From a virus, in the UHGV virus genome UHGV-0110022: 48,769 nucleotides of DNA; one strand, given 5' to 3'. The notes beneath the pieces were generated by a model. That model ran no database searches, had not been told where the DNA came from, and worked only from the letters and a program-made list of their open reading frames with translations. Made by a program: the position numbers and the translations under genes. This document shows, one piece after another, positions 1 to 48,769 of the stretch (within the stretch, counting starts at the first letter, position 1; the number at the start of each line of letters is the position of its first letter).

Positions 1-50
1 ATACGCTCTTTAATTTCTTTAATCAGTTCTTTGTCGGTAAAAGTGGTCAT
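1..50 (-). CDS. hypothetical protein, 5' end only (gene runs off the left edge)
   Basis: Minus-strand ATG at 48-50 overlaps the stop of the next gene (TAATG coupling); reads MTTFTDKELIKEIKER leftwards. Confidence 0.3.
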   Translation of the reverse strand, partial: MTTFTDKELIKEIKER

Positions 51-412
51 TATGCTCCAGCCTCCGGTGCTTTTGGCATTACTGCCCAGTGAGTGATATT
101 GACGTTTTCAAGGTCCCCGACCTGAAATGTCCACTGCCATTCTCCGGTTTCTTTTTGTCCCCAGGTGTACCAGAGAGAACGCCAGCCAATTAGCCAGCCT
201 TCTCCATTAGCATCGAATAACAAAACACTTTCATTTGCTGGTGGCAGTTCAGTTGACACTGGTATTACTTTGTTTTCCTGTGCTGCACATTTAGCTTCAA
301 GCGCATCGAATTTACGCACCAGGTATTCAGCATCTGTTTCATTTACTTTCAGATCTCGCGGTACACATCTCCCACGAAGAAACCCTTCCATTTCGAAAAC
401 ATTCATGCGCAT
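50..412 (-). CDS. yfdS: YfdS-like prophage protein (120 aa)
   Basis: 120-aa ORF in the position and size expected after YfdR/YfdQ/YfdP as in prophage CPS-53; overlaps yfdR stop. Confidence 0.5.
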   Translation of the reverse strand: MRMNVFEMEGFLRGRCVPRDLKVNETDAEYLVRKFDALEAKCAAQENKVIPVSTELPPANESVLLFDANGEGWLIGWRSLWYTWGQKETGEWQWTFQVGDLENVNITHWAVMPKAPEAGA

Positions 413-939
413 TTGCGTAACTCCGATAACTCGTTAAAGCGTTCCATAAACATCCCGTAGGCATGGCCCGGTGCCAGTGGAATCACGTTGAACATCTCTG
501 TTGCCGGGATACCTTCCAGTACAGGCCAGAAAGAGCCATCATCAAGCCCGAGATCGCGGCGTTCGGTTGCCAGCATGATGAGATCGGCATATTTCACGGG
601 CGTACTCATAACTGGGGGTAACCCGTATTTCTCACGGATTACGGCGTCTATTTTTTCTTCCATTTGTTTATAGTCAGGAAGAAGGCGTTTCAGTGGTGCG
701 GGAATGTCCTGGCAATACGCTTCTGTTGCATCATGCATTAACGCTTCAAAAGCAAATTCCTGCGGCACCAGCTGGCTGCAAAGAACCGCATGTTGGGCGA
801 CGCTGTAGAAGTGCGAAAGATGACCGGCAAAGCGACAGATATTTGAAAGGGAAACCGCGATATCGTTAATATCGATGTCGTCTTTATTTATCCTGTCATA
901 ATAAAAATGCTTCCCGGAAAAAGTTTTAATAAATGACAT
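403..939 (-). CDS. yfdR: HD-domain 5'-deoxynucleotidase-like protein YfdR (178 aa from MSFIKTF)
   Basis: Sequence recalled as near-identical to E. coli YfdR; HD motif (..HD..E..); GGAGAA RBS 5 nt before ATG at 939, so the ORF-track start at 966 is probably upstream of the true start. Confidence 0.8.
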   Translation of the reverse strand: MSFIKTFSGKHFYYDRINKDDIDINDIAVSLSNICRFAGHLSHFYSVAQHAVLCSQLVPQEFAFEALMHDATEAYCQDIPAPLKRLLPDYKQMEEKIDAVIREKYGLPPVMSTPVKYADLIMLATERRDLGLDDGSFWPVLEGIPATEMFNVIPLAPGHAYGMFMERFNELSELRKCA

Positions 940-1066
940 TTTGTTCTCCACGTATATGCGCTGCACCGCGCTGAATTCTGGTAAAAAGAATCCCTCACCA
1001 TCCGGTGATTATTGAGTAAATTACGTTTCCATAAATGCCCCCGCAGGGGCATTTGCAGTAATGAAA

Positions 1067-1891
1067 TCAGGCGGTGAAAGTACCAATAAAGGTTTCTACT
1101 TTGCTGTCCTTGAATTTCTCAACAAGCAGATCACGAAATTCGTTAGCCATTTCTTCCTGCACCGCCTCCAGCTGAATAATGCGCAGAACCAGTACAGGAC
1201 GATCTCCAGTGATAATACTGAGGCGTAATTTAAACGGACGTTCTTTCAGACCTTCAAACGGAACGCATTTAAATTCAAATGCCACTGGCATAATGTCTTT
1301 GGTCTTCGCTTCGACAGACTCCATCAGGGAGCGTTTGCCGCTGAAGTCATTATCTTCAAAATCAGCGGTCTGGTTTGCTTCAATCGTGATTTTACGGACA
1401 GCCGCAGCCGCTTTTGTTGCCTGAATAGCGTCACCATTAGCATCAAAGCCCACAAGATAGTCGGCCCAGTCTTCAATCCATTCTGCCAGTGACTTCTGGG
1501 AGTTACGCTCGCCGTTAACAGACAACAGAGCAGAGAACGGTGCTGTCTTTTTCAGTTTGAGTGTGGCGGTGTTATCTGCGTGACCTGGTTCATCAATAGT
1601 ACCCAGGTTAAGCACACTGACGGCACGCATATTATCAGCATCGATAAAGCAGCGGGTGCCTTCATCTGCAAGATCTTTAGAATAACGGGTAAAGTCATCG
1701 ATGCTGGCAGTGGAAAGCGCACCACGGAAACGGAAGCGATTTAAATTAAATTTTTCCAGATCATGAATGCGGAAATTCTCAGGCAATGCCACAGCATCGG
1801 CACCAATCTTACTGATAATTTCATTAACACCCTGAGCAGAAATAAGGGCATGGATTTGATTAATTGCGGTTGCGTCTAAGTTCTGAGACAT
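1067..1891 (-). CDS. yfdQ: YfdQ-like DUF2303 prophage protein (274 aa)
   Basis: Length and order match the yfdP-yfdQ-yfdR-yfdS block; GAGGA RBS upstream of ATG. Confidence 0.65.
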
Positions 1892-1956
1892 AATAAGTCC
1901 TCACTATATAAAGATATTCAGTGATGAGATAAATAATCAGTTAATTAAAAACGATA

Positions 1957-2319
1957 TTAACGACCTGCTGCGCGGAGTTTTCCGTCAGGTTCACCGGCAA
2001 GAGTCAGTAACTGTCCCTGGTCTTCCTGCAGAATAGTCAGGCGACCACCGCGATTGACATACATCGGCGTTTCGGTGGTGTCTTCTTCGGAAATTTTCCC
2101 GCGGTTAGTCGGGCGAACATATGAGAGTTTGTGTTTGATTTTCACACGGTTCTCATCAAATGGTTCGATTTCCAGGTTGAGTGAGACCTTACCTTTGGTT
2201 TTCGTGTTCATCACACCGGAAGCGACTTCACTGAGAACTGCGCCGATTTTGGTTTCAAATACGCCGCCGTCCAGCTCCCCGATAAATGCCTGCACATCAG
2301 TACTGCGTTCGCTAGCCAT
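1957..2319 (-). CDS. yfdP: YfdP-like prophage protein (120 aa from MASERSTD)
   Basis: GAGGAGCAGCAAA-ATG RBS at internal Met of the 226-aa ORF; upstream 106 codons are GC-rich and lack coding character. Confidence 0.5.
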   Translation of the reverse strand: MASERSTDVQAFIGELDGGVFETKIGAVLSEVASGVMNTKTKGKVSLNLEIEPFDENRVKIKHKLSYVRPTNRGKISEEDTTETPMYVNRGGRLTILQEDQGQLLTLAGEPDGKLRAAGR

Positions 2320-2756
2320 TTTGCTGCTCCTCATCATATCGACCCTGCAAGGCCGATTAGTTTCTCCACAAAACAGAGAAGAACACCTGCGGTGGCAGCC
2401 GCTCGGATGGATTGGGTTATGAGCCCGTCGTCCGGTGATGCTCTTCTCTGTTTTGTAAAAAGGACGGTACCAGCCGGAAGCAAGGGTACAAGCTGGTACC
2501 GCCAGGACTACACACAGCATAAAGTTGTGGTGCCGGGTGCCTCCCGGTGCCTGGCGAAGGTTGCACACCAGGCGGGTGGGTATCCACAGAAGGTCGACTG
2601 TCAGCCTCAACCTTAACCCGCGTGCGCTGAGCCGCATTCACCACAACGCTAAGGATTCTCTTTGGTTGAAAATACTTAGCTGTTATGTGCCTGTCTTTTC
2701 ACCACTTCAGGCTCGGTGGTATCCTTTTAAGCCCGTATACATAAAAGGAAAATCAA

Positions 2757-3002
2757 ATGACTTTTGATGAAAAAGAACTTGATAATGCAATTAATAAAAT
2801 CATCGTAACGTCGCTCTTTTCCTGTCTCAGCGACACTCAGCAGAAACAGTTCTACGAATCGGCTTTCAACATGATCGAGCGTTGTTGTTTCTGCGATGCC
2901 GACGAGTTACCTGAAAAAATCAGGAAACAGTTGGCTGATGCTCTTCGAGTGCGACTTTCTGACCAATTTTCTGAAATGTGCTCTCCGAATTTGGACAAAT
3001 AG
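2757..3002 (+). CDS. hypothetical protein (81 aa)
   Basis: AAAAGGAAAA RBS 4 nt before ATG; 3' end overlaps the convergent ORF 2920-3195. Confidence 0.4.
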   Translation: MTFDEKELDNAINKIIVTSLFSCLSDTQQKQFYESAFNMIERCCFCDADELPEKIRKQLADALRVRLSDQFSEMCSPNLDK

Positions 3003-3195
3003 AAAAAGGCCATTTCCATTCAGGGTCTGATGGAAATACTTCAGCCTGTTCCAAAGCACGGCGTAAAGAGAACACAACTCCAGCCATAATCTGATGTTTC
3101 CCATTGGTCCAGCTATCGCCGCTCTGATCTACAGGGGCGGCTATGTCGTATGACCAAACGACTTCACAGTTATTGTTTAAAATCTGGACTTTCAT
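2920..3195 (-). CDS. hypothetical protein (about 91 aa from MKVQILNN)
   Basis: AGGTG RBS before internal ATG; convergent overlap with 2757-3002, so one of the two may be spurious. Confidence 0.35.
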   Translation of the reverse strand: MKVQILNNNCEVVWSYDIAAPVDQSGDSWTNGKHQIMAGVVFSLRRALEQAEVFPSDPEWKWPFSICPNSESTFQKIGQKVALEEHQPTVS

Positions 3196-3401
3196 TTCAT
3201 ACACCTGCTTTAACATGAGTGCCTAGTGGCACAACATGACTCAACGAATCATCCTGGACTTCATATGCCCCAGGCGGCTACTTCGTGGGCGTCCTGCCTG
3301 TTCGTTATCTTTGATATAAAATCTAACTTAACTTAGTTATTATGGCAAGAGAAAACACCAAACTTTTCTTAGTTCGGTGCCTTAGTTAGAGAAGAGAGGT
3401 C

Positions 3402-4028
3402 TTAGAGTTCGTATTGAACTCCTTTGACTACACCAATGATAAGGCAATTACCATTGATAGGGATGTTGGGATACCGAGGATTTAATGGCACTAAAAACTT
3501 TTGAGGGCCATCGATGACTAATTTTTTTACTGTAGCTTCGTTTGTTCCATCAAGTCGAGCGATGACTATTTTTCCATGACGAGGTTCTGCATCTGGATCT
3601 ACAATCACTGTTGCGCCTTCTGGTATTGTTGGGAGGCCATTAGGGTTAGTCATGGAGTCACCTTTAACCTCTAATGCAAATGAGTTATCACCAATCTTTA
3701 ATGATGTATCTACCCACTTGTCCACTTCACTAAACACTTCTGCTGCCCTGCACTCAGTAAACTGCCCAGCCTGAACCCACGATATTACAGGAACTCTGCG
3801 CATGTTTGTGACGAGTTTGCCTTCAAACTCAGCACCATAAAGAATGTAATCTATTGACGTATTGAAGAACTTCGCTAATTTCGAAAGTGCCTCCCCACCA
3901 GGGGTATTGATGTCTTTCTCCCAGTACCCCACAGCAACGTCGCTTACTCCACAAAATTTACCCAATTCTTTCTGGGACGTTCCGGTAACTCTTCTCAGAG
4001 CTTTTATACGCTGACCAACCGTTTCCAT
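3402..4028 (-). CDS. CI-like prophage repressor (HTH-XRE N-terminus plus S24 LexA-like peptidase C-terminus)
   Basis: N-terminal HTH (QKELGKFCGVSDVAVGYWE), C-terminal S24 signature (GDSM...KLV); divergent from a cro-like gene. Confidence 0.85.
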   Translation of the reverse strand: METVGQRIKALRRVTGTSQKELGKFCGVSDVAVGYWEKDINTPGGEALSKLAKFFNTSIDYILYGAEFEGKLVTNMRRVPVISWVQAGQFTECRAAEVFSEVDKWVDTSLKIGDNSFALEVKGDSMTNPNGLPTIPEGATVIVDPDAEPRHGKIVIARLDGTNEATVKKLVIDGPQKFLVPLNPRYPNIPINGNCLIIGVVKGVQYEL

Positions 4029-4046
4029 AGGAGCACCATTTCTTGA

Positions 4047-4115
4047 ATTGCTAAGTAATCTTAGTTTTTATTGACCAAAGATAGATTTGTAATTAGCATC
4101 TAATAAAACTTAGTT
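4047..4115. promoter_or_regulatory. immunity-region operators and PR-like promoter
   Basis: Palindrome CTAAGtaatCTTAG at 4051-4064, second CTTAGTT at 4109-4115, TTGACC(4071-4076)-17 nt-TAGCAT(4094-4099) directed at cro. Confidence 0.45.
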
Positions 4116-4125
4116 TGGAGGGCGT

Positions 4126-4326
4126 ATGACAACTGACGATATCGAAAGCTACTTCGGCAGTATTGAGAAAGTTGCTGCTTTTTTCGGCATAACAACTGAA
4201 GCCGTTTATCAGTGGCGAAACCGTCCGGGCCAGTTAATTCCAAAAGGACGTGCAGCAGAAGCTGCATATAGAACTTGCGGACGGTTGCCATTTAAACCTG
4301 AGCTTTATGAAAAATCTAATGGATAA
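4126..4326 (+). CDS. Cro/YdaS-like small HTH regulator (66 aa)
   Basis: GGAGGG RBS; small HTH protein divergent from the repressor. Confidence 0.6.
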   Translation: MTTDDIESYFGSIEKVAAFFGITTEAVYQWRNRPGQLIPKGRAAEAAYRTCGRLPFKPELYEKSNG

Positions 4327-4915
4327 ATCGATTAACAGAAACCACAGAACGATGAGGCTAACCGTGGGTAAGCATCACTGGAAAGTAGAAAAACAGCCTG
4401 AGTGGTACGTGAAAGCTGTCAGAAAAACTATCGCAGCGTTGCCGGGTGGTTACGCTGAAGCAGCTGACTGGCTGGATGTAACAGAAAACGCATTATTTAA
4501 CCGCCTTCGTGCCGATGGCGATCAGATTTTCCCGCTGGGATGGGCAATGATTTTGCAACGTGCTGGTGGAACTCACTTCATTGCTGACGCTGTGGCGCAG
4601 TCTGCAAATGGCGTCTTTGTGTCTCTTCCTGACGTCGAGGATGTGGACAACGCCGATATTAACCAGCGCCTGCTGGAAGTCATTGAACAGATTGGCAGTT
4701 ATTCCAGACAGATTCGTTCGGCAATCGAAGATGGTGTGGTGGAACCGCATGAGAAGACAGCAATTAACGACGAGCTGTATCTCTCAATTTCGAAGCTGCA
4801 GGAGCATGCAGCACTGGTCTACAAAATCTTTTGCATTTCAGAAAGTAATGACGCCCGCGAGTGTGCAGCTCCGGGCGCCGTGGCGTGTCGTGACTGTGGA
4901 GAAACTAACGCATGA
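4307..4915 (+). CDS. early regulatory protein, CII/YdaT-like (putative)
   Basis: Position immediately after cro; start chosen at internal Met MKNLMDKS (4307), start uncertain. Confidence 0.4.
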
Positions 4916-5090
4916 ACAGTTTAACAACACACTACCGTCGCTCGCAACTGATTGCGCTTCCTGTACCGGGTGGAAAAGCGAAGGTGGAGTATTGCTATGC
5001 AGTTAATGTACCAGGTGACAGGGAAATTGTAACCCACAGCTTTGCTGAGTGGGCTGTGGGTGATTTCAACCGGCAGAAGGAGACAGTCCT

Positions 5091-5270
5091 TTGCGACAAG
5101 TTAACCGCTGGTTCAAAGATCACTACGGAGTGCCCGTCAGAGTCATTCGTTGGGAGCCGGAAACACAACGAGTTATCTACCTCCGCGAAGGCTATGAGCA
5201 TGAGTGCTTCAGCCCGCTCGAACAGTTTCGTCGTAAATTCAGGGAAATAGAGGTCGGTCATGAGCACTAA
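5091..5270 (+). CDS. small hypothetical protein (59 aa, TTG start), not in the ORF track
   Basis: AAGGAG at 5077-5082, 8-nt spacer, TTG at 5091; translation [40 protein letters not shown]... has no internal stop; overlaps the next gene start. Confidence 0.35.
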
Positions 5271-6201
5271 ATTAACCGGCTATGTATGGGATGGTTGCGC
5301 TGCATCAGGCATGAAATTATCCAGCGTGGCAATTATGGCCCGCCTGGCTGATTTCAGTAATGACGAAGGTGTGTGCTGGCCATCAATTGAAACTATTGCC
5401 CGTCAGATTGGCGCGGGGATGAGTACCGTCAGGACGGCTATCGCACGGCTGGAAGCAGAAGGCTGGTTAACGCGTAAGGCGCGTCGCCAGGGTAACCGCA
5501 ATGCGTCGAATGTTTATCAGCTTAACGTTGCGAAGCTTCAGGCAGCGGCATTTTCTCAACTGTCAGATTCTGACCCGTCAAAATCTGACGCATCAAAATC
5601 TGACCCGTCAAAATTTGATGCGTCGAAATCTGGCAAAAAAGCGGGTTTTCACCCGTCAGAATCTGGCGGGGATCCGTCAGTAAAATCAAAACATGATCCG
5701 TCAGATAAAAAACCTTCTCGTCCGGACGCTTCGCAACCGGACACGCAGACGGATGAACAGGATTTTTTAACTCGCCATCCTGATGCGGTTGTATTCAGCC
5801 CTAAAAAGCGCCAGTGGGGAACGCAGGATGATTTGACCTGCGCACAGTGGCTCTGGAAAAAAATCATCGCCCTGTACGAGCAAGCCGCCGAATGTGACGG
5901 CGAGGTGGTTCGTCCCAAAGAACCGAACTGGACAGCCTGGGCAAACGAAATTCGCCTGATGTGTGTGCAGGATGGTCGTACTCACAAACAAATCTGCGAG
6001 ATGTACAGCCGCGTCAGCCGCGATCCGTTCTGGTGCCGTAACGTGCTCAGCCCGTCGAAGTTGCGGGAAAAATGGGATGAGCTTTCCCTGCGCTTATCAC
6101 CGTCCGTCAGCACGTACACCGAAAAACGCGAAGACCCGTACTTCAAATCCAGTTACGACAACGTGGACTACAGCCAGATCCCGGCAGGATTCAGGGGGTG
6201 A
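5260..6201 (+). CDS. replication initiation protein (O-like; N-terminal winged HTH, central repeat linker)
   Basis: N-terminal HTH domain (IARQIGAGMSTVRTAIARLEAEGWL); central pentapeptide repeats encoded by iteron-like DNA repeats. Confidence 0.5.
   Translation: MSTKLTGYVWDGCAASGMKLSSVAIMARLADFSNDEGVCWPSIETIARQIGAGMSTVRTAIARLEAEGWLTRKARRQGNRNASNVYQLNVAKLQAAAFSQLSDSDPSKSDASKSDPSKFDASKSGKKAGFHPSESGGDPSVKSKHDPSDKKPSRPDASQPDTQTDEQDFLTRHPDAVVFSPKKRQWGTQDDLTCAQWLWKKIIALYEQAAECDGEVVRPKEPNWTAWANEIRLMCVQDGRTHKQICEMYSRVSRDPFWCRNVLSPSKLREKWDELSLRLSPSVSTYTEKREDPYFKSSYDNVDYSQIPAGFRG
5563..5710. repeat. iteron-like tandem 15-bp repeats (putative ori) inside the replication gene
   Basis: Five contiguous copies of TCA(A/G)AATCTGAC(C/G)C(G/A) at 5563-5637, further copy at 5656-5670, followed by A-rich stretch. 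Confidence 0.5.
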
Positions 6202-6203
6202 TC

Positions 6204-6692
6204 ATGAGTCTTTTGAATGAAGTTCAGAAATTCATTGAAGCCCATCCGGGATGTACTTCCGGAGACATTGCGGATGCTTTTGCAGGTTACTCACGGCAGC
6301 GCGTTCTGCAGTCAGCAAGCAAGTTACGTCAGAGTGGGCGTGTGGCTCACCGTTGTGAAGGAGATACACGCAGACATTTCCCGCGCCTGACTGAGAGAGC
6401 GCAGGAACCGGAACCACAACCAGTTCGAGAAACCAGACCTGTGCGCAATTTCTATGTCGGCACTAACGATCCACGGGTGATTTTGTACCTGACCCGCCAG
6501 GCTGAAGAACTGGAGTCCAGGGGCTTATACCGTCGTGCTGCAACCGTGTGGATGGCGGCATTCCGTGAAAGCCACTCCCAGCCAGAACGAAACAATTTTC
6601 TGGCGCGTCGTGAGCGGTGCTTACGGAAAAGCAGCAAGCGCGCTGCATCGGGTGAAGAGTGGTATCTGTCAGGGAATTACGTGGGGGCTTAA
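6204..6692 (+). CDS. PerC/ANR-like transcriptional regulator (putative)
   Basis: Motif LESRGLYRRAATVWMAAF resembles PerC-family regulators of enterobacterial prophages; ATG 6204 just after upstream stop. Confidence 0.4.
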   Translation: MSLLNEVQKFIEAHPGCTSGDIADAFAGYSRQRVLQSASKLRQSGRVAHRCEGDTRRHFPRLTERAQEPEPQPVRETRPVRNFYVGTNDPRVILYLTRQAEELESRGLYRRAATVWMAAFRESHSQPERNNFLARRERCLRKSSKRAASGEEWYLSGNYVGA

Positions 6693-7345
6693 TGAGTAAT
6701 AAATATTGCCAGGCGCTGGTGGAACTGCGGAACAAACCAGCCCATGAACTGAAGGAAGTGGGCGATCAGTGGCGCACGCCGGACAACATTTTCTGGGGAA
6801 TTAACACCCTGTTTGGCCCGTTTGTTCTGGATCTGTTTACTGACGGTGATAACGCCAAATGTGCCGCGTATTACACGGCAGAAGATAACGCGCTGGCGCA
6901 TGACTGGTCAGAACGTCTTGCGGAGCTTAAAGGTGCTGCCTTTGGTAATCCCCCATACAGCCGCGCCAGTCAGCATGAGGGGCAATACATCACCGGCATG
7001 CGTTACATCATGAAACATGCCAGTGCCATGCGTGATAAGGGCGGGCGCTATGTTTTCCTGATCAAAGCTGCCACCAGCGAAGTGTGGTGGCCGGAAGAGG
7101 CGGACCATATTGCTTTTATTCGCGGGCGTATTGGTTTTGAACTGCCTGCCTGGTTTATCCCGAAGGATGAGAAGCAGGTGCCGACAGGCGCTTTCTTCGC
7201 TGGTGCTATTGCTGTTTTCGACAAGACCTGGAAGGGACCGGCAATCAGCTACATCGGGCGCGATGAACTTGAGGCATGTGGTGAAGCCTTTCTGGTGCAG
7301 GTTCGCCAGCAGGCGGAAAAACTGGTCAGGGAGATGGCGGCATGA
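6692..7345 (+). CDS. phage DNA N6-adenine methyltransferase (Dam family)
   Basis: NPPY catalytic motif (GNPPYS); TAATG coupling with upstream gene. Confidence 0.7.
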   Translation: MSNKYCQALVELRNKPAHELKEVGDQWRTPDNIFWGINTLFGPFVLDLFTDGDNAKCAAYYTAEDNALAHDWSERLAELKGAAFGNPPYSRASQHEGQYITGMRYIMKHASAMRDKGGRYVFLIKAATSEVWWPEEADHIAFIRGRIGFELPAWFIPKDEKQVPTGAFFAGAIAVFDKTWKGPAISYIGRDELEACGEAFLVQVRQQAEKLVREMAA

Positions 7346-7668
7346 CGACGTTAACTCAATGCCAGCAGCAGGTGCTGGATATGCTGATTTCTTACCAGAA
7401 AGAGCGTGGCTTTCCGCCAACCAATCAGGAGGTGGCAACCATGCTGGGATACCGTTCAGTGAATGCAGCGGTGGAGCATCTTCGCGCACTGGAGAAAAAA
7501 GGCGTCATCACGATAAAGCGTGGCGTGGCCCGGGGAATAACGCTTCATACCGCGGTGAAGGACGACGACAGCGAGGCGGTCGGGATTATCCGCTCACTGC
7601 TTGCCGGTGAGGAAAACGCCAGGCTGCGTGCAGCCCACTGGTTACATGAGAGGGAGCTGAAAGTATGA
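7342..7668 (+). CDS. LexA N-terminal DNA-binding-domain protein (no peptidase domain)
   Basis: Resembles LexA residues 1-70 (QQQVLDMLISYQKERGFPPTNQEVATMLGYRSVNAAVEHLRALEKKGVI); only 108 aa. Confidence 0.6.
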   Translation: MTTLTQCQQQVLDMLISYQKERGFPPTNQEVATMLGYRSVNAAVEHLRALEKKGVITIKRGVARGITLHTAVKDDDSEAVGIIRSLLAGEENARLRAAHWLHERELKV

Positions 7669-8054
7669 AGCTAATACTGCCTTTTCCGCCCAGCGTGAAC
7701 ACGTACTGGCGACACCCCAACAAAGGGGCGTTTGCTGGTAAGAGCCTGATAAGCGCGGCGGGGCGAAAATTCCAGAGCGCGGCGAGCGCAGCAATAGTTG
7801 AGCAGTTACGTCGTCTGCCGAAACCAACGTCGGCACCTGCTTCAGTGGAGATCGTGTTGTTTCCTCCGGATAACCGGATCCGCGATCTGGACAACTATAA
7901 CAAGGCGCTGTTTGACGCCCTGACCCACGCGGGTGTGTGGGAAGACGACAGCCAGGTGAAAAGAATGCTGGTGGAGTGGGGACCGGTTATCCCGGAAGGG
8001 AAGGTCGAGATCACTATCAGTAAGTACGAGAAAACGGCGGGTGCAGCCGCCTGA
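7665..8054 (+). CDS. rusA: Holliday junction resolvase RusA
   Basis: RusA motifs LPFPPSVNTYWRH and RIRDLDNYNKALFDALTHAGVWEDDSQV. Confidence 0.85.
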   Translation: MKLILPFPPSVNTYWRHPNKGAFAGKSLISAAGRKFQSAASAAIVEQLRRLPKPTSAPASVEIVLFPPDNRIRDLDNYNKALFDALTHAGVWEDDSQVKRMLVEWGPVIPEGKVEITISKYEKTAGAAA

Positions 8055-8073
8055 TTAAGAGGAGAAACGAAGT

Positions 8074-8883
8074 ATGAATAATCTGATGGTCATTGATGGT
8101 ATTGAAGTTCGTCGTGATGCTTATGGGCGTTACAGCCTGAACGATCTGCATCGCGCAGCAGTAGCATCTGGTGCAAATGCCAGAACCAAGGAGCCAGGAA
8201 AGTTTCTTTCCAGCCAACAAACTGTTGAGCTTGTTCATGAATTGACCAACACCCAGAATTTGGGTGTTGACCCGGTGAGTGTGATTCATGGGGGAAATGA
8301 ACGGGGAACGTATGTCTGCAAAGAACTGGTGTATGCCTATGCAATGTGGATCAGCCCGTCATTCCATCTGAAGGTGATCCGTACTTTCGATATGGTAACC
8401 AGCACACCGGAAAAATTATCCGGGCAGGCTGCAGACAAGATGCAGGCTGGCGTGATCCTGCTGGACTTTATGCGCCGGGAATTAAACCTGTCTAACTCAT
8501 CAGTGCTTGGAGCCTGTCAGAAGCTTCAGGAGGCTGTTGGCTTACCGAATCTGGCACCGCGCTATGCCATTGATGCTCCTGCTGACGCGCCCGATGGCTC
8601 AAGTCGCCCCACGCTGTCGCTGAGTGCACTGCTGAAACAGTATGGTATCCGCCTGACGGCTAATCAGGCATATCACCAGATGGTGAAGCTGGGGATCGTT
8701 GAACAACGCGAACGATACAGCCGTACCGCGATTAACAACATCAAAAAATTCTGGTCGCTGACGGCGAAAGGCTGCATGTTCGGCAAGAACATCACCAGTC
8801 CTGCAAATCCACGCGAGACGCAGCCGCATTTCTTCGAATCCCGATTCCCTGAGCTGTTAAAGCTGCTCGATACCGTTCATTGA
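8074..8883 (+). CDS. KilA-N domain protein (antirepressor-like)
   Basis: N-terminal KilA-N signature (YSLNDLHRA...YVCKELVYAYAMWISP); GAGGAG RBS. Confidence 0.7.
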   Translation: MNNLMVIDGIEVRRDAYGRYSLNDLHRAAVASGANARTKEPGKFLSSQQTVELVHELTNTQNLGVDPVSVIHGGNERGTYVCKELVYAYAMWISPSFHLKVIRTFDMVTSTPEKLSGQAADKMQAGVILLDFMRRELNLSNSSVLGACQKLQEAVGLPNLAPRYAIDAPADAPDGSSRPTLSLSALLKQYGIRLTANQAYHQMVKLGIVEQRERYSRTAINNIKKFWSLTAKGCMFGKNITSPANPRETQPHFFESRFPELLKLLDTVH

Positions 8884-8884
8884 G

Positions 8885-9880
8885 GTGACCGTGAGAGCAC
8901 TACTGACCCCTGAAATTGCCCCGCGTATGGGGATCGTATTGTTCAGACCAGGTTCAGAGCTGATGCCCCTGTTTATGCAGGGGCGTGTCCTGCTGGAGCC
9001 TGAGCCAGAACGTTATTCATCTTTCGCCAGTGGTGCCGTTCCGGCGGCATCACAACCGCTGGCGGATGATCCTGCCGTTCGGGCCGTGTTCCGCAATGAG
9101 GCAGTGATCCGTCGTGCTGGTGGCGTGGAATGTCTTGAAAGCTGTTTACTTCGTGAAAAAGGCTGCCAGTGGCCTTATTCCGACTGGCACAGCGAGAACA
9201 TGACCACAATGCGACACGCGCCGGGCGCAATCCGTCTGTGCTGGCACTGCGATAACCAGCTGCGCGATCAGTTCACGGAACGGCTGGAATCAATGGCAAC
9301 GGATAACTGTGCCCGCTGGGTGTTGTCTGTTGTGCGTCGGGATCTCGGTTTTGATGACAGTCACGTTGTGACAATGCCGGAACTGTGCTGGTGGCTGATT
9401 CGTAATGATCTGGCGGATGCCTTACCGGAAAGTGCAGCCCGTAAGGCACTGAGATTACCGAAGCCTGTTGTGCCGTCTGTCACCCGGGAAAGTGACCTTG
9501 TGCCTTCGGTTCCTGCCACCAGCATCATCCAGGATAAGGCGAAAAAGGTGCTGGCGCTGAAAGTGGATCCGGAGTCGCCGGAGTCTTTTATGTTACGCCC
9601 AAAACGTCGCCGCTGGGTTAATGAAAAGTACACGCGCTGGGTTAAGACACAGCCGTGTGCATGTTGTGGAAAGCCCGCTGATGATCCCCACCACCTGATA
9701 GGTCACGGTCAGAGGGGAATGGGTACAAAAGCGCATGACCTCTTTGTGTTGCCTTTGTGCAGAAAGCATCACGACGAGCTGCATGCGGATACCGTGGCAT
9801 TTGAAGAGAAGTATGGCTCCCAGCTGGAGCTGATATTTCGTTTTATCGATCGTGCGCTGGCAATAGGAGTACTGGCGTAA
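8885..9880 (+). CDS. DUF968 (YdfU-like) prophage protein
   Basis: C-terminal Cys/His-rich region (CACCGKPADDPHH...HHDELH); sits directly upstream of Q as ydfU does in prophage Qin; GTG start. Confidence 0.55.
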   Translation: MTVRALLTPEIAPRMGIVLFRPGSELMPLFMQGRVLLEPEPERYSSFASGAVPAASQPLADDPAVRAVFRNEAVIRRAGGVECLESCLLREKGCQWPYSDWHSENMTTMRHAPGAIRLCWHCDNQLRDQFTERLESMATDNCARWVLSVVRRDLGFDDSHVVTMPELCWWLIRNDLADALPESAARKALRLPKPVVPSVTRESDLVPSVPATSIIQDKAKKVLALKVDPESPESFMLRPKRRRWVNEKYTRWVKTQPCACCGKPADDPHHLIGHGQRGMGTKAHDLFVLPLCRKHHDELHADTVAFEEKYGSQLELIFRFIDRALAIGVLA

Positions 9881-9893
9881 GTGGAGAACGAGC

Positions 9894-10646
9894 ATGAACC
9901 TTGAAGCTTTACCAAAATATTACTCCCCAAAATCTCCAAAATTGAGTGATGACGCACCGGCGACAGGCTCGGGTGGTTTAACAATTACAGATGTGATGGC
10001 TGCGCAGGGGATGGTGCAGTCGAAAGCACCGCTTGGGTTTGCCTTATTCCTGGCAAAAGTTGGTGTTCAGGATCCTCAGTTTGCGATTGAAGGTCTGCTC
10101 AATTACGCGATGGCACTGGATAACCCGACATTGAACAAATTGAGTGAAGAAACCCGGCTACAGATCATTCCTTACCTTGTGAATTTTGCCTTTGCTGATT
10201 ATTCCAGGTCTGCGGCAAGTAAGGCTCGCTGTGAGCGTTGTGCTGGTACTGGATTTCATAATGTATTGCGCGAAGTGGTGAAACACTCCAGAAGCGGGGA
10301 GTCTGTTATCAAAGAAGAGTGGGTGAAGGAACTATGTCAGCATTGTCATGGTAAGGGAGAAGTCAGCACAGCGTGCAGAGGGTGTAAGGGTAAAGGTATT
10401 GTCCTGGATGAAAAAAGAACCCGGCTTCATGGCACGCCTGTTTATAAGATTTGTGGGCGTTGCAATGGAAACCGGTTTAGCCGTTTACCAACCACACTGG
10501 CGCGGCTTCATGTCAAGAAGCTGGTACCAGACCTGACGGATTATCAGTGGTACAAAGGATATGCAGATGTCATTGATAAACTGATTACAAAGTGCTGGCA
10601 GGAAGAGGCATATGCTGAGATGCAATTGAGAAAAGTGACGAAATAA
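9894..10646 (+). CDS. late-gene antiterminator Q-like protein (250 aa) with four CxxCxGxG zinc-finger repeats
   Basis: Position immediately upstream of a late-promoter-like region and the lysis cassette; size matches QuuQ-type Q proteins. Confidence 0.55.
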   Translation: MNLEALPKYYSPKSPKLSDDAPATGSGGLTITDVMAAQGMVQSKAPLGFALFLAKVGVQDPQFAIEGLLNYAMALDNPTLNKLSEETRLQIIPYLVNFAFADYSRSAASKARCERCAGTGFHNVLREVVKHSRSGESVIKEEWVKELCQHCHGKGEVSTACRGCKGKGIVLDEKRTRLHGTPVYKICGRCNGNRFSRLPTTLARLHVKKLVPDLTDYQWYKGYADVIDKLITKCWQEEAYAEMQLRKVTK

Positions 10647-10677
10647 ATGATTTTCACCGAAGATGGCGACATGATGC

Positions 10678-10706
10678 TTGCATTTTTCAAAAAATCTGGT
10701 TAGGAT
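10678..10706 (+). promoter_or_regulatory. late promoter candidate (PR'-like)
   Basis: TTGCAT(10678-10683)-17 nt-TAGGAT(10701-10706) directly downstream of Q. Confidence 0.4.
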
Positions 10707-10754
10707 TTTTTCAATGATGGGCTTTGTCTGTTTACCATTAAATCGCCTAAGAAA

Positions 10755-10780
10755 TCCGCAATGATGCGGGTTTCTTGTTT
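10755..10780 (+). terminator. short hairpin plus T-rich tract (tR'-like)
   Basis: CCGCA-atga-TGCGG followed by GTTTCTTGTTT. Confidence 0.35.
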
Positions 10781-10791
10781 GTAGCAAGTGC

Positions 10792-12045
10792 ATGATGATA
10801 TTGTTTATGCAGGTTGTTACATGTATGGGCGGAAAAATGGATATCTTTGAGTCGTTTAAAGCAGAGAAGCAGAAAAACCATAAAGTTAATATTTACTATA
10901 CTCCTTCGAAACCAGTTTCTTCACCTTCGAATTTGAGAGGGAGGAATGAAGAAATACAGAAGATTTTAGCAGCATTAACAACCCCTGGTCGCCATTGTAT
11001 GATCTATGGTGATCGTGGTATCGGCAAAAGTTCCCTTGCTCTATCTACTCTTGAGGGAGGAAAAGAGCATGAGATTTTACCAGAAATAGTTTTTCAATAT
11101 CGCTGTATAAAAAATACAACGTTTAAAGACATTATTGAAAAAGCTGCTATTTTTATCGATGAAGCCTATAAACATGATAAAGTTGAAACTACTAAGAAGT
11201 ATGGTGCTAGAGCTCGTTTTTTAGATTTATTCAGCTTGGAAGGCTCTAGGGAAGAAAAAATTACTATTGAAAAAGAAGAGTTGACGGCAAATAAAGCTGC
11301 TTCTGTTTTACATCACCTCGAGTCTGTACTTCTTATTGATGAATTTGATGTTGTCAAAGAAGAAGTAAAGCATGAAGTAGCAGAGTTTGTAAAGCAACTT
11401 AGCGATGCTGGAAGTCCATTTAAAGTTTTGATAGTTGGCATAGGTTCTGATGGTGCAGCTTTAATGGCTGGGCATCAGTCAGTAATACGTTGTATGCATG
11501 AAATAAAGTTGCCGCGTGTTGAAGATAAATATCTATCAGAGATAATCGAAAGCGGTGAAAATGGATTGGGTTTGACTTTTTCGCAGCCAATAAAAAAATC
11601 TATTATCGAGATTAGCAGCGGATTCCCTTATTTTACTCATTTATTATGTAAGGAATGTGCAGAAGAGGCTATCCGCCAGTCAAAAACTATTATTGATAGA
11701 AGTATTTTTGAACAAGCCTTGATCGTTGCAGTGAAAAATACTGAAGGTCAATTAAAACGTTGTTACGATCTCGCCGTAACATCTTCTAGAACCGACATGT
11801 ATCCCAAGATCCTTTTATCTGCGGCAAAATTTAAAAATGAACAATTTAGCGTCAAAAATTGGATAGAGCAAATTGCTGAAGATCATGGCTTAGAGCTTAC
11901 ATATGGAAGTATGAATAATTATACTGGTAAGTTAATAAAAGCTGAGCGAGGAGAAATTCTTCAGTTAGTTAGAAGAGGGGTATATAAAATCACGGATCCA
12001 AGAATGCCAAGTTATATTCTTATGTGCCACAATGCGATCCCTTAA
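10792..12045 (+). CDS. stand-alone AAA+-type P-loop ATPase (cargo gene)
   Basis: Walker A GDRGIGKSS, Walker B LLIDEFD; strongly AT-rich relative to flanks; start uncertain (ATG at 10792, 10825 or 10837). Confidence 0.6.
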   Translation: MMILFMQVVTCMGGKMDIFESFKAEKQKNHKVNIYYTPSKPVSSPSNLRGRNEEIQKILAALTTPGRHCMIYGDRGIGKSSLALSTLEGGKEHEILPEIVFQYRCIKNTTFKDIIEKAAIFIDEAYKHDKVETTKKYGARARFLDLFSLEGSREEKITIEKEELTANKAASVLHHLESVLLIDEFDVVKEEVKHEVAEFVKQLSDAGSPFKVLIVGIGSDGAALMAGHQSVIRCMHEIKLPRVEDKYLSEIIESGENGLGLTFSQPIKKSIIEISSGFPYFTHLLCKECAEEAIRQSKTIIDRSIFEQALIVAVKNTEGQLKRCYDLAVTSSRTDMYPKILLSAAKFKNEQFSVKNWIEQIAEDHGLELTYGSMNNYTGKLIKAERGEILQLVRRGVYKITDPRMPSYILMCHNAIP

Positions 12046-12085
12046 TTTTCTATTCATAATCACAAATATTTAATTATTCTTTTAA

Positions 12086-12112
12086 ACAGGCTCCCTTTAG
12101 GGGCCTGTTTTT
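12086..12112 (+). terminator. rho-independent terminator after the ATPase gene
   Basis: ACAGGCTCCC-ttta-GGGGCCTGT hairpin followed by TTTTT. Confidence 0.6.
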
Positions 12113-12211
12113 ACTTATATGGGTGGTATTGTTTCTATGACTAGTTAGCAAATCCTCCATTAAATATTTTACTTTCATTATATGTCCTGACTTTCTGTAG
12201 GCGGCGAAACC

Positions 12212-12529
12212 GTGGCTATTCATATGCACGAAAAAGAGAGCCTTGCCGGAGCGTTCTGGCTCGTTTTGCTGATCATCGCAGGTTGGGGCGGTCTGGTCCG
12301 CTACCTGATAGATGTGAAGCAGAGTAAAGCAACGTGGAGTTGGATAAATGCTCTGGCTCAGATAGTGGTATCAGGATTCACCGGTGTTATTGGTGGCCTG
12401 ATCAGCATCGAAAGTGGATTCAGTATTTACATGATTCTCGCGACAGCGGGGATTAGTGGTGCAATGGGTTCGGTTGCACTGACGTACTTCTGGGAACGAC
12501 TGACAGGGGTGAAAAATGCAAAATCTTAA
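12212..12529 (+). CDS. holin (lambda S-like, class I, possible dual start)
   Basis: Three hydrophobic segments, charged C-terminus, directly upstream of endolysin; GTG 12212 and ATG 12224 four codons apart. Confidence 0.7.
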   Translation: MAIHMHEKESLAGAFWLVLLIIAGWGGLVRYLIDVKQSKATWSWINALAQIVVSGFTGVIGGLISIESGFSIYMILATAGISGAMGSVALTYFWERLTGVKNAKS

Positions 12530-12992
12530 TCCTCAGCGTAAAGCTTTCCTCGATATGGTGGCATGGTCAGAAGGAACGGATAACGGACGGCAGAAAACCA
12601 GAAATCATGGTTATGACGTCATTGTAGGCGGAGAGCTATTTACTGATTACTCCGATCACCCTCGCAAACTTGTCACGCTAAACCCAAAACTCAAATCAAC
12701 AGCAGCCGGGCGCTACCAGCTTCTTTCCCGTTGGTGGGATTCCTATCGTAAGCAGCTTGGCCTGAAAGACTTCTCTCCGAAAAGCCAGGACGCTGTGGCA
12801 TTGCAGCAGATTAAAGAGCGTGGCGCTTTACCGATGATTGATCGCGGTGATATCCGTCAGGCTATCGATCGTTGCAGCAATATCTGGGCGTCGTTACCTG
12901 GTGCAGGTTACGGTCAGTATGAACATAAAATTGGCGACCTGATTTCCCGGTTTAAAGAGGCTGGTGGGGTAGTAAATGAAGCTGAGATATAA
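12516..12992 (+). CDS. R: endolysin, lytic transglycosylase (lambda R)
   Basis: Near-identical to lambda R as recalled (QRKAFLDMVAWSEGTDNGRQKTRNHGYDVIVGGELFTDYSDHPRKLVTLNPKLKST). Confidence 0.9.
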   Translation: MQNLNPQRKAFLDMVAWSEGTDNGRQKTRNHGYDVIVGGELFTDYSDHPRKLVTLNPKLKSTAAGRYQLLSRWWDSYRKQLGLKDFSPKSQDAVALQQIKERGALPMIDRGDIRQAIDRCSNIWASLPGAGYGQYEHKIGDLISRFKEAGGVVNEAEI

Positions 12993-13368
12993 GCTGGTTA
13001 TTGTTGCCTTCTTTGTTACCGTCATTGGTTCCTTCATCTGGTCTGCCGGGCATTACTACAGCAAATATCTGCACGAAAAGGAGCGTGTTGATGAGGCTAT
13101 ACGAAATGCTGAATCAGCAACTGCCATTACCCGTAACGTTCTGCAATCACTGCAAATCATCAATACAGTTATAGAGGCTAACCAGCATGCAAAACAGCAG
13201 ATTGCACTGGAGTCACAGAGAACCCAGGAAGATATCAAAGTGGCTGTTGCGGATGATGATTGTGCTTCACGTCCTGTGCCTGCTGCCGCTGCTGACCGGT
13301 TGCGGAAGTACGCGGACAGTTTACGTGAACACTCCGGCGGTACCACTGCCAGCCAGCCTGACTTCTGA
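12976..13368 (+). CDS. Rz: i-spanin (Rz-like)
   Basis: N-terminal TM helix then coiled-coil-like region; directly after R. Confidence 0.65.
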   Translation: MKLRYKLVIVAFFVTVIGSFIWSAGHYYSKYLHEKERVDEAIRNAESATAITRNVLQSLQIINTVIEANQHAKQQIALESQRTQEDIKVAVADDDCASRPVPAAAADRLRKYADSLREHSGGTTASQPDF

Positions 13369-13504
13369 AACACCGATTCCAGTTGTACCTAGTCCACTGA
13401 CATATGGTGCTAGCCTGGAACTGAATGCGAGTTTGTTATCTGCATTAGCGCAATGCAATAGAGATAAAAAGGATATTCTAAAAATAGGATATCAAAATGA
13501 ATAA
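13253..13504 (+). CDS. Rz1: o-spanin lipoprotein (Rz1-like), +1 frame overlapping and extending beyond Rz
   Basis: Signal peptide with lipobox LLTGC, proline-rich mature part; begins inside Rz in another frame. Confidence 0.55.
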   Translation: MMIVLHVLCLLPLLTGCGSTRTVYVNTPAVPLPASLTSETPIPVVPSPLTYGASLELNASLLSALAQCNRDKKDILKIGYQNE

Positions 13505-13570
13505 ATATTTTCCGGAAAATGATTGTAACTGTGCTATAAATATAATCATCAAATAATATAAAGGTGAGTT

Positions 13571-14080
13571 ATGGAAAGGTTTATAAAATCAATTGAATCT
13601 TCAATTGAAAGTGAGAATTGGTTAGCGGCATTGTTTATGGCTCTTGCTATGCCTGATATTTGCAGGAGCGTTGAACGTCCCAAAATAGGTAAGGGTGAAA
13701 CAGGGAAATGGTATAAAGATTGGGTTTCTCGTTATCTTGAAAATAAATATACATCCGGTACACATGAACAGTGTCGATTTTATGCGGATGATTTTTGGCT
13801 GTATCGTTGTTCTTGTTTACATGCTGGACAGGATCCAGAGAACAGGAAAAGAATGATGCAGTTTAATTTTACACCACCACCTAGGCCAAATTGCCAAGTG
13901 CATTTAAATCACTTAAATGGCAAACTTCAGTTGCAAATAGATGTGTTTTGTCGAGATATGATTGAGGCAGTCAATCAATGGCGTACTGAGGTCGAGGATA
14001 CGCCAGAAATTAAGGCTCGTATGGATTCTCTGATAAATATATCATTAGCATCTTTTGGAACATTCATTGTATTTGGTTAA
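13571..14080 (+). CDS. hypothetical protein (169 aa), AT-rich cargo gene
   Basis: AAGGTGAG RBS; AT-rich; inserted between spanins and HNH; no recognisable motif. Confidence 0.55.
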   Translation: MERFIKSIESSIESENWLAALFMALAMPDICRSVERPKIGKGETGKWYKDWVSRYLENKYTSGTHEQCRFYADDFWLYRCSCLHAGQDPENRKRMMQFNFTPPPRPNCQVHLNHLNGKLQLQIDVFCRDMIEAVNQWRTEVEDTPEIKARMDSLINISLASFGTFIVFG

Positions 14081-14187
14081 ATATTAATGAAGTGAATTTT
14101 ACAGTGGGTACTAAAAGGTTCACTTCATTTAATGATTTCCCTAACACAAATTAGTTTTTAGAGAGGAAACTATTTAGGACATTAATA

Positions 14188-14538
14188 ATGCCCCCTCGAA
14201 CCCCAAAAGCCTGCCGTGTTCGCGGCTGCCGCTCTACAACCACAGACCCGTCAGGCTACTGCGAAAGCCACAAAAGCGAAGGCTGGAAGCAATACAAACC
14301 AGGACAATCCCGTCATCAGCGCGGCTACGGTTCGAAGTGGGACAGTATCCGCGCGCGTGTCCTGAAGCGTGACAAAGGCCTGTGTCAGTTATGTCTGCGC
14401 GCTGGTGTGGTGCGTGAGGCGAAAACTGTTGACCACATCATCCCTAAAGCGCATGGCGGCACTGATGCCGACTGTAATCTGCAGAGTCTGTGCTGGCCGT
14501 GTCATAAGGCGAAGACGGCCCGTGAACGGTTTAAGTGA
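14188..14538 (+). CDS. HNH endonuclease (terminase-associated)
   Basis: HNH motif (VDHIIPKAHGGTDADCNLQSLCWPCHKAKT); adjacent to small terminase. Confidence 0.85.
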   Translation: MPPRTPKACRVRGCRSTTTDPSGYCESHKSEGWKQYKPGQSRHQRGYGSKWDSIRARVLKRDKGLCQLCLRAGVVREAKTVDHIIPKAHGGTDADCNLQSLCWPCHKAKTARERFK

Positions 14539-14564
14539 TAATAATTCTCAACTGTCTGAGGGGA

Positions 14565-14626
14565 GGGGCGGGTCAAATCTCTGCGGCCTGACGTCTTCCG
14601 GACTGCCCGCCCCATCGTTTTTTTAT
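14565..14626 (+). terminator. long stem-loop plus T8 tract between HNH and terminase (terminator-like, possibly cos-proximal)
   Basis: GGGGCGGG(14565-14572)...CCCGCCCC(14606-14613) followed by TTTTTTTT. Confidence 0.35.
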
Positions 14627-14663
14627 ACCCGCGAAAAATGAAATTTAACCAGGAGTGCCGCAT

Positions 14664-15158
14664 ATGGCTGGAACGGCGGGGCGTTCCGGGCGTCGCCCCA
14701 AGCCAACGGCGCGCAAGGCGCTGGCCGGAAACCCCGGCAAGCGAGCCCTGAATAAAGATGAACCTGTTTTTACGCCCATCAAAGGTGTTGAGCCACCGGA
14801 GTGGTTCGCAGAAGAAAATCTCCCTCTCGCCACGATCATGTGGCAACTGACAACCAAAGAACTCTGCGGTCAGGGCCTGTTGTGCGTGACTGACCTCGCG
14901 GTGCTTGAGCGGTGGTGCGTGGCCTATGAGTTCTGGCGACGTGCCGTGAAAAATATTGCCATACAGGGCAACACCATCACCGGTGCAATGGGCGGCAGGG
15001 TCAAAAATCCGGAGCTGACCGCCAAAAAAGAACAGGAGTCCGAGATGAGCAGCACGGGGGCAATGCTCGGACTCGACCCCAGCAGCCGCCAGCGTCTGAT
15101 TGGCCTGGCGGGGCAGAAGAAAGCCACTAACCCGTTTCTGAAAATCATCGAGTCATGA
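14664..15158 (+). CDS. terminase small subunit (P27 family)
   Basis: AGGAG RBS 8 nt before ATG 14664; basic N-terminus; precedes large terminase. Confidence 0.8.
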
Positions 15159-16888
15159 GCCGGAAATCTTACCCCAACGTAAATGCTGCCAATCAGTATG
15201 CCCGTGATGTTGTGCGCGGAAAGATTGTGGCCTGCCAGTTTGTGATTCAGGCCTGCCAGCGCCATCTTGATGACCTGATGGCGGAAAAAAGTAAGTCGTT
15301 TCGTTACCGCTTCGACAAGGACCTGGCTGAACGGGCCGCCAAATTTATTCAGCTGTTGCCGCACACCAAGGGTGAGTGGGCATTCAAGAGGATGCCCATC
15401 ACGCTGGAGCCGTGGCAGCTATTTGTGGTCTGCTGTGCGTTTGGCTGGGTCAATAAAGGGTCCCGGCTGCGCCGCTTCCGGGAGGTGTATACCGAAATCC
15501 CCCGTAAGAACGGCAAATCGGCAATCTCTGCCGGTGTTGCCCTGTATTGTTTTGCCTGTGATAACGAGTTTGGCGCGGAAGTGTATTCCGGTGCCACGAC
15601 AGAGAAACAGGCGTGGGAAGTCTTTCGCCCGGCGCGACTGATGTGTAAACGCACACCCATGCTGACGGAAGCGTTCGGGATTGAGGTTAACGCCTCAAAC
15701 ATGAATCGTCCGGAGGATGGCGCGCGGTTTGAACCGCTGATCGGTAACCCCGGTGATGGTTCATCACCCCACTGTGCGGTGGTGGATGAATATCACGAGC
15801 ACGCCACCGATGCGCTTTACACCACGATGCTTACCGGGATGGGGGCGCGACGTCAGCCACTGATGTGGGCCATTACTACTGCCGGGTACAACATTGAGGG
15901 GCCGTGCTACGACAAGCGACGGGAAGTTATCGAGATGCTCAACGGGTCGGTACCCAACGATGAACTGTTCGGGATCATCTATACCGTTGACGAAGGCGAT
16001 GACTGGACCGACCCGCAGGTGCTGGAAAAAGCTAACCCGAATATTGGCGTGTCGGTTTATCGCGAATTTTTGTTAAGTCAGCAGCAGCGTGCGAAAAATA
16101 ACGCCCGTCTGGCAAACGTCTTTAAAACAAAACACCTCAATATCTGGGTGTCGGCGCGTTCGGCGTATTTCAACCTGGTGAGCTGGCAGAGCTGCGAGGA
16201 TAAATCACTGACCCTTGAGCAGTTCGAGGGGCAGCCGTGCATTCTGGCCTTTGACCTGGCCCGTAAGCTGGATATGAACAGCATGGCGCGACTTTATACC
16301 CGCGAGATTGACGGTAAAACGCATTACTACAGTGTGGCCCCGCGTTTCTGGGTACCGTATGACACGGTGTACAGCGTCGAGAAAAATGAAGATCGCCGGA
16401 CAGCCGAACGCTTTCAGAAATGGGTGGAAATGGGCGTCCTGACCGTTACCGATGGTGCAGAGGTGGATTATCGCTACATCCTCGAAGAGGCCAAAGCGGC
16501 GAACAAAATCAGCCCGGTCAGCGAGTCACCCATCGACCCCTTCGGGGCGACCGGGCTGTCACATGACCTTGCTGATGAAGACCTGAATCCCATCACCATC
16601 ATTCAGAACTACACCAACATGTCCGACCCGATGAAAGAGCTGGAAGCGGCAATTGAATCGGGGCGCTTTCATCATGATGGCAATCCCATCATGACCTGGT
16701 GTATCGGCAACGTGGTCGGCAAAACCATTCCGGGTAACGATGATGTGGTGAAGCCCGTCAAAGAGCAGGCGGAAAACAAAATCGATGGTGCAGTTGCGCT
16801 GATTATGGCGGTTGGCAGAGCCATGCTGTACGAGAAAGAAGACACGCTGTCTGACCACATTGAGTCCTATGGGATCCGCTCGCTTTAA
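15155..16888 (+). CDS. terminase large subunit
   Basis: 577 aa with ATPase and nuclease regions; ATGA overlap with small subunit. Confidence 0.9.
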
Positions 16889-16899
16889 CTGAGGTAATT

Positions 16900-17082
16900 A
16901 TGATCATGCTGATTCTCGCGCCTCTGGTGGGCGTGCTGGGGGCGCTTTTGCTGGCGTATGGTGCCTGGCTGATTTATCCCCCGGCGGGGTTTGTTGTTGC
17001 CGGGGCGTTGTGCCTGTTCTGGTCGTGGCTGGTGGCGCGATATCTCGACCGTACACAGTCGTCTGTCGGCGGAGGTAAATAG
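16900..17082 (+). CDS. small hydrophobic protein (60 aa) between terminase and portal
   Basis: GAGG RBS; two predicted TM segments. Confidence 0.4.
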
Positions 17083-18323
17083 TGTTCTTTTCGGGATTAT
17101 TTCAACGAAAAAGTGACGCACCGGTGACCACGCCAGCAGAGCTGGCGGATGCTATCGGGTTGTCCTACGACACCTATACCGGAAAGCAGATCAGCAGCCA
17201 GCGGGCCATGCGACTGACGGCGGTTTTTTCCTGTGTCAGGGTGCTGGCGGAGTCGGTCGGGATGTTGCCCTGCAACCTGTATCACCTGAACGGCAGCCTG
17301 AAGCAGAGAGCCACTGGCGAACGTCTGCATAAGCTGATCTCCACGCATCCCAATGGCTATATGACGCCGCAGGAGTTCTGGGAGCTGGTGGTCACCTGTC
17401 TGTGCCTGCGGGGAAACTTTTACGCCTACAAAGTGAAAGCATTTGGCGAAGTGGCTGAACTGCTGCCCGTCGATCCCGGCAGTGTGGTACCGAAGCTTAA
17501 CAGTAGCTGGGAGCCGGTCTATCAGGTCACATTCCCGGATGGCTCCACGGATGTACTGAGCCAGGAGGATATCTGGCATGTGCGCACGCTGACGCTGGAC
17601 GGACTGGTGGGGCTGAATCCCATCGCCTATGCCCGCGAGGCAATATCGCTGGCGGCAGCGACCGAAGAGCACGGGGCCAGACTGTTCAGCAATGGCGCGG
17701 TGACGTCGGGTGTGTTGCGTACAGAGCAGACGCTGTCAGATCAGGCTTATGAGCGCCTGAAGAAAGATTTTGAGGAGCGTCACACCGGGCTTGGCAATGC
17801 TCACCGCCCGATGATCCTTGAGATGGGGCTGGACTGGAAGTCGATGGCGCTGAACGCCGAGGACAGCCAGTTCCTGGAAACCCGCAAGTTTCAGCTTGAA
17901 GAAATCTGTCGTCTGTTCCGGGTGCCGTTGCACATGGTGCAGAACACCGATCGCGCCACCTTCAACAATATCGAAGAGCTGGGGCTGGGATTTATCAACT
18001 ATTCACTGGTGCCGTATCTGACCCGCATCGAACAGCGGATCAACACCGGACTGGTACGAAAAAGTAAGCAGGGCGTTTATTACGCCAAATTTAACGCCGG
18101 GGCGTTACTGCGCGGGGATATGAAGTCCCGTTTTGAAGCCTACGCCACCGGGATCAACTGGGGAATTTACTCTCCCAATGACTGCCGCGACCTGGAAGAT
18201 ATGAATCCGCGTCCCGGTGGTGATGTCTATCTCACACCGATGAACATGACCACGAAACCCTCCGATGGTAGTAAAGCCGGTAAGCAGAAGGATAACTCCA
18301 ATGCAGACGAAACAACGTCTTGA
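17082..18323 (+). CDS. portal protein (HK97 family)
   Basis: GGAGG RBS 6 nt before GTG start; size and position. Confidence 0.85.
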   Translation: MFFSGLFQRKSDAPVTTPAELADAIGLSYDTYTGKQISSQRAMRLTAVFSCVRVLAESVGMLPCNLYHLNGSLKQRATGERLHKLISTHPNGYMTPQEFWELVVTCLCLRGNFYAYKVKAFGEVAELLPVDPGSVVPKLNSSWEPVYQVTFPDGSTDVLSQEDIWHVRTLTLDGLVGLNPIAYAREAISLAAATEEHGARLFSNGAVTSGVLRTEQTLSDQAYERLKKDFEERHTGLGNAHRPMILEMGLDWKSMALNAEDSQFLETRKFQLEEICRLFRVPLHMVQNTDRATFNNIEELGLGFINYSLVPYLTRIEQRINTGLVRKSKQGVYYAKFNAGALLRGDMKSRFEAYATGINWGIYSPNDCRDLEDMNPRPGGDVYLTPMNMTTKPSDGSKAGKQKDNSNADETTS

Positions 18324-18951
18324 TGTACCGCTGAGTCTGAAATCTGTCAGTGACTCCGGTGAGTTTGAAGGGTATGGCTCCGTCTTTGGTGTAAAGGACA
18401 GCCACGATGATGTGGTGATGTCCGGGGCATTTGCTGCTTCCCTGCGGGCGTGGAGTGACAGAAAAGCGTTACCTGCGCTGCTCTGGCAGCACCGCATGGA
18501 TGAACCCATCGGTGTTTACACCGAAATGAAGGAAGACGATGTCGGGCTTTACGTCAGGGGACGGTTGCTTATTGATGATGATCCCCTCGCAAAACGCGCA
18601 CATGCACACATGAAGGCCGGTTCGTTAACCGGCCTTTCTATTGGGTACGTCCTGAAAGACTGGGAATACGACCGGAGCAAAGAAGCCTTTCTGCTGAAAG
18701 AAATCGACCTCTGGGAAGTCAGCCTGGTGACGTTCCCGTCTAACGACGAGGCGCGGATCAGCGACGTCAAGAACGCACTGGCCCGCGGGGAAATCCCCGA
18801 ACAGAAAAAAATCGAAAGAGTCCTGCGTGATGTCGGACTCTCCCGTACCCAGGCCAAAGCATTCATGGCCGGGGGCTATGGCGCACTGTCCCTGCGCGAC
18901 GCTGAGGATGTGGGCTCTGCACTGAATGCACTGAAAAATCTGAACTTCTAA
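18301..18951 (+). CDS. prohead protease (HK97 family)
   Basis: AAGGA RBS before ATG 18301; between portal and major capsid. Confidence 0.8.
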   Translation: MQTKQRLDVPLSLKSVSDSGEFEGYGSVFGVKDSHDDVVMSGAFAASLRAWSDRKALPALLWQHRMDEPIGVYTEMKEDDVGLYVRGRLLIDDDPLAKRAHAHMKAGSLTGLSIGYVLKDWEYDRSKEAFLLKEIDLWEVSLVTFPSNDEARISDVKNALARGEIPEQKKIERVLRDVGLSRTQAKAFMAGGYGALSLRDAEDVGSALNALKNLNF

Positions 18952-18965
18952 TCAGGAGAAATACG

Positions 18966-20171
18966 ATGGCGGTTGATATTAAAGATGTCGAACAGGTCGC
19001 GCAGGAGCTGCAGCAGAAGTTTGACGACTTCAAAGCAAAGAACGACAAGCGCGTTGAGGCGATTGAGCAGGAAAAAGGCAAACTTGCCGGGCAGGTGGAA
19101 ACCCTGAACGGAAAACTCAGCGAGCTGGAAAATCTCAAAAGCGACCTTGAAAAAGAGCTGCTTGAGCTGAAACGTCCGGCAGGTGGAGCGCAAAATAAAC
19201 TGGCCACCGAGCATAAAGAGGCGTTTGTGGGCTTCCTGCGTAAAGGCCGTGAAGACGGTCTGCGCGATCTGGAGCGTAAGGCATTGCAGGTGGGCACCGA
19301 TGAAGACGGTGGCTACGCCGTGCCGGAAGAACTGGATCGCAACATTCTTAACCTGCTGAAAGATGAAGTGGTGATGCGTCAGGAAGCCACGGTGATCACC
19401 GTTGGCGGTTCCGACTACAAAAAACTGGTGAATCTGGGCGGTACGGCTTCCGGATGGGTGGGGGAAACGGATACGCGATCCCAGACTGCCACCTCCAGAC
19501 TGGAGCTGATTGAACCTCTCATGGGGGAAATCTACGGCAACCCGCAGGCTACCCAGAAAATGCTGGACGATGCCTTCTTCAACGTGGAGGCCTGGATCAA
19601 CAGCGAGCTGGCAACCGAATTTGCCGAACAGGAAGAAATTGCCTTTACCTCCGGCGATGGCACCAAGAAGCCGAAAGGGTTCCTGGCGTATGAGTCCACT
19701 GATGAAACCGATAAGGTCCGGGCGTTCGGCAAACTTCAGCATATTGTATCCGGCGACGCGACTGCGGTGACCGCAGACGCCATTATCAAACTGATTTACA
19801 CGCTGCGAAAGGCACACCGCACTGGCGCGAAGTTCATGATGAACAACAACAGCCTGTTTGCCATCCGTCTGCTGAAAGACACCGAGGGTAACTATCTGTG
19901 GCGTCCGGGGCTGGAACTGGGGCAGCCGTCCTCTCTGGCGGGTTACGGTATCGCTGAAAACGAACAGATGCCGGATATCGCCGCTGATGCGAAAGCCATT
20001 GCATTTGGTAACTTCAAACGGGGTTACACCATCGTTGACCGTATCGGCACCCGCATTCTGCGTGACCCGTACACCAATAAACCGTTTGTCGGTTTTTATA
20101 CCACCAAGCGCACCGGCGGGATGCTGGTCGATTCGCAGGCCATCAAACTGCTGAAGATTGCAGCGGCGTAA
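18966..20171 (+). CDS. major capsid protein (HK97 family)
   Basis: AGGAG RBS; N-terminal coiled-coil delta domain then capsid region; 401 aa. Confidence 0.9.
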   Translation: MAVDIKDVEQVAQELQQKFDDFKAKNDKRVEAIEQEKGKLAGQVETLNGKLSELENLKSDLEKELLELKRPAGGAQNKLATEHKEAFVGFLRKGREDGLRDLERKALQVGTDEDGGYAVPEELDRNILNLLKDEVVMRQEATVITVGGSDYKKLVNLGGTASGWVGETDTRSQTATSRLELIEPLMGEIYGNPQATQKMLDDAFFNVEAWINSELATEFAEQEEIAFTSGDGTKKPKGFLAYESTDETDKVRAFGKLQHIVSGDATAVTADAIIKLIYTLRKAHRTGAKFMMNNNSLFAIRLLKDTEGNYLWRPGLELGQPSSLAGYGIAENEQMPDIAADAKAIAFGNFKRGYTIVDRIGTRILRDPYTNKPFVGFYTTKRTGGMLVDSQAIKLLKIAAA

Positions 20172-20178
20172 TCATTCA

Positions 20179-20198
20179 GGGGCGCGGAACCGCGCCCC
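20179..20198 (+). terminator. GC-rich hairpin after major capsid gene (attenuator-like)
   Basis: GGGGCGCG-gaac-CGCGCCCC; weak U-tract. Confidence 0.35.
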
Positions 20199-20220
20199 CT
20201 GTTCTGACGGGTGAAGAATC

Positions 20221-20421
20221 ATGATCCTGAAACAAGATCTGAAATGGTCACCGGACGGTATGCGTGTTGAGGTCATTCGGGCCGGTGAGTATGACGACGG
20301 GACGCTTCCTGCCCGGGTGCAGGAGATTGCACTTCAGGCCGGGTTAGCAGAGCGCGGAACCAGTACAAAAAGCAGTAAAGCAGCAAAAGAGAAAAAAGCC
20401 ACGACCAGTAAAGAGGGCTGA
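20221..20421 (+). CDS. hypothetical protein (66 aa)
   Basis: ORF between capsid and connector genes; Lys-rich C-terminus. Confidence 0.4.
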   Translation: MILKQDLKWSPDGMRVEVIRAGEYDDGTLPARVQEIALQAGLAERGTSTKSSKAAKEKKATTSKEG

Positions 20422-20423
20422 GT

Positions 20424-20747
20424 ATGCTTCTGACAATGGAAGAGATTAAAGCCCAACTCCGGCTGGATGAGGATTTCGATGCTGATGACCGCCATCTGCA
20501 ACTGCTGGCCTGTGCGGCGCAAAAGCGGACGGAAACGTATCTGAACCGGAAGCTCTATGCACCGGATGAAACCATTCCGGACAGCGATCCGGACGGGCTG
20601 CACCTGCCGGATGATATTCGTCTGGGGATGCTGATGCTTATCAGCCATTTTTACGAAAATCGCTCGTCGGTTACAGACGTTGAGAAAATGGAGTTGCCAA
20701 TGAGCTTTAACTGGCTTGTCGGCCCGTACAGGTATTTCCCGCAATGA
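20424..20747 (+). CDS. head-tail connector protein (gp6-like)
   Basis: Position and size in HK97-type head module. Confidence 0.6.
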   Translation: MLLTMEEIKAQLRLDEDFDADDRHLQLLACAAQKRTETYLNRKLYAPDETIPDSDPDGLHLPDDIRLGMLMLISHFYENRSSVTDVEKMELPMSFNWLVGPYRYFPQ

Positions 20748-21154
20748 AAATTCGTCAGGCGCAGACCAGCGCAACCTACATTCTGCCGGACCCCGGTGAA
20801 CTGAATAAACGCGTCCTGATCCGCCAGCGGGTGGATATGCCCGCGGATAACTTTGGCGTGGAGCCTCAATACCCGGTTGCGTTCCGGACATGGGCGAAGG
20901 TTGTCCAGACCAGTGCCACCACTTGGCAGGAAACCGCGCAGACCGGGGACGCCATCACCCATTACATCACCATTCGTTACCGCCGGGGGATCACCGCTGA
21001 TTATGAGGTGGTCTGCGGTGACAGTGTGTACCGGGTGAAACGTCAGCGCGATCTGAACGGGGCGCGGCGCTTTCTGCTGCTGGAGTGTACGGAGCTGGGC
21101 GAATGTAGGCAGAGTCACGGAGGCAACAATGACGACTTCCTTTTTGCACGTTGA
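20744..21154 (+). CDS. head closure / head-tail adaptor protein
   Basis: Position and size; ATGA overlap. Confidence 0.6.
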   Translation: MKIRQAQTSATYILPDPGELNKRVLIRQRVDMPADNFGVEPQYPVAFRTWAKVVQTSATTWQETAQTGDAITHYITIRYRRGITADYEVVCGDSVYRVKRQRDLNGARRFLLLECTELGECRQSHGGNNDDFLFAR

Positions 21155-21635
21155 TTTTCAGCAGCCCGCGGAGATGCGCTTTAACCGCGCCCGTGTCCGG
21201 CGGGCGTTTGTCACGATTGGTCAGCGTCATATGCGTGATGCCCGTCGGCTGGTGATGCGCCGTGCGCGGTCGGCACCGGGTGAAAACCCCGGTTATCAGA
21301 CCGGACGCCTGGCACGTTCGATTGGTTACATGGTACCCAGAGCCAGTAAACATCGCCCTGGTTTTATGGCACGTATAGCCCCTAACCAGCGTAATGGAGA
21401 GGGAAACCGCCGTATCACCGGTGATTTTTATCCGGCTTTTTTGTTCTATGGCGTGAGGCGAGGGGCAAAGCGTCGTCGCAGCCATCATCGTGGTGCATCC
21501 GGTGGCAGCGGCTGGCGACTGGCTCCACGTAATAACTTCATGGTGGAAACGCTTGAAAAGAACCGCAGCTGGACACGCTATTTTCTGGCGCGGGAATTGC
21601 GTAAATCACTGAAGCCGGAGCGACGACGCAGATGA
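21129..21635 (+). CDS. HK97 gp10-like tail-completion protein
   Basis: Arg-rich 168-aa protein at the expected position. Confidence 0.55.
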   Translation: MTTSFLHVDFQQPAEMRFNRARVRRAFVTIGQRHMRDARRLVMRRARSAPGENPGYQTGRLARSIGYMVPRASKHRPGFMARIAPNQRNGEGNRRITGDFYPAFLFYGVRRGAKRRRSHHRGASGGSGWRLAPRNNFMVETLEKNRSWTRYFLARELRKSLKPERRRR

Positions 21636-22192
21636 AACTGACGCCTGTTATTGCTGCGCTGCGTGCCCGCTGCCCGTATTTTGAAAACCGGGTGGCAGGC
21701 GCGGCACAGTTCAAAAATCTGCCGGAGGTCGGAAAGTTGAGACTCCCGGCGGCGTATGTGGTACCGGGTGATGACTCTCCGGGAGAAAACAAAAGCCAGA
21801 CCGACTACTGGCAGGAGCTGAAAGAGGGCTTCTCCGTGGTTGTCATACTGAGTAACGGGCGTGATGAGCGCGGTCAGTTTGCCTCGTATGATGTGGTGGA
21901 CGATGTCCGGCAGATGCTCTTTAAGGCCCTGCTGGGCTGGAACCCGGAAGCGTGCGGTAACCCGATTACCTATGACGGCGGCACGCTGCTGGATCTGAAT
22001 CGTCATGAGCTGATTTATCAGTTCGATTTTTCGGTCATCAGCGAGCTGACCGAAGACGATACCCGCCAGCAGGATGAGCTGAACAGTCTGGATGAACTGC
22101 GAACGCTGGCGATTGATGTTGATTATCTCGATCCCGGTAACGGGCCTGACGGCGATATCGAACATCACACCGAAATAACCCTTCCTTCCTGA
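21632..22192 (+). CDS. tail terminator-like protein (Mu-like gp37 position)
   Basis: Position upstream of the sheath gene. Confidence 0.45.
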   Translation: MKLTPVIAALRARCPYFENRVAGAAQFKNLPEVGKLRLPAAYVVPGDDSPGENKSQTDYWQELKEGFSVVVILSNGRDERGQFASYDVVDDVRQMLFKALLGWNPEACGNPITYDGGTLLDLNRHELIYQFDFSVISELTEDDTRQQDELNSLDELRTLAIDVDYLDPGNGPDGDIEHHTEITLPS

Positions 22193-22200
22193 GAATCTTC

Positions 22201-22371
22201 ATGTTTGTGAAACCTGTTAAAGGGCGGTCAGTGCCTGACCCTGCCCGCGGTGACCTTTTGCCCGCCGAAGGGCGAAATGTTGACGAGAACAACTACTGGC
22301 TGCGCCGTGAAGCAGCGGGTGATATCCGGCGCGTGAATAAAAAGGTGAACACCGATGACGATAAGCTTTAA
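22201..22371 (+). CDS. small protein (56 aa), DUF2635-like, not in the ORF track
   Basis: ATG 22201, translation MFVKPVKGRSVPDPARGDLLPAEGRNVDENNYWLRREAAG...; overlaps sheath start as in Mu-like tail operons. Confidence 0.45.
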   Translation: MFVKPVKGRSVPDPARGDLLPAEGRNVDENNYWLRREAAGDIRRVNKKVNTDDDKL

Positions 22372-23851
22372 CACCATTCCGTCGAATACGCTGGTTCCGC
22401 TGTTTTATGCGGAAATGGATAACTCGGCGGCGAATACTGCACAGGACAGCGGGGCATCGTTGCTGATTGGTCACGCCAATAACGGTGCAGAGATTGTTGC
22501 CAACAGTCTGGTGCTGATGCCGTCGGCAGACTATGCACGCCAGATTTGTGGTGCGGGAAGTCAGCTGGCGCGTATGGTCGAGGCTTATCGCCAGACCGAC
22601 CCGTTTGGCGAGCTGTATGTGATTGCCGTTCCGGAAGCCACAGGCGCGGCGGCAACGGTTACGCTGACGGTGACCGGAGCAGCAACCGAAACCGGCACGG
22701 TGAATGTGTATGTGGGACGTACCCGCGTGCAGGCACCGGTGACCAACGGCGATAACGTCACGACGATTGCCAGCAGTATCAAAGATGCCATCAATGCCGT
22801 TCCGGCCCTTCCGTTTACGGCCTCATCTTCGGCAGGCGTGGTCACACTGACCGCGCGTCATAAGGGGCTTTGCGGGAATGAAATTCCTGTCAGCCTCAAT
22901 TACTACGGCTTTGGTGGGGGCGAAGTGCTGCCAGCGGGTGTACAGATTGCCGTGGCGACGGGGACCGCCGGAACGGGCGCTCCGGTTCTCACCGGTGCGG
23001 TGGCTGCAATGGCGGATGAGCCGTTTGATTATATCGGTCTGCCGTTCAACGACACGGCCTCCGTTAACACGCTGGTGACCGAGATGAACGATACCAGCGG
23101 TCGCTGGAGCTATGCGCGTCAGCTGTATGGTCATGTGTATACGGCAAAGATCGGCACGCTGTCAGAACTGGTGACCGCAGGTGACCAGTTTAACCAGCAG
23201 CACATCACCCTGGCGGGGTACGAAAAAGAGACCCAGACGCCTGCCGACGAGCTGGCGGCAAGCCGTACCGCCCGCGCAGCGGTGTTTATCCGCAACGATC
23301 CGGCACGTCCCACGCAGACCGGTGAGCTGGTGGGTATGCTGCCTGCGCCGAAGGGGAAACGGTTCACGATGACCGAGCAGCAGACCCTGCTGTCTCATGG
23401 CGTGGCAACGGCGTATGTCGAAAGCGGGGTGCTGCGCATTCAGCGTGATGTCACCACGTACAGGAAAAATGCTTACGGGGTTGCGGATAACAGCTACCTC
23501 GACAGCGAGACGCTGCATACCAGTGCGTATGTACTGCGCAAACTGAAATCCGTCATTACCAGTAAGTACGGGCGTCACAAGCTTGCCTGTGACGGTACCC
23601 GCTTTGGTCCCGGTCAGGCGATTGTCACCCCGGCGGTGATCAAAGGGGAACTGCTGGCAACCTACCGTCAGCTCGAGCGTGCGGGGATCGTGGAAAACTA
23701 CGAACTGTTCAAGCAGTACCTGGTTGTGGAGCGTGATGCCAGCGATCCGAACCGCCTGAACACGCTGTTCCCGCCTGACTATGTTAACCAGTTGCGTGTC
23801 TTTGCCGTGGTTAACCAGTTCCGTCTTCAGTATTCAGAGGAGTCTGCATAA
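22355..23851 (+). CDS. contractile tail sheath protein
   Basis: 498 aa at the expected position before the tube gene. Confidence 0.85.
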   Translation: MTISFNTIPSNTLVPLFYAEMDNSAANTAQDSGASLLIGHANNGAEIVANSLVLMPSADYARQICGAGSQLARMVEAYRQTDPFGELYVIAVPEATGAAATVTLTVTGAATETGTVNVYVGRTRVQAPVTNGDNVTTIASSIKDAINAVPALPFTASSSAGVVTLTARHKGLCGNEIPVSLNYYGFGGGEVLPAGVQIAVATGTAGTGAPVLTGAVAAMADEPFDYIGLPFNDTASVNTLVTEMNDTSGRWSYARQLYGHVYTAKIGTLSELVTAGDQFNQQHITLAGYEKETQTPADELAASRTARAAVFIRNDPARPTQTGELVGMLPAPKGKRFTMTEQQTLLSHGVATAYVESGVLRIQRDVTTYRKNAYGVADNSYLDSETLHTSAYVLRKLKSVITSKYGRHKLACDGTRFGPGQAIVTPAVIKGELLATYRQLERAGIVENYELFKQYLVVERDASDPNRLNTLFPPDYVNQLRVFAVVNQFRLQYSEESA

Positions 23852-24207
23852 TGGCCCGTATCGGGGGAACCTGTTATTTCAAAATTGACGGTCAGCAGCT
23901 ATCGCTGACCGGCGGCATTGAGGTGCCCATGAACAGGACGGTCAATGATGACATCATCGGCCTGGACGGTTCAGTGGACCGCAAGGAAACTCACCGTGCG
24001 CCTTATGTCAAAGGGACCTTCAAGGTGCCGAAGAATTTTCCGGTGAGCAAAATCACCTCGTCTGATGAGATGACCATCACTGCCGAGCTGGCGAACGGTC
24101 AGGTCTATGTACTGTCGTCTGCCTGGCTGCACGGCGAAGCGAACCATAATGCCGAAGAAGGCACGGTCGATCTTGAGTTCCACGGTGAAGAAGGGGATTA
24201 CCAGTAA
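23851..24207 (+). CDS. tail tube protein
   Basis: 118 aa immediately after sheath; GAGGA RBS. Confidence 0.8.
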   Translation: MARIGGTCYFKIDGQQLSLTGGIEVPMNRTVNDDIIGLDGSVDRKETHRAPYVKGTFKVPKNFPVSKITSSDEMTITAELANGQVYVLSSAWLHGEANHNAEEGTVDLEFHGEEGDYQ

Positions 24208-24476
24208 TGAAAGAGCTTGAGTTAAAGAAACCGATTACCGCTCATGGCGAGACACTCTCCGTACTGGAGTTTGATGAGCCCACCGGGAAAGATGTCCGCG
24301 AGCTGGGGTATCCCTACCAGATGAATCAGGATGAGTCCGTCAGACTTCTGGCGCATGTGGTATCGAAATATATTGTGCGGCTGGCGAAAGTGCCGCAAAG
24401 CTCTGTCGACCAGATGTCTCCGGCAGACCTGAATGCAGCGGCGTGGCTTGTGGCTGGTTTTTTCCTCCAGGCCTGA
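24207..24476 (+). CDS. tail assembly chaperone (short form)
   Basis: Small acidic protein directly upstream of tape measure; TAATG coupling. Confidence 0.65.
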   Translation: MKELELKKPITAHGETLSVLEFDEPTGKDVRELGYPYQMNQDESVRLLAHVVSKYIVRLAKVPQSSVDQMSPADLNAAAWLVAGFFLQA

Positions 24477-24625
24477 CGGCTGAATACCTTACTGATCGCT
24501 TCTTTGATTGCGCCAGCTACTGGCGCATTAATCCCTTCGAATTGCTGAATATGCCGATCAGTGAAATTCCCTTGCTGGTCAGTCAGGCAAACAGGATAGA
24601 GCAGGAGAAACGCACACATGGCTGA
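24207..24625 (+). CDS. tail assembly chaperone, long form via programmed -1 frameshift at T_TTT_TTC (24458-24464)
   Basis: Slippery heptamer in the 0 frame 12 nt before the stop; the -1 frame continues open to 24625, overlapping the tape-measure start. Confidence 0.5.
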
Positions 24626-26450
24626 ATTTGAGCTTAAGGCGTTGATCACCGGTGTCGACAGGCTTTCTCCCGCGCTGTCGAAAATGCAAAAGAAAATCCG
24701 GGGATTTAAACGCCAGGCGGAAGAAGCGTCACAGGGTGGGCTGGCGCTTGGTGGCGGACTGGCAGCGGGTCTGACGCTTTCCCTGAAATCTTATGCCGAT
24801 CAGGAAAACGCCGCCACCGGGCTGAAAGTCGCCATGATGGATGCGAATGGCGAGGTTGGAAAGAGCTTTCAGGACATCAATAAACTGGCTATTGGCCTGG
24901 GTAACCAGCTACCCGGTACAACGGCTGATTTCCAGAACATGATGCAGATGCTGGTGCGTCAGGGGATCCCGGCAGAAAACATTCTTGGCGGTGTGGGTAA
25001 AGCGACAGCTTATCTTGCGGTACAACTGAAAAAAACACCGGAAGCGGCTGCTGAGTTTGCTGCAAAGATGCAGGATGCTACCGGAACGGCGTCAGAAGAC
25101 ATGATGGGGCTGTTCGACACTATCCAGAAGGCGTTTTATCTGGGCGTTGACGATACCAACATGTTGTCCTTCTTCACTAAAACCAGTTCTGTTCTGAAGA
25201 TGGTGAACAAGGACGGTCTTCAGGCTGCACAGAGCCTTGCCCCCATCAGCGTCATGATGGATCAGATGGGGATGAACGGGGAGTCGGCAGGTAATGCCCT
25301 GCGAAAAGTTATCCAGTCCGGATTAAGCGTTAAGAAAATCAGGGACGTCAATAAAATCATGGCCCGCCAGAAACTCGGGGTACAGCTCGATTTTACTGAC
25401 GGCAAAGGAAGTTTTGGCGGTCTTGATAACATGTTCAGGCAACTGGCAAAGCTGCGAAAACTGACCGACGTTAAGCGAACAGGTGTACTTAAGGCAATAT
25501 TTGGTGATGATGCCGAAACCCTTCAGGTGGTTAATGCACTAATCGATAAAGGAAAGGATGGCTACGATCAGATCCAGCAGAAGATGAATAAACAGGCCAG
25601 CCTGAATAAACGTGTTCAGGCCCAGCTTGGTACGCTGTCCAACCTGTGGGAGGCAATGACGGGGACCGCAACTAACGGCCTTGCGGCTATTGGCGGCGCA
25701 TTTTCTGGTGACGCCAAAAATATCACGCAATGGCTGGGGGAGTTGGGGGAGAAATTCACGAAGTTTGCGGATGAAAATCCCCGGGTTATTCGCGGCGTCG
25801 TCGGGCTTGCTGCCGGTCTTGCGATTCTGAAACTGGGATTGATGGGCGTGGGCAGTGCCATCAGTATCGTCAGCAGGATCATGTCGATGACGCCGATTGG
25901 CATGATTGCGACGGCGATTGCCCTGGCTGCGGGATTAATTATCACTAACTGGGATGTTGTCGGACCTTATTTTAAGAAACTCTGGGAAACCATTAGTCCT
26001 TATTTTGAGGCTGGCTGGGAACTTCTGAAGAAGGTTTTTGCCTGGTCGCCGCTGGGGATGGTGATCAATAACTGGGGACCGGTTGTTAAGTGGTTTCAGG
26101 ATATGTGGGATAAGCTGAAGCCGATTATTGAATGGTTTACCGACAGTTCCGGTGACACGGTCGATGCCATTAACTCGGCGCAGTGGGGCGCGGGTGCTTA
26201 TGATGCTTATGGGACGGGAATACCGGCACGGGGATACACTCCTTATCCGGCGGTGGATCCGGCTCAGGCAAACAACGCCTCCGATGCCACAGGCTCGAAT
26301 CCCTTCATGATTAATAAAGCTACCGCGCCAAAAGTTGATGGTGAGATCAAGGTATCATTTATAAATATGCCACCAGATATGCGGGTTACGGAAACACGCT
26401 CCAGTGGCATTGATATAAATCACGATGTTGGCTATACCCGATTTTGGTAG
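24618..26450 (+). CDS. tail tape measure protein
   Basis: 610 aa, helical N-terminal region, Gly/hydrophobic central segment; AGGAG RBS. Confidence 0.85.
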   Translation: MAEFELKALITGVDRLSPALSKMQKKIRGFKRQAEEASQGGLALGGGLAAGLTLSLKSYADQENAATGLKVAMMDANGEVGKSFQDINKLAIGLGNQLPGTTADFQNMMQMLVRQGIPAENILGGVGKATAYLAVQLKKTPEAAAEFAAKMQDATGTASEDMMGLFDTIQKAFYLGVDDTNMLSFFTKTSSVLKMVNKDGLQAAQSLAPISVMMDQMGMNGESAGNALRKVIQSGLSVKKIRDVNKIMARQKLGVQLDFTDGKGSFGGLDNMFRQLAKLRKLTDVKRTGVLKAIFGDDAETLQVVNALIDKGKDGYDQIQQKMNKQASLNKRVQAQLGTLSNLWEAMTGTATNGLAAIGGAFSGDAKNITQWLGELGEKFTKFADENPRVIRGVVGLAAGLAILKLGLMGVGSAISIVSRIMSMTPIGMIATAIALAAGLIITNWDVVGPYFKKLWETISPYFEAGWELLKKVFAWSPLGMVINNWGPVVKWFQDMWDKLKPIIEWFTDSSGDTVDAINSAQWGAGAYDAYGTGIPARGYTPYPAVDPAQANNASDATGSNPFMINKATAPKVDGEIKVSFINMPPDMRVTETRSSGIDINHDVGYTRFW

Positions 26451-26478
26451 CCAGGATTCCCCTCACAGGTATTGCTGG

Positions 26479-26506
26479 TTGTAAGTCATAAATAGAGTGA
26501 TAGAAT
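26479..26506 (+). promoter_or_regulatory. sigma70-like promoter for cargo gene
   Basis: TTGTAA(26479-26484)-16 nt-TAGAAT(26501-26506). Confidence 0.4.
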
Positions 26507-26541
26507 TAATGCACATTTAGAAAAATGTTAATAGGCGAAAA

Positions 26542-27072
26542 ATGAAAGGCTATATCACAGCAAGTGTAATTCTTGGAGCAGCGGCTATTTTTTCATCTCT
26601 CATAATCTCTGGCAACATCTCCTTTAAAGATGAACATATTATTCAGTTATCTGGAGGAGCCATAAAACTTGGTGATGTTTATAAAGAAAATAAATTGATA
26701 AGTGCAAAGATTATTTTTCCAGATAATCAGGGTGAACAGATTCTTGTTGTCGACGGCAATCCTGAAAACTTTAAGGAGGATTTTCAGGAGAAATTAAATA
26801 AAGTAATAAAAACTTTAAATGCGTCAAAGAAAAAAGATGAAGAGAAAGTTAGCCTGGATAATTTAAGTGTTATTGAAGAGTCTAAACTAGAGCTCGTTTC
26901 TGCGGTGCGTTACTCTGCTCAGTATGTTCCTATGTTTACTCTGACGCTGGACAAAAAAGAAATTACCATGCCTAAAAATACGGTAATATTTCCATTTGCC
27001 AGCGATGAAACAGCTAAGTATTTAAATGAACAACAGCAAAAGTATAAAGATTCGTTGTTTCTGACTCGCTAA
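26542..27072 (+). CDS. membrane-anchored hypothetical protein (176 aa), AT-rich cargo gene within the tail operon
   Basis: N-terminal hydrophobic anchor (ITASVILGAAAIFSSLIISG); AT-rich; own promoter and terminator. Confidence 0.6.
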   Translation: MKGYITASVILGAAAIFSSLIISGNISFKDEHIIQLSGGAIKLGDVYKENKLISAKIIFPDNQGEQILVVDGNPENFKEDFQEKLNKVIKTLNASKKKDEEKVSLDNLSVIEESKLELVSAVRYSAQYVPMFTLTLDKKEITMPKNTVIFPFASDETAKYLNEQQQKYKDSLFLTR

Positions 27073-27092
27073 TTAATAAAATTCATTACAAG

Positions 27093-27123
27093 GCCACCTT
27101 CTAATAGGTGGCTTTTTTATTTT
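27093..27123 (+). terminator. rho-independent terminator
   Basis: GCCACCT-tctaat-AGGTGGC followed by TTTTTTATTTT. Confidence 0.7.
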
Positions 27124-27133
27124 CGGAGTGTAT

Positions 27134-28462
27134 ATGACGTGGAAAGACAGGCTTCAGGATGCGTCATTTCGAGGTGTGCCGTTTAAGGTTGAAGAAGAAA
27201 GTGCGGGAACCGGTCGCCGTGTGGAAACACATGAATACCCGAACCGCGACAAGCCCTATACCGAAGATCTGGGAAAAGTCACTTTCCGCCCGTCCATCAC
27301 AGCTTATGTGGTGGGAGATGACTGCTTTGACCAGCGCGATCGCCTGATTGAAGCGCTGAATAAACCAGGTCCCGGCACGCTTGTCCACCCGACATATGGT
27401 GAGCTGAAAGTCTGTGTTGACGGGGAAGTTCGGGTCAGCACATCGAAAAGTGAAGGGCGTATTGTCCGCTTTGACCTGAAGTTTGTCGAAGCAGGAGAAC
27501 TCTCTTACCCCACATCAGGTGCGGCGACGGCGCAGACGCTGATGTCATCCTGTTCTGCACTGGATGACTGCATCAGTGACAGCTTCAGCGGTTTCAGTAT
27601 CGATGGTGTGGCGGATTTCGTGCAGAACGACGTTATCGGTAATGCCAGCATAATGCTGGGGTATGTTTCTGATGCGATGAAAGTGGTGGATTCTGCCGTA
27701 TCGGATGCCGCCAGGCTGTTGCAGGGGGATATCTCGGTACTTCTGCCGCCGCCATCGTCAGGCAAAAATTTCGTTGAGCAGGTGCAGAAAATGTGGCGTA
27801 CCGGGAAACGCCTTTATGGTAACGCCAGCGACCTGGTCACCATGATCAAAACGCTTTCTGGTGTCAGCCTCGGCAGCGATTTGCAACCGCGCGGCGTCTG
27901 GAAAACGGACAGTAAAACCACCGCCACAGCGACGCAGCAGCGTAACATGGTTGCCAGCACCCTTCGTACGACTGCAATCAGCGAAGCGGCGTATGCCGTT
28001 ACCCGATTGCCTGCGCCAACAACTTCTGCGGTGATGCAGAATGCCGCAGTGGGGCAGTCAACAACACCCGCGCAGAGCTCCGGCTGGCCTGCCGTCACGC
28101 ATCCGGTGCTGAACAATGCACCGGCGGTGAAAAACACGGTTGACCTGCCAACGTGGGAAGAACTGACCGACATTCGCGACACACTGAATACGGCAATTGA
28201 TAAGGAGTTGTCCCGTACAACTAGTGATGCGCTGTTTCTGGCTCTGCGCCGGGTGAAAGCAGATCTGAATGCGGATATCAACACGCGCCTTGAACAGTCT
28301 GCTCGGATCATTCAGCGCACGCCGGATGAGGTTTTACCCGCGCTGGTGCTGGCGGCGACCTGGTTTGATAACGCGGCGCGTGACGCGGACATTATCCGGC
28401 GTAATGCCATTACGCATCCCGGCTTTGTGCCGGTGATCCCTCTGAAGGTGCCAGTGCAATGA
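27134..28462 (+). CDS. DNA circulation protein (Mu gpN-like)
   Basis: N-terminal motif MTWKDRLQDASFRGVPFKVEEE; GGAG RBS. Confidence 0.8.
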   Translation: MTWKDRLQDASFRGVPFKVEEESAGTGRRVETHEYPNRDKPYTEDLGKVTFRPSITAYVVGDDCFDQRDRLIEALNKPGPGTLVHPTYGELKVCVDGEVRVSTSKSEGRIVRFDLKFVEAGELSYPTSGAATAQTLMSSCSALDDCISDSFSGFSIDGVADFVQNDVIGNASIMLGYVSDAMKVVDSAVSDAARLLQGDISVLLPPPSSGKNFVEQVQKMWRTGKRLYGNASDLVTMIKTLSGVSLGSDLQPRGVWKTDSKTTATATQQRNMVASTLRTTAISEAAYAVTRLPAPTTSAVMQNAAVGQSTTPAQSSGWPAVTHPVLNNAPAVKNTVDLPTWEELTDIRDTLNTAIDKELSRTTSDALFLALRRVKADLNADINTRLEQSARIIQRTPDEVLPALVLAATWFDNAARDADIIRRNAITHPGFVPVIPLKVPVQ

Positions 28463-29538
28463 ACGACAATGTCACGCTACGGGTAAATGGCCGGGAGTGG
28501 AATGGCTGGACATCGGTGCGCATCGGTGCCGGTATTGAACGGCTGGCGCGGGATTTCAGCGTGGAGATCACCCGCCAGTGGCCGGGAGATGAGGGTATCA
28601 CCACGCTTCAGCCGCGCATTAAAAATGGTTCAAAAGTGGAAGTGCTGATTGGTGATGAGCTGGTGATCACCGGCTGGGTGGAGGCGACCCCCGTTCGTTA
28701 CGATGCCCGTTCGGTCAGCACCGGTATTGCCGGACGTAGTCTGACTGCTGACCTGATTGACTGTGCAGCCGAACCGACACAGTTTAACGGACGATCGCTG
28801 GTACAGATTGCGCAGGCGCTTGCTGCGCCTTTCGGCATTGAGGTGGTGAACAGCGATGCGCCGTCGGGTGTTATTCCGGATGTCCAGCCTGATCACGGTG
28901 AAACGGTGATCGAGGTGATCAACAAAATACTCGGTCAGCAGCAGGCGCTGGCTTATGACGACCCGCACGGCAGGCTGGTGATTGGTGGTATTGGCTCAAC
29001 GCGGGCACATACCGCGCTGGTACTTGGGGAAAACATCCTTTCCTGTGATACGGAGAAGAGTATCCGGGAGCGGTTTTCAGTTTACCAGGTGGCGGGGCAG
29101 CGTGCCGGAAACGACGATGATTTCGGTGAGGCCACCACCACCGCGCTGCGGGCCCGCACAGAGGATGCATTTATTGCCCGTTACCGTCCGATGTATATCA
29201 GGCAGACAGGGCAGGCTACGGGGGCAGGCTGTATTGCGCGTGCTGACTTTGAAGCCCGACAACGGGCGGCGCGGACGGATGAAACCACCTATGTGGTGCA
29301 GGGCTGGCGACAGGGTAACGGTACGCTGTGGCAGCCCAACCAGCGGGTGATTGTCTTCGATCCGGTCTGTGGTTTCGACAATACCGAACTGCTTGTCTCG
29401 GAAGTCACGTTTACTCAGGACCAGAATGGCACCCTGACGGAAATCCGTGTCGGCCCACCTGATGCTTATCTGCCTGAACCCGAAGCCCCCGGCGCGCGGA
29501 AAAAGAAAAAAGCCAGAGTACAGGAGGACCCGTTCTGA
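28459..29538 (+). CDS. baseplate hub protein (Mu gpP-like)
   Basis: Position and size in Mu-like baseplate cluster. Confidence 0.65.
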   Translation: MNDNVTLRVNGREWNGWTSVRIGAGIERLARDFSVEITRQWPGDEGITTLQPRIKNGSKVEVLIGDELVITGWVEATPVRYDARSVSTGIAGRSLTADLIDCAAEPTQFNGRSLVQIAQALAAPFGIEVVNSDAPSGVIPDVQPDHGETVIEVINKILGQQQALAYDDPHGRLVIGGIGSTRAHTALVLGENILSCDTEKSIRERFSVYQVAGQRAGNDDDFGEATTTALRARTEDAFIARYRPMYIRQTGQATGAGCIARADFEARQRAARTDETTYVVQGWRQGNGTLWQPNQRVIVFDPVCGFDNTELLVSEVTFTQDQNGTLTEIRVGPPDAYLPEPEAPGARKKKKARVQEDPF

Positions 29539-30086
29539 TGAAGGCGATTGAAACCATACAGCGACAACTCCTCGGCCTGATTGGGCGGGCGGTGGTGAAA
29601 AGCATCAGTGCCGCCACGAAATGTCAGACCGTGGATGTGTCCCTGATTGCCGGTGAACCCAAAGCCGGGGTTGAACATCTTGAACCCTACGGTTTTACCG
29701 CAAGGGCAAACAGCGGTGCGGAAGCGGTGGTGTTGTTTCCGGATGGTGACCGTTCTCATGCGGTGGTTGTTACGGTGTCGGACCGGCGCTACCGCCTGAA
29801 AGGGCTGCAGACGGGTGAGGTGGCTGTCTATGACGATCAGGGGCAGTCCGTGACGCTGACCCGGGCGGGGATCGTGGTGGACGGTGCAGGTAAAACGATC
29901 ACGTTTCGCAATGCGCCTAAGGCTCGTTTTGAAATGGACCTGGAAGTGACCGGACAGGTGAAAGACCTGTGCGACTCCAGCGGCACCACCATGTCAGCGA
30001 TGCGGCTTGCCTATAACGGGCATCGTCACAGAGAGAACGGTCAGGGCAGTAACACCGACAAACCTGATAAAGCGATGGAGGCATGA
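29538..30086 (+). CDS. baseplate assembly protein V (spike)
   Basis: gpV-like 182-aa protein; ATGA overlap. Confidence 0.75.
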   Translation: MKAIETIQRQLLGLIGRAVVKSISAATKCQTVDVSLIAGEPKAGVEHLEPYGFTARANSGAEAVVLFPDGDRSHAVVVTVSDRRYRLKGLQTGEVAVYDDQGQSVTLTRAGIVVDGAGKTITFRNAPKARFEMDLEVTGQVKDLCDSSGTTMSAMRLAYNGHRHRENGQGSNTDKPDKAMEA

Positions 30087-30511
30087 TGGAACTGTGGCTG
30101 ACGGTGAACGGTAAACGCACCTGCGCCAGCGCACCGATGGATCCGCTGACCCGTGCCGTGGTGATTTCCCTGTTCACCTGGCGGCGGGCTGAACCTGATG
30201 ACAATGCCGACGTCCCGATGGGATGGTGGGGGGATACCTGGCCTGCGGTACAGAATGACCGTTACGGCTCCCGACTGTGGCTGCTTCAGCGCAGCAAACT
30301 GACCAATCAGCTGGTGCAGACGGTAAGGGGGTATATCCGCGAATGCCTGCAATGGATGATTGATGACGGCGTGGTGTCCCGTATTGATCTGGATATCCGC
30401 CGCACCGGGATTAATGAACTGGGTAACAGTATCACTCTCTGGCGTCGTGACGGACCGGTAATGATTTCTTTTGATGATCTGTGGAGTGCGATAACGCATG
30501 GCGGACAGTGA
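30083..30511 (+). CDS. GP46-family baseplate protein
   Basis: Position between V and J-like genes. Confidence 0.6.
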   Translation: MMELWLTVNGKRTCASAPMDPLTRAVVISLFTWRRAEPDDNADVPMGWWGDTWPAVQNDRYGSRLWLLQRSKLTNQLVQTVRGYIRECLQWMIDDGVVSRIDLDIRRTGINELGNSITLWRRDGPVMISFDDLWSAITHGGQ

Positions 30512-31556
30512 ATTTCAGCGCCCGACGCTGGCAGAAAATATCAGTATGCTCCGTAACGATTTATTCGCCAGGCTGGACGTCAGCGACACGCTCCGGCGCA
30601 TGGATGAAGACGTGCGGGCAAAGGTGTATGCGGCGGCGCTGCATACGGTTTACGGTTACATCGATTATCTGGCAATGAACATGCTGCCTGACCTGTGCGA
30701 TGAGTCCTGGCTGGCGCGACATGCTGCGATGAAACGGTGTCCGCGCAAGGGAGCCACGGCTGCCAGTGGGTATATGCGCTGGGAAGGTGTCAGCGATGGC
30801 CTGAAGGTGACCGCCGGGAGTGTTATTCAGCGCGATGACCTGGTGCAGTACACGACAACTGACGATGCAACCAGCTCCGGTGGTGTCCTGCGCGTGCCGA
30901 TCGCCTGCTCAAGTGCAGGTGCGGTCGGTAACGCTGACGACGGTACGGCATTAATCCTGGTCACGCCGGTGAATGGTCTGCCGTCTTCCGGTGTGGCTGA
31001 CACCCTGACAGGCGGATTTGATACTGAAGAGCTGGAAACGTGGCGCGCCCGCGTCATTGAGCGGTATTACTGGACGCCGCAGGGCGGGGCTGACGGGGAC
31101 TATGTTGTCTGGGCTAAAGAAGTGCCCGGCATTACCCGCGCATGGACATACCGTCACTGGATGGGAACGGGAACTGTCGGTGTGATGATTGCCAGCAGTG
31201 ACCTGATTAATCCCATTCCGGAAGAATCAACGGAAACGGCGGCAAGACAACATATCGAGCCACTGGCCCCGGTGGCAGGCTCTGATTTGTATGTGTTCAG
31301 GCCGGTGGCACATACGGTGGATTTTCATATCCGTGTGACGCCGGACACACCGGAAATACGGGCTGCCATCACCGCGGAGTTGCGTTCGTTCCTGCTGCGT
31401 GATGGTTATCCGCAGGGAGAACTGAAGGTATCGCGTATCAGTGAGGCGATTTCCGGTGCGAACGGGGAATACAGCCATCAGTTGCTTGCACCGGCAGACA
31501 ATATCTCCATTGCAAAAAATGAACTGGCGGTACTGGGGACGATTTCATGGACGTGA
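30498..31556 (+). CDS. baseplate J-like protein
   Basis: 352 aa at the expected position. Confidence 0.8.
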
Positions 31557-32131
31557 CAAACGATGATTACATCCGTCTGTTGTCGGCACTGTTGCCCCTC
31601 GGTCCGGCGTGGTCAGCCAGCGATCCGGCGATTGCCGGTGCGGCACCGTCATTAACCCGCGTTCATCAGCGTGCGGATGCCCTGATGCGGGAGCTGGATC
31701 CGCGCACCACCACTGAACTGATAAACCGCTGGGAGCGTCTGTGCGGTCTGCCGGATGAATGTATTCCCGCAGGGACACAGACCCTTCGCCAGCGTCAGCA
31801 ACGGCTGGATGCGAAGGTTAACCTGGCGGGCGGCATCAACGAGGATTTTTACCTTGCACAGCTTGCTGCCCTGGGCAGACCAGATGCCACCATCACGCGA
31901 TACGACAAAAGCACGTTCACCTGCTCATCGGCCTGTACTGACGCGGTGAATGCGCCGGAATGGCGGTATTACTGGCAGGTCAACATGCCAGCCGCCACCA
32001 ACACCACCTGGATGACATGTGGCGATCCCTGTGATTCCGCACTGCGTATCTGGGGGGACACCATTGTCGAGTGCGTGCTTAACAAACTCTGTCCGTCTCA
32101 TACCTACGTAATTTTTAAATATCCGGAGTAA
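31547..32131 (+). CDS. tail protein YmfQ-like (DUF2313, gp48 family)
   Basis: 194 aa, same size and position as e14 YmfQ upstream of the tail fibre. Confidence 0.6.
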
Positions 32132-32134
32132 TCC

Positions 32135-32884
32135 ATGCATCGCATAGACACGAAAACCGCGCAGAAGGATAAGTTCGGCGCGGGTAAGAACGGTTTTACC
32201 CGTGGTAACCCCCAGACCGGCACGCCTGCCACCGATCTGGATGATGACTACTTTGACATGTTGCAGGAAGAGCTTTGCAGCGTGGTGGAGGCATCCGGTG
32301 CCAGTCTGGAGAAGGGGCGGCACGACCAGTTGCTTACCGCGCTTCGTGCGCTGCTGTTAAGCCGCAAGAATCCGTTTGGCGATATCAAATCGGATGGCTC
32401 AGTGAAAACGGCTCTCGAAAACCTTGGTTTGGGAGAAGGCTCTGCATTACCTGTTGGTGTGCCTGTTCCATGGCCTTCAGCCACACCGCCAACAGGCTGG
32501 CTGAAATGCAACGGTGCGGCATTTTCTGCTGAAGAATACCCGGAACTGGCAAAGGCTTACCCGACAAATAAATTGCCTGATTTACGTGGTGAGTTCATTC
32601 GTGGCTGGGATGACGGAAGAGGAATAGATACTAACCGTAGCTTGCTTTCATCACAGGGCGATGCCATTCGAAATATAATTGGTGCATTAGTGGATGTCAG
32701 GTTTAATAACTACCCTTCTGATTCTGGCGTTTTTACAACCAGCGTCATCGGAGATGCTTCATCTGATTCAATTAAAGGTGGTTATGCAAAGCGAGTAACA
32801 TTCGATGCTTCCAGAGTTGTTCCAACTGCAAACGAAAACCGACCTCGTAACATTTCCTTTAATTATATCGTGAGGGCTGCCTGA
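32135..32884 (+). CDS. tail fibre protein (constant N-terminus plus currently expressed variable C-terminus)
   Basis: Conserved tail-fibre N-terminus ([40 protein letters not shown]); contains inversion crossover site at 32412-32437. Confidence 0.8.
32412..32437. repeat. Pin recombination site (left inverted repeat, gix/hix-like)
   Basis: CTCGAAAACCTTGGTTTGGGAGAA; inverted match to 34237-34262 (shared TTGGTTTGGGAGAAG). Confidence 0.65.
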
Positions 32885-33486
32885 TGAATAAAGTTGTCTT
32901 AAATAACGAACTCATTGCCATAAAAGCGGGAGACATAACCGTTTATAATTATGATGGTGAAACGCGGGAATATATTTCCACATCAACAGAATATCTTGCC
33001 ATTGGTGTCGGCATTCCGGCATGTTCCTGTTTAGATGCCCCTAGCCCATACAAAACTGGTTATGCAATTTGCCGTTCTGAAGATTTTAACTCGTGGATAT
33101 ATGTGCCAGACCATCGTGGTGAAATTGTCTATAGCACTGAAACAGGAGAATCAAAAGAAATCACAGCTCCGGGTGATTATCCTGAAAATACAACCACTAT
33201 CGTCCCATTAACGCCATACGATAAATGGGATGGTGAGAAATGGGTGACAGATACTGAGGCACAATATGGTGCCGCAGTAAAAGCGGCAGAAGTACAGCGA
33301 CAGTCACTAATTGATACTGCAATGGCTTCCATTAGTCTGATTCAACTGAAATTGCAGGCCGGGAGGAAGCTGACGCAGACAGAAACCACCCGACTAAACG
33401 CTGTGCTGGATTACATTGACGCGGTGACGGCAACGGATACCAGCACCGCGCCGGATGTCATCTGGCCTGAACTGCCGGAGGAGTAG
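32884..33486 (+). CDS. tail fibre assembly protein (currently expressed orientation)
   Basis: C-terminal Tfa motif LDYIDAVTATDTSTAPDVIWPELP. Confidence 0.8.
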   Translation: MNKVVLNNELIAIKAGDITVYNYDGETREYISTSTEYLAIGVGIPACSCLDAPSPYKTGYAICRSEDFNSWIYVPDHRGEIVYSTETGESKEITAPGDYPENTTTIVPLTPYDKWDGEKWVTDTEAQYGAAVKAAEVQRQSLIDTAMASISLIQLKLQAGRKLTQTETTRLNAVLDYIDAVTATDTSTAPDVIWPELPEE

Positions 33487-33889
33487 GCCATTCAATATCT
33501 GGCGCACCAGAAGTATCGACCAGTTCCAGTGCGTCCAGATAATCCAGCCACAAATTATATTGCGCCAGTTCCTCACCTTTCAGACGACCAATCGCCGCTT
33601 TACCAGGCCATTGTTTACTGTTCATGTATTCGTTGGCCTGATTAACTAATCGCTGTTTATTTGATTCAGCGATTGAGATTAATTCTTCGCTGGTAAGTGG
33701 TGGCGCATCCTGCCATGCTGGAAAACCATTTTTATCTGAACCAAGTATTTTACCATCAGGCCATGCAACTCCTGCGAACTCAGAATAAATAGTAAAGTTT
33801 ATTTTCGTAGCGTTCTCAGGAATGGTTTGGCTATCTGGTGAAATATAAAATCCCGAATCAGAGGGATTAAAATAATATGTCTTTTCCAT
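33458..33889 (-). CDS. alternative tail fibre assembly protein
   Basis: C-terminal Tfa motif LDYLDALELVDTSGAPDIEWPTPP; convergent with the plus-strand tfa. Confidence 0.75.
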   Translation of the reverse strand: MEKTYYFNPSDSGFYISPDSQTIPENATKINFTIYSEFAGVAWPDGKILGSDKNGFPAWQDAPPLTSEELISIAESNKQRLVNQANEYMNSKQWPGKAAIGRLKGEELAQYNLWLDYLDALELVDTSGAPDIEWPTPPAVQAR

Positions 33890-33891
33890 AG

Positions 33892-34262
33892 TTAATACCC
33901 CACTGCCATCCAGTAAATTGAATTTGTTGTAGCAGAAGTGTAAGTAAATCTGATTTTAGTTCTGTTGGTACTTCCAATATCAAAGCCCACAGAACGGGCA
34001 GAAGGATCATTAGTTGAAATAAGAGCGTTTACCGAACGACAAGCAGCAGGGAAAGCTACAGGTAATGTTATATCAACTGTTCCAACACTTCCTCCGGTTG
34101 GTGAGACAGAAAAACTCCCCCATTGAATAATCATCCCCCCAGGTAATTTCTGGTATCCATTGGCGGTCAATGAGTTACCAAAGTTGTTCATATCCGGTAC
34201 CTGATTTTCTCCTGTCCCCACATTCCGTTTTGCCGCTTCTCCCAAACCAACGTTTATGAAAA
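33892..34262 (-). CDS. promoterless alternative tail-fibre C-terminal segment
   Basis: Open frame runs through the right recombination site (..INVGLGEAAK..) matching ..[10 protein letters not shown].. at the left site, so inversion would fuse it to the constant N-terminus. Confidence 0.55.
34237..34262. repeat. Pin recombination site (right inverted repeat)
   Basis: TTCTCCCAAACCAACGTTTATGAAAA; internal dyad symmetry typical of Hin/Gin-family sites. Confidence 0.65.
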
Positions 34263-34316
34263 TGCAGAAATAACGAGCAAATGGCATCATTCCTGCTTTT
34301 GTCAGAGGGATCCACT

Positions 34317-34871
34317 ATGCTTATTGGCTATGTACGCGTATCAACAAATGACCAGAACACCGATCTACAACGTAATGCGTTGAACTGTGCAGGATGCGAG
34401 CTGATTTTTGAAGACAAGATAAGCGGCACAAAGTCCGAAAGACCAGGATTGAAAAAACTGCTAAGGACATTATCGGCAGGTGACACACTGGTTGTCTGGA
34501 AGCTGGATCGGCTGGGGCGTAGTATGCGGCATCTGGTCATTCTGGTTGAGGAGTTGCGCGAACGTGGCGTTAATTTTCGCAGCCTGACGGATGCTATTGA
34601 TACCAGCACACCGATGGGGCGTTTTTTCTTTCATGTGATGGGTGCCCTGGCTGAAATGGAACGAGAACTGATTGTTGAACGAACAAAAGCTGGACTGGAA
34701 GCTGCTCGCGCACAGGGACGAATTGGGGGACGTCGTCCCAAACTTACACCAGAACAATGGGCGCAGGCCGGACGATTAATTGCAGCAGGAATTCCTCGCC
34801 AGAAGGTGGCGATCATCTATGATGTTGGTGTATCGACACTGTATAAGAAGTTTCCGGTCGGAGATAAATGA
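34317..34871 (+). CDS. pin: serine DNA invertase (Pin/Gin/Hin family)
   Basis: N-terminal MLIGYVRVSTNDQNTDLQ with catalytic Ser, C-terminal HTH; 184 aa. Confidence 0.85.
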   Translation: MLIGYVRVSTNDQNTDLQRNALNCAGCELIFEDKISGTKSERPGLKKLLRTLSAGDTLVVWKLDRLGRSMRHLVILVEELRERGVNFRSLTDAIDTSTPMGRFFFHVMGALAEMERELIVERTKAGLEAARAQGRIGGRRPKLTPEQWAQAGRLIAAGIPRQKVAIIYDVGVSTLYKKFPVGDK

Positions 34872-35197
34872 AACCGCAGGCTCGTCGTATGCAAGAAAGT
34901 GCTGCGGCTGGCTGGCCAGCTTCTGATAGTGCGAATATTGAATGATTTCTATCTGTTATAGATTTTACCGTATTTCGGCATGAATGAAACTGAATATCCT
35001 CCCACCGATTCTTCATGACTTTACGCCACTGTCTCTAGGGCTGCTATGTGCCAAAAGCAGACTGACTAACTCAATAGTGGGTCAGTCAAAATGAGGGATA
35101 CGTCGACTCCTGTTACTGTTATCAATTATATTGTAGAATCAGAAAGCAGGCGTCAAAGACCTTAAATATTATTCGATACCTTAGGGATGTAAGTGAT

Positions 35198-35680
35198 ATG
35201 CTCGACAATATGAATGAATATGAGGAATTCTTGTTCCATAGGATTGATGATTCGGATTTATTGACAGGATTTGTTATTGGCCATTTAGTGATTGAACATC
35301 TTCTTGAAGAGATAATTCTAGGCTATGACATCAAGCTCAGAAAACATTTTCTTACATTGAGTCATAGTAAAAAAATAAACTTCATAAATTCTTTGGAACT
35401 AATACCTGATAACGTAGCAAGTTGTTTGCAAAGTATTAACAAAATAAGAAATAAATTTGCTCATCAATTAGGTTACAAGCCGAATAAAGGTGATTTATTG
35501 AACCTAATTGAGCAATGTATAGATAGTTTTAACGATATGACCGACGGACTTGAACAACTTCATGGTGCTCTAAAACAATGTGATGATCTACTTGAAACAC
35601 AAGAAAAAGACGGAGTTGGGCTAGCTGATCTCTTTATACAAGTGGTCTACGATCTAGAGGGGTACGCCAAAAAATATTGA
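35198..35680 (+). CDS. HEPN-motif protein (160 aa), candidate abortive-infection/RNase-type cargo
   Basis: R-x4-H motif in IRNKFAHQ; AT-rich; lies between invertase and att fragment. Confidence 0.45.
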   Translation: MLDNMNEYEEFLFHRIDDSDLLTGFVIGHLVIEHLLEEIILGYDIKLRKHFLTLSHSKKINFINSLELIPDNVASCLQSINKIRNKFAHQLGYKPNKGDLLNLIEQCIDSFNDMTDGLEQLHGALKQCDDLLETQEKDGVGLADLFIQVVYDLEGYAKKY

Positions 35681-35893
35681 GTCATTATTCTTGGGGTAGC
35701 CCTCCAATTCGGTGACGCATATTTTTGTTAGTTATTGGTATTAACAGGTAACTGCCGCTTCTCGCTCATAGCGAAACTTAAACCTAGTAAACTCGTCAGC
35801 TCCGTGCCAGGATCGGAAGTTGCAAAGTTTCGGCATTTTATGCCAGTGAGTTCCTAATTTCTAATCAACCTCTTCATTATAGGAGTTAGTAAA

Positions 35894-36103
35894 TTGAAAA
35901 TCGATTGGCATAGCTCATTACTGACCAGTAACAATAGCATGGATAAAAACTATAAAAATACACAAAACGTTCGTCTTTTCATGATTAAGGAATGTGGTGA
36001 AGATTTTCGATTCGATCGTGAATTTATGATGTGGATACGTAATGATGATCCGAAAACTTTGGGTGATGTTATCAATGAGTGGAAACGCAGACATTCGTTT
36101 TAA
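35894..36103 (+). CDS. hypothetical protein (69 aa, TTG start)
   Basis: AGGAG RBS 8 nt before TTG; AT-rich. Confidence 0.35.
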   Translation: MKIDWHSSLLTSNNSMDKNYKNTQNVRLFMIKECGEDFRFDREFMMWIRNDDPKTLGDVINEWKRRHSF

Positions 36104-36382
36104 TAAGCCAAGCCCGCTTTTCGCTCATAACAGACATTCACTACAGTTATGGTAGAAGGTATGCATGCTGGGTGGGGAAAGTATGAAGGAAAAGAAGACT
36201 GCTGCGCCGTTTGTCGTCACATTTATCTTCATTGGCTATGCAAGTCGTAATACAAGGTGGGACAAAACTGAGACACATAAGGCCTCGCAATGACTTGCAA
36301 GGCTTTACATGTTTTGATGTGGTGGGACGTGTGAGCGCAGTGTTGATGGGGTAATGCTTTGAATTAGAAGCGGATTCTTATA

Positions 36383-36428
36383 ATTCGTAATGCGAAGGTC
36401 GTAGGTTCGACTCCTATTATCGGCACCA
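36383..36428 (+). tRNA. thrW: tRNA-Thr 3' fragment (anticodon loop to CCA end); prophage att core / attR-like
   Basis: ATTCGTAATGCGAAGGTCGTAGGTTCGACTCCTATTATCGGCACCA matches the 3' part of tRNA-Thr(CGU) as recalled; 5' acceptor strand GCCGATA absent upstream. Confidence 0.65.
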
Positions 36429-37008
36429 TCAACAGAAAATCCCGTAAAAACAGCATTCTTTAGCATGTTTATCTAACGGTTTGTAACTTCTGTTCTAACG
36501 TCTGTTAGCACTGGTAAACGCCTTTGCGTTGTATCGGCTCAAGTATTGTACAACGTACTGGCGGGTAGTTACCAGGCTCAAGCCCGAACAGCATTAGAAA
36601 TTATGCCATCCCTTGAAGCTAAAAGAGTTGCCGGACTCTCTAAACACATCACTTGAACCCTTAGCGATACGTTCCGCGCTTCGTGCGGCGCTCAATGATG
36701 CTACACGTCGAGATGACGTTGCAGAAAATAAACAGGCGTAATGTTGGGAAGACTAACCGGATCGGGAAAGAATCCGGCTCTGCCACGGTTTCGATCACCG
36801 GAGTATAACGATCACCTGATAAGAGAACGTGCTAAGGCTTTATCCTCCCTGCGAAGGGATTACACCCTGCGGAAGCGCTACGCGCCGCCTTTTCTTATGT
36901 GCCCAACACGGCACGTAATGGTCATCCATTATCTGCACCATTGTAACTTTCGTTGTACTGCCTCTCTGATGTACGTTGAGCGCTGGCAGATTCAGCGGAG
37001 GGGATATC

Positions 37009-37167
37009 ATGTCAAAAGCTAACCAAAAAGCAGCCACGAAGCGCAACAACCGTAAGATTCACGCCCGTAAATTCCTGGCAACACCAGAGGGGAAAGCCTG
37101 GCTTGCTAAGAAGCAGGAAGAGCGAGAGGAAATCAAGTTGGCGCGAGCTGCAAACTTGATGTTTTGA
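37009..37167 (+). CDS. small basic protein (52 aa)
   Basis: GGAGGGG RBS 5 nt before ATG. Confidence 0.4.
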   Translation: MSKANQKAATKRNNRKIHARKFLATPEGKAWLAKKQEEREEIKLARAANLMF

Positions 37168-37178
37168 GATGGGGCTAA

Positions 37179-37979
37179 TCAGCCCCTATTGCCCCTATGC
37201 TTTTTTTCGAATCTTGTCACAACTCTATCCAACCATTTGGGTTCTTCTCTAAGATCTGAGTAGTAACAATTTTCTGGAACCGCGTTCCAGAAAGCAGTTA
37301 TTGCGTTAGCAAAATCTACAAATTGATCTTCTGAGACATGTAAATCGTCATGGTTAGGGACAATCTGCGTGCCTCTAACATCGGTGGGGTTTGGGTAATA
37401 CTCAGGATGATCAACTGATAGTGTTTGATGTGCAGGGCCGTCTCCATGCTTGTATACGTTTACCACCAAGTTACAGGCTTTTATCCTTTCTCCGTATTCG
37501 GTTCCATTGATTGTGAGGCCAATCCATTCGAGCAAATCAATTAGCTGATGGAAAGTTAAATTCCAGATCATGGGGGTAATCAATTCTCTTTCACACCAAT
37601 TACTTAGCTCTTTGATAGTATGTTCTCTTAGTTTTTTATCAAACTGATGATACATACCTGCTGTCAACGCCAACAATACGGTATTTTGCATCTCCAGAAG
37701 CGACCATACATAATAAATTCCCTCATGATAGGCTTGCTCGTAGGCCGCCATTGGGTCATCGTTATCTTGATCAAAATACTCAGCAGTAGTCTCCAAAAAC
37801 TGTTGTTCTCTCTTCTCTGCTTCTTGTTCTAAATCACCAAACTGAGAGAGAAGCCGCCGCCTTGCCTCAGAAACGTAAAATTCATGGGGTTCAAGAAAGT
37901 ATGGAAGATCGGCTCTGGCTAACCAGAAGGTGACAAAATTTTCAGTAGACATACATTTCCTCAATGAAGCGATAGACAT
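37179..37979 (-). CDS. hypothetical protein (266 aa)
   Basis: Long ORF; no recognisable motif; start uncertain. Confidence 0.45.
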   Translation of the reverse strand: MSIASLRKCMSTENFVTFWLARADLPYFLEPHEFYVSEARRRLLSQFGDLEQEAEKREQQFLETTAEYFDQDNDDPMAAYEQAYHEGIYYVWSLLEMQNTVLLALTAGMYHQFDKKLREHTIKELSNWCERELITPMIWNLTFHQLIDLLEWIGLTINGTEYGERIKACNLVVNVYKHGDGPAHQTLSVDHPEYYPNPTDVRGTQIVPNHDDLHVSEDQFVDFANAITAFWNAVPENCYYSDLREEPKWLDRVVTRFEKKHRGNRG

Positions 37980-38115
37980 TTTGAGGTTATGTTATCTTCG
38001 GTGAGGGTTAAAATCCTCAACTGATTCAATGGAATTGTCATTTGGTTTGAAATGCGGTAAAAGAATAAAATTCGTAATGTACGCTTTGCAGAAACAATCT
38101 GAAAATGAGGTGGTT

Positions 38116-38343
38116 ATGAGTGAACGTTACGAATTTTTACCCAATTGCTTCCTGAAAGTCTCTATCTCATCGGGTTACTTTACTGCCATCCTTGATGGTT
38201 CGCTTCCTCCTGATACCCCTGGTTCTGTTCATGCTGATAATGCCACGCAAGTCATAATCGTACTCGATTCCTACTTCCAATTGACTGACTTACAGCATCA
38301 AGGAATTGCTAATTATCTTTGCTCTCAAGGGATGGAACTTTGA
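38116..38343 (+). CDS. hypothetical protein (75 aa)
   Basis: GAGG RBS before ATG 38116. Confidence 0.3.
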   Translation: MSERYEFLPNCFLKVSISSGYFTAILDGSLPPDTPGSVHADNATQVIIVLDSYFQLTDLQHQGIANYLCSQGMEL

Positions 38344-38798
38344 TAGATTGGTTGCTTAATGTTGATAATCTGACCATGCTTGCCGCATGGGCTGGGTTTG
38401 CACTATCCATTTTCCAGCTATTAAAATCCAGAACAGATCTACGCCTTTTCTTAGGTTGCGATCAGTATGAAGACAGAATTTATGTTTCCAACAAAAGCGC
38501 CCATGATGTGACGATAAGTTCGGCGGGCATAGTAACCGCCAGCGGACGCCTTAGCGATTGTTCTAACGAACATTGTGATGAATACATGATCAGCCCCATG
38601 TTGCCACGCCGATTAAAAGCCCGTGATGAAATGATCTTAGAAGTACCATTCATCAATAAGGCTCACCATAATAAGGTGCATCATCGCGGAGGGGTGTATG
38701 TTACTACATCTGATGGGAAGCTGTTCAGTGATGTTAGTTGGCTGCGTCGTCGCTGGTGGTGGATATTGTCTCTGATCCTACGTGATTCCAAGCAGTGA
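38319..38798 (+). CDS. hypothetical protein, possibly membrane (start uncertain)
   Basis: ORF with hydrophobic N-terminal segment; no clear RBS. Confidence 0.3.
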   Translation: MLSRDGTLIDWLLNVDNLTMLAAWAGFALSIFQLLKSRTDLRLFLGCDQYEDRIYVSNKSAHDVTISSAGIVTASGRLSDCSNEHCDEYMISPMLPRRLKARDEMILEVPFINKAHHNKVHHRGGVYVTTSDGKLFSDVSWLRRRWWWILSLILRDSKQ

Positions 38799-38856
38799 TT
38801 ACTTATACACCGCACCAGACCACGCTGGTTATCTGCTTGTCTTCCTTCTTCAATCG

Positions 38857-39054
38857 TTACTCCTCTTCAAAGGTCATTGTGTAGCGGCATTGCTGCGACG
38901 GCCTGAGCGTCACTGTCTCCGTAAAGTTGGCGTTGGAATAAACGCAAATCTTCGCGTTGTCTGTCTCCTGTTCGTCACTGAGAATCAGGGTTATCTGTCC
39001 GGCATTCGCCAGGACTGGCATTACTGTCAGCGTCAGCACAAGCAAGCGTTTCAT
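38857..39054 (-). CDS. small secreted protein (65 aa with signal peptide)
   Basis: AGGAG RBS 7 nt before ATG; signal peptide MKRLLVLTLTVMPVLANA; directly downstream of the recombinase. Confidence 0.45.
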   Translation of the reverse strand: MKRLLVLTLTVMPVLANAGQITLILSDEQETDNAKICVYSNANFTETVTLRPSQQCRYTMTFEEE

Positions 39055-39064
39055 GCGTATCTCC

Positions 39065-39697
39065 TTATAAGTCCATCTCATTGATCACACGGCTAACGGC
39101 TTGCTTGTCTAAATCCAGATAGCGCCTGGTGTCAGTGATGTTGCTGTGATTAAGCACGGTCATAGCTAAAGCGATGTTGTTTGCTGAACGCTTGTAGATG
39201 GCATTCCCGCCAGCTTTGCGGAAGCTGTGAGCTGATACAGTGCCATGAATACCGATAGCTTTAGCGGCCTCTGCGATCTGCTTGCTCACTTCTTCGCGTC
39301 GTACAGGCGCTTGCTTGTTCATTGATCGGTTACGCTGGCTTCTGAACACATGCACATCATGCGGATACTCAGCACGGCGACGAGCAATCATCTGCACCAC
39401 TGGAGCAGGGAGAGTGAGGGCTTTACGCTTCCCTGTCTTCTGTTCTTCTATGTCAATCTCACCGTTGATCACTTCGTCGAAGCGTAACGCTACGGCATCC
39501 CCCACACGCAGTACAGCGGCTTGCATCATTAACGTAACGTCAGCTATCAGGCTCTTGTTATGAGCGTTTAGCCACTCCCTGATCGCTTTGGCTTGCTGTT
39601 CGTCTAACACTACTGCTCTGTTCAATTTACCCTCCCATAAAGACACACATCTAAACTCAACGAAACAAATAATATGATCAATTTCAGTAAGTTGCAA
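39065..39697 (-). CDS. small tyrosine recombinase (catalytic domain only, FimB/FimE-size)
   Basis: Catalytic residues in LRVGDAVALRFDEV (Arg), HSFRKAGG (His-x-x-Arg), TDTRRYL (Tyr); possible TTG start at 39625 after GGGAGGG RBS, giving 186 aa. Confidence 0.55.
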   Translation of the reverse strand: MQLTEIDHIICFVEFRCVSLWEGKLNRAVVLDEQQAKAIREWLNAHNKSLIADVTLMMQAAVLRVGDAVALRFDEVINGEIDIEEQKTGKRKALTLPAPVVQMIARRRAEYPHDVHVFRSQRNRSMNKQAPVRREEVSKQIAEAAKAIGIHGTVSAHSFRKAGGNAIYKRSANNIALAMTVLNHSNITDTRRYLDLDKQAVSRVINEMDL

Positions 39698-40384
39698 TAT
39701 AAATGATCAAAAATCGAACTGTCTTGTGTGTGGTAAATGGCGCGATTGCGTCCAGTGCTTAACGACCTCCAGGGCCGCCTCCAGATCGAAAATTTCTTCT
39801 CCTCTAAATATCTTGAACAAAATCATGATGTTGGCATTTATAAACATGTGTTTGAACATTGCCAAATCCTCAACTCTGCACGAAGAACAGCGGCAACAGC
39901 GGAACATCACACTACCAATGCTTGTGTGTGGTTATTGTCTATCTCATTGATTTAAATCTGATAAATGTAAGGTTGTTAGGCGAGGGCGGGGCTAACCTGC
40001 CTGTATGCACAGATTATGCGGAGTTTATGCACTTGAAACTGAGTGTGTAATGAAATGATTAGAATGCTAATCAATTGGTGGATTTTGGCATGAAAAAGAA
40101 ACATCGTTTCATTTTAGAAAACTCGTTCAGCACATTGCACCTGTCATGAAACTCCTCATTGTGGACAATGATCGCTGTGAGCCGCATGGCGCAAGGCTTT
40201 ACGCAAAGTGAGTGATGGTTACTATCTTGCTGACTATGGCAACTTTACCCATGTAACAACGGCAATCTTTACCTGTCATTTAAGATAGGCTTAGCTATGA
40301 TTATCGTGTTGTTTTGATAGGAATAACCTCTCGTTACTCTTAGTGTTGTTGCATGGATGAATCAGAGTTAGTTGGGGGCGTTAT

Positions 40385-40464
40385 ACATCAAAATGATGTA
40401 TAGATGCATGGGATACGCATCAAATTGATGTATGGATCGGCAAACTACACATCAAATTGATGTT
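40385..40464. repeat. three phased palindromic repeats (putative regulator binding sites)
   Basis: CATCAAA(A/T)TGATG at 40386, 40418, 40450 with exact 32-bp spacing. Confidence 0.5.
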
Positions 40465-41014
40465 CTATACAAAGAGATTCTAAAAGCGATCTCTAAAAGA
40501 GAGCTTTTAGAAGATCTTGTTAAAGATTCGCTTTGCTGGCGCGTATCGCCTGGCAAGTGACCTGATTCGCCTTTGGGGGCTACTCGGTCAGCCGCTCACG
40601 ACGCAGCGTAGCGCATCTGTCTGTGATTGTGCCAGGGCTTCGCCCTCGTGAAACGAGGCACAGAAGCTATGCGCCGTGTGCGCAATGTCTTTCAGGATAA
40701 CTTCTGCCTGTCTTCCATGCTCCGCATTCATCCATGCAAAGTTAGCCCACGGCTAAGGATTCACTGGTCGCTGATGGCTCCAGTTCATCCAGCCTCAATC
40801 CAATACCATCACCTACTATCCTGATAACTAACGTTATCCCTCAGTAGTTGTGCTATTGGTTTCGGGAGTAAGTGCCAGAGGGCGGCGGTAACGCAAACGG
40901 AACGCCCCAGACGCGCTGAGAGCGAATTTGAGAGGATAGGGAGGGGATTGCAACTCTCAGGCTTTCAAACCTGTTAGAAAGCGATAGACCGCGTTTTATG
41001 ATGACATGAATGAG

Positions 41015-41094
41015 TTGATCACAACGTGGAAATGCGCTATAATTTGAAAGGGATTGAAATAAGTGTTGACATTTAAATCATTTCATGTTAAAGT
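41015..41094 (+). promoter_or_regulatory. tandem sigma70-like promoters
   Basis: TTGATC-17 nt-TATAAT (41015-41043) and TTGACA-17 nt-TAAAGT (41066-41094). Confidence 0.45.
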
Positions 41095-41189
41095 AAATGA
41101 TGTAGGGTGATGAAAGCATTCATCCCGTCCTCATCTCAGGCATCCAGCCTAACGCAAACAATCCAACTTACACCGCACTATCAGGCAAC

Positions 41190-41438
41190 GTGATTAACGT
41201 TCTCCCTGGATGGTGTTTCTGTGTTTCTAACGCAAGGAGAACCAAAATTAAGTATTTTAATCCAGAACTTGTCTTCGAGGCTTTAAAGGCCGGAAGCCAG
41301 ACGCGAAATGCAATAAACAGCCAGCGAGCAGCCGCACAACGGCAAGGATATTTCGAACACGCTGAAAGATTGCGTAAAGGAATCGAACTTTACGATCAAT
41401 GGAAAGCTGAACAGGCTGAAACCACCACCAACGAATAA
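41190..41438 (+). CDS. hypothetical protein (start uncertain)
   Basis: ORF with internal AAGGAG at 41233 but no in-frame ATG after it. Confidence 0.3.
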   Translation: MINVLPGWCFCVSNARRTKIKYFNPELVFEALKAGSQTRNAINSQRAAAQRQGYFEHAERLRKGIELYDQWKAEQAETTTNE

Positions 41439-41456
41439 ACCAGAAGGAGAAACCAA

Positions 41457-41633
41457 ATGAGCGAAATCCAGAAGAAGAAACCAGCCGGAACATTCGTAAA
41501 ACTGCCGGATGAAGTGTTTAGTACTTTGTTCAAAGAGGCGCGAGCGAGAGGCGTAACAGTGCAGGAGATGTTAATTGACGCTGCAACCACACTTTCCACA
41601 TCAATTAAGAACGGAGAACGTTCTACCAAATAA
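41457..41633 (+). CDS. small DNA-binding-like protein (58 aa, possible ribbon-helix-helix), not in the ORF track
   Basis: AGAAGGAG RBS 7 nt before ATG; translation MSEIQKKKPAGTFVKLPDEVFSTLFKEARARGVTVQEMLIDAATTL... Confidence 0.4.
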   Translation: MSEIQKKKPAGTFVKLPDEVFSTLFKEARARGVTVQEMLIDAATTLSTSIKNGERSTK

Positions 41634-41647
41634 GGATACACCCTAAC

Positions 41648-42388
41648 ATGACTGACATTATAAACAGTAAGGCTTTTAGTTTCACCAACACCGAAGACGC
41701 ATTTAACGAATGCACCAGGATCACCAATCTTAAAACAGGCGTAACAGAGTCCCTGTCTCCTGCTGATAAGCAGTTTTACGTCAGAATGCGCCATCGTTAT
41801 TATCGCTTTGCGATAGAGTTGGGCGGTACTTATTACGATGACATTGATCAACTTGGTGCAAGTATTGGTGTCAGCTCGGCTACGGCAACACGTATTGTTG
41901 CAAAGTTGAAGAAAATCGGACTGATCGCCAGTAATAAGCCAAAGCGCTCTAACCAATGGACTATAACGCCACTCACGCCGCAAAACTTCACCTTTGAACG
42001 TGATCGTAATGCGATGGAACGTGATTCCGCGCCGGAATGGGTAGATTGTCTGAAACATCCCGTGTTTGGCAAAGCTAAAGAAGACGTAGCGCCAGAGGAA
42101 GAAAAACAGCAGTCAGTGCCAGAAGAGGCCAAAGCAGATCCGAAGCCGGAGAAGCCAAAGAAAATGCCTACGAAGAAACCCGCCTCCATTCCAGCTAAAG
42201 ATATTAAGATAGAGCCAGTTAATTTAAACTTTCTTGAGGGTTATCGGGATGAATGGGAGAATCCTGAAAAGAATCTACCAGTTTCACAACATCCGAAAAT
42301 CAGATGGCTACTTATTAACGGATACCTGGACACAGAGAAGAATCCAAAACTTAAACCAATCTACGAGGAAATAGAACATTTATGCTGA
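41648..42388 (+). CDS. HTH-containing protein (246 aa), possible replication/regulatory protein
   Basis: Winged-helix-like segment IGVSSATATRIVAKLKKIGLI; Lys/Pro/Glu-rich linker. Confidence 0.45.
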   Translation: MTDIINSKAFSFTNTEDAFNECTRITNLKTGVTESLSPADKQFYVRMRHRYYRFAIELGGTYYDDIDQLGASIGVSSATATRIVAKLKKIGLIASNKPKRSNQWTITPLTPQNFTFERDRNAMERDSAPEWVDCLKHPVFGKAKEDVAPEEEKQQSVPEEAKADPKPEKPKKMPTKKPASIPAKDIKIEPVNLNFLEGYRDEWENPEKNLPVSQHPKIRWLLINGYLDTEKNPKLKPIYEEIEHLC

Positions 42389-42843
42389 AAACGGTTATAC
42401 CCAAACAATACAACGAACGTGATCTTAACATCATCCATCTTGCCAGTTTATTAAATCCAGAAGTTGAAAGAGGTGTTGCATTCGAACAAGCGCAAGAACT
42501 TGTAGATGTTTACGCTGAGCGAGGTGAATCAAGTTACGCTAATGCTCTTGTTACGCTATTCAATGCAGCGATGAAGCCACCGAAAGAGATAGAATGTAAA
42601 ATGACATCCCCACATCTTCACGATAAGAATCTGTCTCCTTCGGAACGTCTGGTATTAATGCACCTCGAATCACTGCCATCATTAACAAATGTGAAACAGG
42701 AGTCAATAGCGATAGTGTTGGGGATAAGTGTGGCAACTGTATCCAGTGCGATTCGCAAGCTCCGCCGCAATGATTATCTAACTACTACGTTAATCAAACC
42801 TGGTCGCGGTAAAGGATGCGACATTACACTTACGACTAAATAA
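42382..42843 (+). CDS. winged-helix transcriptional regulator-like protein (153 aa)
   Basis: HTH-like segment IAIVLGISVATVSSAIRKLRRNDYL. Confidence 0.4.
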   Translation: MLKTVIPKQYNERDLNIIHLASLLNPEVERGVAFEQAQELVDVYAERGESSYANALVTLFNAAMKPPKEIECKMTSPHLHDKNLSPSERLVLMHLESLPSLTNVKQESIAIVLGISVATVSSAIRKLRRNDYLTTTLIKPGRGKGCDITLTTK

Positions 42844-42947
42844 CAACAATCGGGAAACTTTTATGATTACTGCTTTATGGTGGTTCACCATATTCTATGG
42901 CGTTTACGTTATAACCAGACAAGGAGTTTCCCCTCTACGAGGAATGA

Positions 42948-43331
42948 ATGGGACGAAAAGAACGAAGTAACCTTGTTAGAATCGAAAAAGCCACACGCAT
43001 CAGCAAACGTAAATACACCTCTTCTCTACAAGACCTCGCACGAGAGTCTATTCCTGGTGAGATGGTGACAACTATTAAAGAATATCCCGCAGTAGTACCA
43101 AATGGATTAGAGTTTGAACTATTGCAGGATGTTCTATCGTCAACGGATAACGTTTATTACAAACCACGACGCAGACGCGAATATATTATAGATAGTAGCC
43201 ATCTCAAGAAATGGCAAATAGCAGGATTTGAACATTACGCCGATTATATTGGGTATTGTCAAACCTGGGGGCTATCCCAGCACACACAAGAGTTTGATAT
43301 TCTCTTTGACGACAAGGAAAACAATGAATAA
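42948..43331 (+). CDS. hypothetical protein (start uncertain)
   Basis: ORF only. Confidence 0.25.
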   Translation: MGRKERSNLVRIEKATRISKRKYTSSLQDLARESIPGEMVTTIKEYPAVVPNGLEFELLQDVLSSTDNVYYKPRRRREYIIDSSHLKKWQIAGFEHYADYIGYCQTWGLSQHTQEFDILFDDKENNE

Positions 43332-43662
43332 TAAAACTATGGACACAGTGAACACCCTAATTAACTCTTTCCACGACAACTGGCATTTACCAACCTTACA
43401 GCTTGTTAATGCAGCGTGGCGTGAGAGAACGCCCTCCGCGCTTCTGGAAGCGGTGCAATACACTGAACAGGCAATCACTGCCCTTGAACATCTGCAAACG
43501 TCTGTAGCTCGTTTGGTGCAGCGTGACGGCAGTTCGATCACACCAGAAGAAGCGTGGCGTGTAGCTAATGACCTTGAGGAGCTTGCTTGCTCTCTGCAAT
43601 ACATCACCGTTGAACTCGGAGAGCTTTCCATCCAGATCGCGGAAGAATGCGCCATAACATAA
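43324..43662 (+). CDS. hypothetical protein (112 aa)
   Basis: AAGGAAA RBS before ATG 43324. Confidence 0.35.
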   Translation: MNNKTMDTVNTLINSFHDNWHLPTLQLVNAAWRERTPSALLEAVQYTEQAITALEHLQTSVARLVQRDGSSITPEEAWRVANDLEELACSLQYITVELGELSIQIAEECAIT

Positions 43663-43677
43663 AAGTTACTAAATGTC

Positions 43678-43706
43678 TTGACATTATGTGCTATATGTGT
43701 CATAAT
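43678..43706 (+). promoter_or_regulatory. near-consensus sigma70 promoter
   Basis: TTGACA(43678-43683)-17 nt-CATAAT(43701-43706). Confidence 0.55.
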
Positions 43707-44236
43707 GAGTTATAGGGTAAGTATTCGAATCACTTCACCCTCGTATGTCAATACGCACTCCTTGAGAATGCCGTTCCCATAGCGGCATTCTCTCCCTCTG
43801 AATGCTATTTCTGAAAGTGTTGGTTCTTTGTCTTGTTTGTTCCGAAGGAATGCGCGGGATGTAATATCTCGTTGTGTTGGTATTGCATCGCAATCACCGC
43901 GCATCTCCGACTTTTTCAGAAAGGGCATTCGCTCTTTGCTCATTCATTCCGTTAGGATGAATGTAGTCAGACTGAATAAACGCCGTCAGCGGTAGTTACG
44001 TTCAGGCTGGCAATCTCTTATTACTATTCCAGTGGTGATATTGAGATTCCATTCCCACTTCTCGCCATGACAGAAGGGCTTCTGTTTTGAAGTGGGAGCA
44101 ATGACGGGCGATCCTACTTCTGTTATTCGTAACAGTTGCGCCCTTCATTTTTTCAAGAAGCCATTCTTTAACATCATAATCCTCCGAAACGAAAATGATT
44201 TTAACAGAATGCTTTCTAACAAGGGCATATTCTCCA

Positions 44237-44258
44237 GGGGCTTAATCGCCCCTTTTTA
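44237..44258 (+). terminator. rho-independent terminator at the end of a structured leader
   Basis: GGGGC-ttaatc-GCCCC followed by TTTTT. Confidence 0.55.
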
Positions 44259-44328
44259 ACAATCTGCATGTAACACTTCCGTTATTAATGGAAGGATAAA
44301 CGCAGTTATAACGCGAAGGAACAACACA

Positions 44329-44544
44329 ATGTTCTTAATAAACAATCGCGACCGAATCCTAAAATACAAATCCGAAGTGATTCAAGTTAATCCTGAGTTA
44401 ATAGCTAAAGTGGCTGAAATGGCAGGATGTACCGTTGAAGAAATAGAAAAAGCTGTAGACCAGTATTTCCCTTCTGAGGACACACCTCAACTTAGTATGC
44501 AGGAACGGATCGCAATCAAATCCAAGGAAATCAAACAACAATGA
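44329..44544 (+). CDS. hypothetical protein (71 aa)
   Basis: AAGGAA RBS; first gene of the capsid-like cluster. Confidence 0.4.
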   Translation: MFLINNRDRILKYKSEVIQVNPELIAKVAEMAGCTVEEIEKAVDQYFPSEDTPQLSMQERIAIKSKEIKQQ

Positions 44545-44900
44545 TTGTAGACCTAACCGAACTTTTCCCAATTCGTAAGAGTTTCACTGACGTATTGAGC
44601 TACGCCACTGATTCTTTTGCAGTCGTAGAAGGCCGTGTTTTCGACCTGCCAGCAGATATTGAATGCGGCGATGTTATCGGCGCTGATGGCGCTCTATACA
44701 CCTCCGGCGATGATGCCTTTGTGGTGGTAAGTGATTTCGTGAGTGCTGGCGACGGTAAAACCGTGAATGTCCTACGTGCGCCTAATGTTGGTAGCTTCGT
44801 AGCACTGAAAGCCGACAACCTGCACGCAGCTAATCACGCCGCAGCTATCACCACGCTCGAATCCAAAGGGTTCGTATGCCGTCCATTCTTCACCTCTTAA
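44541..44900 (+). CDS. head decoration protein-like (D-like, putative)
   Basis: 119-aa Gly/Ala/Val-rich protein immediately upstream of an E-like capsid gene; ATGA overlap. Confidence 0.4.
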   Translation: MIVDLTELFPIRKSFTDVLSYATDSFAVVEGRVFDLPADIECGDVIGADGALYTSGDDAFVVVSDFVSAGDGKTVNVLRAPNVGSFVALKADNLHAANHAAAITTLESKGFVCRPFFTS

Positions 44901-44916
44901 TCAAGGAAGATAAATA

Positions 44917-45948
44917 ATGAGTAAAATCGCAATTGGGCGTGAGATGGTCGATTTAGCGCCAATCTTCCAGGCTCTGCCGGAACGTAACTATCTTATGAAT
45001 GCCCTCGACCTATTCGACGGGGTAGGTGTTCAGAATCCGAAAGTGGTGGTGACACAGCTTCTGGATGATAACTACAGCCTGTTTAACACCCCGCAGAGCC
45101 GTTATTCATCAAACCACGACACTACCGCGCGTCAGAATGGCAAAGAATACCTTATCGAGATTCCTTGGTTTGCAAGGGAAGATGAGTTTAAACCTGTAGA
45201 CGTACAAGGCCGCAGAGTGCAGGGAACGGACTACGAGCAAACCGTTACCGACCTGTACACCGAATACACTGGCAAACATAAGATTGCTTATCTGCGTACC
45301 CGTGAGTCTTACCTGGCCCGTGCTCTGTTCAAAGGTGAAGTTTATACGCCTGCAACTGATGACCTACTGATCTCTTATGCTGAACTGTTCGGTGTGGTGC
45401 CAATGACAGCCAGCGTGAGCACAGCGACAGCGGCACAGGATTTTGATGCGATCTTAGACAAAGTTCAGGCTGCCGCAGGTGGATTGGCTGGACAGATTGA
45501 ACGAGTGATCGTATTCGCTAAACCTGCTGCATTTAGCCAGATTCGCTTCTCTGACAGTATGTCTAAGGCGTTCCAGTATGTAGCGCCATATGACGACCGT
45601 AACCTATTCTACCAGCGTCACGAGCTTCTCCCTGGTGTTAGTACGTTTAGCCTACCTGGTGCGCCTATCGACATTGTTAAAGTGACAGATCCGCTGATCC
45701 TTGCACAGATGCCAGATGATGCTGACATGGTGGCGGTTCCGGTGTTCAGTAAAGGCACAAATGCTTATCAGAACATCTACGGCGCTGCCTCTGGTAACTT
45801 TGCGCTGATCGATGCTGCACCTGCTGAATACTACTCTTGGGGCTACCTGAGCGAGCGCGGCGATGCTTACCACGTTATGCACGAAAACAGCGCATTACCA
45901 GTGAACCATGCGTTAGGTATGCAGGTGAAGATCACCATCACTGCTTAA
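44917..45948 (+). CDS. major capsid protein, E-like family (putative)
   Basis: 343 aa, lambda gpE-like size and composition; follows decoration-like gene. Confidence 0.5.
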   Translation: MSKIAIGREMVDLAPIFQALPERNYLMNALDLFDGVGVQNPKVVVTQLLDDNYSLFNTPQSRYSSNHDTTARQNGKEYLIEIPWFAREDEFKPVDVQGRRVQGTDYEQTVTDLYTEYTGKHKIAYLRTRESYLARALFKGEVYTPATDDLLISYAELFGVVPMTASVSTATAAQDFDAILDKVQAAAGGLAGQIERVIVFAKPAAFSQIRFSDSMSKAFQYVAPYDDRNLFYQRHELLPGVSTFSLPGAPIDIVKVTDPLILAQMPDDADMVAVPVFSKGTNAYQNIYGAASGNFALIDAAPAEYYSWGYLSERGDAYHVMHENSALPVNHALGMQVKITITA

Positions 45949-46067
45949 TGAGCAAGCGGGAGCCTGACCCGCTGGAAATAATCAGGCTATTGAATATGGC
46001 GTGTGAACGTTGGGAACATCTCCCCAGTGTTCCCGCCCTTTTTTATTTCCAGAATGAGGAAAGATAA

Positions 46068-46265
46068 ATGCAAGTGATTGTAAAAAGCGCGGGGCTTCAC
46101 CTCGCCGTAAATGCTGAAACAGCAGAAGAGTTATTAAATCTGGCGGGAGTGTGTCGTGTGCTTGAAATAGATCACGGTCATCTACGTCAGTTATTACATC
46201 GTGGGCGTAGTGTATCAGATGCACTTAATTATCTGGTGAGTAAAAAAGGCGGTGGCGATGCTTGA
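46068..46265 (+). CDS. hypothetical protein (65 aa)
   Basis: GAGGAAA RBS. Confidence 0.35.
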   Translation: MQVIVKSAGLHLAVNAETAEELLNLAGVCRVLEIDHGHLRQLLHRGRSVSDALNYLVSKKGGGDA

Positions 46266-48102
46266 GATTAATACAAGTAAGATCGTCAACACCGTAACTT
46301 TCACCGTTGACAAAGGGAGTATTGCAGAGGCTAAGGCCGCAGCGGATAACCTTCAAAAGCACTTCCAGAAAATAGCCGATCCCAAGATTCGCTTCCAGGA
46401 TCTGAAGCAGCGCAGACAGAAAGCCCGTCAACAAGCCGATGATGCACGTTTTAATGATAAGCCTCGTGATACGAAGGAAATGAAAGCCCAACGTGCGGCG
46501 GAGAAGCAGAAAGCCAGGGATGAAAAGGCCAATCTGAAAGCGAAGCAGCAGCTACAGAAGCGCCAAGAGACAGCCGAGCTTAAACTTCGCCATGCAGGGC
46601 TACAAGTGTCAGGAATTAAAGGTAAATACGGGCTTGATCCTAAATCTCAGTATGAAGCGTTACGTTATATTCATCAGCAAAGCGAAGAGTTTGCGAAGGG
46701 GAATATTAGCTCTCAACGTATGAATGCGCTTATACGCGAGCGTGTAACCCTGTTACGCAGAGAAGCCGCACAACAAGCGAAAGTGACACAGGCACAGCGT
46801 ACCCAGTATGCCGCAGCAGCCACTAAGCTAAAGGCTCAGAAGGGCGGGAATGCTCCTATCGTCGGTGGTGGGGTATTAGGAAGCCTTGCGTTAACGGCTG
46901 GCTCCCTCGGAGTGGGGCAGCGAATTGTTGACAAAGGGAATGAAAATCTTGACTTGGTTAGAAAATCGGAACTTGTTAAGACTAATCCTAACGTAGTTAA
47001 AACGATGGTGGCATGGGGGCAGCAACACGGAGTTGATAGCGCCAATGTCGATAAAGTGACGGACAATTTCAAAGATGTACGTGAACGTATCGCTATGACC
47101 CTGAACGATAGCCAGTTTAAAAATGGCGAATGGAAAGGCGGCGATGGTGGTATCACTTCTATTATGAATAAGTTTGGATGGGGCAAAGAACAGATTAAAT
47201 CCTTCCAGGATCGTCCTGCTGATCTACTTCAAGCAGTTACCAATGAAGGGCAACGCCGTGGTATGTCACAGGCTCAGATTGGTACGCTTATAGAGAGTTT
47301 AGGTGATGACCTGATGCACTACACCGATATGTTCATGAACAACGGTGCAGAATATAACAAGACGCTGAAACAGCTTGTCGATAGTGGTCAAACTCTTAAC
47401 GAGGAGCAGATCAAGCAAACTCTTGCATATGGTGATCTGAGTGTAGCGATGGGTAATCTCATGAATGGCGTTGATAACAGCATGTTTACAGGCTTTATGA
47501 AAGGCTTTGCTGATGGTGGTGACGACCTGGTGAAGAACACCAAAGTGATAACAGAATCTGCTGGTATGCTCGGAGAGGGATTAGGCGACCTGGCTAAACA
47601 GGTGACGGGCTTTGTTGGAGAAATCTCCAGCGTAGTGTCTGATCTTAACAGTGCGCTTCGTCAGCGCTTCCCTGAATGGTTTAGCGATACTAAGAAACCT
47701 GCTGTTCAAAATCTTTATGATGGTGCTGTGGGTGGCTCTGCGAATGCTACGGCCGATTGGATTCAGGATAAAACGGGGTTTGATACCCGTTCAGTGGCTC
47801 CGGCTATCATGGATTGGTTGGGCGTTGGTAATCAGCAAGCAGGGACAGCGGCTAATCAATACAGCCTTTCAGGGGAAAATCTCCGTGCTTCGGCAATGTC
47901 GCTCAACAGCAGCAACGCGCCAGCGTACACGTTGAACCCGATATTCAACCTACAAGTGAATCCACAAGTGGGATTGACTCTGCAAAGTGATGTTTCTCGA
48001 TTGTCTGACTATATCGACTGGTCTGCAAAAGCGAGTGCGGATTCATTCACTCGTAGCCTTACGCTATCAGCCTTGAGCGGTCAGTCATCCACAGGGGGAT
48101 GA
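46258..48102 (+). CDS. large virion-associated protein, function unknown (tape-measure-like or scaffold-like composition)
   Basis: N-terminal Lys/Gln/Ala-rich coiled-coil region, Gly-rich central region; start ATG 46258 or GTG 46252. Confidence 0.4.
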   Translation: MLEINTSKIVNTVTFTVDKGSIAEAKAAADNLQKHFQKIADPKIRFQDLKQRRQKARQQADDARFNDKPRDTKEMKAQRAAEKQKARDEKANLKAKQQLQKRQETAELKLRHAGLQVSGIKGKYGLDPKSQYEALRYIHQQSEEFAKGNISSQRMNALIRERVTLLRREAAQQAKVTQAQRTQYAAAATKLKAQKGGNAPIVGGGVLGSLALTAGSLGVGQRIVDKGNENLDLVRKSELVKTNPNVVKTMVAWGQQHGVDSANVDKVTDNFKDVRERIAMTLNDSQFKNGEWKGGDGGITSIMNKFGWGKEQIKSFQDRPADLLQAVTNEGQRRGMSQAQIGTLIESLGDDLMHYTDMFMNNGAEYNKTLKQLVDSGQTLNEEQIKQTLAYGDLSVAMGNLMNGVDNSMFTGFMKGFADGGDDLVKNTKVITESAGMLGEGLGDLAKQVTGFVGEISSVVSDLNSALRQRFPEWFSDTKKPAVQNLYDGAVGGSANATADWIQDKTGFDTRSVAPAIMDWLGVGNQQAGTAANQYSLSGENLRASAMSLNSSNAPAYTLNPIFNLQVNPQVGLTLQSDVSRLSDYIDWSAKASADSFTRSLTLSALSGQSSTGG

Positions 48103-48253
48103 TTGTGATGTAAATCACATGGGAATACCACATATTGCGCTCGCTTTGTAAAGGATGTGTATATGTGGTGTTTTTCTTTGACGCCGCTTCGTTTGTCCCT
48201 TACCCTTAAAAGGGTAAGCAGTTCACTCTTTATCTCCAAGATGAGGTGTTTTT

Positions 48254-48382
48254 ATGGCTAAGAAAACAGTAGTTCGTTCTGCGATAACTGGTCAGTTTGT
48301 TAAGCCCATTGAAGCTAAACGACATCCTGATACTACGATAACTGAAACTATCAAAATCCCTACCAAGAAAGCTAAGAAATAA
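48254..48382 (+). CDS. small basic protein (42 aa), not in the ORF track
   Basis: GAGGTG RBS 5 nt before ATG; translation MAKKTVVRSAITGQFVKPIEAKRHPDTTITETIKIPTKKAKK. Confidence 0.3.
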   Translation: MAKKTVVRSAITGQFVKPIEAKRHPDTTITETIKIPTKKAKK

Positions 48383-48440
48383 AAATATCTCAAAGTGCCC
48401 ATAGCGGCGCTTATTCATTTGAATGTCTGGAGAGAATTAA

Positions 48441-48719
48441 ATGGCAAACAACTTGTTTGTAACCTATGACTTGATCAAAACCAAAGATTATGCTGCTGTG
48501 CATGATGCTATCAAGGCCTTGGGCAACTGGGCAAAAGTTACCGAGTCGAACTGGTACGTAAATTCGAATTATTCGGTTGAAGAGGCTGCCAGAAAAGTTC
48601 GGGCAGCGATGGATAGCGATGATAAGTTGATTGTTGTTGATGCTAAGAATAACTCTGCTTCCTGGTATAACCTTTTGCCAGCAGTTGAGAATCAAATTCA
48701 AAACGAATGGAATAAATGA
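48441..48719 (+). CDS. hypothetical protein (92 aa)
   Basis: ORF followed by hairpin GGGGGAT..ATCCCCCC. Confidence 0.4.
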   Translation: MANNLFVTYDLIKTKDYAAVHDAIKALGNWAKVTESNWYVNSNYSVEEAARKVRAAMDSDDKLIVVDAKNNSASWYNLLPAVENQIQNEWNK

Positions 48720-48769
48720 GTTATCGGGGGATGGATAATCCCCCCTTAATTACTGGACGTTGTAATTTA

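Follow-up and report, generated by a model that had tools for sequence, protein, structure and literature searches.

The window analysed here, the whole 48,769-nt stretch of the UHGV virus genome UHGV-0110022, carries in its 5′ region the genes for immunity and replication of an e14/SfII-like lambdoid prophage. The features of this region that bear on the present study are as follows.

3402-4028, minus strand: gene for a LexA-like cI repressor
4126-4326: cro-like gene
4364-4915, plus strand: ymfL, gene for a cII-like regulator (Pfam Phage_CP76, E = 8.4e-14; named ‘protein YmfL’ by PGAP on identical DNA)
4912-5250, plus strand: ymfM ORF with ATG start, 112 aa, ortholog of e14 b1148, annotated ‘cell division inhibitor YmfM’
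4912-5088, plus strand: N-module of ymfM, about 58 conserved codons, with the signature of purifying selection in the ymfM frame
5077-5082, plus strand: AAGGAG, Shine-Dalgarno sequence of the DUF4222 gene as read from the sequence, 8 nt ahead of its TTG
5089-5250, plus strand: read-through tail of ymfM, overprinted on the DUF4222 gene, kept stop-free and unconstrained in its residues
5091-5270, plus strand: DUF4222 gene with TTG start, 59 aa (Pfam PF13973; PGAP WP_001250269.1)
5248-5252, plus strand: ymfM stop TAG (5248-5250), fused with the Shine-Dalgarno sequence GAGG (5249-5252) of the replication gene
5260-6201, plus strand: gene for an O-like replication initiator (Pfam HTH_36 and DnaD_N-like matches)

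These genes are tightly interlocked. The TGA stop of ymfL (4913-4915) overlaps the ATG of ymfM, giving ATGA (4912-4915), and the ATG of the O-like gene, whose product phage records name as replication protein O or as a primosomal protein, follows the ymfM stop by 9 nt and still lies within the DUF4222 gene, 11 nt short of its end. The sole plausible promoter is a PR-like site at 4071-4099; a search for an internal promoter or terminator near 4900-5300 returned nothing above chance. The DNA of the locus is 100% identical to one E. coli chromosome and to phage vB_EcoM-689R6, and related DNA occurs in about 2,000-2,650 (2,647 by one count) of 5,426 complete E. coli genomes. At the 3′ end of ymfL, the last six or so codons ahead of the conserved GETNA end differ sharply between the window (4880-4897) and K-12 (L004 3291-3314), including a 6-nt indel, and the DNA directly 3′ of them is 98% identical; from the alignment, this divergence looks like a mosaic recombination boundary. 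Within the O-like gene, a 15-nt unit (TCAAAATCTGACCCG-like) recurs five to six times at an exact 15-nt spacing between 5548 and 5670 (and again at 5685-5709); the copies encode SKSDASKSDPSKFD repeats and look like origin iterons, as in lambda O/ori. On the minus strand, a 90-aa ORF with a GTG start (4995-5267) is open across the whole DUF4222 gene and is probably a by-product of the codon pattern of the sense strand.

The preliminary description of this DNA had proposed that the coding signal switches frame within 4912-5270, through either a hidden 59-aa gene with an AAGGAG-TTG start or a frameshifted gene. We recovered both of its ORFs, the 112-aa one from ATG (4912-5250) and the 59-aa one from TTG (5091-5270), and likewise the AAGGAG at 5077-5082 and the lack of any in-frame ATG in the 59-aa frame. 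A homology search with the 59-aa translation, as it had suggested, gave a full-length match to Pfam DUF4222 (67.3 bits against a gathering cut-off of 27, E = 8.6e-19), which spans residues 2-53 and profile positions 3-52 of 53. The 112-aa product matched no Pfam family, and neither product matched NCBIfam; a PDB sequence search returned nothing for DUF4222 and only chance-level matches for YmfM. The shorter gene is thus real but not hidden, as PGAP already calls exactly 5091-5270 as ‘DUF4222 domain-containing protein’ and leaves out the 112-aa ORF. Nor is it new, because PGAP and Pfam already hold it.

The translation start of the DUF4222 gene was compared across 28 loci from a one-genome-per-species collection (Escherichia, Shigella, Citrobacter, Enterobacter, Kluyvera, Kosakonia, Atlantibacter, Raoultella and others). 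The homologous position is occupied by ATG in 23 of the 28 loci and by GTG in two, TTG being confined to the three Escherichia/Shigella loci, and a purine-rich, GGAGG-like Shine-Dalgarno sequence precedes it at the same place in every locus. At population level, the AAGGAG of 5077-5082 is invariant across 70 haplotypes. As for RNA structure at this ribosome-binding site, a hairpin pairing GAAGGA with UCCUUU folds no better than shuffled sequences (z = -0.33), and the pairing was not seen in other genera. AlphaFold2 models the 59-aa protein as a small beta-barrel (pLDDT 82), from which we infer a small Tudor/SH3-like beta-barrel related to RgdR, a regulator to which we return below.

To which frame the DNA answers can be read from its substitutions. 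Scans of viral contigs with the DUF4222 protein and with an N-module alignment yielded near-identical E. coli sequences only, and these were used for polymorphism counts; the polymorphism set comprises 70 haplotypes from 165 E. coli-type sequences. Between 4912 and 5090, the variants in this set are mostly silent in the 112-aa frame (19 synonymous, 7 non-synonymous). Between 5091 and 5250, the same frame counts 2 synonymous and 20 non-synonymous variants, the 59-aa frame 17 and 5, and every common variant falls on position 3 of a DUF4222 codon. The comparison across genera agrees: within the overlap, pN/pS is 0.19 in the DUF4222 frame (0.127/0.667) and 1.78 in the ymfM frame, while over the N-module it is 0.62 in the ymfM frame compared with about 1.03 in the other two. 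Alignment of related prophages, which the preliminary description had named as a check, accordingly places conservation in the ymfM frame up to 5090 and in the DUF4222 frame beyond 5091. A synonymous pattern backing the 112-aa frame throughout, its own counter-argument, was looked for in these data, and the pattern switches frame instead. The proposed switch near 5091 is therefore borne out by the substitution counts together with the Pfam match, far above chance.

Taken together, the Pfam match, the substitution pattern and the conservation of the start across genera bear out the independent 59-aa gene with an AAGGAG-TTG start, and comparative sequence evidence shows it to be a real conserved gene under ordinary purifying selection. 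A reading in which YmfM of 112 aa is the sole real product and the 59-aa ORF is open by chance would agree with the K-12 reference and several phage records, which list ymfM alone. We give this reading practically no weight, as the ORF has a full-length match to its family, a conserved start, a confident beta-barrel model and 41% identity to the experimentally studied RgdR, and the substitution pattern in its frame (pN/pS 0.19) already refutes it. DUF4222 genes also lie directly upstream of, and overlap, the starts of replication initiators in several settings, namely the window, the rgdR locus (L205) and loci L201, L202 and L037. The initiators concerned fall into several types with no relation to one another (O-like, three other phage types and a P4-like primase), and this position hints at a replication-linked role.

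The second form of the initial proposal was a frameshifted gene. Here, ribosomes starting at 4912 would slip by -1 somewhere in 5064-5090 and produce an N-module::DUF4222 fusion of about 118 aa. The geometry would allow it, since DUF4222 is read in the -1 frame of ymfM, which is open from 5064, and a few fusion proteins of 102-119 aa exist in databases, for example P0184 with 14 member sequences. Read directly, however, the only permissive stretch (5064-5090, TTTCAACCGGCAGAAGGAGACAGTCCT) contains no X XXY YYZ heptamer. The fusions are rare, with 1-14 members each compared with 300-1295 in the normal clusters, and have four different junctions, as would arise from sporadic indels or assembly errors. 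Moreover, DUF4222 has its own conserved Shine-Dalgarno sequence and ATG in other genera, in many relatives no more than 0-18 codons of its frame are open ahead of the start, and slippage would leave unexplained why a further 53 codons of the ymfM frame stand open beyond the shift site. With no slippery site, a conserved start of its own and fusion junctions that disagree, we consider a programmed frameshift very improbable and set this half of the proposal aside. In the fusion proteins P0184, P0178, P0150 and P0085, a different 1-nt indel or deletion each time brings the N-module into one frame with DUF4222; P0182, P0187 and P0196 are truncated products of 63 aa that use the third frame. The 63-aa profile PHROG 20047 may have been built from such truncated or fused variants.

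The longer ORF has its own pedigree, which the preliminary description had missed in treating it as an anonymous 112-aa frame: it is the named K-12 gene ymfM. Its product is identical to K-12 YmfM at 109 of 112 residues, has the same neighbours (ymfL and the replication gene) and matches PHROG 1170 with E = 3.8e-70. Conservation is concentrated in the first 55 or so residues, the N-module, with 36-66% identity and nine invariant positions (Q12, P17, G20, G21, Y29, F44, W47, V49 and G50), and the coding periodicity of this segment is that of the ymfM frame. Four phages (Providencia PSTRCR_117lys, Hafnia yong2, Citrobacter phiNP and Yersinia YeP2) carry the N-module as a gene by itself, 53-71 aa long and placed directly behind a cII-like gene. 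The free-standing gene overlaps the start of the next gene in the Providencia phage (replication protein O) and in the Hafnia phage (an unnamed gene), and in YeP2 it stops exactly where a DUF4222 gene starts. A search of 1.8 billion representative proteins with the N-module returned 56 relatives, in classes of about 60 aa and about 110-120 aa. By these comparisons, the N-module is shown to be a real small conserved domain. Residues 19-50 also gave summed matches to giant proteins with Listeria-Bacteroides repeats (Flg_new; P0212 and P0229), probably a chance similarity summed over repeats, though it could hint at a small beta-rich fold. AlphaFold2 models YmfM with a pLDDT of 54 overall, 57-73 for residues 1-67 and below 40 for residues 68-112.

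Downstream of the N-module, the ymfM frame continues for 53 codons over the DUF4222 gene, an overlap of 160 nt. Every one of the 28 genome loci shows this read-through, as do Klebsiella, Pantoea and mEp phages. None of 27 unique sequences, and then none of 34 diverged ones drawn from more than 12 genera, has a stop in the tail. Such openness is not explained by shared ancestry, because synonymous sites in the overlap are near saturation (pS 0.64-0.67). We also looked in the overlap for a lowered synonymous rate, the mark of residue-level constraint in both frames, and found none: the pS of DUF4222 in the overlap is 0.641, compared with 0.650 in the adjacent, non-overlapped O gene for the same 120 pairs. 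With the DUF4222 protein held fixed, a given sequence would have an open +1 frame with a probability of about 0.035 under the codon usage of the window, of 0.055 with an E. coli codon table and of 0.36 when codons are shuffled within the gene. The remaining alternative frame over DUF4222 closes within 11 nt in nearly all sequences.

The way in which the frame stays open is visible in codon choice. Where a Val, Leu or Ile codon of DUF4222 is followed by A, so that NTA or NTG would create a stop, these forms are used in none of 118 cases, compared with 68 of 169 ahead of C or T (34 sequences). Kinship among the sequences means that statistics based on counts (Fisher p = 2e-19) overstate independence, and the conservative figure, with each type of column and codon entered once, is p = 0.0012. 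As controls, DUF4222 genes that lack the read-through carry stops in the +1 frame, four in Serratia BZS1 and seven each in Citrobacter phiNP and rgdR, those of phiNP including CTG-AAC and GTG-ATC at homologous sites. The end of the frame is fixed as well. In all 28 loci, the ymfM-frame stop falls at +160 from the DUF4222 start (163 or 166 where there are indels), 3-9 nt ahead of the ATG of the replication gene, despite the four unrelated types of replication gene and a DUF4222 stop that itself ranges from +180 to +261. A rare NTA at DUF4222 codon 53 makes the ymfM stop in 30 of 31 sequences, and this NTA could be kept for the extended Shine-Dalgarno sequence of the replication gene rather than as a stop.

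Common polymorphisms alter the residues of the tail freely. As the residues are free and stops are avoided, selection would act against stop codons only, and the tail of ymfM appears, on these substitution data, to be selected only to stay open, a situation apparently not described before. Thus the weak protein character that had been noticed in the 3′ half of the 112-aa ORF is genuine insofar as its residues are unconstrained, yet it does not make the frame meaningless, as selection keeps it open. Nor is ymfM itself an artefact of annotation, judging from the comparative evidence, because its N-module stands alone elsewhere, its tail is stop-free and its end is fixed by the replication start.

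A simpler history would make the tail an accident, in which the N-module lost its stop, the next one happened to lie at 5248 and the frame has remained open by ancestry, so that only the N-module and DUF4222 matter. The unconstrained and predictedly disordered residues of the tail would suit this history, and a conserved gene limits in part how far a frame lying over it can change. Even so, despite the synonymous turnover (pS 0.64-0.67), not one of the 34 sequences from more than 12 genera has gained a stop. The same genes often use NTG and NTA where these codons do no harm, stop-making codons do occur at homologous sites in DUF4222 genes that do not belong to the read-through clade, and the position of the ymfM stop is fixed while that of DUF4222 varies. 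We therefore regard an accident as unlikely.

In three further phages, the +1 frame over DUF4222 runs on rather than ending. In SfV orf37 (L199 1352-2188), ST64B sb41 (L200 1307-2515) and a Stx2a phage (L203 1484-2317), it extends over 277-402 codons and takes in Ash (PF10554) and Rha (PF09669) domains, and the 59-aa DUF4222 gene, here with GTG or ATG, lies unannotated inside a gene called ‘transcriptional regulator’ or ‘antirepressor’. The N-regions of the SfV and ST64B genes were checked as possible frame-scrambled relics; their differences are substitutions and a 6-nt deletion.

A frame protected from stops and free in sequence may also encode something useful as a polypeptide. The tail would then be a functional disordered segment of YmfM, such as a degron or a part needed to block the FtsZ ring, of which only length or composition matters. 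This would account for the avoidance of stops without sequence constraint. In keeping with it, all variants are rich in Ser, Thr and Ala, the SfV and ST64B frames join an N-module-like region to Ash or Rha in the manner of a linker, and expression of the ymfM ORF blocks division, according to a preprint (bioRxiv 10.1101/2020.11.19.390815). On the other hand, the composition is largely forced by the DUF4222 codons, homologs of the N-module do without a tail in Providencia, Hafnia and Yersinia phages, and a fixed stop beside the replication start finds no explanation. We see a functional disordered segment as a credible but less likely alternative.

With DUF4222 a real gene and ymfM no artefact, the locus becomes an overlapping gene pair. 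The two ORFs lie on the same strand in different frames, share more than 100 nt and each bear a signature of selection. Our preferred reading, which we hold to be probable as a whole, is that 4912-5270 comprises two overlapping genes of the early rightward (PR) operon, the tail of the first being selected for its translation or its length. Both frames would be translated, to judge from the selection acting on each. Initiation at ymfM would be coupled to the stop of ymfL via the ATGA, and DUF4222 would be made by separate internal initiation within ymfM from its own Shine-Dalgarno sequence and TTG. Selection on the tail would concern translation itself, or tail length, and not sequence. In the literature searched, we found no ribosome profiling or proteomics paper that mentions ymfM.

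One further step, to which we would give somewhat less than an even chance, is that the tail carries ribosomes from ymfL and ymfM across the inserted DUF4222 gene to the replication start, by termination-reinitiation coupling. As the TAG of ymfM is fused with the GAGG Shine-Dalgarno sequence, ribosomes arriving from ymfM could reinitiate at the ATG at 5260; the fixed stop of ymfM, and the overlap of free-standing N-module genes with the start of the next gene, fit such coupling. Against this step, translation of DUF4222 also ends beside the O start and could be coupled alone, exactly the chain found in YeP2, and the SfV, ST64B and Stx frames running into Ash or Rha fit a linker role equally well. 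As a genuine overlapping pair, ymfM and DUF4222 are apparently undescribed, and the locus offers a clean natural case of an ORF segment that seems selected only to stay open.

This reading has consequences for K-12. There, ymfM (b1148) of the cryptic prophage e14 has been reported to cause filamentation on expression and has been proposed to be SfiC, an SOS-inducible division inhibitor, in work that treats it as a simple 112-aa gene and describes no frame-specific mutant (bioRxiv 10.1101/2020.11.19.390815). In K-12 MG1655 (NC_000913.3), the 59-aa DUF4222 ORF lies at 1204001-1204180 on the plus strand (L004 3502-3681). It encodes a protein identical to that of the window and overlaps both ymfM and the start of ymfN/oweE, and the K-12 record examined annotates no CDS for it. 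The pBAD clone of the ymfM ORF includes the DUF4222 Shine-Dalgarno sequence, the TTG and 53 of its 59 codons, which cover the entire Pfam domain, and the earlier library fragment D1-8E contains the complete DUF4222 gene. Since every published filamentation construct carries the DUF4222 gene or at least its first 53 codons, the published function of ymfM is not yet assignable to one product, and the constructs cannot separate the N-module, the full 112-aa protein and DUF4222.

The nested gene in these constructs thus affects the assignment of a 40-year-old phenotype, SfiC, to YmfM. It is conceivable, if rather unlikely in our estimation, that SfiC of e14 is the embedded 59-aa DUF4222 protein, which all the filamentation constructs would then have expressed as well, and that the tail is only a sequence-independent carrier of ribosomes to the replication gene. 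The literature that we searched on DUF4222 does not concern the e14/ymfM locus. Annotations are in conflict, with the K-12 reference and Prokka-style phage records listing ymfM only and PGAP listing DUF4222 only. Both reading frames appear from the selection evidence to be used, and the K-12 reference lacks a conserved Pfam-family gene at 1204001-1204180.

The sole studied member of the DUF4222 family is RgdR (ECs1581) of the EHEC prophage CP-933C (PMC3378721, PMC10877973). RgdR is a 99-aa prophage regulator with weak, non-specific DNA binding, and an RGD tripeptide at residues 20-22 matters for its activity (PMC3378721); it activates LEE1 and type III secretion and represses motility (PMC3378721, PMC10877973). 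Its core (residues 20-68) is 41% identical to the window protein over 49 residues (pairwise E = 3e-11), and its gene is likewise prophage-borne and directly upstream of a replication gene, rgdR (L205 3720-4019) overlapping the primase gene (4016-6148) by 4 nt. In contrast to RgdR, the window protein is the bare 59-aa domain, lacking the N-terminal RGD extension and the basic C-terminal 30 residues. Residues 20-22 of RgdR align with its residues 4-6 (V-N-R), so that the RGD is absent, and the roles in type III secretion and motility are those of RgdR itself, which we do not claim for the window protein. With seven stops in its +1 frame, rgdR has nothing overlapping it.

Nested phage genes are familiar from lambda Rz/Rz1, in which the second gene, with its own Shine-Dalgarno sequence and in another frame, lies inside a longer gene on the same strand. 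The DUF4222 gene resembles Rz1 in having its own Shine-Dalgarno sequence and another frame within the longer, same-strand ymfM. It differs in extending 20 nt beyond the ymfM stop and in belonging to the older, widespread family, the overprinted part being the tail of the outer gene, a tail that appears to be selected against stops only and not on sequence. Termination-reinitiation coupling, for its part, is known at ATGA-type junctions between operon genes. The overlap of the ymfL stop with the ymfM start is a junction of this kind, and the ymfM stop lies within the Shine-Dalgarno sequence of the replication gene, 9 nt ahead of its ATG. What would set the present arrangement apart from such junctions is that the coupled ORF would have to cross a whole separate gene to reach its partner.

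Follow-up and report, generated by a model that had tools for sequence, protein, structure and literature searches.

Lambdoid phages, as a general rule, have their replication origins as iterons inside the initiator gene (PMC8022706, PMC7466680), and in lambda additional iterons make the O protein longer (PMC7466680). The prophage DNA analyzed here, a 48.7-kb stretch that we call the window, raises the question of whether a short array of tandem repeats within one early gene is such an origin, or whether the repeats serve the encoded protein, its regulation, or some other factor. A sequence-only reading of the locus had taken the gene to be the initiator and the repeats to be the prophage origin, on the model of lambda. 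Our comparisons favor the same answer: the segment at 5563-5718 probably serves as the origin of a lambdoid prophage of the SfII/SfIV/CPS-53 type, and is set in the linker-coding part of that prophage's own O-type initiator gene. The arrangement is an ordinary one, as in phage lambda, and the sites themselves seem to be undescribed. Literature searches found no paper on these sites and no binding or replication data for the module, and searching with the core sequence returned unrelated papers only. The paper on the SfIV genome refers to the replication module but to no origin, and RefSeq names the gene only ‘helix-turn-helix domain-containing protein’, with no origin annotated. A defined origin with its recognition sequence would provide a usable annotation, and would explain the variation of the linker peptide in both sequence and length.

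The initiator gene and its operon

The gene (5260-6201, plus strand) encodes a protein of 313 amino acids with a full-length match (E 1e-135) to the PHROG family phrog_391, ‘replication initiation O-like’, and its DNA shares 98.6-99.9% identity with replication genes in phages SfII, SfIV, Kati and vB_EcoM-689R6. It lies in the early rightward operon after cI-, cro- and cII-like genes, in a gene order identical to that of SfIV. The cI-like ORF (3402-4028, minus strand) contains Peptidase_S24 and HTH_3 domains, the cro-like ORF (4126-4326, plus strand) matches P22_Cro, and the cII-like gene (4250-4915) matches Phage_CP76. A pR-like promoter upstream of cro (4071-4099, plus strand; TTGACC, 17 nt, TAGCAT) comes from a consensus scan only, and a transcript from it would cover both the initiator gene and the iterons. 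Cumulative GC skew is uninformative on the origin here, as its minimum at 4042 is the cI/cro divergence and it tracks the direction of transcription.

By modeling and homology, the protein is a lambdoid O-type initiator whose N-terminal domain has been exchanged for one of the winged-helix kind; a disordered linker joins that domain to a C-terminal domain homologous to its lambda O counterpart. The winged helix-turn-helix domain (5260-5553, plus strand; aa 1-98), presumed to bind the iterons, matches Pfam HTH_36 at aa 23-70 (E 4e-11), whereas initiators of the lambda O type carry Phage_rep_O in this position. The Pfam scan of the protein also returned GntR, HTH_29 and a weak DnaD_N match, and no match to Phage_rep_O. 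In the AlphaFold2 model, 10-residue blocks of this domain mostly have a mean pLDDT of 70-88; residues 43-50 and 54-66 are helical, and 70-74 and 84-88 make up a beta wing. Foldseek against the PDB places it with dimeric MarR/ArsR winged-helix regulators, and a sequence search of solved structures gave only weak MarR matches, again to the N-terminal domain. The C-terminal helical domain (5743-6099, plus strand; aa 162-280) is modeled with block means mostly of 87-97, and it has no matching family in Pfam or NCBIfam and no Foldseek match in the PDB. BLASTP aligns it with lambda O (E 7e-26, 30.6% identity) and phi80 gp15 (E 4e-25, 36% identity). The lambda alignment pairs aa 70-277 with lambda aa 78-270, and so takes in the wing, linker and C-terminal domain with the HTH core outside, while that with gp15 is confined to the C-terminal part. 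Together with the position after the cI-, cro- and cII-like genes, these matches bear out the earlier identification of the gene as the initiator.

Between the two domains, the model leaves aa 102-161 (nt 5563-5742) as a disordered linker, and the repeats fall inside it.

Repeated sites in the linker-coding DNA

The array had been described as five contiguous 15-bp repeats with a sixth nearby. The array and the sixth copy are real, but the unit is better defined as an 11-bp core with a 4-nt variable spacer than as a uniform 15-mer, and the fifth copy is degenerate. Six copies of a palindromic core, TCA(A/G)A(A/T)T(C/T)TGA, lie within 5563-5666, the first five at 15-bp spacing and the sixth 33 bp on. 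Iteron 1 (5563-5573, TCAGATTCTGA) is a perfect 11-bp palindrome, and with its flanks forms a 13-bp one, GTCAGATTCTGAC. Iterons 2 (5578-5588) and 3 (5593-5603) are both TCAAAATCTGA, iteron 4 (5608-5618, TCAAAATTTGA) is again a perfect 11-bp palindrome, and iteron 5 (5623-5633, TCGAAATCTGG) is the degenerate copy. Iteron 6 (5656-5666, TCAGAATCTGG, encoding SESG) is the best-conserved copy of the family, and reads CCAGAATCTGG in divergent clades. As 15-bp units, the array runs from TCAGATTCTGACCCG at 5563 (SDSDP) through TCAAAATCTGACGCA at 5578 (SKSDA), TCAAAATCTGACCCG at 5593 (SKSDP) and TCAAAATTTGATGCG at 5608 (SKFDA) to the degenerate TCGAAATCTGGCAAA at 5623 (SKSGK). Tandem Repeats Finder reports a period of 15 over 5569-5632 (4.3 copies, 81% matches), or alternatively a period of 30 (88% matches, score 100). 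Iterons 5 and 6 are separated by a spacer (5632-5655, GGCAAAAAAGCGGGTTTTCACCCG) with an A6 and a T4 tract, whose TTT-GAC/CAC-CCG part is kept among homologues, wobble bases included. A terminator-like hairpin on the minus strand at 5642-5655 was set aside because homologues do not conserve it.

One account of such an array is that it is coding sequence and nothing else, a flexible Ser/Asp/Lys linker grown by slippage that has no cis-acting function. The repeats do encode a disordered linker, and their copy number drifts by whole units as slippage would have it, changing by 15-bp steps between phages and by +3 and -1 units among E. coli strains, a comparison that the sequence-only reading had suggested. 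The DNA, however, is more constrained than the peptide. When residues 99-140 were synonymously recoded with codons drawn from these genes' own usage, the mean was 0.43 cores against 5 observed, and 5 was reached in 0 of 5000 recodings; the repetition in the DNA thus goes far beyond what the peptide repeat would need. Within the window, TCARAWTCTGR with at most one mismatch occurs 22 times versus 6.7 +/- 3.4 in shuffled sequence (22 reached in 0 of 100 shuffles), and every exact match falls within 5563-5666.

The sequence-only reading had named a lack of the repeats in homologous initiator genes among the things that would count against it, and the opposite is seen: 77 of 81 distinct homologues, from many genera of Enterobacterales, carry at least three cores. 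Core density in these 81 loci is 18.2 per kb in the linker versus 0.088 per kb elsewhere (5-kb flanks), and the 15-bp core spacing is seen 256 times. Among repeat peptides picked by protein sequence alone, and with shared ancestry ignored in the counts, the first serine is encoded by TCA in 199 of 207 cases (96%, against a background of 16% in these genes) and the third-position serine by TCT in 187 of 207 (8%), while lysine is AAA in 128 of 128 (62%), glutamate GAA in 29 of 29 (55%) and asparagine AAT in 19 of 19 (34%). The spacer codon and the wobble base of the aspartate are free to vary. This speaks against slippage as the source of uniformity, as homogenization would have fixed the spacer too. 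Likewise, the synonymous positions of the core are near-invariant while those of the N-terminal domain are saturated, and the variable repeat residue is only ever K, E, N or D, exactly the residues of RAW codons, such that amino-acid variation is restricted to what the DNA motif permits. Two copies of the core even stand in another reading frame (at 2881 in locus L009 and 2950 in locus L078).

Core positions also covary symmetrically about the dyad. Counted without regard to kinship, positions 4 and 8 pair as G..C 158 times, A..T 39, A..C 150 and G..T 2, and, counted in the same way, positions 1 and 11 as T..A 224, C..G 35, T..G 46 and C..A 12. We consider a purely coding repeat very improbable on these grounds; the repeats instead behave as cis-acting DNA sites and not as a by-product of coding. 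Translation must also pass through these sites, which for that reason are likely to dictate most of the linker peptide (SDSDP, SKSDA and the rest). It would be a clean natural case of DNA-binding sites determining the protein sequence that they overlap.

Probable origin function and its alternatives

Downstream of the cores is an A-rich stretch (5671-5718), the least stable of the region and the presumed unwinding region. The A-rich tract noted earlier is thus present, but moderate. A+T makes up 70% of its least stable 40-mer (5679-5718), which ranks at the 95th percentile of the window, whereas lambda has 78% A+T over 40 bp. The stretch contains two GATC sites (5671-5674 and 5695-5698), each preceding a half-site, CCGTCAGTA at 5674 (TCAGTA at 5677) and CCGTCAGAT at 5698 (TCAGAT at 5701). 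Wobble bases are 92-100% conserved at 16 of the 19 codons of the block 5647-5703, versus a mean of 0.56 over 50 conserved codons of the N-terminal domain, none of which reaches 0.95. This block extends from just before iteron 6 across the GATC sites and into the A-rich stretch. DnaA boxes (TTWTNCACA, at most one mismatch) are not enriched in the window, with 87 matches against 92.7 expected, and none lies in 5500-5800.

The conserved block adjoins a mosaic junction zone (5702-5742) between a module made of the N-terminal domain plus origin and a C-terminal module. Similarity to the mEp460_4F5 gene begins at gene position 443, while similarity to phiNP, KpF5 and Flotzy stops at gene positions 479-483. 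At least three unrelated C-terminal domains are found joined to this N-terminal domain and its cores. Conversely, the C-terminal domain of our gene is found elsewhere with other N-terminal domains and with other iterons in the same place, as in lambda, phi80 and mEp460_4F5. Iteron sequence thus switches together with the N-terminal domain and not with the C-terminal domain.

This modularity invites comparison with known origins. As in lambda, the initiator gene follows cII in the pR operon, and the C-terminal domains are homologous. Both genes also have dyad-symmetric iterons in their middle, linker-coding part, and beyond these an A-rich stretch and a recombination junction. Lambda differs in its stronger A+T-rich stretch, in having four annotated iterons of 18-19 bp at about 20-24 bp where we see six or more 11-bp cores at 15 bp, and in having a P gene but no DnaT-like tail. 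In phi80, gene 15 contains four annotated gp15-binding repeats immediately ahead of the C-terminal domain, which encode the peptide repeat FPKTGKS; the N-terminal domain is a different one, the iterons are TTCCCGAAAACGGGAA at 21-bp spacing, and gp14, a P-like partner, is encoded directly downstream. The ‘primosomal protein I’ of mEp460_4F5 has the same module build and 96.8% DNA identity from the point where similarity begins, but another N-terminal domain and five copies of roughly CATCGGGTCAAAATG at 23-bp spacing. SfV orf39 also has this build; its N-terminal domain is related but divergent, it carries its own GTGCAGGAGATTCAC-type repeats in the same place, and its C-terminal domain is of the phiP27 type. 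The 15-bp spacing is shorter than the 20-24 bp of lambda, phi80 and mEp460_4F5 and sets neighboring sites on different faces of the helix, so the architecture of the lambda complex is not simply transferable.

Iteron plasmid origins of the pSC101, R6K, F and P1 type resemble this locus in having repeated initiator sites beside an A+T-rich stretch and a winged-helix initiator. Their repeats, however, are direct, 17-22 bp long, in helical phase and located outside the rep gene, while the sites here are palindromic, inside the gene, and of 15-bp period. The Pfam scan found no Rep_3 domain and only a weak match to the RP-C N-terminus (E 0.005, below the cut-off). The lack of a Rep_3 match, the 15-bp period and the palindromic sites inside the gene set the locus apart from the plasmid Rep/iteron class.

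Two further readings accept the sites as functional DNA. Plasmid iterons serve initiation as well as control, and initiator-bound sites could by analogy serve autoregulation or copy control, as a roadblock in their own gene, by titration or by handcuffing, with the true origin elsewhere in the prophage. Sites inside a transcribed gene would let the bound protein hinder its own transcription, and the modest A+T content leans the same way. We nevertheless consider this unlikely, as neither the window nor the 5-kb flanks of the 81 loci hold a second core cluster, the A-rich stretch shows nucleotide-level conservation of its own, and iterons, A-rich stretch and mosaic junction come in the same order as at the annotated origins of lambda and phi80. 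The motifs might otherwise be sites for a factor or process other than the initiator. Examples are the winged-helix/PerC-like protein encoded downstream, some host protein, Dam/SeqA acting on the two GATC sites, or recombination at a hot spot responsible for the mosaic junction. Both GATC sites are conserved, a phage Dam gene follows at a short distance in the window and in most related loci, and the junction directly adjoins the conserved block. Changes in the recognition helix accompany changes in the core, however, with divergent helices found alongside CCAGAATCTGG cores, and palindromic sites of 11-13 bp suit a dimeric winged-helix protein; we consider a different factor or process unlikely.

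A replication origin remains the reading we prefer, and the earlier assignment of the repeats to the prophage ori has good support from comparison among relatives, through nucleotide constraint, covariation, the other-frame copies and co-inheritance with the N-terminal domain. Under an origin function, dimers of the winged-helix domain would bind the palindromic cores and might assemble a nucleoprotein complex like the lambda O-some, which could destabilize the adjacent conserved, GATC-containing A-rich stretch. Recruitment of the host DnaB helicase machinery by the C-terminal domain, the DnaT-like tail, or both would be the least certain step.

Possible helicase recruitment and an orphan array in K-12

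Downstream of the initiator gene are genes for PerC-like, Dam, LexA-DNA-binding-like, RusA, KilA-N, DUF968/HNH and Q proteins, with no helicase-loader gene of the P, gp14 or DnaC type among them, which weighs against the origin reading. SfV and mEp460_4F5 are also without a loader gene. A review of phage replication modules by Weigel and Seitz (2006) is said to classify initiator-only modules.

The protein ends in SQIPAGFRG (6172-6198, plus strand), a tail that shares 8 of 9 residues with the end of E. coli DnaT (SQIPPGFRG) and fits the DnaT C-terminal motif IPxGFRG. The last 76 nt of the gene are 96-97% identical to those of otherwise different initiator genes, and are shared, GFRG tail included, with SfV orf39. 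The likeness to DnaT (primosomal protein I, a name given to relatives in phage records) stops there: BLASTP against K-12 DnaT aligns the last 9 residues only, the C-terminal half has no DnaT match in Pfam or NCBIfam, and no DnaT chain appeared in the search of solved structures. It is conceivable, although doubtful, that the initiator has lost a P/gp14/DnaC-type partner and uses a short, portable, DnaT-derived IPxGFRG motif to couple the origin complex directly to the DnaT-dependent primosome of the host (PriA/PriB/DnaT to DnaB-DnaC). Replication-restart reviews assign no function to the DnaT C-terminus, and the pairing of a missing loader with a DnaT-like tail makes it testable how DnaT-type motifs recruit helicase.

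The distribution of the motif offers some observations of its own. It sits on at least three unrelated C-terminal domains and is present in the loader-less SfV orf39. phiP27 L17, of the same C-terminal type as SfV orf39 but followed by DnaC and DnaB genes, lacks it, as do lambda O and phi80 gp15, whose phages encode P and gp14. All of these observations are consistent with loader-less initiation. The ‘P27’ O protein of PMC7466680 is not the L17 of NC_003356, because the former has lambda-type iterons.

The module is widespread: 2107 of 5426 complete E. coli genomes contain it, as do the Shigella serotype-converting phages SfII and SfIV. In K-12, its matches lie in CPS-53 (KpLE1), beside dsdC, torI and yfdN, and not in Rac, which sets aside an identification with the Rac oriJ. 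The CPS-53 copy is a pseudogene beside yfdN (known as yfdO), 99.3% identical over gene positions 234-501, that keeps the whole iteron array and the A-rich stretch and is followed by the PerC-like yfdN and the Dam fragment yfdM. Its winged-helix domain is deleted, however, with a start at NRNASNVYQ, and K-12 therefore carries orphan iterons without their initiator, to which the initiator of a related incoming phage could bind.

The initiator gene and its repeat array

The gene content at the left end of the window is that of a lambdoid prophage early region, with a cI-like repressor gene (3402-4028, minus strand; Peptidase_S24 and HTH_3 domains), a pR-like promoter (4071-4099), a cro-like gene (4126-4326), and a cII-like gene (4250-4915), which is followed by a small ORF and then by the initiator gene (5260-6201). 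The DNA of this last gene is 98.6-99.9% identical to the replication genes of SfII, SfIV, Kati and vB_EcoM-689R6, whose products are variously annotated as ‘replication protein O’, ‘primosomal protein’ or ‘helix-turn-helix domain-containing protein’. Gene calls just 5' of it (4912-5270) conflict: phage records give a 112-aa ORF at 4912-5250 (phrog_1170), and RefSeq E. coli genomes give a DUF4222 protein, a 59-aa TTG-start ORF at 5091-5270 that lies in another frame and overlaps the initiator start codon. The initiator stop codon is overlapped by a gene (6198-6692) that fuses a MarR-like winged-helix N-terminus to a PerC-type activator domain (yfdN family). Further along, directly 3' of the Q antiterminator gene, a 417-aa ORF (10792-12045) encodes a product with STAND/AAA NTPase domains (nSTAND1, AAA_22, AAA_16); PADLOC matches it weakly to PDC-S59 (E 2e-7), and it may be a prophage-borne defence gene.

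The sequence-only reading had named 5260-6201 as the initiator gene, and its O-type character is borne out by a PHROG 391 ‘replication initiation O-like’ match spanning the entire protein (E 1e-135) and by homology of the C-terminal domain to lambda O (30.6% identity, E 7e-26) and phi80 gp15 (36%, E 4e-25). A Pfam scan matched HTH_36 at aa 23-70 and gave no match to Phage_rep_O. AlphaFold2, run with 51 sequences, models aa 1-98 as a winged helix-turn-helix domain and aa 162-280, with confidence, as a helical domain; aa 102-161 between them are disordered, as is the tail. In Foldseek the N-terminal domain matches regulators of the dimeric MarR/ArsR type, whose binding sites are palindromes. The repeats and the A-rich stretch make up exactly the DNA (nt 5563-5742) that encodes the disordered segment.

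Tandem 15-bp repeats had been claimed within this gene, and they are there: Tandem Repeats Finder detects an array of period 15 at 5569-5632, and in the sequence itself five contiguous units begin at 5563, with a sixth core at 5656 that is followed by two half-sites and an A-rich run. Some details of the claim need amending, as the fifth of the five copies is degenerate, and what recurs with the 15-bp period is not a uniform 15-mer but an 11-bp core, TCA(A/G)A(A/T)T(C/T)TGA, palindromic about its central base, with four bases of variable spacer. Copies 1 and 4 are perfect palindromes, and in copy 1 the palindrome reaches 13 bp (GTCAGATTCTGAC). The core pattern has 22 matches in the window against 6.7 expected, with exact matches confined to this cluster. 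The A-rich tract said to follow the repeats is present but only moderate in composition (70% A+T over 5679-5718, the 95th percentile of the window). Two GATC sites (5671-5674 and 5695-5698) lie in this presumed unwinding stretch and are conserved across the initiator family together with the surrounding wobble bases. A phage Dam methyltransferase gene sits shortly 3' of the initiator (6659-7345) and in most related loci, SfIV being without it; the pairing suggests that methylation or SeqA controls the origin.

Selection on the core sites at the nucleotide level

Genes with this N-terminal domain were collected from phage records and from 80 genomic loci of Enterobacteriaceae, Yersiniaceae, Erwiniaceae, Morganellaceae and Pectobacteriaceae, giving 81 distinct genes, 77 of which contain the SGGDP anchor used for codon counts. 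In S-[KEND]-S-[DE] peptides, chosen by protein sequence alone and counted without correction for phylogeny, the first Ser is TCA in 199 of 207 cases (background in the same genes, 16%) and the second is TCT in 187 of 207 (8%). At the position between them Lys is always AAA (128/128; background 62%), Glu GAA (29/29; 55%), Asn AAT (19/19; 34%) and Asp GAT (31/31; 54%), and the residues K, E, N and D to which it is limited are exactly the set that RAW encodes. In the spacer codon every wobble base occurs, and the synonymous sites of the N-terminal domain are saturated, with wobble conservation averaging 56% over 50 conserved codons. Such a pattern of fixed core and free spacer, position by position, is not expected from shared ancestry or repeat homogenisation.

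Other features, likewise counted without correction for phylogeny, point the same way. Cores occur at 18.2 per kb in the linker versus 0.088 per kb elsewhere in the loci, and synonymous recoding of the window's own peptide predicts 0.43 cores where 5 are observed. Two cores, in phiP27 and a Citrobacter prophage, lie in another reading frame and encode LQNL or RQNL rather than SES. The 15-bp spacing between cores occurs 256 times, and positions placed symmetrically in the core covary: T at position 8 goes with A at position 4 in 39 of 41 cases, and positions 1 and 11 favour T..A or C..G (odds ratio 14). The orthologous block at 5647-5703 starts just ahead of the sixth core, takes in both GATC sites and ends within the A-rich stretch. 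It has 92-100% wobble conservation in 16 of 19 codons, and in several of these codons the wobble base is more conserved than positions 1 and 2. The sites thus exist, are palindromic and are under nucleotide-level selection.

Module exchange and copy number

The sites are also co-inherited with the winged-helix domain of a protein bearing the lambda O C-terminal domain. Across the family, N-terminal domain and cores stay together while the C-terminal domain switches among three types: lambda-O-type (the window, KpF5, P7641), Phg_2220_C-type (phiNP, Flotzy, YeP1) and a third in phiP27. Conversely, in mEp460_4F5 the C-terminal half is that of the window (96.8% DNA identity from gene position 443), the N-terminal domain is unrelated, and five repeats of another sequence stand 23 bp apart; SfV orf39 has yet another repeat set. 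The A+T-rich stretch that comes after the mEp460_4F5 iterons (L090 1975-2013) consists of three 12-nt repeats of the TACAGAGAATA type, another way of building the unwinding region. The most divergent recognition helices in the family (STVYGAL, STVITLI, STIRGAI) pair with CCAGAATCTGG cores, lengthened in places to CCTCCAGAATCTGGAGG. The modules join at 5702-5742, to the right of the A-rich stretch, and lambda has annotated recombination points at the same relative place.

Comparing repeat number among related prophages, as had been proposed, showed that it varies in whole 15-bp units, with gains of one, two and three units in Klebsiella and E. coli phages. Between closely related E. coli prophages (95.6-98.1% identical), EC-16-35 has three units more and Z1323HEC0475 one unit fewer.

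A putative origin and its DnaT-like initiator tail

Iterons that lie within the initiator gene and vary between phages are an established feature of lambdoid origins (PMC8022706, PMC7466680). In the lambda and phi80 records the annotated initiator-binding iterons lie within the gene, just ahead of its C-terminal domain, and an A-rich stretch comes after them. The window's layout is collinear with these, and it is a further member of this group, set apart by its HTH_36 domain, short palindromic iteron, unusually tight 15-bp spacing and lack of a partner loader. Taken together, the sequence comparisons make it likely that the array is an origin to which its own initiator binds. The N-terminal domain would bind the cores as dimers and assemble an O-some-like complex, which would open the adjacent conserved A-rich stretch, and a transcript from the pR-like promoter would cross the region as in lambda. 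Three alternatives share the remaining likelihood: the initiator binds the sites for control and the origin is elsewhere, some other factor binds them, or the repeat is purely a coding one, which the codon data all but exclude.

Within the proposed origin mechanism, helicase loading is the least certain step, since the initiator's operon lacks a gene of the P, gp14 or DnaC kind. The last residues of the initiator, SQIPAGFRG (6172-6198; see also L099 2550-2573 and L097 15796-16335), are identical at 8 of 9 positions to the E. coli DnaT end, SQIPPGFRG. The rest of the initiator has no likeness to DnaT, so the tail probably explains the ‘primosomal protein I’ labels. IPxGFRG ends many homologues with unrelated C-terminal domains, and the gene's last 76 nt form a cassette common to otherwise different initiator genes (96-97% identity). 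SfV orf39, which combines a phiP27-type C-terminal domain with the tail, and the Stx2a_1447 initiator both lack a loader gene, whereas phiP27 L17, with the same C-terminal domain type as orf39, has no such tail, and genes for DnaC and DnaB come after it; the tail is likewise missing from lambda O and phi80 gp15, which have the loaders P and gp14. The correlation is imperfect, as YeP1-type proteins have neither tail nor loader gene. Reviews assign no function to the DnaT C-terminus; purely as a hypothesis, loader-less initiators might engage the host DnaT-dependent primosome through the DnaT-like tail.

A literature search found no paper describing these core sites, and they are therefore probably, though not certainly, previously undescribed. 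The element is very common in E. coli, with a match in 2107 of 5426 complete genomes. E. coli K-12 itself carries orphan iterons: in the cryptic prophage CPS-53/KpLE1, beside yfdN (4002-4709 of locus L092), an N-terminally truncated initiator pseudogene has lost the winged-helix domain and kept the full iteron array and A-rich stretch at 99.3% identity. In lambda, a segment of O right of the A+T-rich region (860-895 of record L096) reads TCAGAGAATTCTGG, encodes SSENSGESSD and resembles the CAGAATCTG core of the window, and Providencia homologues (L077) have a similar SSSQNSSESSDQ segment after their origin; the likeness could reflect shared ancestry or coincidence. Four contigs labelled Vagococcus, Chryseobacterium, Martelella and Pseudomonas lundensis (L015, L042, L046 and L079) carry this same enterobacterial initiator gene (66-89% protein identity), and these assemblies are probably contaminated or mis-assigned.

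What the first reader, a model, noticed from the sequence alone, without database searches (positions are those of the whole stretch)
6204..7668. Accessory regulatory block: PerC-like regulator, Dam methyltransferase and a LexA DNA-binding-domain-only protein
Seen: three consecutive translationally coupled genes. The LexA-like protein has the N-terminal DNA-binding domain but no S24 autocleavage domain, so it could occupy SOS boxes without being inactivated by RecA. Established: PerC homologues on prophages regulate host virulence loci in pathogenic E. coli. Inference: this block may rewire host SOS or virulence regulation; the PerC assignment is from a short recalled motif.
Basis: partly seen in the sequence, partly recalled or inferred. 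Interest (0 to 1): 0.45.

Follow-up and report, generated by a model that had tools for sequence, protein, structure and literature searches.

The report
Common prophage genes with truncated LexA
The three genes are real and correctly identified (a PerC-type regulator, a DNA adenine methylase, and a LexA-like DNA-binding protein lacking the self-cleaving half), but they are independently swappable accessory genes of a very common, already annotated E. coli prophage, and what the truncated LexA binds is still untested.

Summary
Observation confirmed. Window 6204-7668 (+) holds three overlapping ORFs: a 162-aa YfdN-type protein (winged helix plus PerC domain), a 217-aa phage Dam methyltransferase, and a 108-aa protein made of a LexA DNA-binding domain plus a two-helix tail, with no S24 peptidase domain.

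The start/stop overlaps run from the replication gene O through rusA. The genes therefore lie in the early rightward operon of an SfII/SfV/CPS-53-type lambdoid prophage at thrW.

The block matches 2689 of 5426 complete E. coli genomes and 50 phage records, and is annotated there with the same names.

It is not a functional unit. Dam is missing in 28 of 79 near-identical loci. In relatives at 50-60% identity, all combinations of PerC-like and Dam presence or absence occur.

The prophage carries no SOS-box-quality site. All 11 tail-bearing relatives lack LexA's contact residue Glu44, and their recognition helices differ between lineages. That fits lineage-specific operators, as for GIL01 gp6, better than a universal SOS-box mimic. 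SOS-box binding is not excluded.

No link to virulence is shown. Verdict: known genes, with an untested but testable function for the truncated LexA. Low to moderate interest.

The parts
5260..6201 (+). O-like replication initiator (313 aa). This is context: the gene upstream of the block, whose stop lies 2 nt before the yfdN-like ATG.
   Evidence: HTH_36 4.3e-11 and a weak DnaD_N hit. Annotated as replication protein O in phage records. Stop/start spacing read.
6204..6692 (+). YfdN-type long-form PerC-family protein (162 aa)
   Evidence: PF06069 at 36.2 bits, above the gathering cut-off of 22.6. phrog_1324 'transcriptional activator' 1.5e-77. RefSeq annotates it as 'yfdN: PerC family transcriptional regulator'.
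6210..6383 (+). N-terminal winged-helix domain of the YfdN-type protein (residues 3-60)
   Evidence: AF2 model: H3-13, H19-25, H31-44 and a beta-hairpin at 47-60, pLDDT about 85-93. Superposes on MarR/ArsR/BlaI winged helices at about 2 A over about 60-65 residues, but all Foldseek E-values are above 0.001. Weak MarR/BilQ sequence hits.
6471..6650 (+). C-terminal PerC domain: three helices, residues 90-149
   Evidence: AF2 model: H90-105, H109-122, H126-149, pLDDT about 88-94. The Pfam PerC match covers residues 98-149. A disordered linker at 63-84 separates it from the winged helix.
6692..7345 (+). Phage N6-adenine DNA methyltransferase (Dam, 217 aa). An optional cassette.
   Evidence: PF05869 1.6e-45. 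TIGR01712 at 253.8 bits against a cut-off of 97. PADLOC MTase_II 1.4e-157. An NPPY motif (FGNPPYS) is visible in the translation. Absent in 28 of 79 near-identical loci.
7342..7668 (+). Truncated LexA homologue (108 aa): DNA-binding domain plus helical tail, no S24 domain
   Evidence: PF01726 2.9e-19 over residues 1-65. Best solved-structure match is the E. coli LexA DNA-binding domain 1lea, 7.1e-16. phrog_362 6e-59.
7342..7548 (+). LexA-type winged helix-turn-helix (residues 1-69). The recognition helix S39-L47 reads SVNAAVEHL, against SPNAAEEHL in E. coli LexA.
   Evidence: The AF2 model superposes on DNA-bound E. coli LexA 3jso_B at rmsd 1.3 A over 68 residues with 50% identity. Alignment.
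7564..7650 (+). C-terminal two-helix tail (residues 75-103), proposed to replace the LexA dimerisation domain
   Evidence: AF2 model: H75-88 and H93-103, pLDDT about 84. The pattern EA..L.R.L.A.E..AR..A...L...G is kept in relatives down to about 40% identity.
7665..8054 (+). RusA Holliday-junction resolvase (129 aa). Context: always the next gene, with its start overlapping the LexA-like stop (ATGA).
   Evidence: PF05866 1.6e-15. Found adjacent in essentially all LexA-like loci examined.
3402..4028 (-). Prophage repressor (208 aa). Context: the homologous gene in a neighbouring genome is annotated 'LexA family protein', which would make the prophage SOS-inducible in its own right.
   Evidence: RefSeq annotation of the locus that is 99.9% identical over the block (L002). 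Not scanned here against Pfam.

Best explanation
Window 6204-7668 is part of the early rightward operon of an SfII/SfV/CPS-53-type lambdoid prophage integrated at thrW. By analogy with lambda, this operon should be transcribed after repressor loss, downstream of cro, cII and O and upstream of rusA, the KilA-N gene, DUF968 and Q. The slot between O and rusA holds independently exchangeable accessory genes.

(1) YfdN-type protein. It is a winged-helix DNA-binding domain tethered by a disordered linker to a PerC domain. By family analogy with Pch, it most likely relieves H-NS silencing at sites chosen by its own winged helix. This step is inferred.

(2) Dam. It is an orphan phage N6-adenine methyltransferase, with GATC specificity assumed from the family. 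It would methylate replicating phage DNA. It is a dispensable cassette bounded by ATGA at both ends.

(3) The 108-aa protein. It is a truncated LexA homologue with an intact LexA-fold winged helix. It has no S24 domain, so it cannot autocleave and RecA cannot switch it off by the LexA route. I propose that it dimerises through its conserved two-helix tail. I propose that it binds a LexA-box-like palindrome that is specific to the phage lineage rather than the canonical SOS box. It would act as a phage-timed transcription factor in the manner of GIL01 gp6.

Shown here: the gene structures, the domains, the fold, the operon position, the independent presence or absence of the genes, and the variation in the recognition helix.

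Inferred: dimerisation, the nature of the DNA target, and the regulatory outcome.
For: - Domains and coupling.
- Operon context and thrW location.
- Independent presence or absence: Dam is absent in 28 of 79 loci that are 97-100% identical, with yfdN TAA overlapping the LexA-like ATG. In loci at 50-60% identity the PerC-like gene is absent, 78 aa (PerC only) or 139-152 aa (winged helix plus PerC). Dam is absent, alone, extended, or paired with a Dcm. All four combinations occur.
- LexA fold: rmsd 1.3 A to 3jso over 68 residues.
- Contact residues S39, N41, A42 and E45 are kept; E44 is changed to V (residue list from PMC13416735).
- Position 44 is never Glu in the 11 tail-bearing relatives. Their helices differ by lineage: AAVE, TIAG, AATD, GAFE, AAAS. 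Position 44 is Glu in 11 of 13 full-length LexA representatives.
There is no perfect CTGT-N8-ACAG in positions 1 to about 36000.
- The tail is helical and conserved to about 40% identity.
- Precedent: GIL01 gp6 is a truncated LexA homologue that binds its own palindrome and activates a late promoter (PMC6182141).
- Pch acts as an H-NS anti-silencer (PMC4764244).
- yfdN in CFT073 rises 12.6-fold together with prophage tail genes under NO stress (PMC5320621), consistent with expression as part of a prophage programme.
Against: - No operator was found. Palindrome scans of the non-coding stretches in five divergent representatives gave nothing shared.
- Lambdoid late expression is normally handled by Q, so a gp6-like activator role has no obvious vacancy.
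- Four of the five LexA contact residues and the RGI wing motif are retained, so canonical SOS-box binding remains possible.
- Dimerisation through the tail is inferred from a monomer AF2 model of moderate confidence (pLDDT 77).
- No experimental data on this protein, or on YfdN function, were found in the searchable literature.
- The Dam target sequence was not tested.
Confidence: 0.45

Rival explanations
1. Uncleavable SOS-repressor mimic. The truncated LexA binds canonical host SOS boxes during lytic growth, when host LexA has been cleaved. It re-represses SOS genes such as sulA, recA and SOS-controlled toxins, or LexA-controlled antirepressors of rival prophages.
For: - 43% identity to E. 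coli LexA over the shared region and 50% over the 68 superposed residues, rmsd 1.3 A.
- S39, N41, A42 and E45 and the RGI wing motif are retained.
- The LexA wing is credited with fixing half-site spacing (PMC8565304), so N8 spacing could survive loss of the C-terminal domain.
- There is no SOS box in the prophage itself, so any canonical target would be in the host.
- The homologous repressor of a neighbouring prophage copy is annotated as a LexA-family protein, which suggests SOS induction.
- From my own knowledge, not checked here: a stabilised LexA N-terminal fragment keeps repressing in vivo (Neher et al. 2003).
Against: - E44 is replaced in all 11 tail-bearing relatives. Positions 42-45 vary between lineages, even though, as far as I know, enterobacterial hosts share one SOS box. 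Cellular LexA representatives keep E44 in 11 of 13 cases.
- The gp6 precedent recognises a different site (PMC6182141).
- No binding data exist.
Confidence: 0.25
2. The three genes form one functional module that rewires host virulence or SOS regulation together. An example would be the PerC-like protein activating LEE or other host loci.
For: Tight translational coupling. PerC-family membership. Group-1 Pch proteins on prophages activate ler (PMC5931665, PMC4764244). PchE changes curli and flagellar expression (PMC6265319, PMC7369912).
Against: - The genes are present or absent independently of one another.
- The coupling extends to O and rusA, so it does not delimit a unit.
- The block matches 2689 of 5426 complete E. 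coli genomes, and K-12 carries a homologous yfdN (PMC5931665).
- PchD and PchE barely activate ler (PMC5931665).
- YfdN differs in architecture from PerC and Pch because it has an extra winged helix.
Confidence: 0.05
3. The truncated LexA is not a transcription factor. It is a DNA-targeting or accessory subunit for neighbouring DNA-processing proteins: RusA, the DUF968 HNH-like protein, or the O-dependent replication machinery.
For: - It is always immediately upstream of rusA and translationally coupled to it.
- A LexA DNA-binding domain fused to the C-terminal HNH-like part of DUF968 exists in two sequences that are 80% identical (P0158; L151:5001-5747). In L151 the fused gene sits just upstream of Q.
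- The operon has no P-like helicase loader gene next to O.
Against: - 73 of 79 loci selected by DUF968 have no LexA-like gene, so DUF968 does not need it.
- As far as I know, RusA acts as a homodimer without a partner.
- Chimeric ORFs of adjacent genes are common in these databases (for example P0002, P0021 and P0286).
- Winged helices are common fusion partners.
Confidence: 0.1
4. The 108-aa ORF is a decaying remnant of a captured lexA gene and has no current function.
For: Residues 78-90 still align with the LexA linker and cleavage-site region (LLAGE against VAAGE).
Against: The full-length ORF is conserved from near-identical copies down to about 40% identity, with a family-specific tail pattern and fixed synteny. 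Its closest cluster has thousands of members. The Ala-Gly pair is not conserved (LLANEE, LLVGEE), so the tail has evolved into something else.
Confidence: 0.05

Closest known systems
GIL01 gp6 (Bacillus thuringiensis tectivirus), a phage-encoded truncated LexA homologue (PMC6182141)
   Same: It is phage-encoded. It consists essentially of the LexA winged-helix DNA-binding domain without the S24 domain. It is 44% identical to its host LexA over that domain, compared with 43-50% here. It is made from an early operon.
   Different: gp6 is shorter: about 14 residues follow the HTH and there is no two-helix tail. It comes from a Gram-positive tectivirus whose lysogeny depends on host LexA. Its operator (GaCACAnnTGTGaC at P3) and its activator role are shown experimentally. 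Here no operator or role is known, and late control belongs to a Q antiterminator. Direct sequence relatedness to gp6 was not tested.
E. coli LexA repressor (TIGR00498; PDB 1lea, 3jso)
   Same: The N-terminal fold is the same: rmsd 1.3 A over 68 residues with 50% identity. S39, N41, A42, E45 and the RGI wing motif are retained.
   Different: There is no S24 peptidase or dimerisation domain (residues from about 75 to 202). The score of 70.8 bits is below the equivalog cut-off of 110.95. E44 is V. The cleavage-site Ala-Gly is only vestigial. A family-specific helical tail replaces the C-terminal domain.
PerC (EPEC) and PchA-E (EHEC), Pfam PF06069
   Same: The C-terminal three-helix PerC domain scores above the Pfam gathering threshold. 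The protein is prophage-borne.
   Different: YfdN-type proteins carry an additional N-terminal winged helix and a disordered linker, giving 162 aa. From memory, PerC and Pch are roughly 90-105 aa. No activity on ler or any promoter has been tested. PchD and PchE show that family membership does not predict LEE activation (PMC5931665). The gene sits in the early phage operon.
E. coli K-12 YfdN (CPS-53/KpLE1 cryptic prophage)
   Same: Same family and same position next to the O-like gene. RefSeq names the near-identical gene yfdN. It has been described as the K-12 PerC homologue (PMC5931665).
   Different: From my own knowledge, the K-12 copy sits in a defective prophage that has lost the downstream LexA-like and rusA genes. 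Its function is unknown there too.
Phage N6-adenine methyltransferase family TIGR01712 / PF05869. From my own knowledge, this is the family of the phage T1, HP1 and VT2 Dam enzymes.
   Same: A full-length match far above the cut-offs. An NPPY catalytic motif is present. It is an orphan enzyme with no cognate endonuclease nearby.
   Different: Nothing notable. GATC specificity is assumed from the family and was not tested.

Membership tests
LexA repressor (S24 family; NCBIfam TIGR00498 equivalog) | N-terminal LexA-type winged helix-turn-helix DNA-binding domain | tested here: met
   PF01726 at 69 bits over residues 1-65. Rmsd 1.3 A to 3jso.
LexA repressor (S24 family; NCBIfam TIGR00498 equivalog) | C-terminal S24 peptidase and dimerisation domain with the Ser119/Lys156 dyad | tested here: not met
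   The protein ends at residue 108. There is no S24 hit in Pfam. Only model positions 1-91 of 203 are matched, at 70.8 bits, below the cut-off of 110.95.
LexA repressor (S24 family; NCBIfam TIGR00498 equivalog) | Ala84-Gly85 autocleavage site | tested here: inconclusive
   LLAGE (residues 86-90) aligns with VAAGE of LexA. The Ala-Gly pair is replaced in close relatives (LLANEE, LLVGEE), and AF2 models the segment as a helix.
LexA repressor (S24 family; NCBIfam TIGR00498 equivalog) | Binding to the SOS box CTGT-N8-ACAG through S39, N41, A42, E44 and E45 | tested here: inconclusive
   Four of five residues are kept; E44 is V (residue list from PMC13416735). E44 is absent in all 11 tail-bearing relatives. 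DNA binding itself cannot be tested with these tools.
Phage-encoded truncated LexA homologues (GIL01 gp6 type) | Phage-borne, LexA DNA-binding domain only, no S24 domain | tested here: met
   PMC6182141 for the type.
Phage-encoded truncated LexA homologues (GIL01 gp6 type) | Binds its own palindromic operator at a phage promoter and activates it | not testable with these tools
   No shared palindrome was found in the non-coding regions of five divergent loci. DAP-seq or EMSA is needed.
PerC family (Pfam PF06069) | Sequence match to the PerC domain above the curated threshold | tested here: met
   36.2 bits against 22.6, residues 98-149. The domain is modelled as a confident three-helix unit.
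PerC family (Pfam PF06069) | Activation of the LEE1/ler promoter, the function that defines PerC and PchA-C | not testable with these tools
   No data exist for YfdN. It was only deleted as a precaution in a ler-lacZ host. PchD and PchE barely activate ler (PMC5931665).
PerC family (Pfam PF06069) | Small single-domain protein | tested here: not met
   162 aa, with an additional N-terminal winged helix and a disordered linker. A 78-aa PerC-only form occupies the same slot in relatives.
ANR (AraC negative regulator) family, NCBIfam NF033650 | Score above the curated cut-off | tested here: not met
   24.4 bits against a cut-off of 32.
Phage N-6-adenine methyltransferase (TIGR01712 / PF05869) | Full-length match above the curated cut-off, with an NPPY catalytic motif | tested here: met
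   253.8 bits against 97.05. PF05869 1.6e-45. FGNPPYS is visible in the translation. PADLOC MTase_II 1.4e-157.
Phage N-6-adenine methyltransferase (TIGR01712 / PF05869) | GATC-specific adenine methylation | not testable with these tools
   Assumed from the family. A methylome or DpnI/MboI digestion is needed.
   Dam is absent in 28 of 79 near-identical loci. All four PerC-like/Dam presence-absence combinations occur in more distant loci.

The most novel reading that the evidence does not exclude
The truncated LexA, carried by prophages in roughly half of sequenced E. coli, is an uncleavable LexA mimic made only during lytic growth. It re-silences the host SOS regulon, or LexA-controlled antirepressors and colicins of competing elements, after host LexA has been destroyed. 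That would be a phage-encoded SOS shut-off or anti-competitor device.
Probability: 0.2. Interest if true: 0.65.

Novelty: already known. Interest (0 to 1): 0.25.

Why it matters
As found, this is routine prophage content. Near-identical copies are already annotated as a PerC-family regulator, Dam and a LexA DNA-binding-domain protein in phage SfII, Stx2c phages and thousands of E. coli genomes.

The useful residue is a cheap, well-defined experiment. A RecA-insensitive LexA paralogue is present in about half of E. coli strains, and no binding site or function for it was found in the literature searched. If it touched the SOS regulon, it would affect how lysogens respond to DNA-damaging antibiotics and how co-resident prophages, including Stx phages that carry the same gene, compete on induction. 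If it has its own operator, it would be a lambdoid counterpart of GIL01 gp6.

Showing that the three genes are independently swappable also warns against reading translational coupling as evidence of a functional module.

Tried and rejected
- Canonical SOS boxes in the window. Only two perfect CTGT-N8-ACAG sites exist (39225 and 44120). Both lie outside the prophage, in a second element. With up to one mismatch there are 25 sites against 16.4 expected by chance.
The best score in the prophage is 10.3 bits, which is below every site used to build the matrix and within the range of shuffled sequence.
- Search for a phage-specific operator. Inverted repeats were sought in the cI-cro, rusA-kilA, Q-downstream and pre-holin regions. 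Perfect 6+6 palindromes were sought in the non-coding stretches of five divergent loci. Nothing was shared or co-varied with the recognition helix.
- Solved structures for YfdN by sequence: none. Foldseek gave only generic winged-helix matches, all with E above 0.001.
- The LexA-domain::DUF968 fusion as Rosetta-stone evidence. The fusion is real, but 73 of 79 DUF968-selected loci lack any LexA-like gene, so I did not adopt it.
- The UTI89 filamentation fragment (PMC6206680). It covers Rha, the O-like gene, the PerC-like gene and the start of Dam, but not the LexA-like gene. It cannot be assigned to any one gene.
- A regex tally of recognition helices failed because the pattern was too strict. 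It was redone with an HMM alignment. The 'short' class there is contaminated by fragments of ordinary LexA, so only the full-length class was used.
- Literature searches for experimental work on this LexA-like protein or on YfdN function found none. Zhang et al. 2010 and Porter et al. 2005 are not held.
- Rfam and tRNA scans of the whole window found nothing.
Full report
**What is there**

Window 6204-7668 (+) contains three ORFs at exactly the coordinates given.

- ORF1 (6204-6692, 162 aa) matches Pfam PerC at 36.2 bits, above the gathering score of 22.6, over residues 98-149. It also matches PHROG 1324, 'transcriptional activator'.
- ORF2 (6692-7345, 217 aa) is a phage N6-adenine methyltransferase. 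It matches PF05869 at 1.6e-45 and TIGR01712 at 253.8 bits against a cut-off of 97. It has an NPPY motif and matches PADLOC MTase_II.
- ORF3 (7342-7668, 108 aa) matches the whole 65-position LexA_DNA_bind profile at residues 1-65. It has no S24 domain. Against the NCBIfam lexA equivalog it covers only positions 1-91 of 203 and scores 70.8, below the cut-off of 110.95.

The junctions are TAATG (6690-6694) and ATGA (7342-7345).

**Context**

The same start/stop overlaps continue outwards. The O-like replication gene (5260-6201) stops 2 nt before ORF1, and ORF3 overlaps rusA (7665-8054) through ATGA.

A locus that is 99.9% identical over the block, in E. coli 22AR0750, places it in a prophage next to tRNA-Thr (thrW) and proA. 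The gene order there is integrase, yfdT-yfdP, a LexA-family (S24-type) repressor, cro, a cII-like gene, DUF4222, O, the PerC-like gene, Dam, the LexA-like gene, rusA, KilA-N, DUF968, the antiterminator, lysis genes, an HK97-type head and a contractile tail.

The three genes are therefore part of the early rightward operon of an SfII/SfV/CPS-53-type lambdoid prophage. By analogy with lambda, they should be expressed after repressor loss rather than in the quiescent lysogen.

The 1.9-kb region matches 50 phage records at 95-99% identity, including SfII, mEp460 and many Stx2c and Stx2a phages. It also matches 2689 of 5426 complete E. coli genomes. In those records it already carries the names PerC family (yfdN), phage N-6-adenine-methyltransferase and LexA family or LexA DNA-binding-domain protein.

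No Rfam family or tRNA is present in the window.

**The three genes are not a unit**

Among 79 IMG/VR loci whose LexA-like gene is 97-100% identical, Dam is present in 51 and cleanly absent in 28. In the loci without Dam, the yfdN stop overlaps the LexA-like start (GGGGGCGTAATGACGACG in L075). The cassette is bounded by ATGA on both sides, so gaining or losing it preserves the coupling.

In relatives whose LexA-like protein is only 50-60% identical, the gene order O, LexA-like, rusA, antirepressor-like gene, DUF968, Q is kept. The slot after O varies in two independent ways.

- The PerC-like gene may be absent, a 78-aa PerC-only protein, or a 139-152-aa winged-helix-plus-PerC protein.
- Dam may be absent, alone, extended to 390-460 aa, or paired with a 626-685-aa C5-methyltransferase.

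All four presence/absence combinations occur. Translational coupling here reflects dense operon packing, not a shared function.

**The truncated LexA**

It is 43% identical to E. coli LexA over the shared region. Its best solved-structure relatives are the LexA DNA-binding domain 1lea (7.1e-16) and full-length LexA entries.

An AF2 model (pLDDT 77) has the three helices and the beta-wing. It superposes on DNA-bound LexA (3jso) at 1.3 A over 68 residues.

Five LexA residues are implicated in DNA contact: S39, N41, A42, E44 and E45 (Knegtel 1995, as cited in PMC13416735). Four are retained here, and E44 is Val (SVNAAVEHL against SPNAAEEHL). The RGI wing motif is also kept. The wing is credited with the fixed half-site spacing of LexA (PMC8565304).

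After a low-confidence linker, residues 75-88 and 93-103 form two helices. Their hydrophobic pattern is conserved in relatives down to about 40% identity. I infer that this tail replaces the lost dimerisation domain.

Residues 86-90 (LLAGE) align with the LexA cleavage site VAAGE. The Ala-Gly pair is not conserved in close relatives (LLANEE, LLVGEE), so it is a vestige rather than a working site.

**What does it bind?**

This cannot be settled by computation. Three observations argue against a simple SOS-box mimic.

- The prophage has no SOS-quality box. There is no perfect CTGT-N8-ACAG in positions 1 to about 36000. A canonical target would therefore have to be in the host.
- None of the 11 tail-bearing family members has Glu at position 44, whereas 11 of 13 full-length LexA representatives do. 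Positions 42-45 differ between lineages: AAVE, TIAG, AATD, GAFE, AAAS. Their hosts, as far as I know, share one SOS box. That pattern is what co-evolution with lineage-specific operators would produce.
- The only characterised phage-encoded truncated LexA, GIL01 gp6, binds its own palindrome at the late promoter and activates it (PMC6182141).

Two points count against my preferred reading. I found no candidate operator, and Q already controls late genes. I therefore give the 'own operator' mechanism about 0.45 and the SOS-mimic about 0.25.

**The PerC-like protein**

The AF2 model gives a confident N-terminal winged helix (residues 3-60). It resembles MarR, ArsR and BlaI at about 2 A, though only with weak Foldseek E-values. 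A disordered linker (63-84) follows, then a confident three-helix PerC domain (90-149).

Classical PerC and Pch proteins consist of the PerC domain alone. Pch works by relieving H-NS silencing (PMC4764244). The natural inference is an anti-silencer that its own winged helix targets to particular sites.

The evidence for any virulence role is thin. Only PchA-C activate ler; PchD and PchE barely do (PMC5931665). PchE instead affects curli and flagella (PMC6265319, PMC7369912). YfdN has only ever been deleted as a precaution (PMC5931665). The gene is also found in about half of complete E. coli genomes, and K-12 carries a homologous yfdN.

**Expression hints from the literature**

- CFT073 yfdN rises 12.6-fold under NO stress together with prophage tail genes (PMC5320621).
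- A UPEC screen for promoter activity lists fragments from the rusA-to-O stretch as weakly urine-induced (PMC5404293).
- A UTI89 fragment spanning Rha, the O-like gene, the PerC-like gene and the start of Dam, but not the LexA-like gene, causes filamentation when over-expressed (PMC6206680).

**Verdict**

The 'block' concept is refuted, and the SOS and virulence rewiring ideas are untested and somewhat weakened.

The genes are already known and annotated. What remains open is the binding site and role of a widespread RecA-insensitive LexA paralogue. That is a straightforward experiment rather than a surprise.

Noticed in passing
window 6692-7345; L075:5999-6003: The Dam gene behaves as a precise insertion/deletion cassette bounded by ATGA at both junctions. 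28 of 79 near-identical prophage loci lack it and join the yfdN stop directly to the LexA-like start (TAATGACG).
   Followed up: yes
window 10792-12045 (+): A 417-aa P-loop NTPase lies between the Q antiterminator and the holin, the position that stx genes occupy in Stx phages. It matches nSTAND1 (37.4 bits, above the gathering score) and AAA_22, with a weak hit to the PADLOC candidate PDC-S59. It may be a defence or moron gene.
   Followed up: partly
window ~36383-48769: A second integrative element sits in tandem with the prophage at thrW. It has two tyrosine recombinases, a 'major capsid protein' and a TolA-like protein. In other strains it lies directly next to tRNA-Thr (L003). It holds the window's only perfect CTGT-N8-ACAG sites (39225 inside a recombinase gene, 44120 intergenic) and the best SOS-PWM hit (41650, 13.5 bits).
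   Followed up: partly
L151:5001-5747; protein P0158: Two sequences that are 80% identical fuse a LexA DNA-binding domain to the C-terminal HNH-like part of DUF968. In L151 the fused gene sits just upstream of Q, in a phage that also encodes a RecA-like protein. However, 73 of 79 DUF968-selected loci have no LexA-like gene.
   Followed up: partly
L096:3823-5004, L146:3757-5007, L087:1647-3029, L084:2126-4006, L125:5327-6082: In related phages the O-to-rusA slot collects DNA-modification genes. These include Dam with a 180-240-aa C-terminal extension that has no Pfam match, and Dam followed by a 626-685-aa C5-cytosine methyltransferase. There is also an occasional 251-270-aa ORF with no Pfam hit between the LexA-like gene and rusA.
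   Followed up: partly
window 4912-5250 and 5091-5270 (+): Two ORFs overlap in different frames between the cII-like gene and O: one of 112 aa and the 59-aa DUF4222 ORF. Both recur in divergent related loci (for example L096, L106, L138). These may be genuine overlapping genes or a recoding site.
   Followed up: no
window ~5500-5690 (inside the O gene): The O-like protein contains a repetitive DPSKSDASKSDPSKFDASKS stretch, and the alternative frames read QNLTRQNLT repeats. This probably reflects iteron-like DNA repeats of the replication origin inside the O gene.
   Followed up: no
proteins P0129, P0131, P0148: Some distant homologues carry two LexA DNA-binding domains in tandem in one polypeptide and no S24 domain. 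They would be single-chain pseudo-dimers.
   Followed up: no
L001 (UTI89 4997073-4999597): A published UTI89 fragment that causes filamentation when over-expressed covers part of Rha, a small ORF, the O-like gene, the PerC-like gene (yfdN2) and the start of Dam in a sister prophage. The responsible gene was not identified in that study.
   Followed up: partly

What the first reader, a model, noticed from the sequence alone, without database searches (positions are those of the whole stretch)
10678..12112. AT-rich stand-alone ATPase cargo gene between Q antiterminator and the holin
Seen: a 417-aa ORF with Walker A GDRGIGKSS and Walker B LLIDEFD, visibly AT-rich against the flanking phage genes, preceded by a late-promoter-like element and followed by its own hairpin-U terminator (12086-12112). 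Established: the Q-to-lysis interval of lambdoid prophages is a recurrent cargo hotspot for toxins and anti-phage genes. Inference: a single-gene NTPase-based defence or abortive-infection candidate; the C-terminal roughly 170 residues have no motif I can name and no partner gene is visible.
Basis: partly seen in the sequence, partly recalled or inferred. Interest (0 to 1): 0.7.

Follow-up and report, generated by a model that had tools for sequence, protein, structure and literature searches.

The report
Compact orphan ATPase cargo in prophage
A foreign, AT-rich single gene sits between a prophage's late-gene switch and its lysis genes and encodes a small ORC/STAND-like ATPase from a large untested family that keeps turning up in the accessory-gene slots of temperate phages, so it is a plausible but unproven anti-phage gene.

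Summary
The maximal ORF is 10792-12045 (417 aa). The family-conserved start is 10837, giving 402 aa. The gene carries the stated Walker A and B motifs and has 35% GC against 49% in the flanks. It lies between a Pfam-confirmed Q antiterminator and a LydA-type holin, and a real hairpin-U terminator follows it (12084-12110).

Three things are new. First, the "late promoter" belongs to the conserved Q module, and a tR'-like terminator lies between it and the gene. The 1.4-kb cargo (about 10779-12185) starts right after that terminator. Second, the unnamed C-terminal part is an AAA+ lid plus a winged-helix-like domain. The whole protein models confidently (pLDDT 87.5) as an archaeal-ATPase/Orc1-Cdc6/STAND-grade NTPase, and Pfam nSTAND1 scores above its threshold. 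Third, it belongs to a large family of stand-alone ~400-aa proteins in at least 519 species, with no conserved partner gene. The gene is almost always more AT-rich than its host. Family members recur in temperate-phage accessory slots: Q-to-holin, the P2 old/tin hotspot, and the cluster N mycobacteriophage variable region.

No known defence family matches convincingly, and chromosomal copies are not in defence islands. A defence role is the best guess (about 0.45) and is untested.

The parts
10678..10706 (+). pR'-like late promoter of the Q module (TTGCAT, 17-nt spacer, TAGGAT). It is phage backbone, not cargo.
   Evidence: Read from the sequence and scored 7/12 to consensus. It is nearly invariant in CX21, mEp460 and Stx2k-phage Q modules that carry different downstream cargo. 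Its function as a promoter is inferred.
10748..10781 (+). tR'-like intrinsic terminator (13-bp stem, 4-nt loop, T-rich tail) between the late promoter and the ATPase gene. It is the last conserved element of the Q module.
   Evidence: -17.3 kcal/mol, z = -3.73, 1 of 200 shuffles folds as well. The stem is kept in the other Q modules although the stem sequence differs. Similarity to other phages ends just after the T-run.
10779..12185 (+). AT-rich cargo insertion of about 1.4 kb, holding one gene and its terminator.
   Evidence: The left boundary is where megablast similarity to about 1400 E. coli genomes ends (query position 179). The right boundary is where holin-side similarity resumes (query positions 140-146). 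GC is 0.352 against 0.49 in the flanks. The full cargo is present in only 5 of 5426 complete E. coli genomes.
10796..10804 (+). Possible weak extended -10 element (TGaTATTGT) inside the cargo, 33 nt upstream of the start codon. Speculative.
   Evidence: Pattern scan. It is below the threshold of the promoter tool. It is not evidence of function.
10837..12045 (+). CDS of the compact AAA+/STAND-like NTPase, 402 aa. Alternative upstream starts are 10825 (RefSeq, 406 aa) and 10792 (maximal ORF, 417 aa).
   Evidence: Pfam nSTAND1 scores 37.4 bits (GA 27.1), with AAA_22 and AAA_16 also matching. phrog_6841, of unknown function, matches at E 3e-119. The AF2 model has pLDDT 87.5 and pTM 0.82.
10897..10944 (+). 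Conserved N-terminal segment: T-P-S-x-P, then G35-R36-x-x-E (residues 21-36). This is the hhGRExE-type motif found upstream of the P-loop in STAND, Orc1/Cdc6 and PF01637 ATPases.
   Evidence: P23 and R36 are invariant; P26 and G35 are at least 90% conserved. The motif assignment comes from knowledge of the STAND class (Leipe et al. 2004).
11008..11034 (+). Walker A / P-loop, GDRGIGKSS (residues 58-66).
   Evidence: G61, G63 and S66 are invariant; G58, R60 and K64 are at least 90% conserved. Sequence.
11179..11277 (+). Variable beta-hairpin insertion (residues 115-147) between helix alpha2 and the Walker B strand. This is the topological position of the initiator-specific motif of ORC/DnaA/TnsC-type AAA+ proteins.
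   Evidence: Strands 115-123 and 137-145 in the model; residues 119-141 have pLDDT below 50. It is the most variable segment in the family, with entropy 2.75. The ISM analogy is inferred.
11329..11349 (+). Walker B, LLIDEFD (residues 165-171).
   Evidence: D168 is invariant and E169 is at least 90% conserved.
11470..11493 (+). GHxSVxRC motif (residues 212-219). R218 sits just before strand beta5, the box VII / 'SRC'-type arginine-finger position.
   Evidence: H213, S215 and R218 are at least 90% conserved. Position from the model's secondary structure. The arginine-finger role is inferred.
11614..11643 (+). Lid-domain motif S-x-G-F-P-Y-F-T-H-L (residues 260-269). It is a GxP-type motif and replaces the sensor-2 arginine of RuvB (GTPR).
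   Evidence: S260, H268 and L269 are invariant; G262 and P264 are at least 90% conserved. It aligns to the RuvB sensor-2 region in the PDB profile search.
11785..12042 (+). C-terminal winged-helix-like domain (residues ~317-402). It has three helices, a beta-hairpin wing carrying the conserved RGVYxFxDPRMPSYI motif, and a terminal helix.
   Evidence: Secondary-structure order H321-330, H339-350, H356-366, E375-379, E382-385, H390-400 at pLDDT above 88. The architecture matches PABY2304, SSO1545 and Cdc6. A profile of this region has no sequence match in the PDB. DNA binding is inferred, not shown.
12084..12115 (+). Intrinsic terminator of the cargo gene (11-bp GC-rich stem, 5-nt loop, T-run).

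Best explanation
The locus is a one-gene accessory cassette (a 'moron'). It was acquired horizontally and inserted exactly at the junction between the Q antitermination module (late promoter plus tR'-like terminator) and the lysis cassette of a lambdoid-type prophage.

It encodes an intact 402-aa nucleotide-switch ATPase of the Orc1/Cdc6, archaeal-ATPase and STAND grade of AAA+ proteins. The parts are an N-terminal GR..E motif, Walker A and B, an arginine-finger-like R218, a GxP lid and a C-terminal winged-helix-like domain. There is no enzymatic effector domain and no repeat-type sensor domain.

My best reading is that it serves inter-virus or anti-mobile-element conflict, by protecting the lysogen or the induced phage from competing phages.

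Proposed mechanism (inferred): ATP binding, triggered by a foreign nucleic acid or protein, drives self-assembly through the arginine-finger interface. The assembly then acts without catalysis. It would coat or clamp DNA through the winged helix and the pore-facing beta-hairpin, as ORC, MuB and TnsC do, or it would sequester a phage protein. Either route would block replication, transcription or packaging of the competitor.

The gene's own terminator stops any transcription that is not Q-modified before it reaches the holin. The gene can therefore be expressed at a low level without leaking lysis functions, and it is strongly expressed as the first late gene after induction.

Shown: gene structure, boundaries, fold class, family size, absence of a partner, and recurrence in phage accessory hotspots. 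Inferred: the conflict role, oligomerisation, DNA or protein binding, and the expression logic.
For: - The cargo is foreign and rare. GC is 0.352 against 0.49 in the flanks. It is in 5 of 5426 complete E. coli genomes, while the flanking Q and holin sequences are in about 1400-2800.
- The slot is variable. Other cargo occupies it in CX21, mEp460 and an Stx2k phage.
- Klebsiella prophages with different Q and holin types carry a 77-78% identical homologue in the same slot.
- In IMG/VR, 107 viral contigs carry relatives. About 15-17 of the 80 kept loci have Q at -1 and a holin at +1.
- A 60% identical paralogue sits in the P2 gpA-gpQ cos-proximal hotspot. That locus holds old/tin and validated defence systems (PMC9122126).
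- A 27% identical full-length homologue is the orphan gene 30 of cluster N mycobacteriophage Kevin1. It lies in the central variable region, which the authors link to prophage-mediated defence.
- In cellular genomes the gene is present in at least 519 species. It is more AT-rich than its locus in 74 of 75 cases (mean -8 GC points) and has no conserved neighbour (486 families among 504 neighbours). This is the signature of an autonomous, horizontally moving single-gene module.
- Pfam nSTAND1 scores above its gathering threshold. nSTAND1 was defined as the NTPase of predicted counter-invader systems (PMC8195603).
- The catalytic and interface motifs are invariant or near-invariant.
- There is a weak homologous hit to the PADLOC candidate PDC-S59.
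- A few true defence genes (HmaB/C, AbiH, AbiZ, a TIR effector) neighbour relatives in viral contigs.
- Precedent by analogy only: GiPD474, a single ParA-like ATPase on a Gifsy prophage, confers broad phage resistance (PMC12724215).
Against: - No experiment exists for any family member. All sources name it only 'ATP-binding protein', 'AAA family ATPase' or 'nSTAND1 domain-containing NTPase'.
- No known defence family matches with confidence.
- There is no effector domain, no repeat sensor and no hypervariable region. This is unlike every characterised STAND defence protein.
- Chromosomal copies lie next to housekeeping genes: clpB, isocitrate dehydrogenase, aldehyde dehydrogenase, lactamase_B and amidase. 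They are not in defence islands.
- Most PADLOC hits among chromosomal neighbours were generic AAA+ cross-hits to ClpB. No background control was possible.
- In this window the gene lies behind a terminator with no convincing promoter of its own. It may be expressed mainly late in the prophage's own lytic cycle, which fits a phage-serving function as well as a host-protecting one.
- A more distant 463-aa clade shares only the NTPase and lid. On Yersinia pMT1 it sits beside parAB and near ardA and a methylase, an anti-defence-like neighbourhood.
Confidence: 0.45

Rival explanations
1. It serves the phage's own DNA transactions. It would be a late-expressed ORC/DnaC/clamp-loader-like accessory ATPase that helps replication, recombination or genome packaging of the prophage that carries it.
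For: - The closest folds are replication initiators, clamp loaders, RuvB and MuB/TnsC.
- It is the first gene of the Q-dependent late transcript, behind tR'.
- The prophage's annotated replication module shows no helicase-loader gene.
- Some distant relatives are followed by an SRAP (ssDNA abasic-site) gene.
Against: - Closely related prophages with the same Q, replication and lysis modules lack the gene or carry unrelated cargo there.
- The gene sits in non-replication slots in P2-likes and in Kevin1.
- It occurs as a solitary gene in chromosomes with no phage genes nearby.
- It does not match any PHROG, Pfam or NCBIfam replication or packaging family at significance. TIGR02928 orc1/cdc6 scores 13 bits against a cut-off of 181.
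Confidence: 0.15
2. It is a lysogenic-conversion regulator: an ATP-gated winged-helix DNA-binding protein, like a minimal MalT or an archaeal Orc1-type regulator, that changes host or prophage transcription.
For: - It is stably retained next to housekeeping genes in Hymenobacter across three species.
- Other prophage cargo genes in this prophage are regulators, for example PerC.
Against: - No sequence match to any HTH or winged-helix regulator family.
- No conserved target gene or neighbour.
- The extreme patchiness, AT-richness and hotspot locations are more typical of conflict genes.
Confidence: 0.12
3. It is an anti-defence decoy: a phage-encoded NLR core without sensor or effector that co-assembles with, or titrates, host STAND (Avs-type) receptors. 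It would be produced as the first late gene, just before terminase and portal, which are the known Avs triggers.
For: - The STAND-grade core has neither sensor nor effector.
- It lies at the head of the late operon, upstream of terminase and portal.
- A single database protein fuses an NB-ARC-TPR receptor to a full copy of this module.
- The distant 463-aa clade lies near ardA and a methylase on pMT1.
Against: - Solitary chromosomal copies occur in hundreds of species without any phage context.
- Paralogues occupy the P2 old/tin and cluster N slots, which are known for defence genes expressed in lysogens.
- All ATPase motifs are conserved, which a passive decoy would not need.
- The fusion protein is a single unverified record.
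Confidence: 0.08
4. It is a relic or component of a transposition or target-selection system, that is, a TnsC/TniB/IstB/MuB-type AAA+ regulator.
For: - The PDB profile search gives a weak TnsC hit and Pfam gives a weak TniB hit (14.8 bits).
- One Aeromonas locus has an IS element upstream.
Against: - TniB scores below its cut-off (14.8 against 22.4).
- No transposase is conserved next to the gene in 155 loci. The Aeromonas IS is present in only one of four otherwise identical loci.
Confidence: 0.03

Closest known systems
Archaeal 'Walker-type ATPases' PABY2304 (PDB 2qen) and SSO1545 (PDB 2fna); Pfam PF01637 ATPase_2
   Different: Sequence identity is only 13-15%. The Pfam ATPase_2 score is 23.3 bits, below its cut-off of 33.2. 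Those proteins also have no known function, so the match does not transfer one. This family adds a beta-hairpin insertion and a distinctive C-terminal RGVYxFxDPRMPSYI wing.
Orc1/Cdc6 replication initiators
   Different: NCBIfam TIGR02928 scores 13 bits against a cut-off of 181. The gene is not next to an origin or replication module. It is a rare, AT-rich cargo gene. The insertion is a beta-hairpin, not a helical ISM.
STAND NTPases of bacterial immunity (Avs/AVAST, bNACHT, TIR-NLR of P4 satellites) and the nSTAND1 clade (PF20703)
   Same: Pfam nSTAND1 scores above its gathering threshold (37.4 against 27.1). GR..E and GxP motifs are present and a winged-helix-like domain follows the lid. Plant NLRs, CED-4 and MalT are among the structural matches. 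The gene is phage-borne and patchily distributed.
   Different: The protein is only 402 aa, with no N-terminal effector and no C-terminal TPR, WD40 or lectin sensor. The Pfam match covers only model positions 18-216 of 379. There is no PADLOC Avs or NLR hit. A conserved arginine sits at the AAA+ arginine-finger position, which is more typical of classical AAA+/ORC proteins. nSTAND1 proteins were described as multidomain (PMC8195603, PMC10907252).
PADLOC candidate PDC-S59 and the compact 'NLR-like' AAA_35/NB-ARC protein of the P4 hotspot (system 34 in Table S1B of Rousset et al. 2022)
   Same: These are single-gene ATPases of about 400-430 aa in defence or phage hotspots. They have a long insertion before Walker B and a similar LLIDE[FW] / AE[LFI]xK segment.
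   Different: Similarity is only local: PADLOC E 2.2e-7 over residues 156-300, and hhalign probability 62% over 54 columns. Neither is experimentally validated. They are different families.
GiPD474, a Gifsy-prophage single-gene ATPase defence
   Same: A single P-loop ATPase carried on a lambdoid prophage, with no recognisable effector, that confers broad phage resistance (PMC12724215). It is a functional precedent.
   Different: It is a ParA/MinD-type (AAA_31) deviant Walker A ATPase and is not homologous. It is encoded in the immunity region, not in the Q-lysis slot.
Late-operon morons of lambdoid phages (for example stx between Q/pR'/tR' and the lysis genes)
   Same: The insertion point is identical, immediately downstream of the Q-module terminator and upstream of the holin. 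The predicted Q-dependent expression is the same (the stx comparison is from general knowledge).
   Different: The cargo is an ATPase, not a toxin, and it carries its own terminator.

Membership tests
AAA+ / P-loop NTPase superfamily | Walker A GxxxxGK[ST], Walker B hhhhDE, and an alpha-beta-alpha core followed by a helical lid | tested here: met
STAND class (Leipe et al. 2004) | hhGRExE motif N-terminal to the P-loop | tested here: met
   The sequence reads L-R-G35-R36-N-E-E. R36 is invariant and G35 at least 90% conserved. The motif is shared with Orc1/Cdc6 and PF01637, so it is not exclusive to STAND.
STAND class (Leipe et al. 2004) | GxP motif in the helical domain after the NTPase core | tested here: met
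   G262-F-P264 are at least 90% conserved. The segment aligns with the RuvB GTPR sensor-2 region.
STAND class (Leipe et al. 2004) | Winged-helix domain after the helical domain, with a conserved histidine contacting ADP | tested here: inconclusive
   The secondary-structure pattern at residues 317-389 looks like a winged helix. The invariant histidine, H268, lies in the lid and not in that domain. No coordinates or nucleotide-bound model were available.
STAND class (Leipe et al. 2004) | Multidomain architecture with effector or adaptor and repeat or sensor domains (typical of the class) | tested here: not met
   The protein is 402 aa and is fully accounted for by NTPase, lid and winged-helix-like domain. 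Nearly all of the 150 best-scoring proteins listed by the profile search (1672 representatives have E < 1e-30) are also about 390-450 aa.
Pfam nSTAND1 (PF20703) | Score at or above the gathering threshold, with coverage of the model | tested here: inconclusive
   37.4 bits against GA 27.1 meets the threshold, but only model positions 18-216 of 379 are matched. RefSeq names a 60% identical paralogue 'nSTAND1 domain-containing NTPase'.
Avs / AVAST anti-phage STAND proteins | N-terminal effector, STAND NTPase and C-terminal TPR-like sensor, with matching PADLOC models | tested here: not met
   No Avs or NLR model appears among the PADLOC hits. No effector or TPR domain is present.
Orc1/Cdc6 initiators | Family-level sequence match (TIGR02928 / PF24389) and an origin-proximal replication role | tested here: not met
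   TIGR02928 scores 13.1 bits against a cut-off of 181.3. PF24389 scores 16.3 against 27. The context is accessory, not replicative. Resemblance is at fold level only.
Pfam ATPase_2 (PF01637, archaeal ATPase) | Score at or above the gathering threshold | tested here: not met
   23.3 bits against 33.2 for the window protein. Some family members do carry the precomputed PF01637 hit. This family gives the best structural match.
PADLOC candidate system PDC-S59 | Full-length match to the PDC-S59 model | tested here: inconclusive
   E 2.2e-7, 28.3 bits, covering residues 156-300 against model positions 131-273 of 428 only.
   The PHROG clamp loader matches at E 0.021, Sak4-like at 0.048 and ATPase at 0.038. 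The only strong hit is phrog_6841, of unknown function. BFVD gives only generic AAA+ fold matches with TM 0.3-0.48.
TnsC / TniB / IstB / MuB transposition ATPases | Family-level match and an adjacent transposase | tested here: not met
   TniB scores 14.8 bits against 22.4. No transposase is conserved among the neighbours.
Lambdoid late-operon cargo ('moron') slot | Insertion between the Q/pR'/tR' module and the lysis cassette, with variable content among related phages | tested here: met
Experimentally validated anti-phage defence system | Reduced phage plating or burst when the gene is expressed, abolished by catalytic mutants | not testable with these tools
   No experimental report was found for this family in ten literature searches.

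The most novel reading that the evidence does not exclude
The gene encodes a phage-made 'NLR core without ends': a decoy without sensor or effector. It would be produced as the very first late protein, so that it co-assembles with or titrates host STAND (Avs-type) receptors just before their triggers, terminase and portal, appear. It would be the first dominant-negative NLR-like anti-immune protein of a bacteriophage. A less exotic sibling reading is about 0.3 likely: the minimal core is by itself a complete, non-enzymatic immune system that works by ATP-driven coating of foreign DNA or protein.
Probability: 0.07. Interest if true: 0.85.

Novelty: new variant of a known kind. Interest (0 to 1): 0.55.

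Why it matters
If the family is a defence system, it would be one of the smallest NTPase-based systems known. It would be a STAND/ORC-like switch with neither an effector nor a dedicated sensor domain. That raises the question of how an ATPase plus a winged helix alone can stop a virus: by sequestration, by DNA coating, or by recruiting a host factor.

The family is large. The profile search found 8509 50%-identity representatives at E < 1e-3, and at least 519 species carry it across bacteria and archaea. It is carried by lambdoid, P2-like and actinobacterial temperate phages, so a phenotype would annotate thousands of genes now called only 'ATP-binding protein'.

The locus also shows cassette logic at the Q-to-holin junction. 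The cargo lands immediately after tR' and brings its own terminator, which would insulate the lysis genes.

If the gene has no anti-phage phenotype, it remains a well-defined orphan family with a confident fold and a clear set of mutants to test.

Tried and rejected
1. Known defence families. PADLOC, NCBIfam, Pfam and PHROGs were scanned. Only a partial hit to PDC-S59 appeared. IetA, mad8 and DS41_1 hits were at noise level and were rejected.

2. Sequence search of the PDB with the family profile and with the C-terminal domain alone. These gave only P-loop-level hits and chance hits.

3. Search for a partner gene, by clustering neighbours of 80 viral and 75 genomic loci. None was found. Apparent recurrent neighbours turned out to be phage backbone (Q, DUF968, holin, portal, terminase, integrase) or housekeeping genes (ClpB, isocitrate dehydrogenase, aldehyde dehydrogenase).

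4. Defence-island association in cellular genomes by PADLOC scan of 140 neighbours. The top hits (mad8, DolB, PDC-M37B, TRIP13) were housekeeping ClpB, so the result was discounted. An earlier attempt failed on the residue limit.

5. A hypervariable sensor region. Per-segment entropy shows none.

6. A promoter belonging to the cargo. Nothing reaches the scan threshold. Only a weak extended -10 candidate was found.

7. Rfam. No RNA family is found anywhere in the window.

8. Link to Rousset et al. 2022. Their tables list single-gene 'AAA_22' cargo at P4 and P2 hotspots (WP_000160301, WP_000360276, WP_032286573). I could not retrieve those sequences, so identity with this family is unverified. 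Their system 34 is a different family.

9. GiPD474 and HepS (Gifsy prophage defences) were checked as possible identities. Neither is homologous.

10. The AFDB fold library was unavailable. The BFVD viral library gave only generic clamp-loader matches.

11. Downstream overlapping ORFs of distant relatives were scanned for a hidden effector. They were SRAP in a few loci and otherwise had no family.


Full report
OBSERVATION

The ORF exists as described. It runs 10792..12045 on the + strand and gives 417 aa from the first ATG. Full-length homologues from many genera begin at the equivalent of ATG 10837 (MD[IV]F...). RefSeq calls 10825 (406 aa). The likely product is therefore 402 aa.

Walker A (GDRGIGKSS, nt 11008-11034) and Walker B (LLIDEFD, nt 11329-11349) are present. 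They fall in invariant or near-invariant columns of a 43-member alignment.

The AT-richness is real and sharply bounded. GC is 0.352 over 10779-12185, against 0.494 and 0.497 on either side. GC3 is 0.268, against 0.44-0.56 in the neighbouring genes.

The upstream gene is a Pfam PF03589 Q antiterminator and the downstream gene a PF16083 LydA-type holin.

The terminator at 12084-12110 has an 11-bp stem with a T-run. It folds at -17.3 kcal/mol (z = -3.5), and none of 200 shuffles folds as well.

The promoter-like element at 10678-10706 (TTGCAT-17-TAGGAT) matches only 7 of 12 consensus positions. The region's count of promoter-like sites is at chance.

I aligned the Q-proximal region with three other phages or prophages that share this Q type: E. 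coli CX21, mEp460 and an Stx2k phage. The promoter-like element, the sequence after it, and a hairpin plus T-run (10748-10777; -17.3 kcal/mol, z = -3.7) are all conserved. The hairpin keeps its stem although the stem sequence differs. Similarity stops immediately after the T-run.

This is the layout of a lambdoid pR'/tR' unit (assignment from general knowledge of lambdoid late control). It belongs to the phage backbone. The cargo begins at about 10779, directly after that terminator. It ends at about 12185, where similarity to other holin regions resumes.

The same slot holds a hypothetical gene plus a DNA methyltransferase in CX21 and mEp460, and other small genes in the Stx2k phage. The full cargo is present in 5 of 5426 complete E. 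coli genomes, whereas its flanks are in roughly 1400-2800. The slot is therefore a true variable cargo site, and the gene is the first gene of the Q-dependent late transcript.

I found no convincing promoter inside the cargo. There is only a weak extended -10 candidate at 10796-10804.

WHAT THE PROTEIN IS

Pfam gives nSTAND1 (37.4 bits, threshold 27.1, but only model positions 18-216 of 379), AAA_22 and AAA_16. ATPase_2 and ORC-CDC6-like score below threshold. PHROGs gives one strong hit, phrog_6841, of unknown function. PADLOC gives only a partial hit to the candidate family PDC-S59 (E 2e-7). NCBIfam antiphage and Orc1/Cdc6 models are far below their cut-offs.

An AlphaFold2 model built on the family alignment is confident: pLDDT 87.5 and pTM 0.82. 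Only a beta-hairpin insertion (residues 119-141) is uncertain.

- TnsC (15.2) and MuB (14.5) come next.
- Clamp loaders, plant NLRs (13.6-13.8), CED-4 (12.7) and MalT (12.6) rank lower.

The lid carries a conserved S-x-G-F-P-Y-F-T-H-L motif, which aligns with the RuvB sensor-2 segment. The winged-helix-like domain has three helices, a beta-hairpin wing carrying the family signature RGVYxFxDPRMPSYI, and a terminal helix. A profile of this C-terminal part has no sequence match in the PDB.

Other conserved features:
- An N-terminal T-P-S-x-P...G-R-x-x-E segment, which is the hhGRExE-type motif of STAND, ORC and PF01637 proteins.
- A near-invariant GHxSVxRC motif, whose arginine (R218) lies just before strand beta5, the position of the AAA+ arginine finger. 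This role is inferred.

The protein is thus an intact nucleotide-switch ATPase at the ORC/archaeal-ATPase/STAND grade. It has no enzymatic effector and no repeat sensor. Per-segment entropy shows no hypervariable region.

THE FAMILY AND WHERE IT LIVES

A full profile search of 1.84 billion representative proteins finds 8509 relatives at E < 1e-3 and 1672 at E < 1e-30. Nearly all of the best 150 listed are stand-alone proteins of 390-450 aa that match end to end. The one clear exception is a single 1191-aa protein that fuses an NB-ARC-TPR receptor to a full copy of the module. It is an unverified record.

They span Pseudomonadota, Actinomycetota, Bacteroidota, Planctomycetota, Cyanobacteria, Spirochaetota, Acidobacteriota, Chloroflexota and Methanothrix. 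In 74 of 75 of these loci the gene is more AT-rich than its surroundings (mean -8 GC points). The 504 neighbours fall into 486 families, so there is no partner gene.

In viral contigs, 107 carry relatives, again with no conserved partner. Their positions are informative:

1. The Q-to-holin slot. This includes the window itself. It also includes Klebsiella prophages with other Q and holin types that carry a 77-78% identical homologue. About 15-17 of 80 IMG/VR loci are in this slot, including a divergent 463-aa clade (~27% identity) that shares only the NTPase and lid.

2. The P2-type hotspot between replication gene A and portal gene Q. It holds a 60% identical paralogue in E. coli, in Salmonella and in a circular P2-like element. 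This is the locus that holds old and tin, and it was shown to be a reservoir of anti-phage systems (PMC9122126).

3. The central variable region of the cluster N mycobacteriophage Kevin1. Gene 30 is a 27% identical full-length homologue. [quoted passage not shown] A Gordonia phage also carries a homologue.

4. Integrase-proximal positions in Bacteroidota-type contigs.

A few neighbours in viral contigs are true defence genes: HmaB/C, AbiH, AbiZ and a TIR effector.

EVIDENCE THAT TEMPERS THE DEFENCE READING

Chromosomal copies are solitary AT-rich islets among housekeeping genes:
- In Aeromonas the gene lies between a lactamase_B gene and an amidase gene.
- In three Hymenobacter species it lies next to clpB. 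There the ATPase has diverged faster than ClpB (75-80% against 87-95% identity).
- In Planctomycetota it lies next to isocitrate or aldehyde dehydrogenase.

A PADLOC scan of 140 chromosomal neighbours looked rich at first. Its top families (mad8, DolB, PDC-M37B, TRIP13) were cross-hits to ClpB. I discount it, and I had no control set.

On Yersinia pMT1 the 463-aa clade sits after parAB and near a methylase and ardA. No paper in the searchable library reports a phenotype for the family.

HOW IT MOST LIKELY WORKS

The gene is foreign, rare, autonomous, intact and strongly conserved in its catalytic and interface motifs. It keeps landing in the accessory slots of unrelated temperate phages, two of which are established defence hotspots. 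The best-supported reading is therefore a conflict function: prophage-borne protection against competing phages or other mobile elements (confidence about 0.45).

No effector domain is present, so I propose a non-enzymatic mechanism. A nucleic-acid or protein cue promotes ATP-dependent self-assembly through the R218 interface. The oligomer then coats or clamps DNA through the winged helix and the hairpin at the ISM position, as ORC, MuB and TnsC do, or it sequesters a phage protein. Every step of this mechanism is inferred.

The cassette's own terminator would stop any transcription that is not Q-modified before it reaches the holin. After induction, Q-modified polymerase would read through it. 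This is also inference.

Rivals:
- A helper of the phage's own DNA transactions (0.15).
- An ATP-gated winged-helix regulator (0.12).
- An anti-defence decoy of host STAND receptors, timed with late genes (0.08).
- A transposition-type ATPase relic (0.03).

COMPARISON WITH WHAT IS KNOWN, AND NOVELTY

By fold it works like ORC/Cdc6, the archaeal PF01637 ATPases and STAND cores. By membership it is an AAA+ protein that passes the Pfam nSTAND1 threshold over the NTPase half only. It fails the Orc1/Cdc6, PF01637, TniB and Avs tests. It lacks the multidomain architecture for which nSTAND1 and Avs proteins are known (PMC8195603, PMC10907252).

I rate it a new variant of a known kind: a minimal, stand-alone version of the NTPase switch used in STAND/AAA+ conflict systems.

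Interest is 0.55. It is a good, well-delimited candidate with a large silent family and an unusual architecture without an effector. However, it has no phenotype, no defence-island support, and an uncertain expression state in the lysogen.

Noticed in passing
window 13571-14080 (+): A second AT-rich ORF (169 aa; GC 0.375, GC3 0.28) lies between the spanin genes and the HNH/terminase genes. It matches phrog_18591 (unknown function, E 1e-73) and no Pfam family. It is probably a second independent cargo gene in the same late operon.
   Followed up: partly
window 10748-10777 versus L014, L096 and L097: The tR'-like hairpin of the Q module keeps its stem in four phages although the stem sequence differs (CCGCAATGATGCGG against CCCGCC.CTGAGCGGG). 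Every cargo begins within a few bases of its T-run, which suggests a preferred recombination or insertion point.
   Followed up: partly
L002-L004 9225-10000 (Klebsiella prophages): About 780 bp with no convincing ORF lie between the ATPase homologue and the holin. This is much longer than the 166-bp spacer in the window. The content is unexplained: it could be a remnant, an RNA or a regulatory region.
   Followed up: no
protein P0122 (from the representative search): A single 1191-aa protein joins an NB-ARC + DUF7779 + TPR receptor to a complete copy of this ~400-aa module through a ~60-aa linker with no internal start codon. It could be a true fusion or an assembly or annotation artefact.
   Followed up: partly
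L132, L135, L138 (three Hymenobacter species): The family member sits immediately upstream of housekeeping clpB in all three species. Its GC is 0.37-0.39 against 0.62-0.64 for clpB. A foreign-looking gene has been retained through speciation.
   Followed up: partly
alignment A5 neighbours: The PADLOC models mad8, DolB, PDC-M37B and TRIP13 hit ordinary ClpB chaperones at E down to 1e-41. Neighbour counts based on PADLOC hits alone overstate defence association.
   Followed up: yes
L042, L043, L045, L047, L049: Several distant relatives (26-33% identity) have an SRAP (SOS-response-associated peptidase, PF02586) gene as the next gene. In L043 it overlaps the ATPase stop.
   Followed up: partly
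L178 (Yersinia pestis CO92 pMT1, record 66212-67603): A 463-aa relative (29% identity over the NTPase and lid only) is conserved on 63 Yersinia plasmids. It lies directly after parA/parB and upstream of a DNA methylase and ardA.
   Followed up: partly
window 9894-10646 (Q antiterminator): The Q protein has a DnaJ-type CXXCXGXG zinc-finger segment (PF00684, 30.8 bits, just under the 32.7 cut-off) in front of the PF03589 antiterminator domain.
   Followed up: no
window 15155-16888 versus L001 16564-18296: The large terminase ORF is intact in the window (577 aa). RefSeq marks it as frameshifted in strain 22AR0750, whose cargo region is 100% identical. The prophage is probably functional in some hosts and decaying in others.
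   Followed up: no
Rousset et al. 2022, Tables S1A and S5A: Single-gene cargo annotated only as 'AAA_22' occurs at both the P4 and the P2 hotspots (WP_000160301, WP_000360276, WP_032286573). I could not retrieve the sequences to see whether they belong to this family.
   Followed up: partly

Follow-up and report, generated by a model that had tools for sequence, protein, structure and literature searches.

What does the AT-rich gene between the lysis and packaging genes of this lambdoid prophage encode, and does it belong to the phage or only travel with it? The window, meaning the whole stretch of 48,769 nucleotides analysed here (UHGV virus genome UHGV-0110022), is identical over its full length to positions 3,606,917-3,655,685 of the E. 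coli PEC414 chromosome, reverse-complemented. It contains a lambdoid prophage of the e14/SfV type, whose head is HK97-type and whose contractile tail is Mu-like. The features needed for the argument are the following.

9894-10646, + strand: gene for the antiterminator Q
10792-12045, + strand: AT-rich gene for a 417-aa ATPase
12212-12529, + strand: holin gene
12516-12992, + strand: endolysin gene
12976-13368, + strand: Rz i-spanin gene (PHROG Rz-like spanin, 4e-46)
13253-13504, + strand: Rz1-like o-spanin gene lysC, the left flank (RefSeq annotation of the identical PEC414 locus)
13523-13570, + strand: conserved 5' regulatory stretch with an extended -10-like element, a second TATAAT and a Shine-Dalgarno sequence
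13571-14080, + strand: 169-aa ORF, RefSeq WP_016236634.1 "hypothetical protein", predicted HEPN-like nuclease
14086-14141, + strand: terminator-like hairpin with the T-rich tail TTTAATGATTT (inverted-repeat and folding analysis)
14188-14538, + strand: HNH endonuclease gene, the right flank (Pfam HNH, 5e-15; annotations)

The lysC gene is nested in and overlaps the Rz gene, and the genes for a P27-family small terminase subunit and the large terminase subunit follow 3' of the HNH gene on the + strand. The same prophage carries other defence-like cargo, namely an nSTAND ATPase, a GIY-YIG protein and a type II restriction-modification (R-M) system, the R-M genes lying more than 20 kb from the 169-aa ORF.

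The initial annotation took the gene for an AT-rich accessory one that closes the lysis cassette, and its distribution in E. coli bears this out. The exact gene was detected in 19 of 5,426 complete E. coli genomes, with lysC on one side and HNH on the other every time, and blastn at higher sensitivity returned no further alleles. Sequence related to the flanks is present in about 1,280 genomes; in those that match on both sides, the flanks stand at varying distances, with nothing or with different cargo between them. The junction of one prophage is empty, with lysC followed by 26 bp and then HNH. Other prophages have two unrelated hypothetical genes there, both on the opposite strand, and in still others the cargo is a GrlR-family gene or further hypothetical genes. 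A conserved core function in related phages, named at the outset as the result that would speak against an accessory gene, is ruled out, because the gene is so rare and the junction does without it in other prophages; the gene is optional.

Alignment to the empty junction showed that homology resumes only at the ribosome-binding site and ATG of HNH and that the 3' end of lysC is not shared. The GC profile places the onset of the low-GC tract near 13455, within the last ~50 nt of lysC. The segment from about 13455 to 14187 is a self-contained, mobile and optional cargo cassette, a "moron" in the concept of Hendrix and Juhala, at the junction of the lysis and packaging modules. The features expected of a moron are present: presence/absence polymorphism, atypical composition, a terminator-like hairpin and a conserved extended -10 motif with inferred promoter activity. 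The initial annotation also placed bor and lom at the end-of-lysis position of lambda; this stands for bor, whose slot corresponds in position to that of the 169-aa gene, and does not stand for lom, which lies in the tail region.

The composition differs from that of the phage backbone, as had been claimed: GC content is 0.375 in the ORF and 0.346 in the stretch 13505-14187, compared with 0.48 in the lysis cassette, 0.555 in the packaging and head genes and 0.493 in the whole window (flanks 0.48-0.56). The ORF begins with ATG and has the strong ribosome-binding site first reported, the Shine-Dalgarno sequence AAGGTGAG at 13561-13568 with 2 nt between its end and the start codon. Against homologues of 71-74% identity dN/dS was 0.10-0.11, with dS saturated; on the strength of this ratio and of the large family described below, the ORF is a real gene, and a spurious ORF is ruled out.

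The TATAAT-like elements noticed at 13535-13546 are there, as TATAAATATAAT. Read from the sequence, the stretch comprises an extended -10-like TGcTATAAA at 13532-13540 and a second TATAAT at 13541-13546. A simple sigma-70 promoter scan called no promoter at 13535-13546, and the case for a promoter comes from conservation in homologues. TG-n-TATAAA(T) and the Shine-Dalgarno sequence AAAGGTGA are kept upstream of the homologues in Escherichia sp., Citrobacter, Serratia, bacterium BS0013 and phage ECP1, whose proteins are only 45-74% identical to that of the window, with saturated dS. Conservation covers the 45-50 nt 5' of the start codon in these loci, which have otherwise diverged; the consensus is ...CCTGTGATAATGCTATAAATAATCACCTAAAAAgATAAAGGTGATCTATG. 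At the Citrobacter locus the upstream motif recurs before the next cargo gene (DUF6979), and there it corresponds to a promoter that the scan did call (TTCACT, 18-nt spacer, TATATT, TG extension). The full 20-nt promoter motif of the homologues has no other occurrence in the window. We infer that the 169-aa gene has its own extended -10 promoter, the activity of which is predicted.

Downstream of the gene the inverted repeat is present as described, although it does not flank the gene as its first description had it: there is a single terminator-like hairpin, on the downstream side only. It has perfect 10-nt arms, ATGAAGTGAA (14087-14096) and TTCACTTCAT (14119-14128), and the arms can be extended to 20 nt (14086-14105 and 14110-14129) with 80% complementarity. 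Folded as RNA, the repeat (14086-14129) reaches -19.7 kcal/mol compared with -9.65 +/- 2.25 kcal/mol in 200 shuffles (z = -4.47), and none of the 200 was as stable. Too poor in G-C pairs, the hairpin escaped a generic terminator scan. The Citrobacter homologue has at the same place, directly after the stop codon, a GC-rich intrinsic terminator that the scan called (AACCGCCAATTGGCGGTT and TTTTATTG). The Escherichia sp. homologue is followed by a comparable GC-rich hairpin and T-run, read from the alignment and called by the scan on the minus strand only. The hairpin sequence itself is not conserved among the homologues, which have ordinary terminators instead. A search of Rfam with 13300-14300 gave no match, so a known RNA element or RNA antitoxin in this segment is unsupported.

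The same slot is used on different phage backbones. Escherichia sp., Citrobacter youngae and Serratia fonticola have homologues with 61-74% identity whose genes follow the lysis cassette and precede the gene for the small terminase subunit. Homologues with 41-46% identity fill this slot in Kosakonia, "bacterium BS0013" and Escherichia phage ECP1, a plaque-forming phage in which the gene is unannotated. The packaging genes beside the homologues are of at least three types (HNH with P27, Terminase_2/Terminase_3, Nu1/GpA), and the lysis genes include holins of four Pfam families and endolysins of GH24, GH108 or GH19 type. All the enterobacterial homologues follow holin, endolysin and spanin genes and precede the terminase genes, whatever the type of lysis or terminase gene.

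Structure prediction and a remote homology search had been proposed with the initial annotation. The 169-aa protein had no Pfam family at E<=1 and no match in NCBIfam or PADLOC v2; among the PHROGs it falls only in phrog_18591, of unknown function. Searches of PDB sequences with the single protein and with the profile gave chance-level matches only at E<=10 (E >= 0.68), with no HEPN or nuclease chain among them. A megablast search against the phage collection had no match, and the phage homologues were recovered by tblastn. A word-indexed search detected only 26 relatives, while an exhaustive profile search detected 2,853 clusters (50% identity) at E<=1e-3, 1,734 of them at E<=1e-10. A second profile search returned 1,432 proteins, the best 120 of which are all unnamed and without Pfam domains. 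We found no paper on the accession or the PHROG identifier.

The family extends over Proteobacteria, Firmicutes, Actinobacteria, Cyanobacteria, Bacteroidota, Chloroflexota, Planctomycetota, CPR groups and one archaeal MAG, and tblastn detected homologues in Arthrobacter, Gordonia, Bacillus (SPbeta-like) and Acinetobacter phages. When 113 diverse relatives were scanned one by one, Pfam gave noise only, with no HEPN family at E<=0.1, and NCBIfam nothing beyond noise. The DzbB model of the Dazbog system (PADLOC PDLC03836) matched six of the 113 weakly, with a best E of 1.2e-3, and matched neither the protein of the window nor ten further members scanned individually. The family is absent from Pfam and NCBIfam, and in PADLOC v2 a few members match DzbB, only faintly.

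The initial reading of the sequence recognised no motif; this is superseded by an invariant R-x4-H on a HEPN-like fold. In the alignment of the 113 members R79 and H84 are the sole invariant columns (113/113), and every one of the 150 listed representatives has R-[C/N]-x-x-x-H. Cys stands at position 80 in 105 of the 113 (93%), Asn in the other 8. D29 is kept in 112, the remaining one having E, and P28 (112), H111 (108), C31 (107) and C127 (101) are also conserved. In the protein of the window the motif reads R79-C80-S-C-L-H84 (nt 13805-13822).

Two AF2 models built from different alignments have one topology (pLDDT 88.4 and 91.2, pTM 0.84 and 0.86). Helix 1 (residues 2-13) is followed by helix 2 (17-35), which carries D29, a helical insert (44-60) and helix 3 (about 72-85), with R79 and H84 in its last turns; then come a three-stranded beta insert (96-122) with H111, helix 4 (123-141) and a short helix (145-152). 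The HEPN domain has been described as an up-down bundle of four helices in which an insert separates helices 2 and 3, helix 3 ends in an R-x4-6-H motif and helix 2 has an acidic residue; the residue right after the Arg is polar, mostly N, D or H, and the activity is that of a metal-independent RNase that needs the R and the H, usually at a dimer interface (Anantharaman et al. 2013, PMC3710099). The placement of R and H, the acidic D29 and the insert between helices 2 and 3 in the AF2 models agree with this anatomy, and the top structural matches were dominated by HEPN proteins. Foldseek gave nothing significant against the PDB (best E 1.4), and against BFVD it gave two matches only, both to uncharacterised members of the family. 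The residue after the Arg is usually Cys, which is not listed as typical for HEPN proteins, while the Asn form is canonical. We use the name HEPN-like because the anatomy fits HEPN, yet there is no profile link, no significant Foldseek match and a Cys after the Arg. The protein probably does belong to the HEPN superfamily, and its family has no entry as yet in the libraries searched.

The predicted fold also bears on the serum-resistance assay first suggested, which implied a surface protein like Bor or Lom. Such a product is unlikely, since the N-terminus MERFIKSIESSIESEN... has neither signal peptide nor lipobox and the model is a soluble bundle.

We analysed the neighbours for a partner. 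Among 62 genomic loci no neighbour family recurred except type I R-M, and the same was true of 121 flanking proteins; neither MNT nor an antitoxin-like protein was among the neighbours. The ORF of the window itself has Rz1 and HNH as neighbours and no adjacent antitoxin gene. Ranked by frequency, the top 25 Pfam families in the neighbourhood did not include DUF262 (DzbA). In five Clostridia loci and one Acidobacteriota locus the gene lies directly after hsdM-hsdS in a type I R-M operon; hsdR is immediately next in three of these six, the reading frames often overlap or abut, and all six members retain the PDIC and R-[C/N]-x3-H motifs. Chromosomal loci that adjoin recognised defence genes are a minority. 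In temperate phages of Arthrobacter a tyrosine integrase gene is the neighbour of the homologue, which is encoded on the other strand from the integrase genes around it.

Taken together, these results suggest a cargo cassette of promoter, gene and terminator whose product is predicted to be a solo HEPN-like RNase, the gene serving the prophage in abortive infection or defence, a reading to which we give a probability of about one half. In the lysogen the gene's own extended -10 promoter would drive its expression, and the protein would stay latent until a component of an infecting phage triggered it. It would then cut RNA, be it tRNA, mRNA or rRNA, through metal-independent transesterification; the R/H site would be composite and probably made by a dimer. 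Translation would stop and the infection would be aborted. The protein would work alone, with no antitoxin or partner, and for this reason we regard HepS (Gifsy-1) and AbiV, solo HEPN proteins of defence, as its putative functional analogues. Tha is a further analogue, and PrrC a further precedent for such a mechanism. The gene lies in sense orientation inside the late operon and is therefore expected to be transcribed during the prophage's own lytic growth as well, which makes a role in the lytic cycle possible. Its co-orientation with the late operon also means that, unless it has such a role, the protein must tolerate or evade the lytic products of its own prophage, as HepS does.

The main rival is that the protein is a late-expressed phage RNase serving the prophage's own lytic cycle, in host shut-off, mRNA turnover or the cleavage of host defence RNAs or tRNAs; we consider it unlikely. 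The gene is oriented with the Q-antiterminated late operon between lysis and packaging genes, the plaque-forming phage ECP1 has a homologue at the same place, and a HEPN-like catalytic motif would fit any RNase role. However, the gene is dispensable, being missing from almost all related prophages, and a conserved promoter-like element and a terminator of its own would be needless if only the late transcript drove it. The Arthrobacter phages carry the homologue by the integrase and on the strand opposite to the integrase genes, and most members of the family are chromosomal, some of them inside R-M operons and not in phages.

The protein could also be a non-catalytic helical regulator, adaptor or inhibitor, in which R-x4-H serves binding or structure and the HEPN likeness is that of a generic four-helix bundle. 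This, too, is unlikely: R79 and H84 are the only absolutely invariant residues of the 113 members and stand at the position of the HEPN catalytic pair, the acidic residue of helix 2 is conserved too, and HEPN proteins prevail among the structural matches.

Very unlikely in our estimate is a toxin of a toxin-antitoxin or addiction module that stabilises the prophage, with a small RNA, the transcript of the downstream hairpin or a tiny ORF as the antitoxin. The form of this proposal with a protein antitoxin was rejected, there being no conserved neighbour. No adjacent gene is conserved in the 62 loci, and MNT in particular is missing from the neighbours; two enterobacterial homologues are preceded by small ORFs that show no relation to one another; the hairpin varies in sequence and gives way to ordinary terminators in the homologues; and the Rfam search of 13300-14300 was negative. 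Moreover, solo HEPN proteins such as HepS can stay latent with no antitoxin (PMC13043305).

A Bor/Lom-like surface protein of lysogenic conversion (serum resistance, adhesion) is favoured by nothing more than the place of the gene, where the lysis cassette ends, and its AT-rich, moron-like make-up, and it is hardly credible, given an N-terminus (MERFIKSIESSIESENW) free of any hydrophobic leader, signal peptide or lipobox, a confident AF2 model of a soluble helical bundle, and a family found in Gram-positives, CPR bacteria, an archaeon and within R-M operons.

Returning to the prophage defence nuclease, we can also outline a bolder version of it, speculative and in our view improbable. The family may form a distinct HEPN-like branch with an R-C-x3-H active site, in which the cluster of Cys31, Cys127 and His111 together with the beta insert would act as a metal or redox switch. 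It would be a minimal, ATPase-less counterpart of PrrC that guards the type I enzyme in R-M operons and, in lambdoid prophages, senses a late or packaging component of an incoming phage and spares its own prophage.

If the defence reading is true, about 2,850 clusters now labelled "hypothetical protein" would become a new HEPN nuclease family and a single-gene anti-phage system, spread over most bacterial phyla and the temperate phages of E. coli, Bacillus, Arthrobacter, Gordonia and Acinetobacter. The junction of lysis cassette and terminase genes in lambdoid prophages would then be a recurrent slot for defence cargo with a portable promoter module, which would aid the mining of such genes. 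The gene is easy to test because it is small, stands alone and is native to E. coli, and it could reveal how a latent HEPN enzyme inside a late operon spares its own prophage.

Comparison with known systems starts with the morons themselves. Like bor and other morons, the 169-aa gene is optional, ends the lysis cassette, has an atypical composition and comes with its own promoter-like element and terminator. In lambda, bor is transcribed against the late operon and its product is an outer-membrane lipoprotein, whereas the 169-aa gene is co-oriented with the late operon and its product is predicted to be cytoplasmic and HEPN-like.

Among HEPN nucleases, Csx1 and Csm6 of type III CRISPR-Cas differ by their CARF sensor and CRISPR context, both of which the 169-aa protein lacks, and they have no sequence similarity to it. 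Toxin-antitoxin systems of the HEPN-MNT or RnlAB type differ by an adjacent MNT or RnlB-like antitoxin gene, which is absent at the 169-aa ORF. Dazbog is an abortive-infection system, and the DzbB matches are a weak lead to it.

PrrC and RloC resemble the family in being R-x4-H HEPN nucleases. The prrC gene sits within a type I R-M operon, in the same position as the family members found in R-M operons, which follow hsdM-hsdS and in three cases lie between hsdS and hsdR. PrrC and RloC have a large N-terminal ABC-ATPase domain, whereas the 169-aa protein is a single HEPN-like domain alone, and the copy in the window, unlike PrrC and RloC in R-M operons, is not adjacent to the R-M genes of its prophage. 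Several HEPN families are embedded in R-M operons, and the association of PrrC and RloC is noted in Table 1 of the same survey (PMC3710099).

Neither the 169-aa protein nor its relatives had a Pfam match to AbiV (HEPN_AbiV, Lactococcus), AbiD/F, AbiU2 or AbiJ, abortive-infection systems that each consist of one HEPN protein. AbiV typically has no motif His and uses another His (PMC3710099), while the 169-aa family keeps both R and H invariant.

Prophage-borne, single-protein HEPN abortive-infection nucleases are already known as a concept. Tha of S. aureus prophages is a HEPN protein activated by minor tail proteins (PMC11087260). HepS (STM14_3211) of the Salmonella prophage Gifsy-1 is a solo HEPN abortive-infection anticodon nuclease, activated by a siphovirus tail-tip protein and cutting tRNA anticodon loops; its family has 393 proteins by PSI-BLAST, with homologues capped at 250 aa, and its structure is PDB 9OIJ (Sargen et al., Nature 2026, PMC13043305). 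Of the ORFs in the LT2 Gifsy-1 record, the candidate STM2620 was not HEPN-like, and none had R100/H105. The 169-aa family differs from HepS in slot, in the context of the motif (R-C-x3-H) and in a beta insert with extra conserved Cys and His, and probably in sequence as well. What the two proteins have in common is that they are small and stand-alone, have R-x4-H and occupy an accessory slot of a lambdoid prophage, and both families have no conserved partner or antitoxin and have homologues scattered from Firmicutes to Enterobacteriaceae.

The low-GC tract at the junction between lysC/Rz1 and the HNH endonuclease gene (Rz1-HNH junction) starts about 50 nt 5' of the Rz1 stop codon, in the lysC/Rz1 3' end (window 13455-13504). 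Since the cargo-less junction does not share this low-GC tail, the imported segment seems to be where the final ~16 o-spanin codons come from. The same junction is occupied by a GrlR-family regulator gene in other genomes and by two hypothetical genes in E. coli JNE132847, whose proteins had no match in the Pfam search. A homologue of the HEPN-like gene was detected in Escherichia phage ECP1, in an unannotated gap of the published genome that separates the lysis region from the packaging genes; the ECP1 annotation missed a gene at this position.

Cargo and homologue between lysis and packaging genes in other genomes
L003 2057-3062 (E. coli JNE132847), opposite strand: two hypothetical genes (about 189 and 111 aa)
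KY979108.1 8614-9057 (L071 4001-4444, phage ECP1): HEPN-like gene homologue, 46% identical

We detected a promoter-like module of ~40 nt, GCATTCACnGAGTGCCTGyGATAATGsTATAwwTA, 5' of the HEPN-like gene in several genera (upstream regions at loci L077, L074, L005 and L071). A Citrobacter youngae prophage has two copies (L077 5940-5990 and 6555-6595), the second preceding the next cargo gene (DUF6979). This repetition before a different cargo gene, together with the presence of the module in several genera, suggests a portable promoter common to different morons (self-contained cargo cassettes) at the lysis-terminase junction. Only the 3' half of the module is retained in the window, and its full 20-nt motif has no other occurrence there.

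Additional cargo was found elsewhere in the prophage.

Further cargo in the window
10792-12045, + strand: second AT-rich cargo gene (GC 0.36), encoding a 417-aa P-loop protein, between antiterminator Q and holin
about 34120-37976 (L081 10794-14650 of E. coli PEC414, reverse-complemented): three cargo genes past the tail-fibre genes and the pinE invertase

The 417-aa protein matches the Pfam families nSTAND1 (3e-9), AAA_22 and AAA_16, phrog_6841 of unknown function (3e-119) and, weakly, PADLOC PDC-S59 (2e-7), and is a candidate STAND-type defence NTPase. At ≥80% coverage, just 5 of the 5,426 E. coli genomes have its gene, and the Q-holin slot of other prophages is taken by tRNAs or by another hypothetical gene. 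The prophage-end genes encode, by annotation, a LEM-3-like GIY-YIG protein, a DNA cytosine methyltransferase and a type II restriction endonuclease; therefore, several defence-like genes occupy separate slots of the same element.

Distant family members of the HEPN-like protein (174-203 aa) are encoded directly 3' of hsdM-hsdS in type I R-M operons.

Loci in R-M operons
L060, L064, L065 (Clostridia MAGs): hsdR directly after the family member, frequently with overlapping or abutting frames
L066, L069 (Clostridia MAGs) and L044 (Acidobacteriota): further family members

This arrangement resembles that of prrC, which has the same placement within a type I R-M operon.
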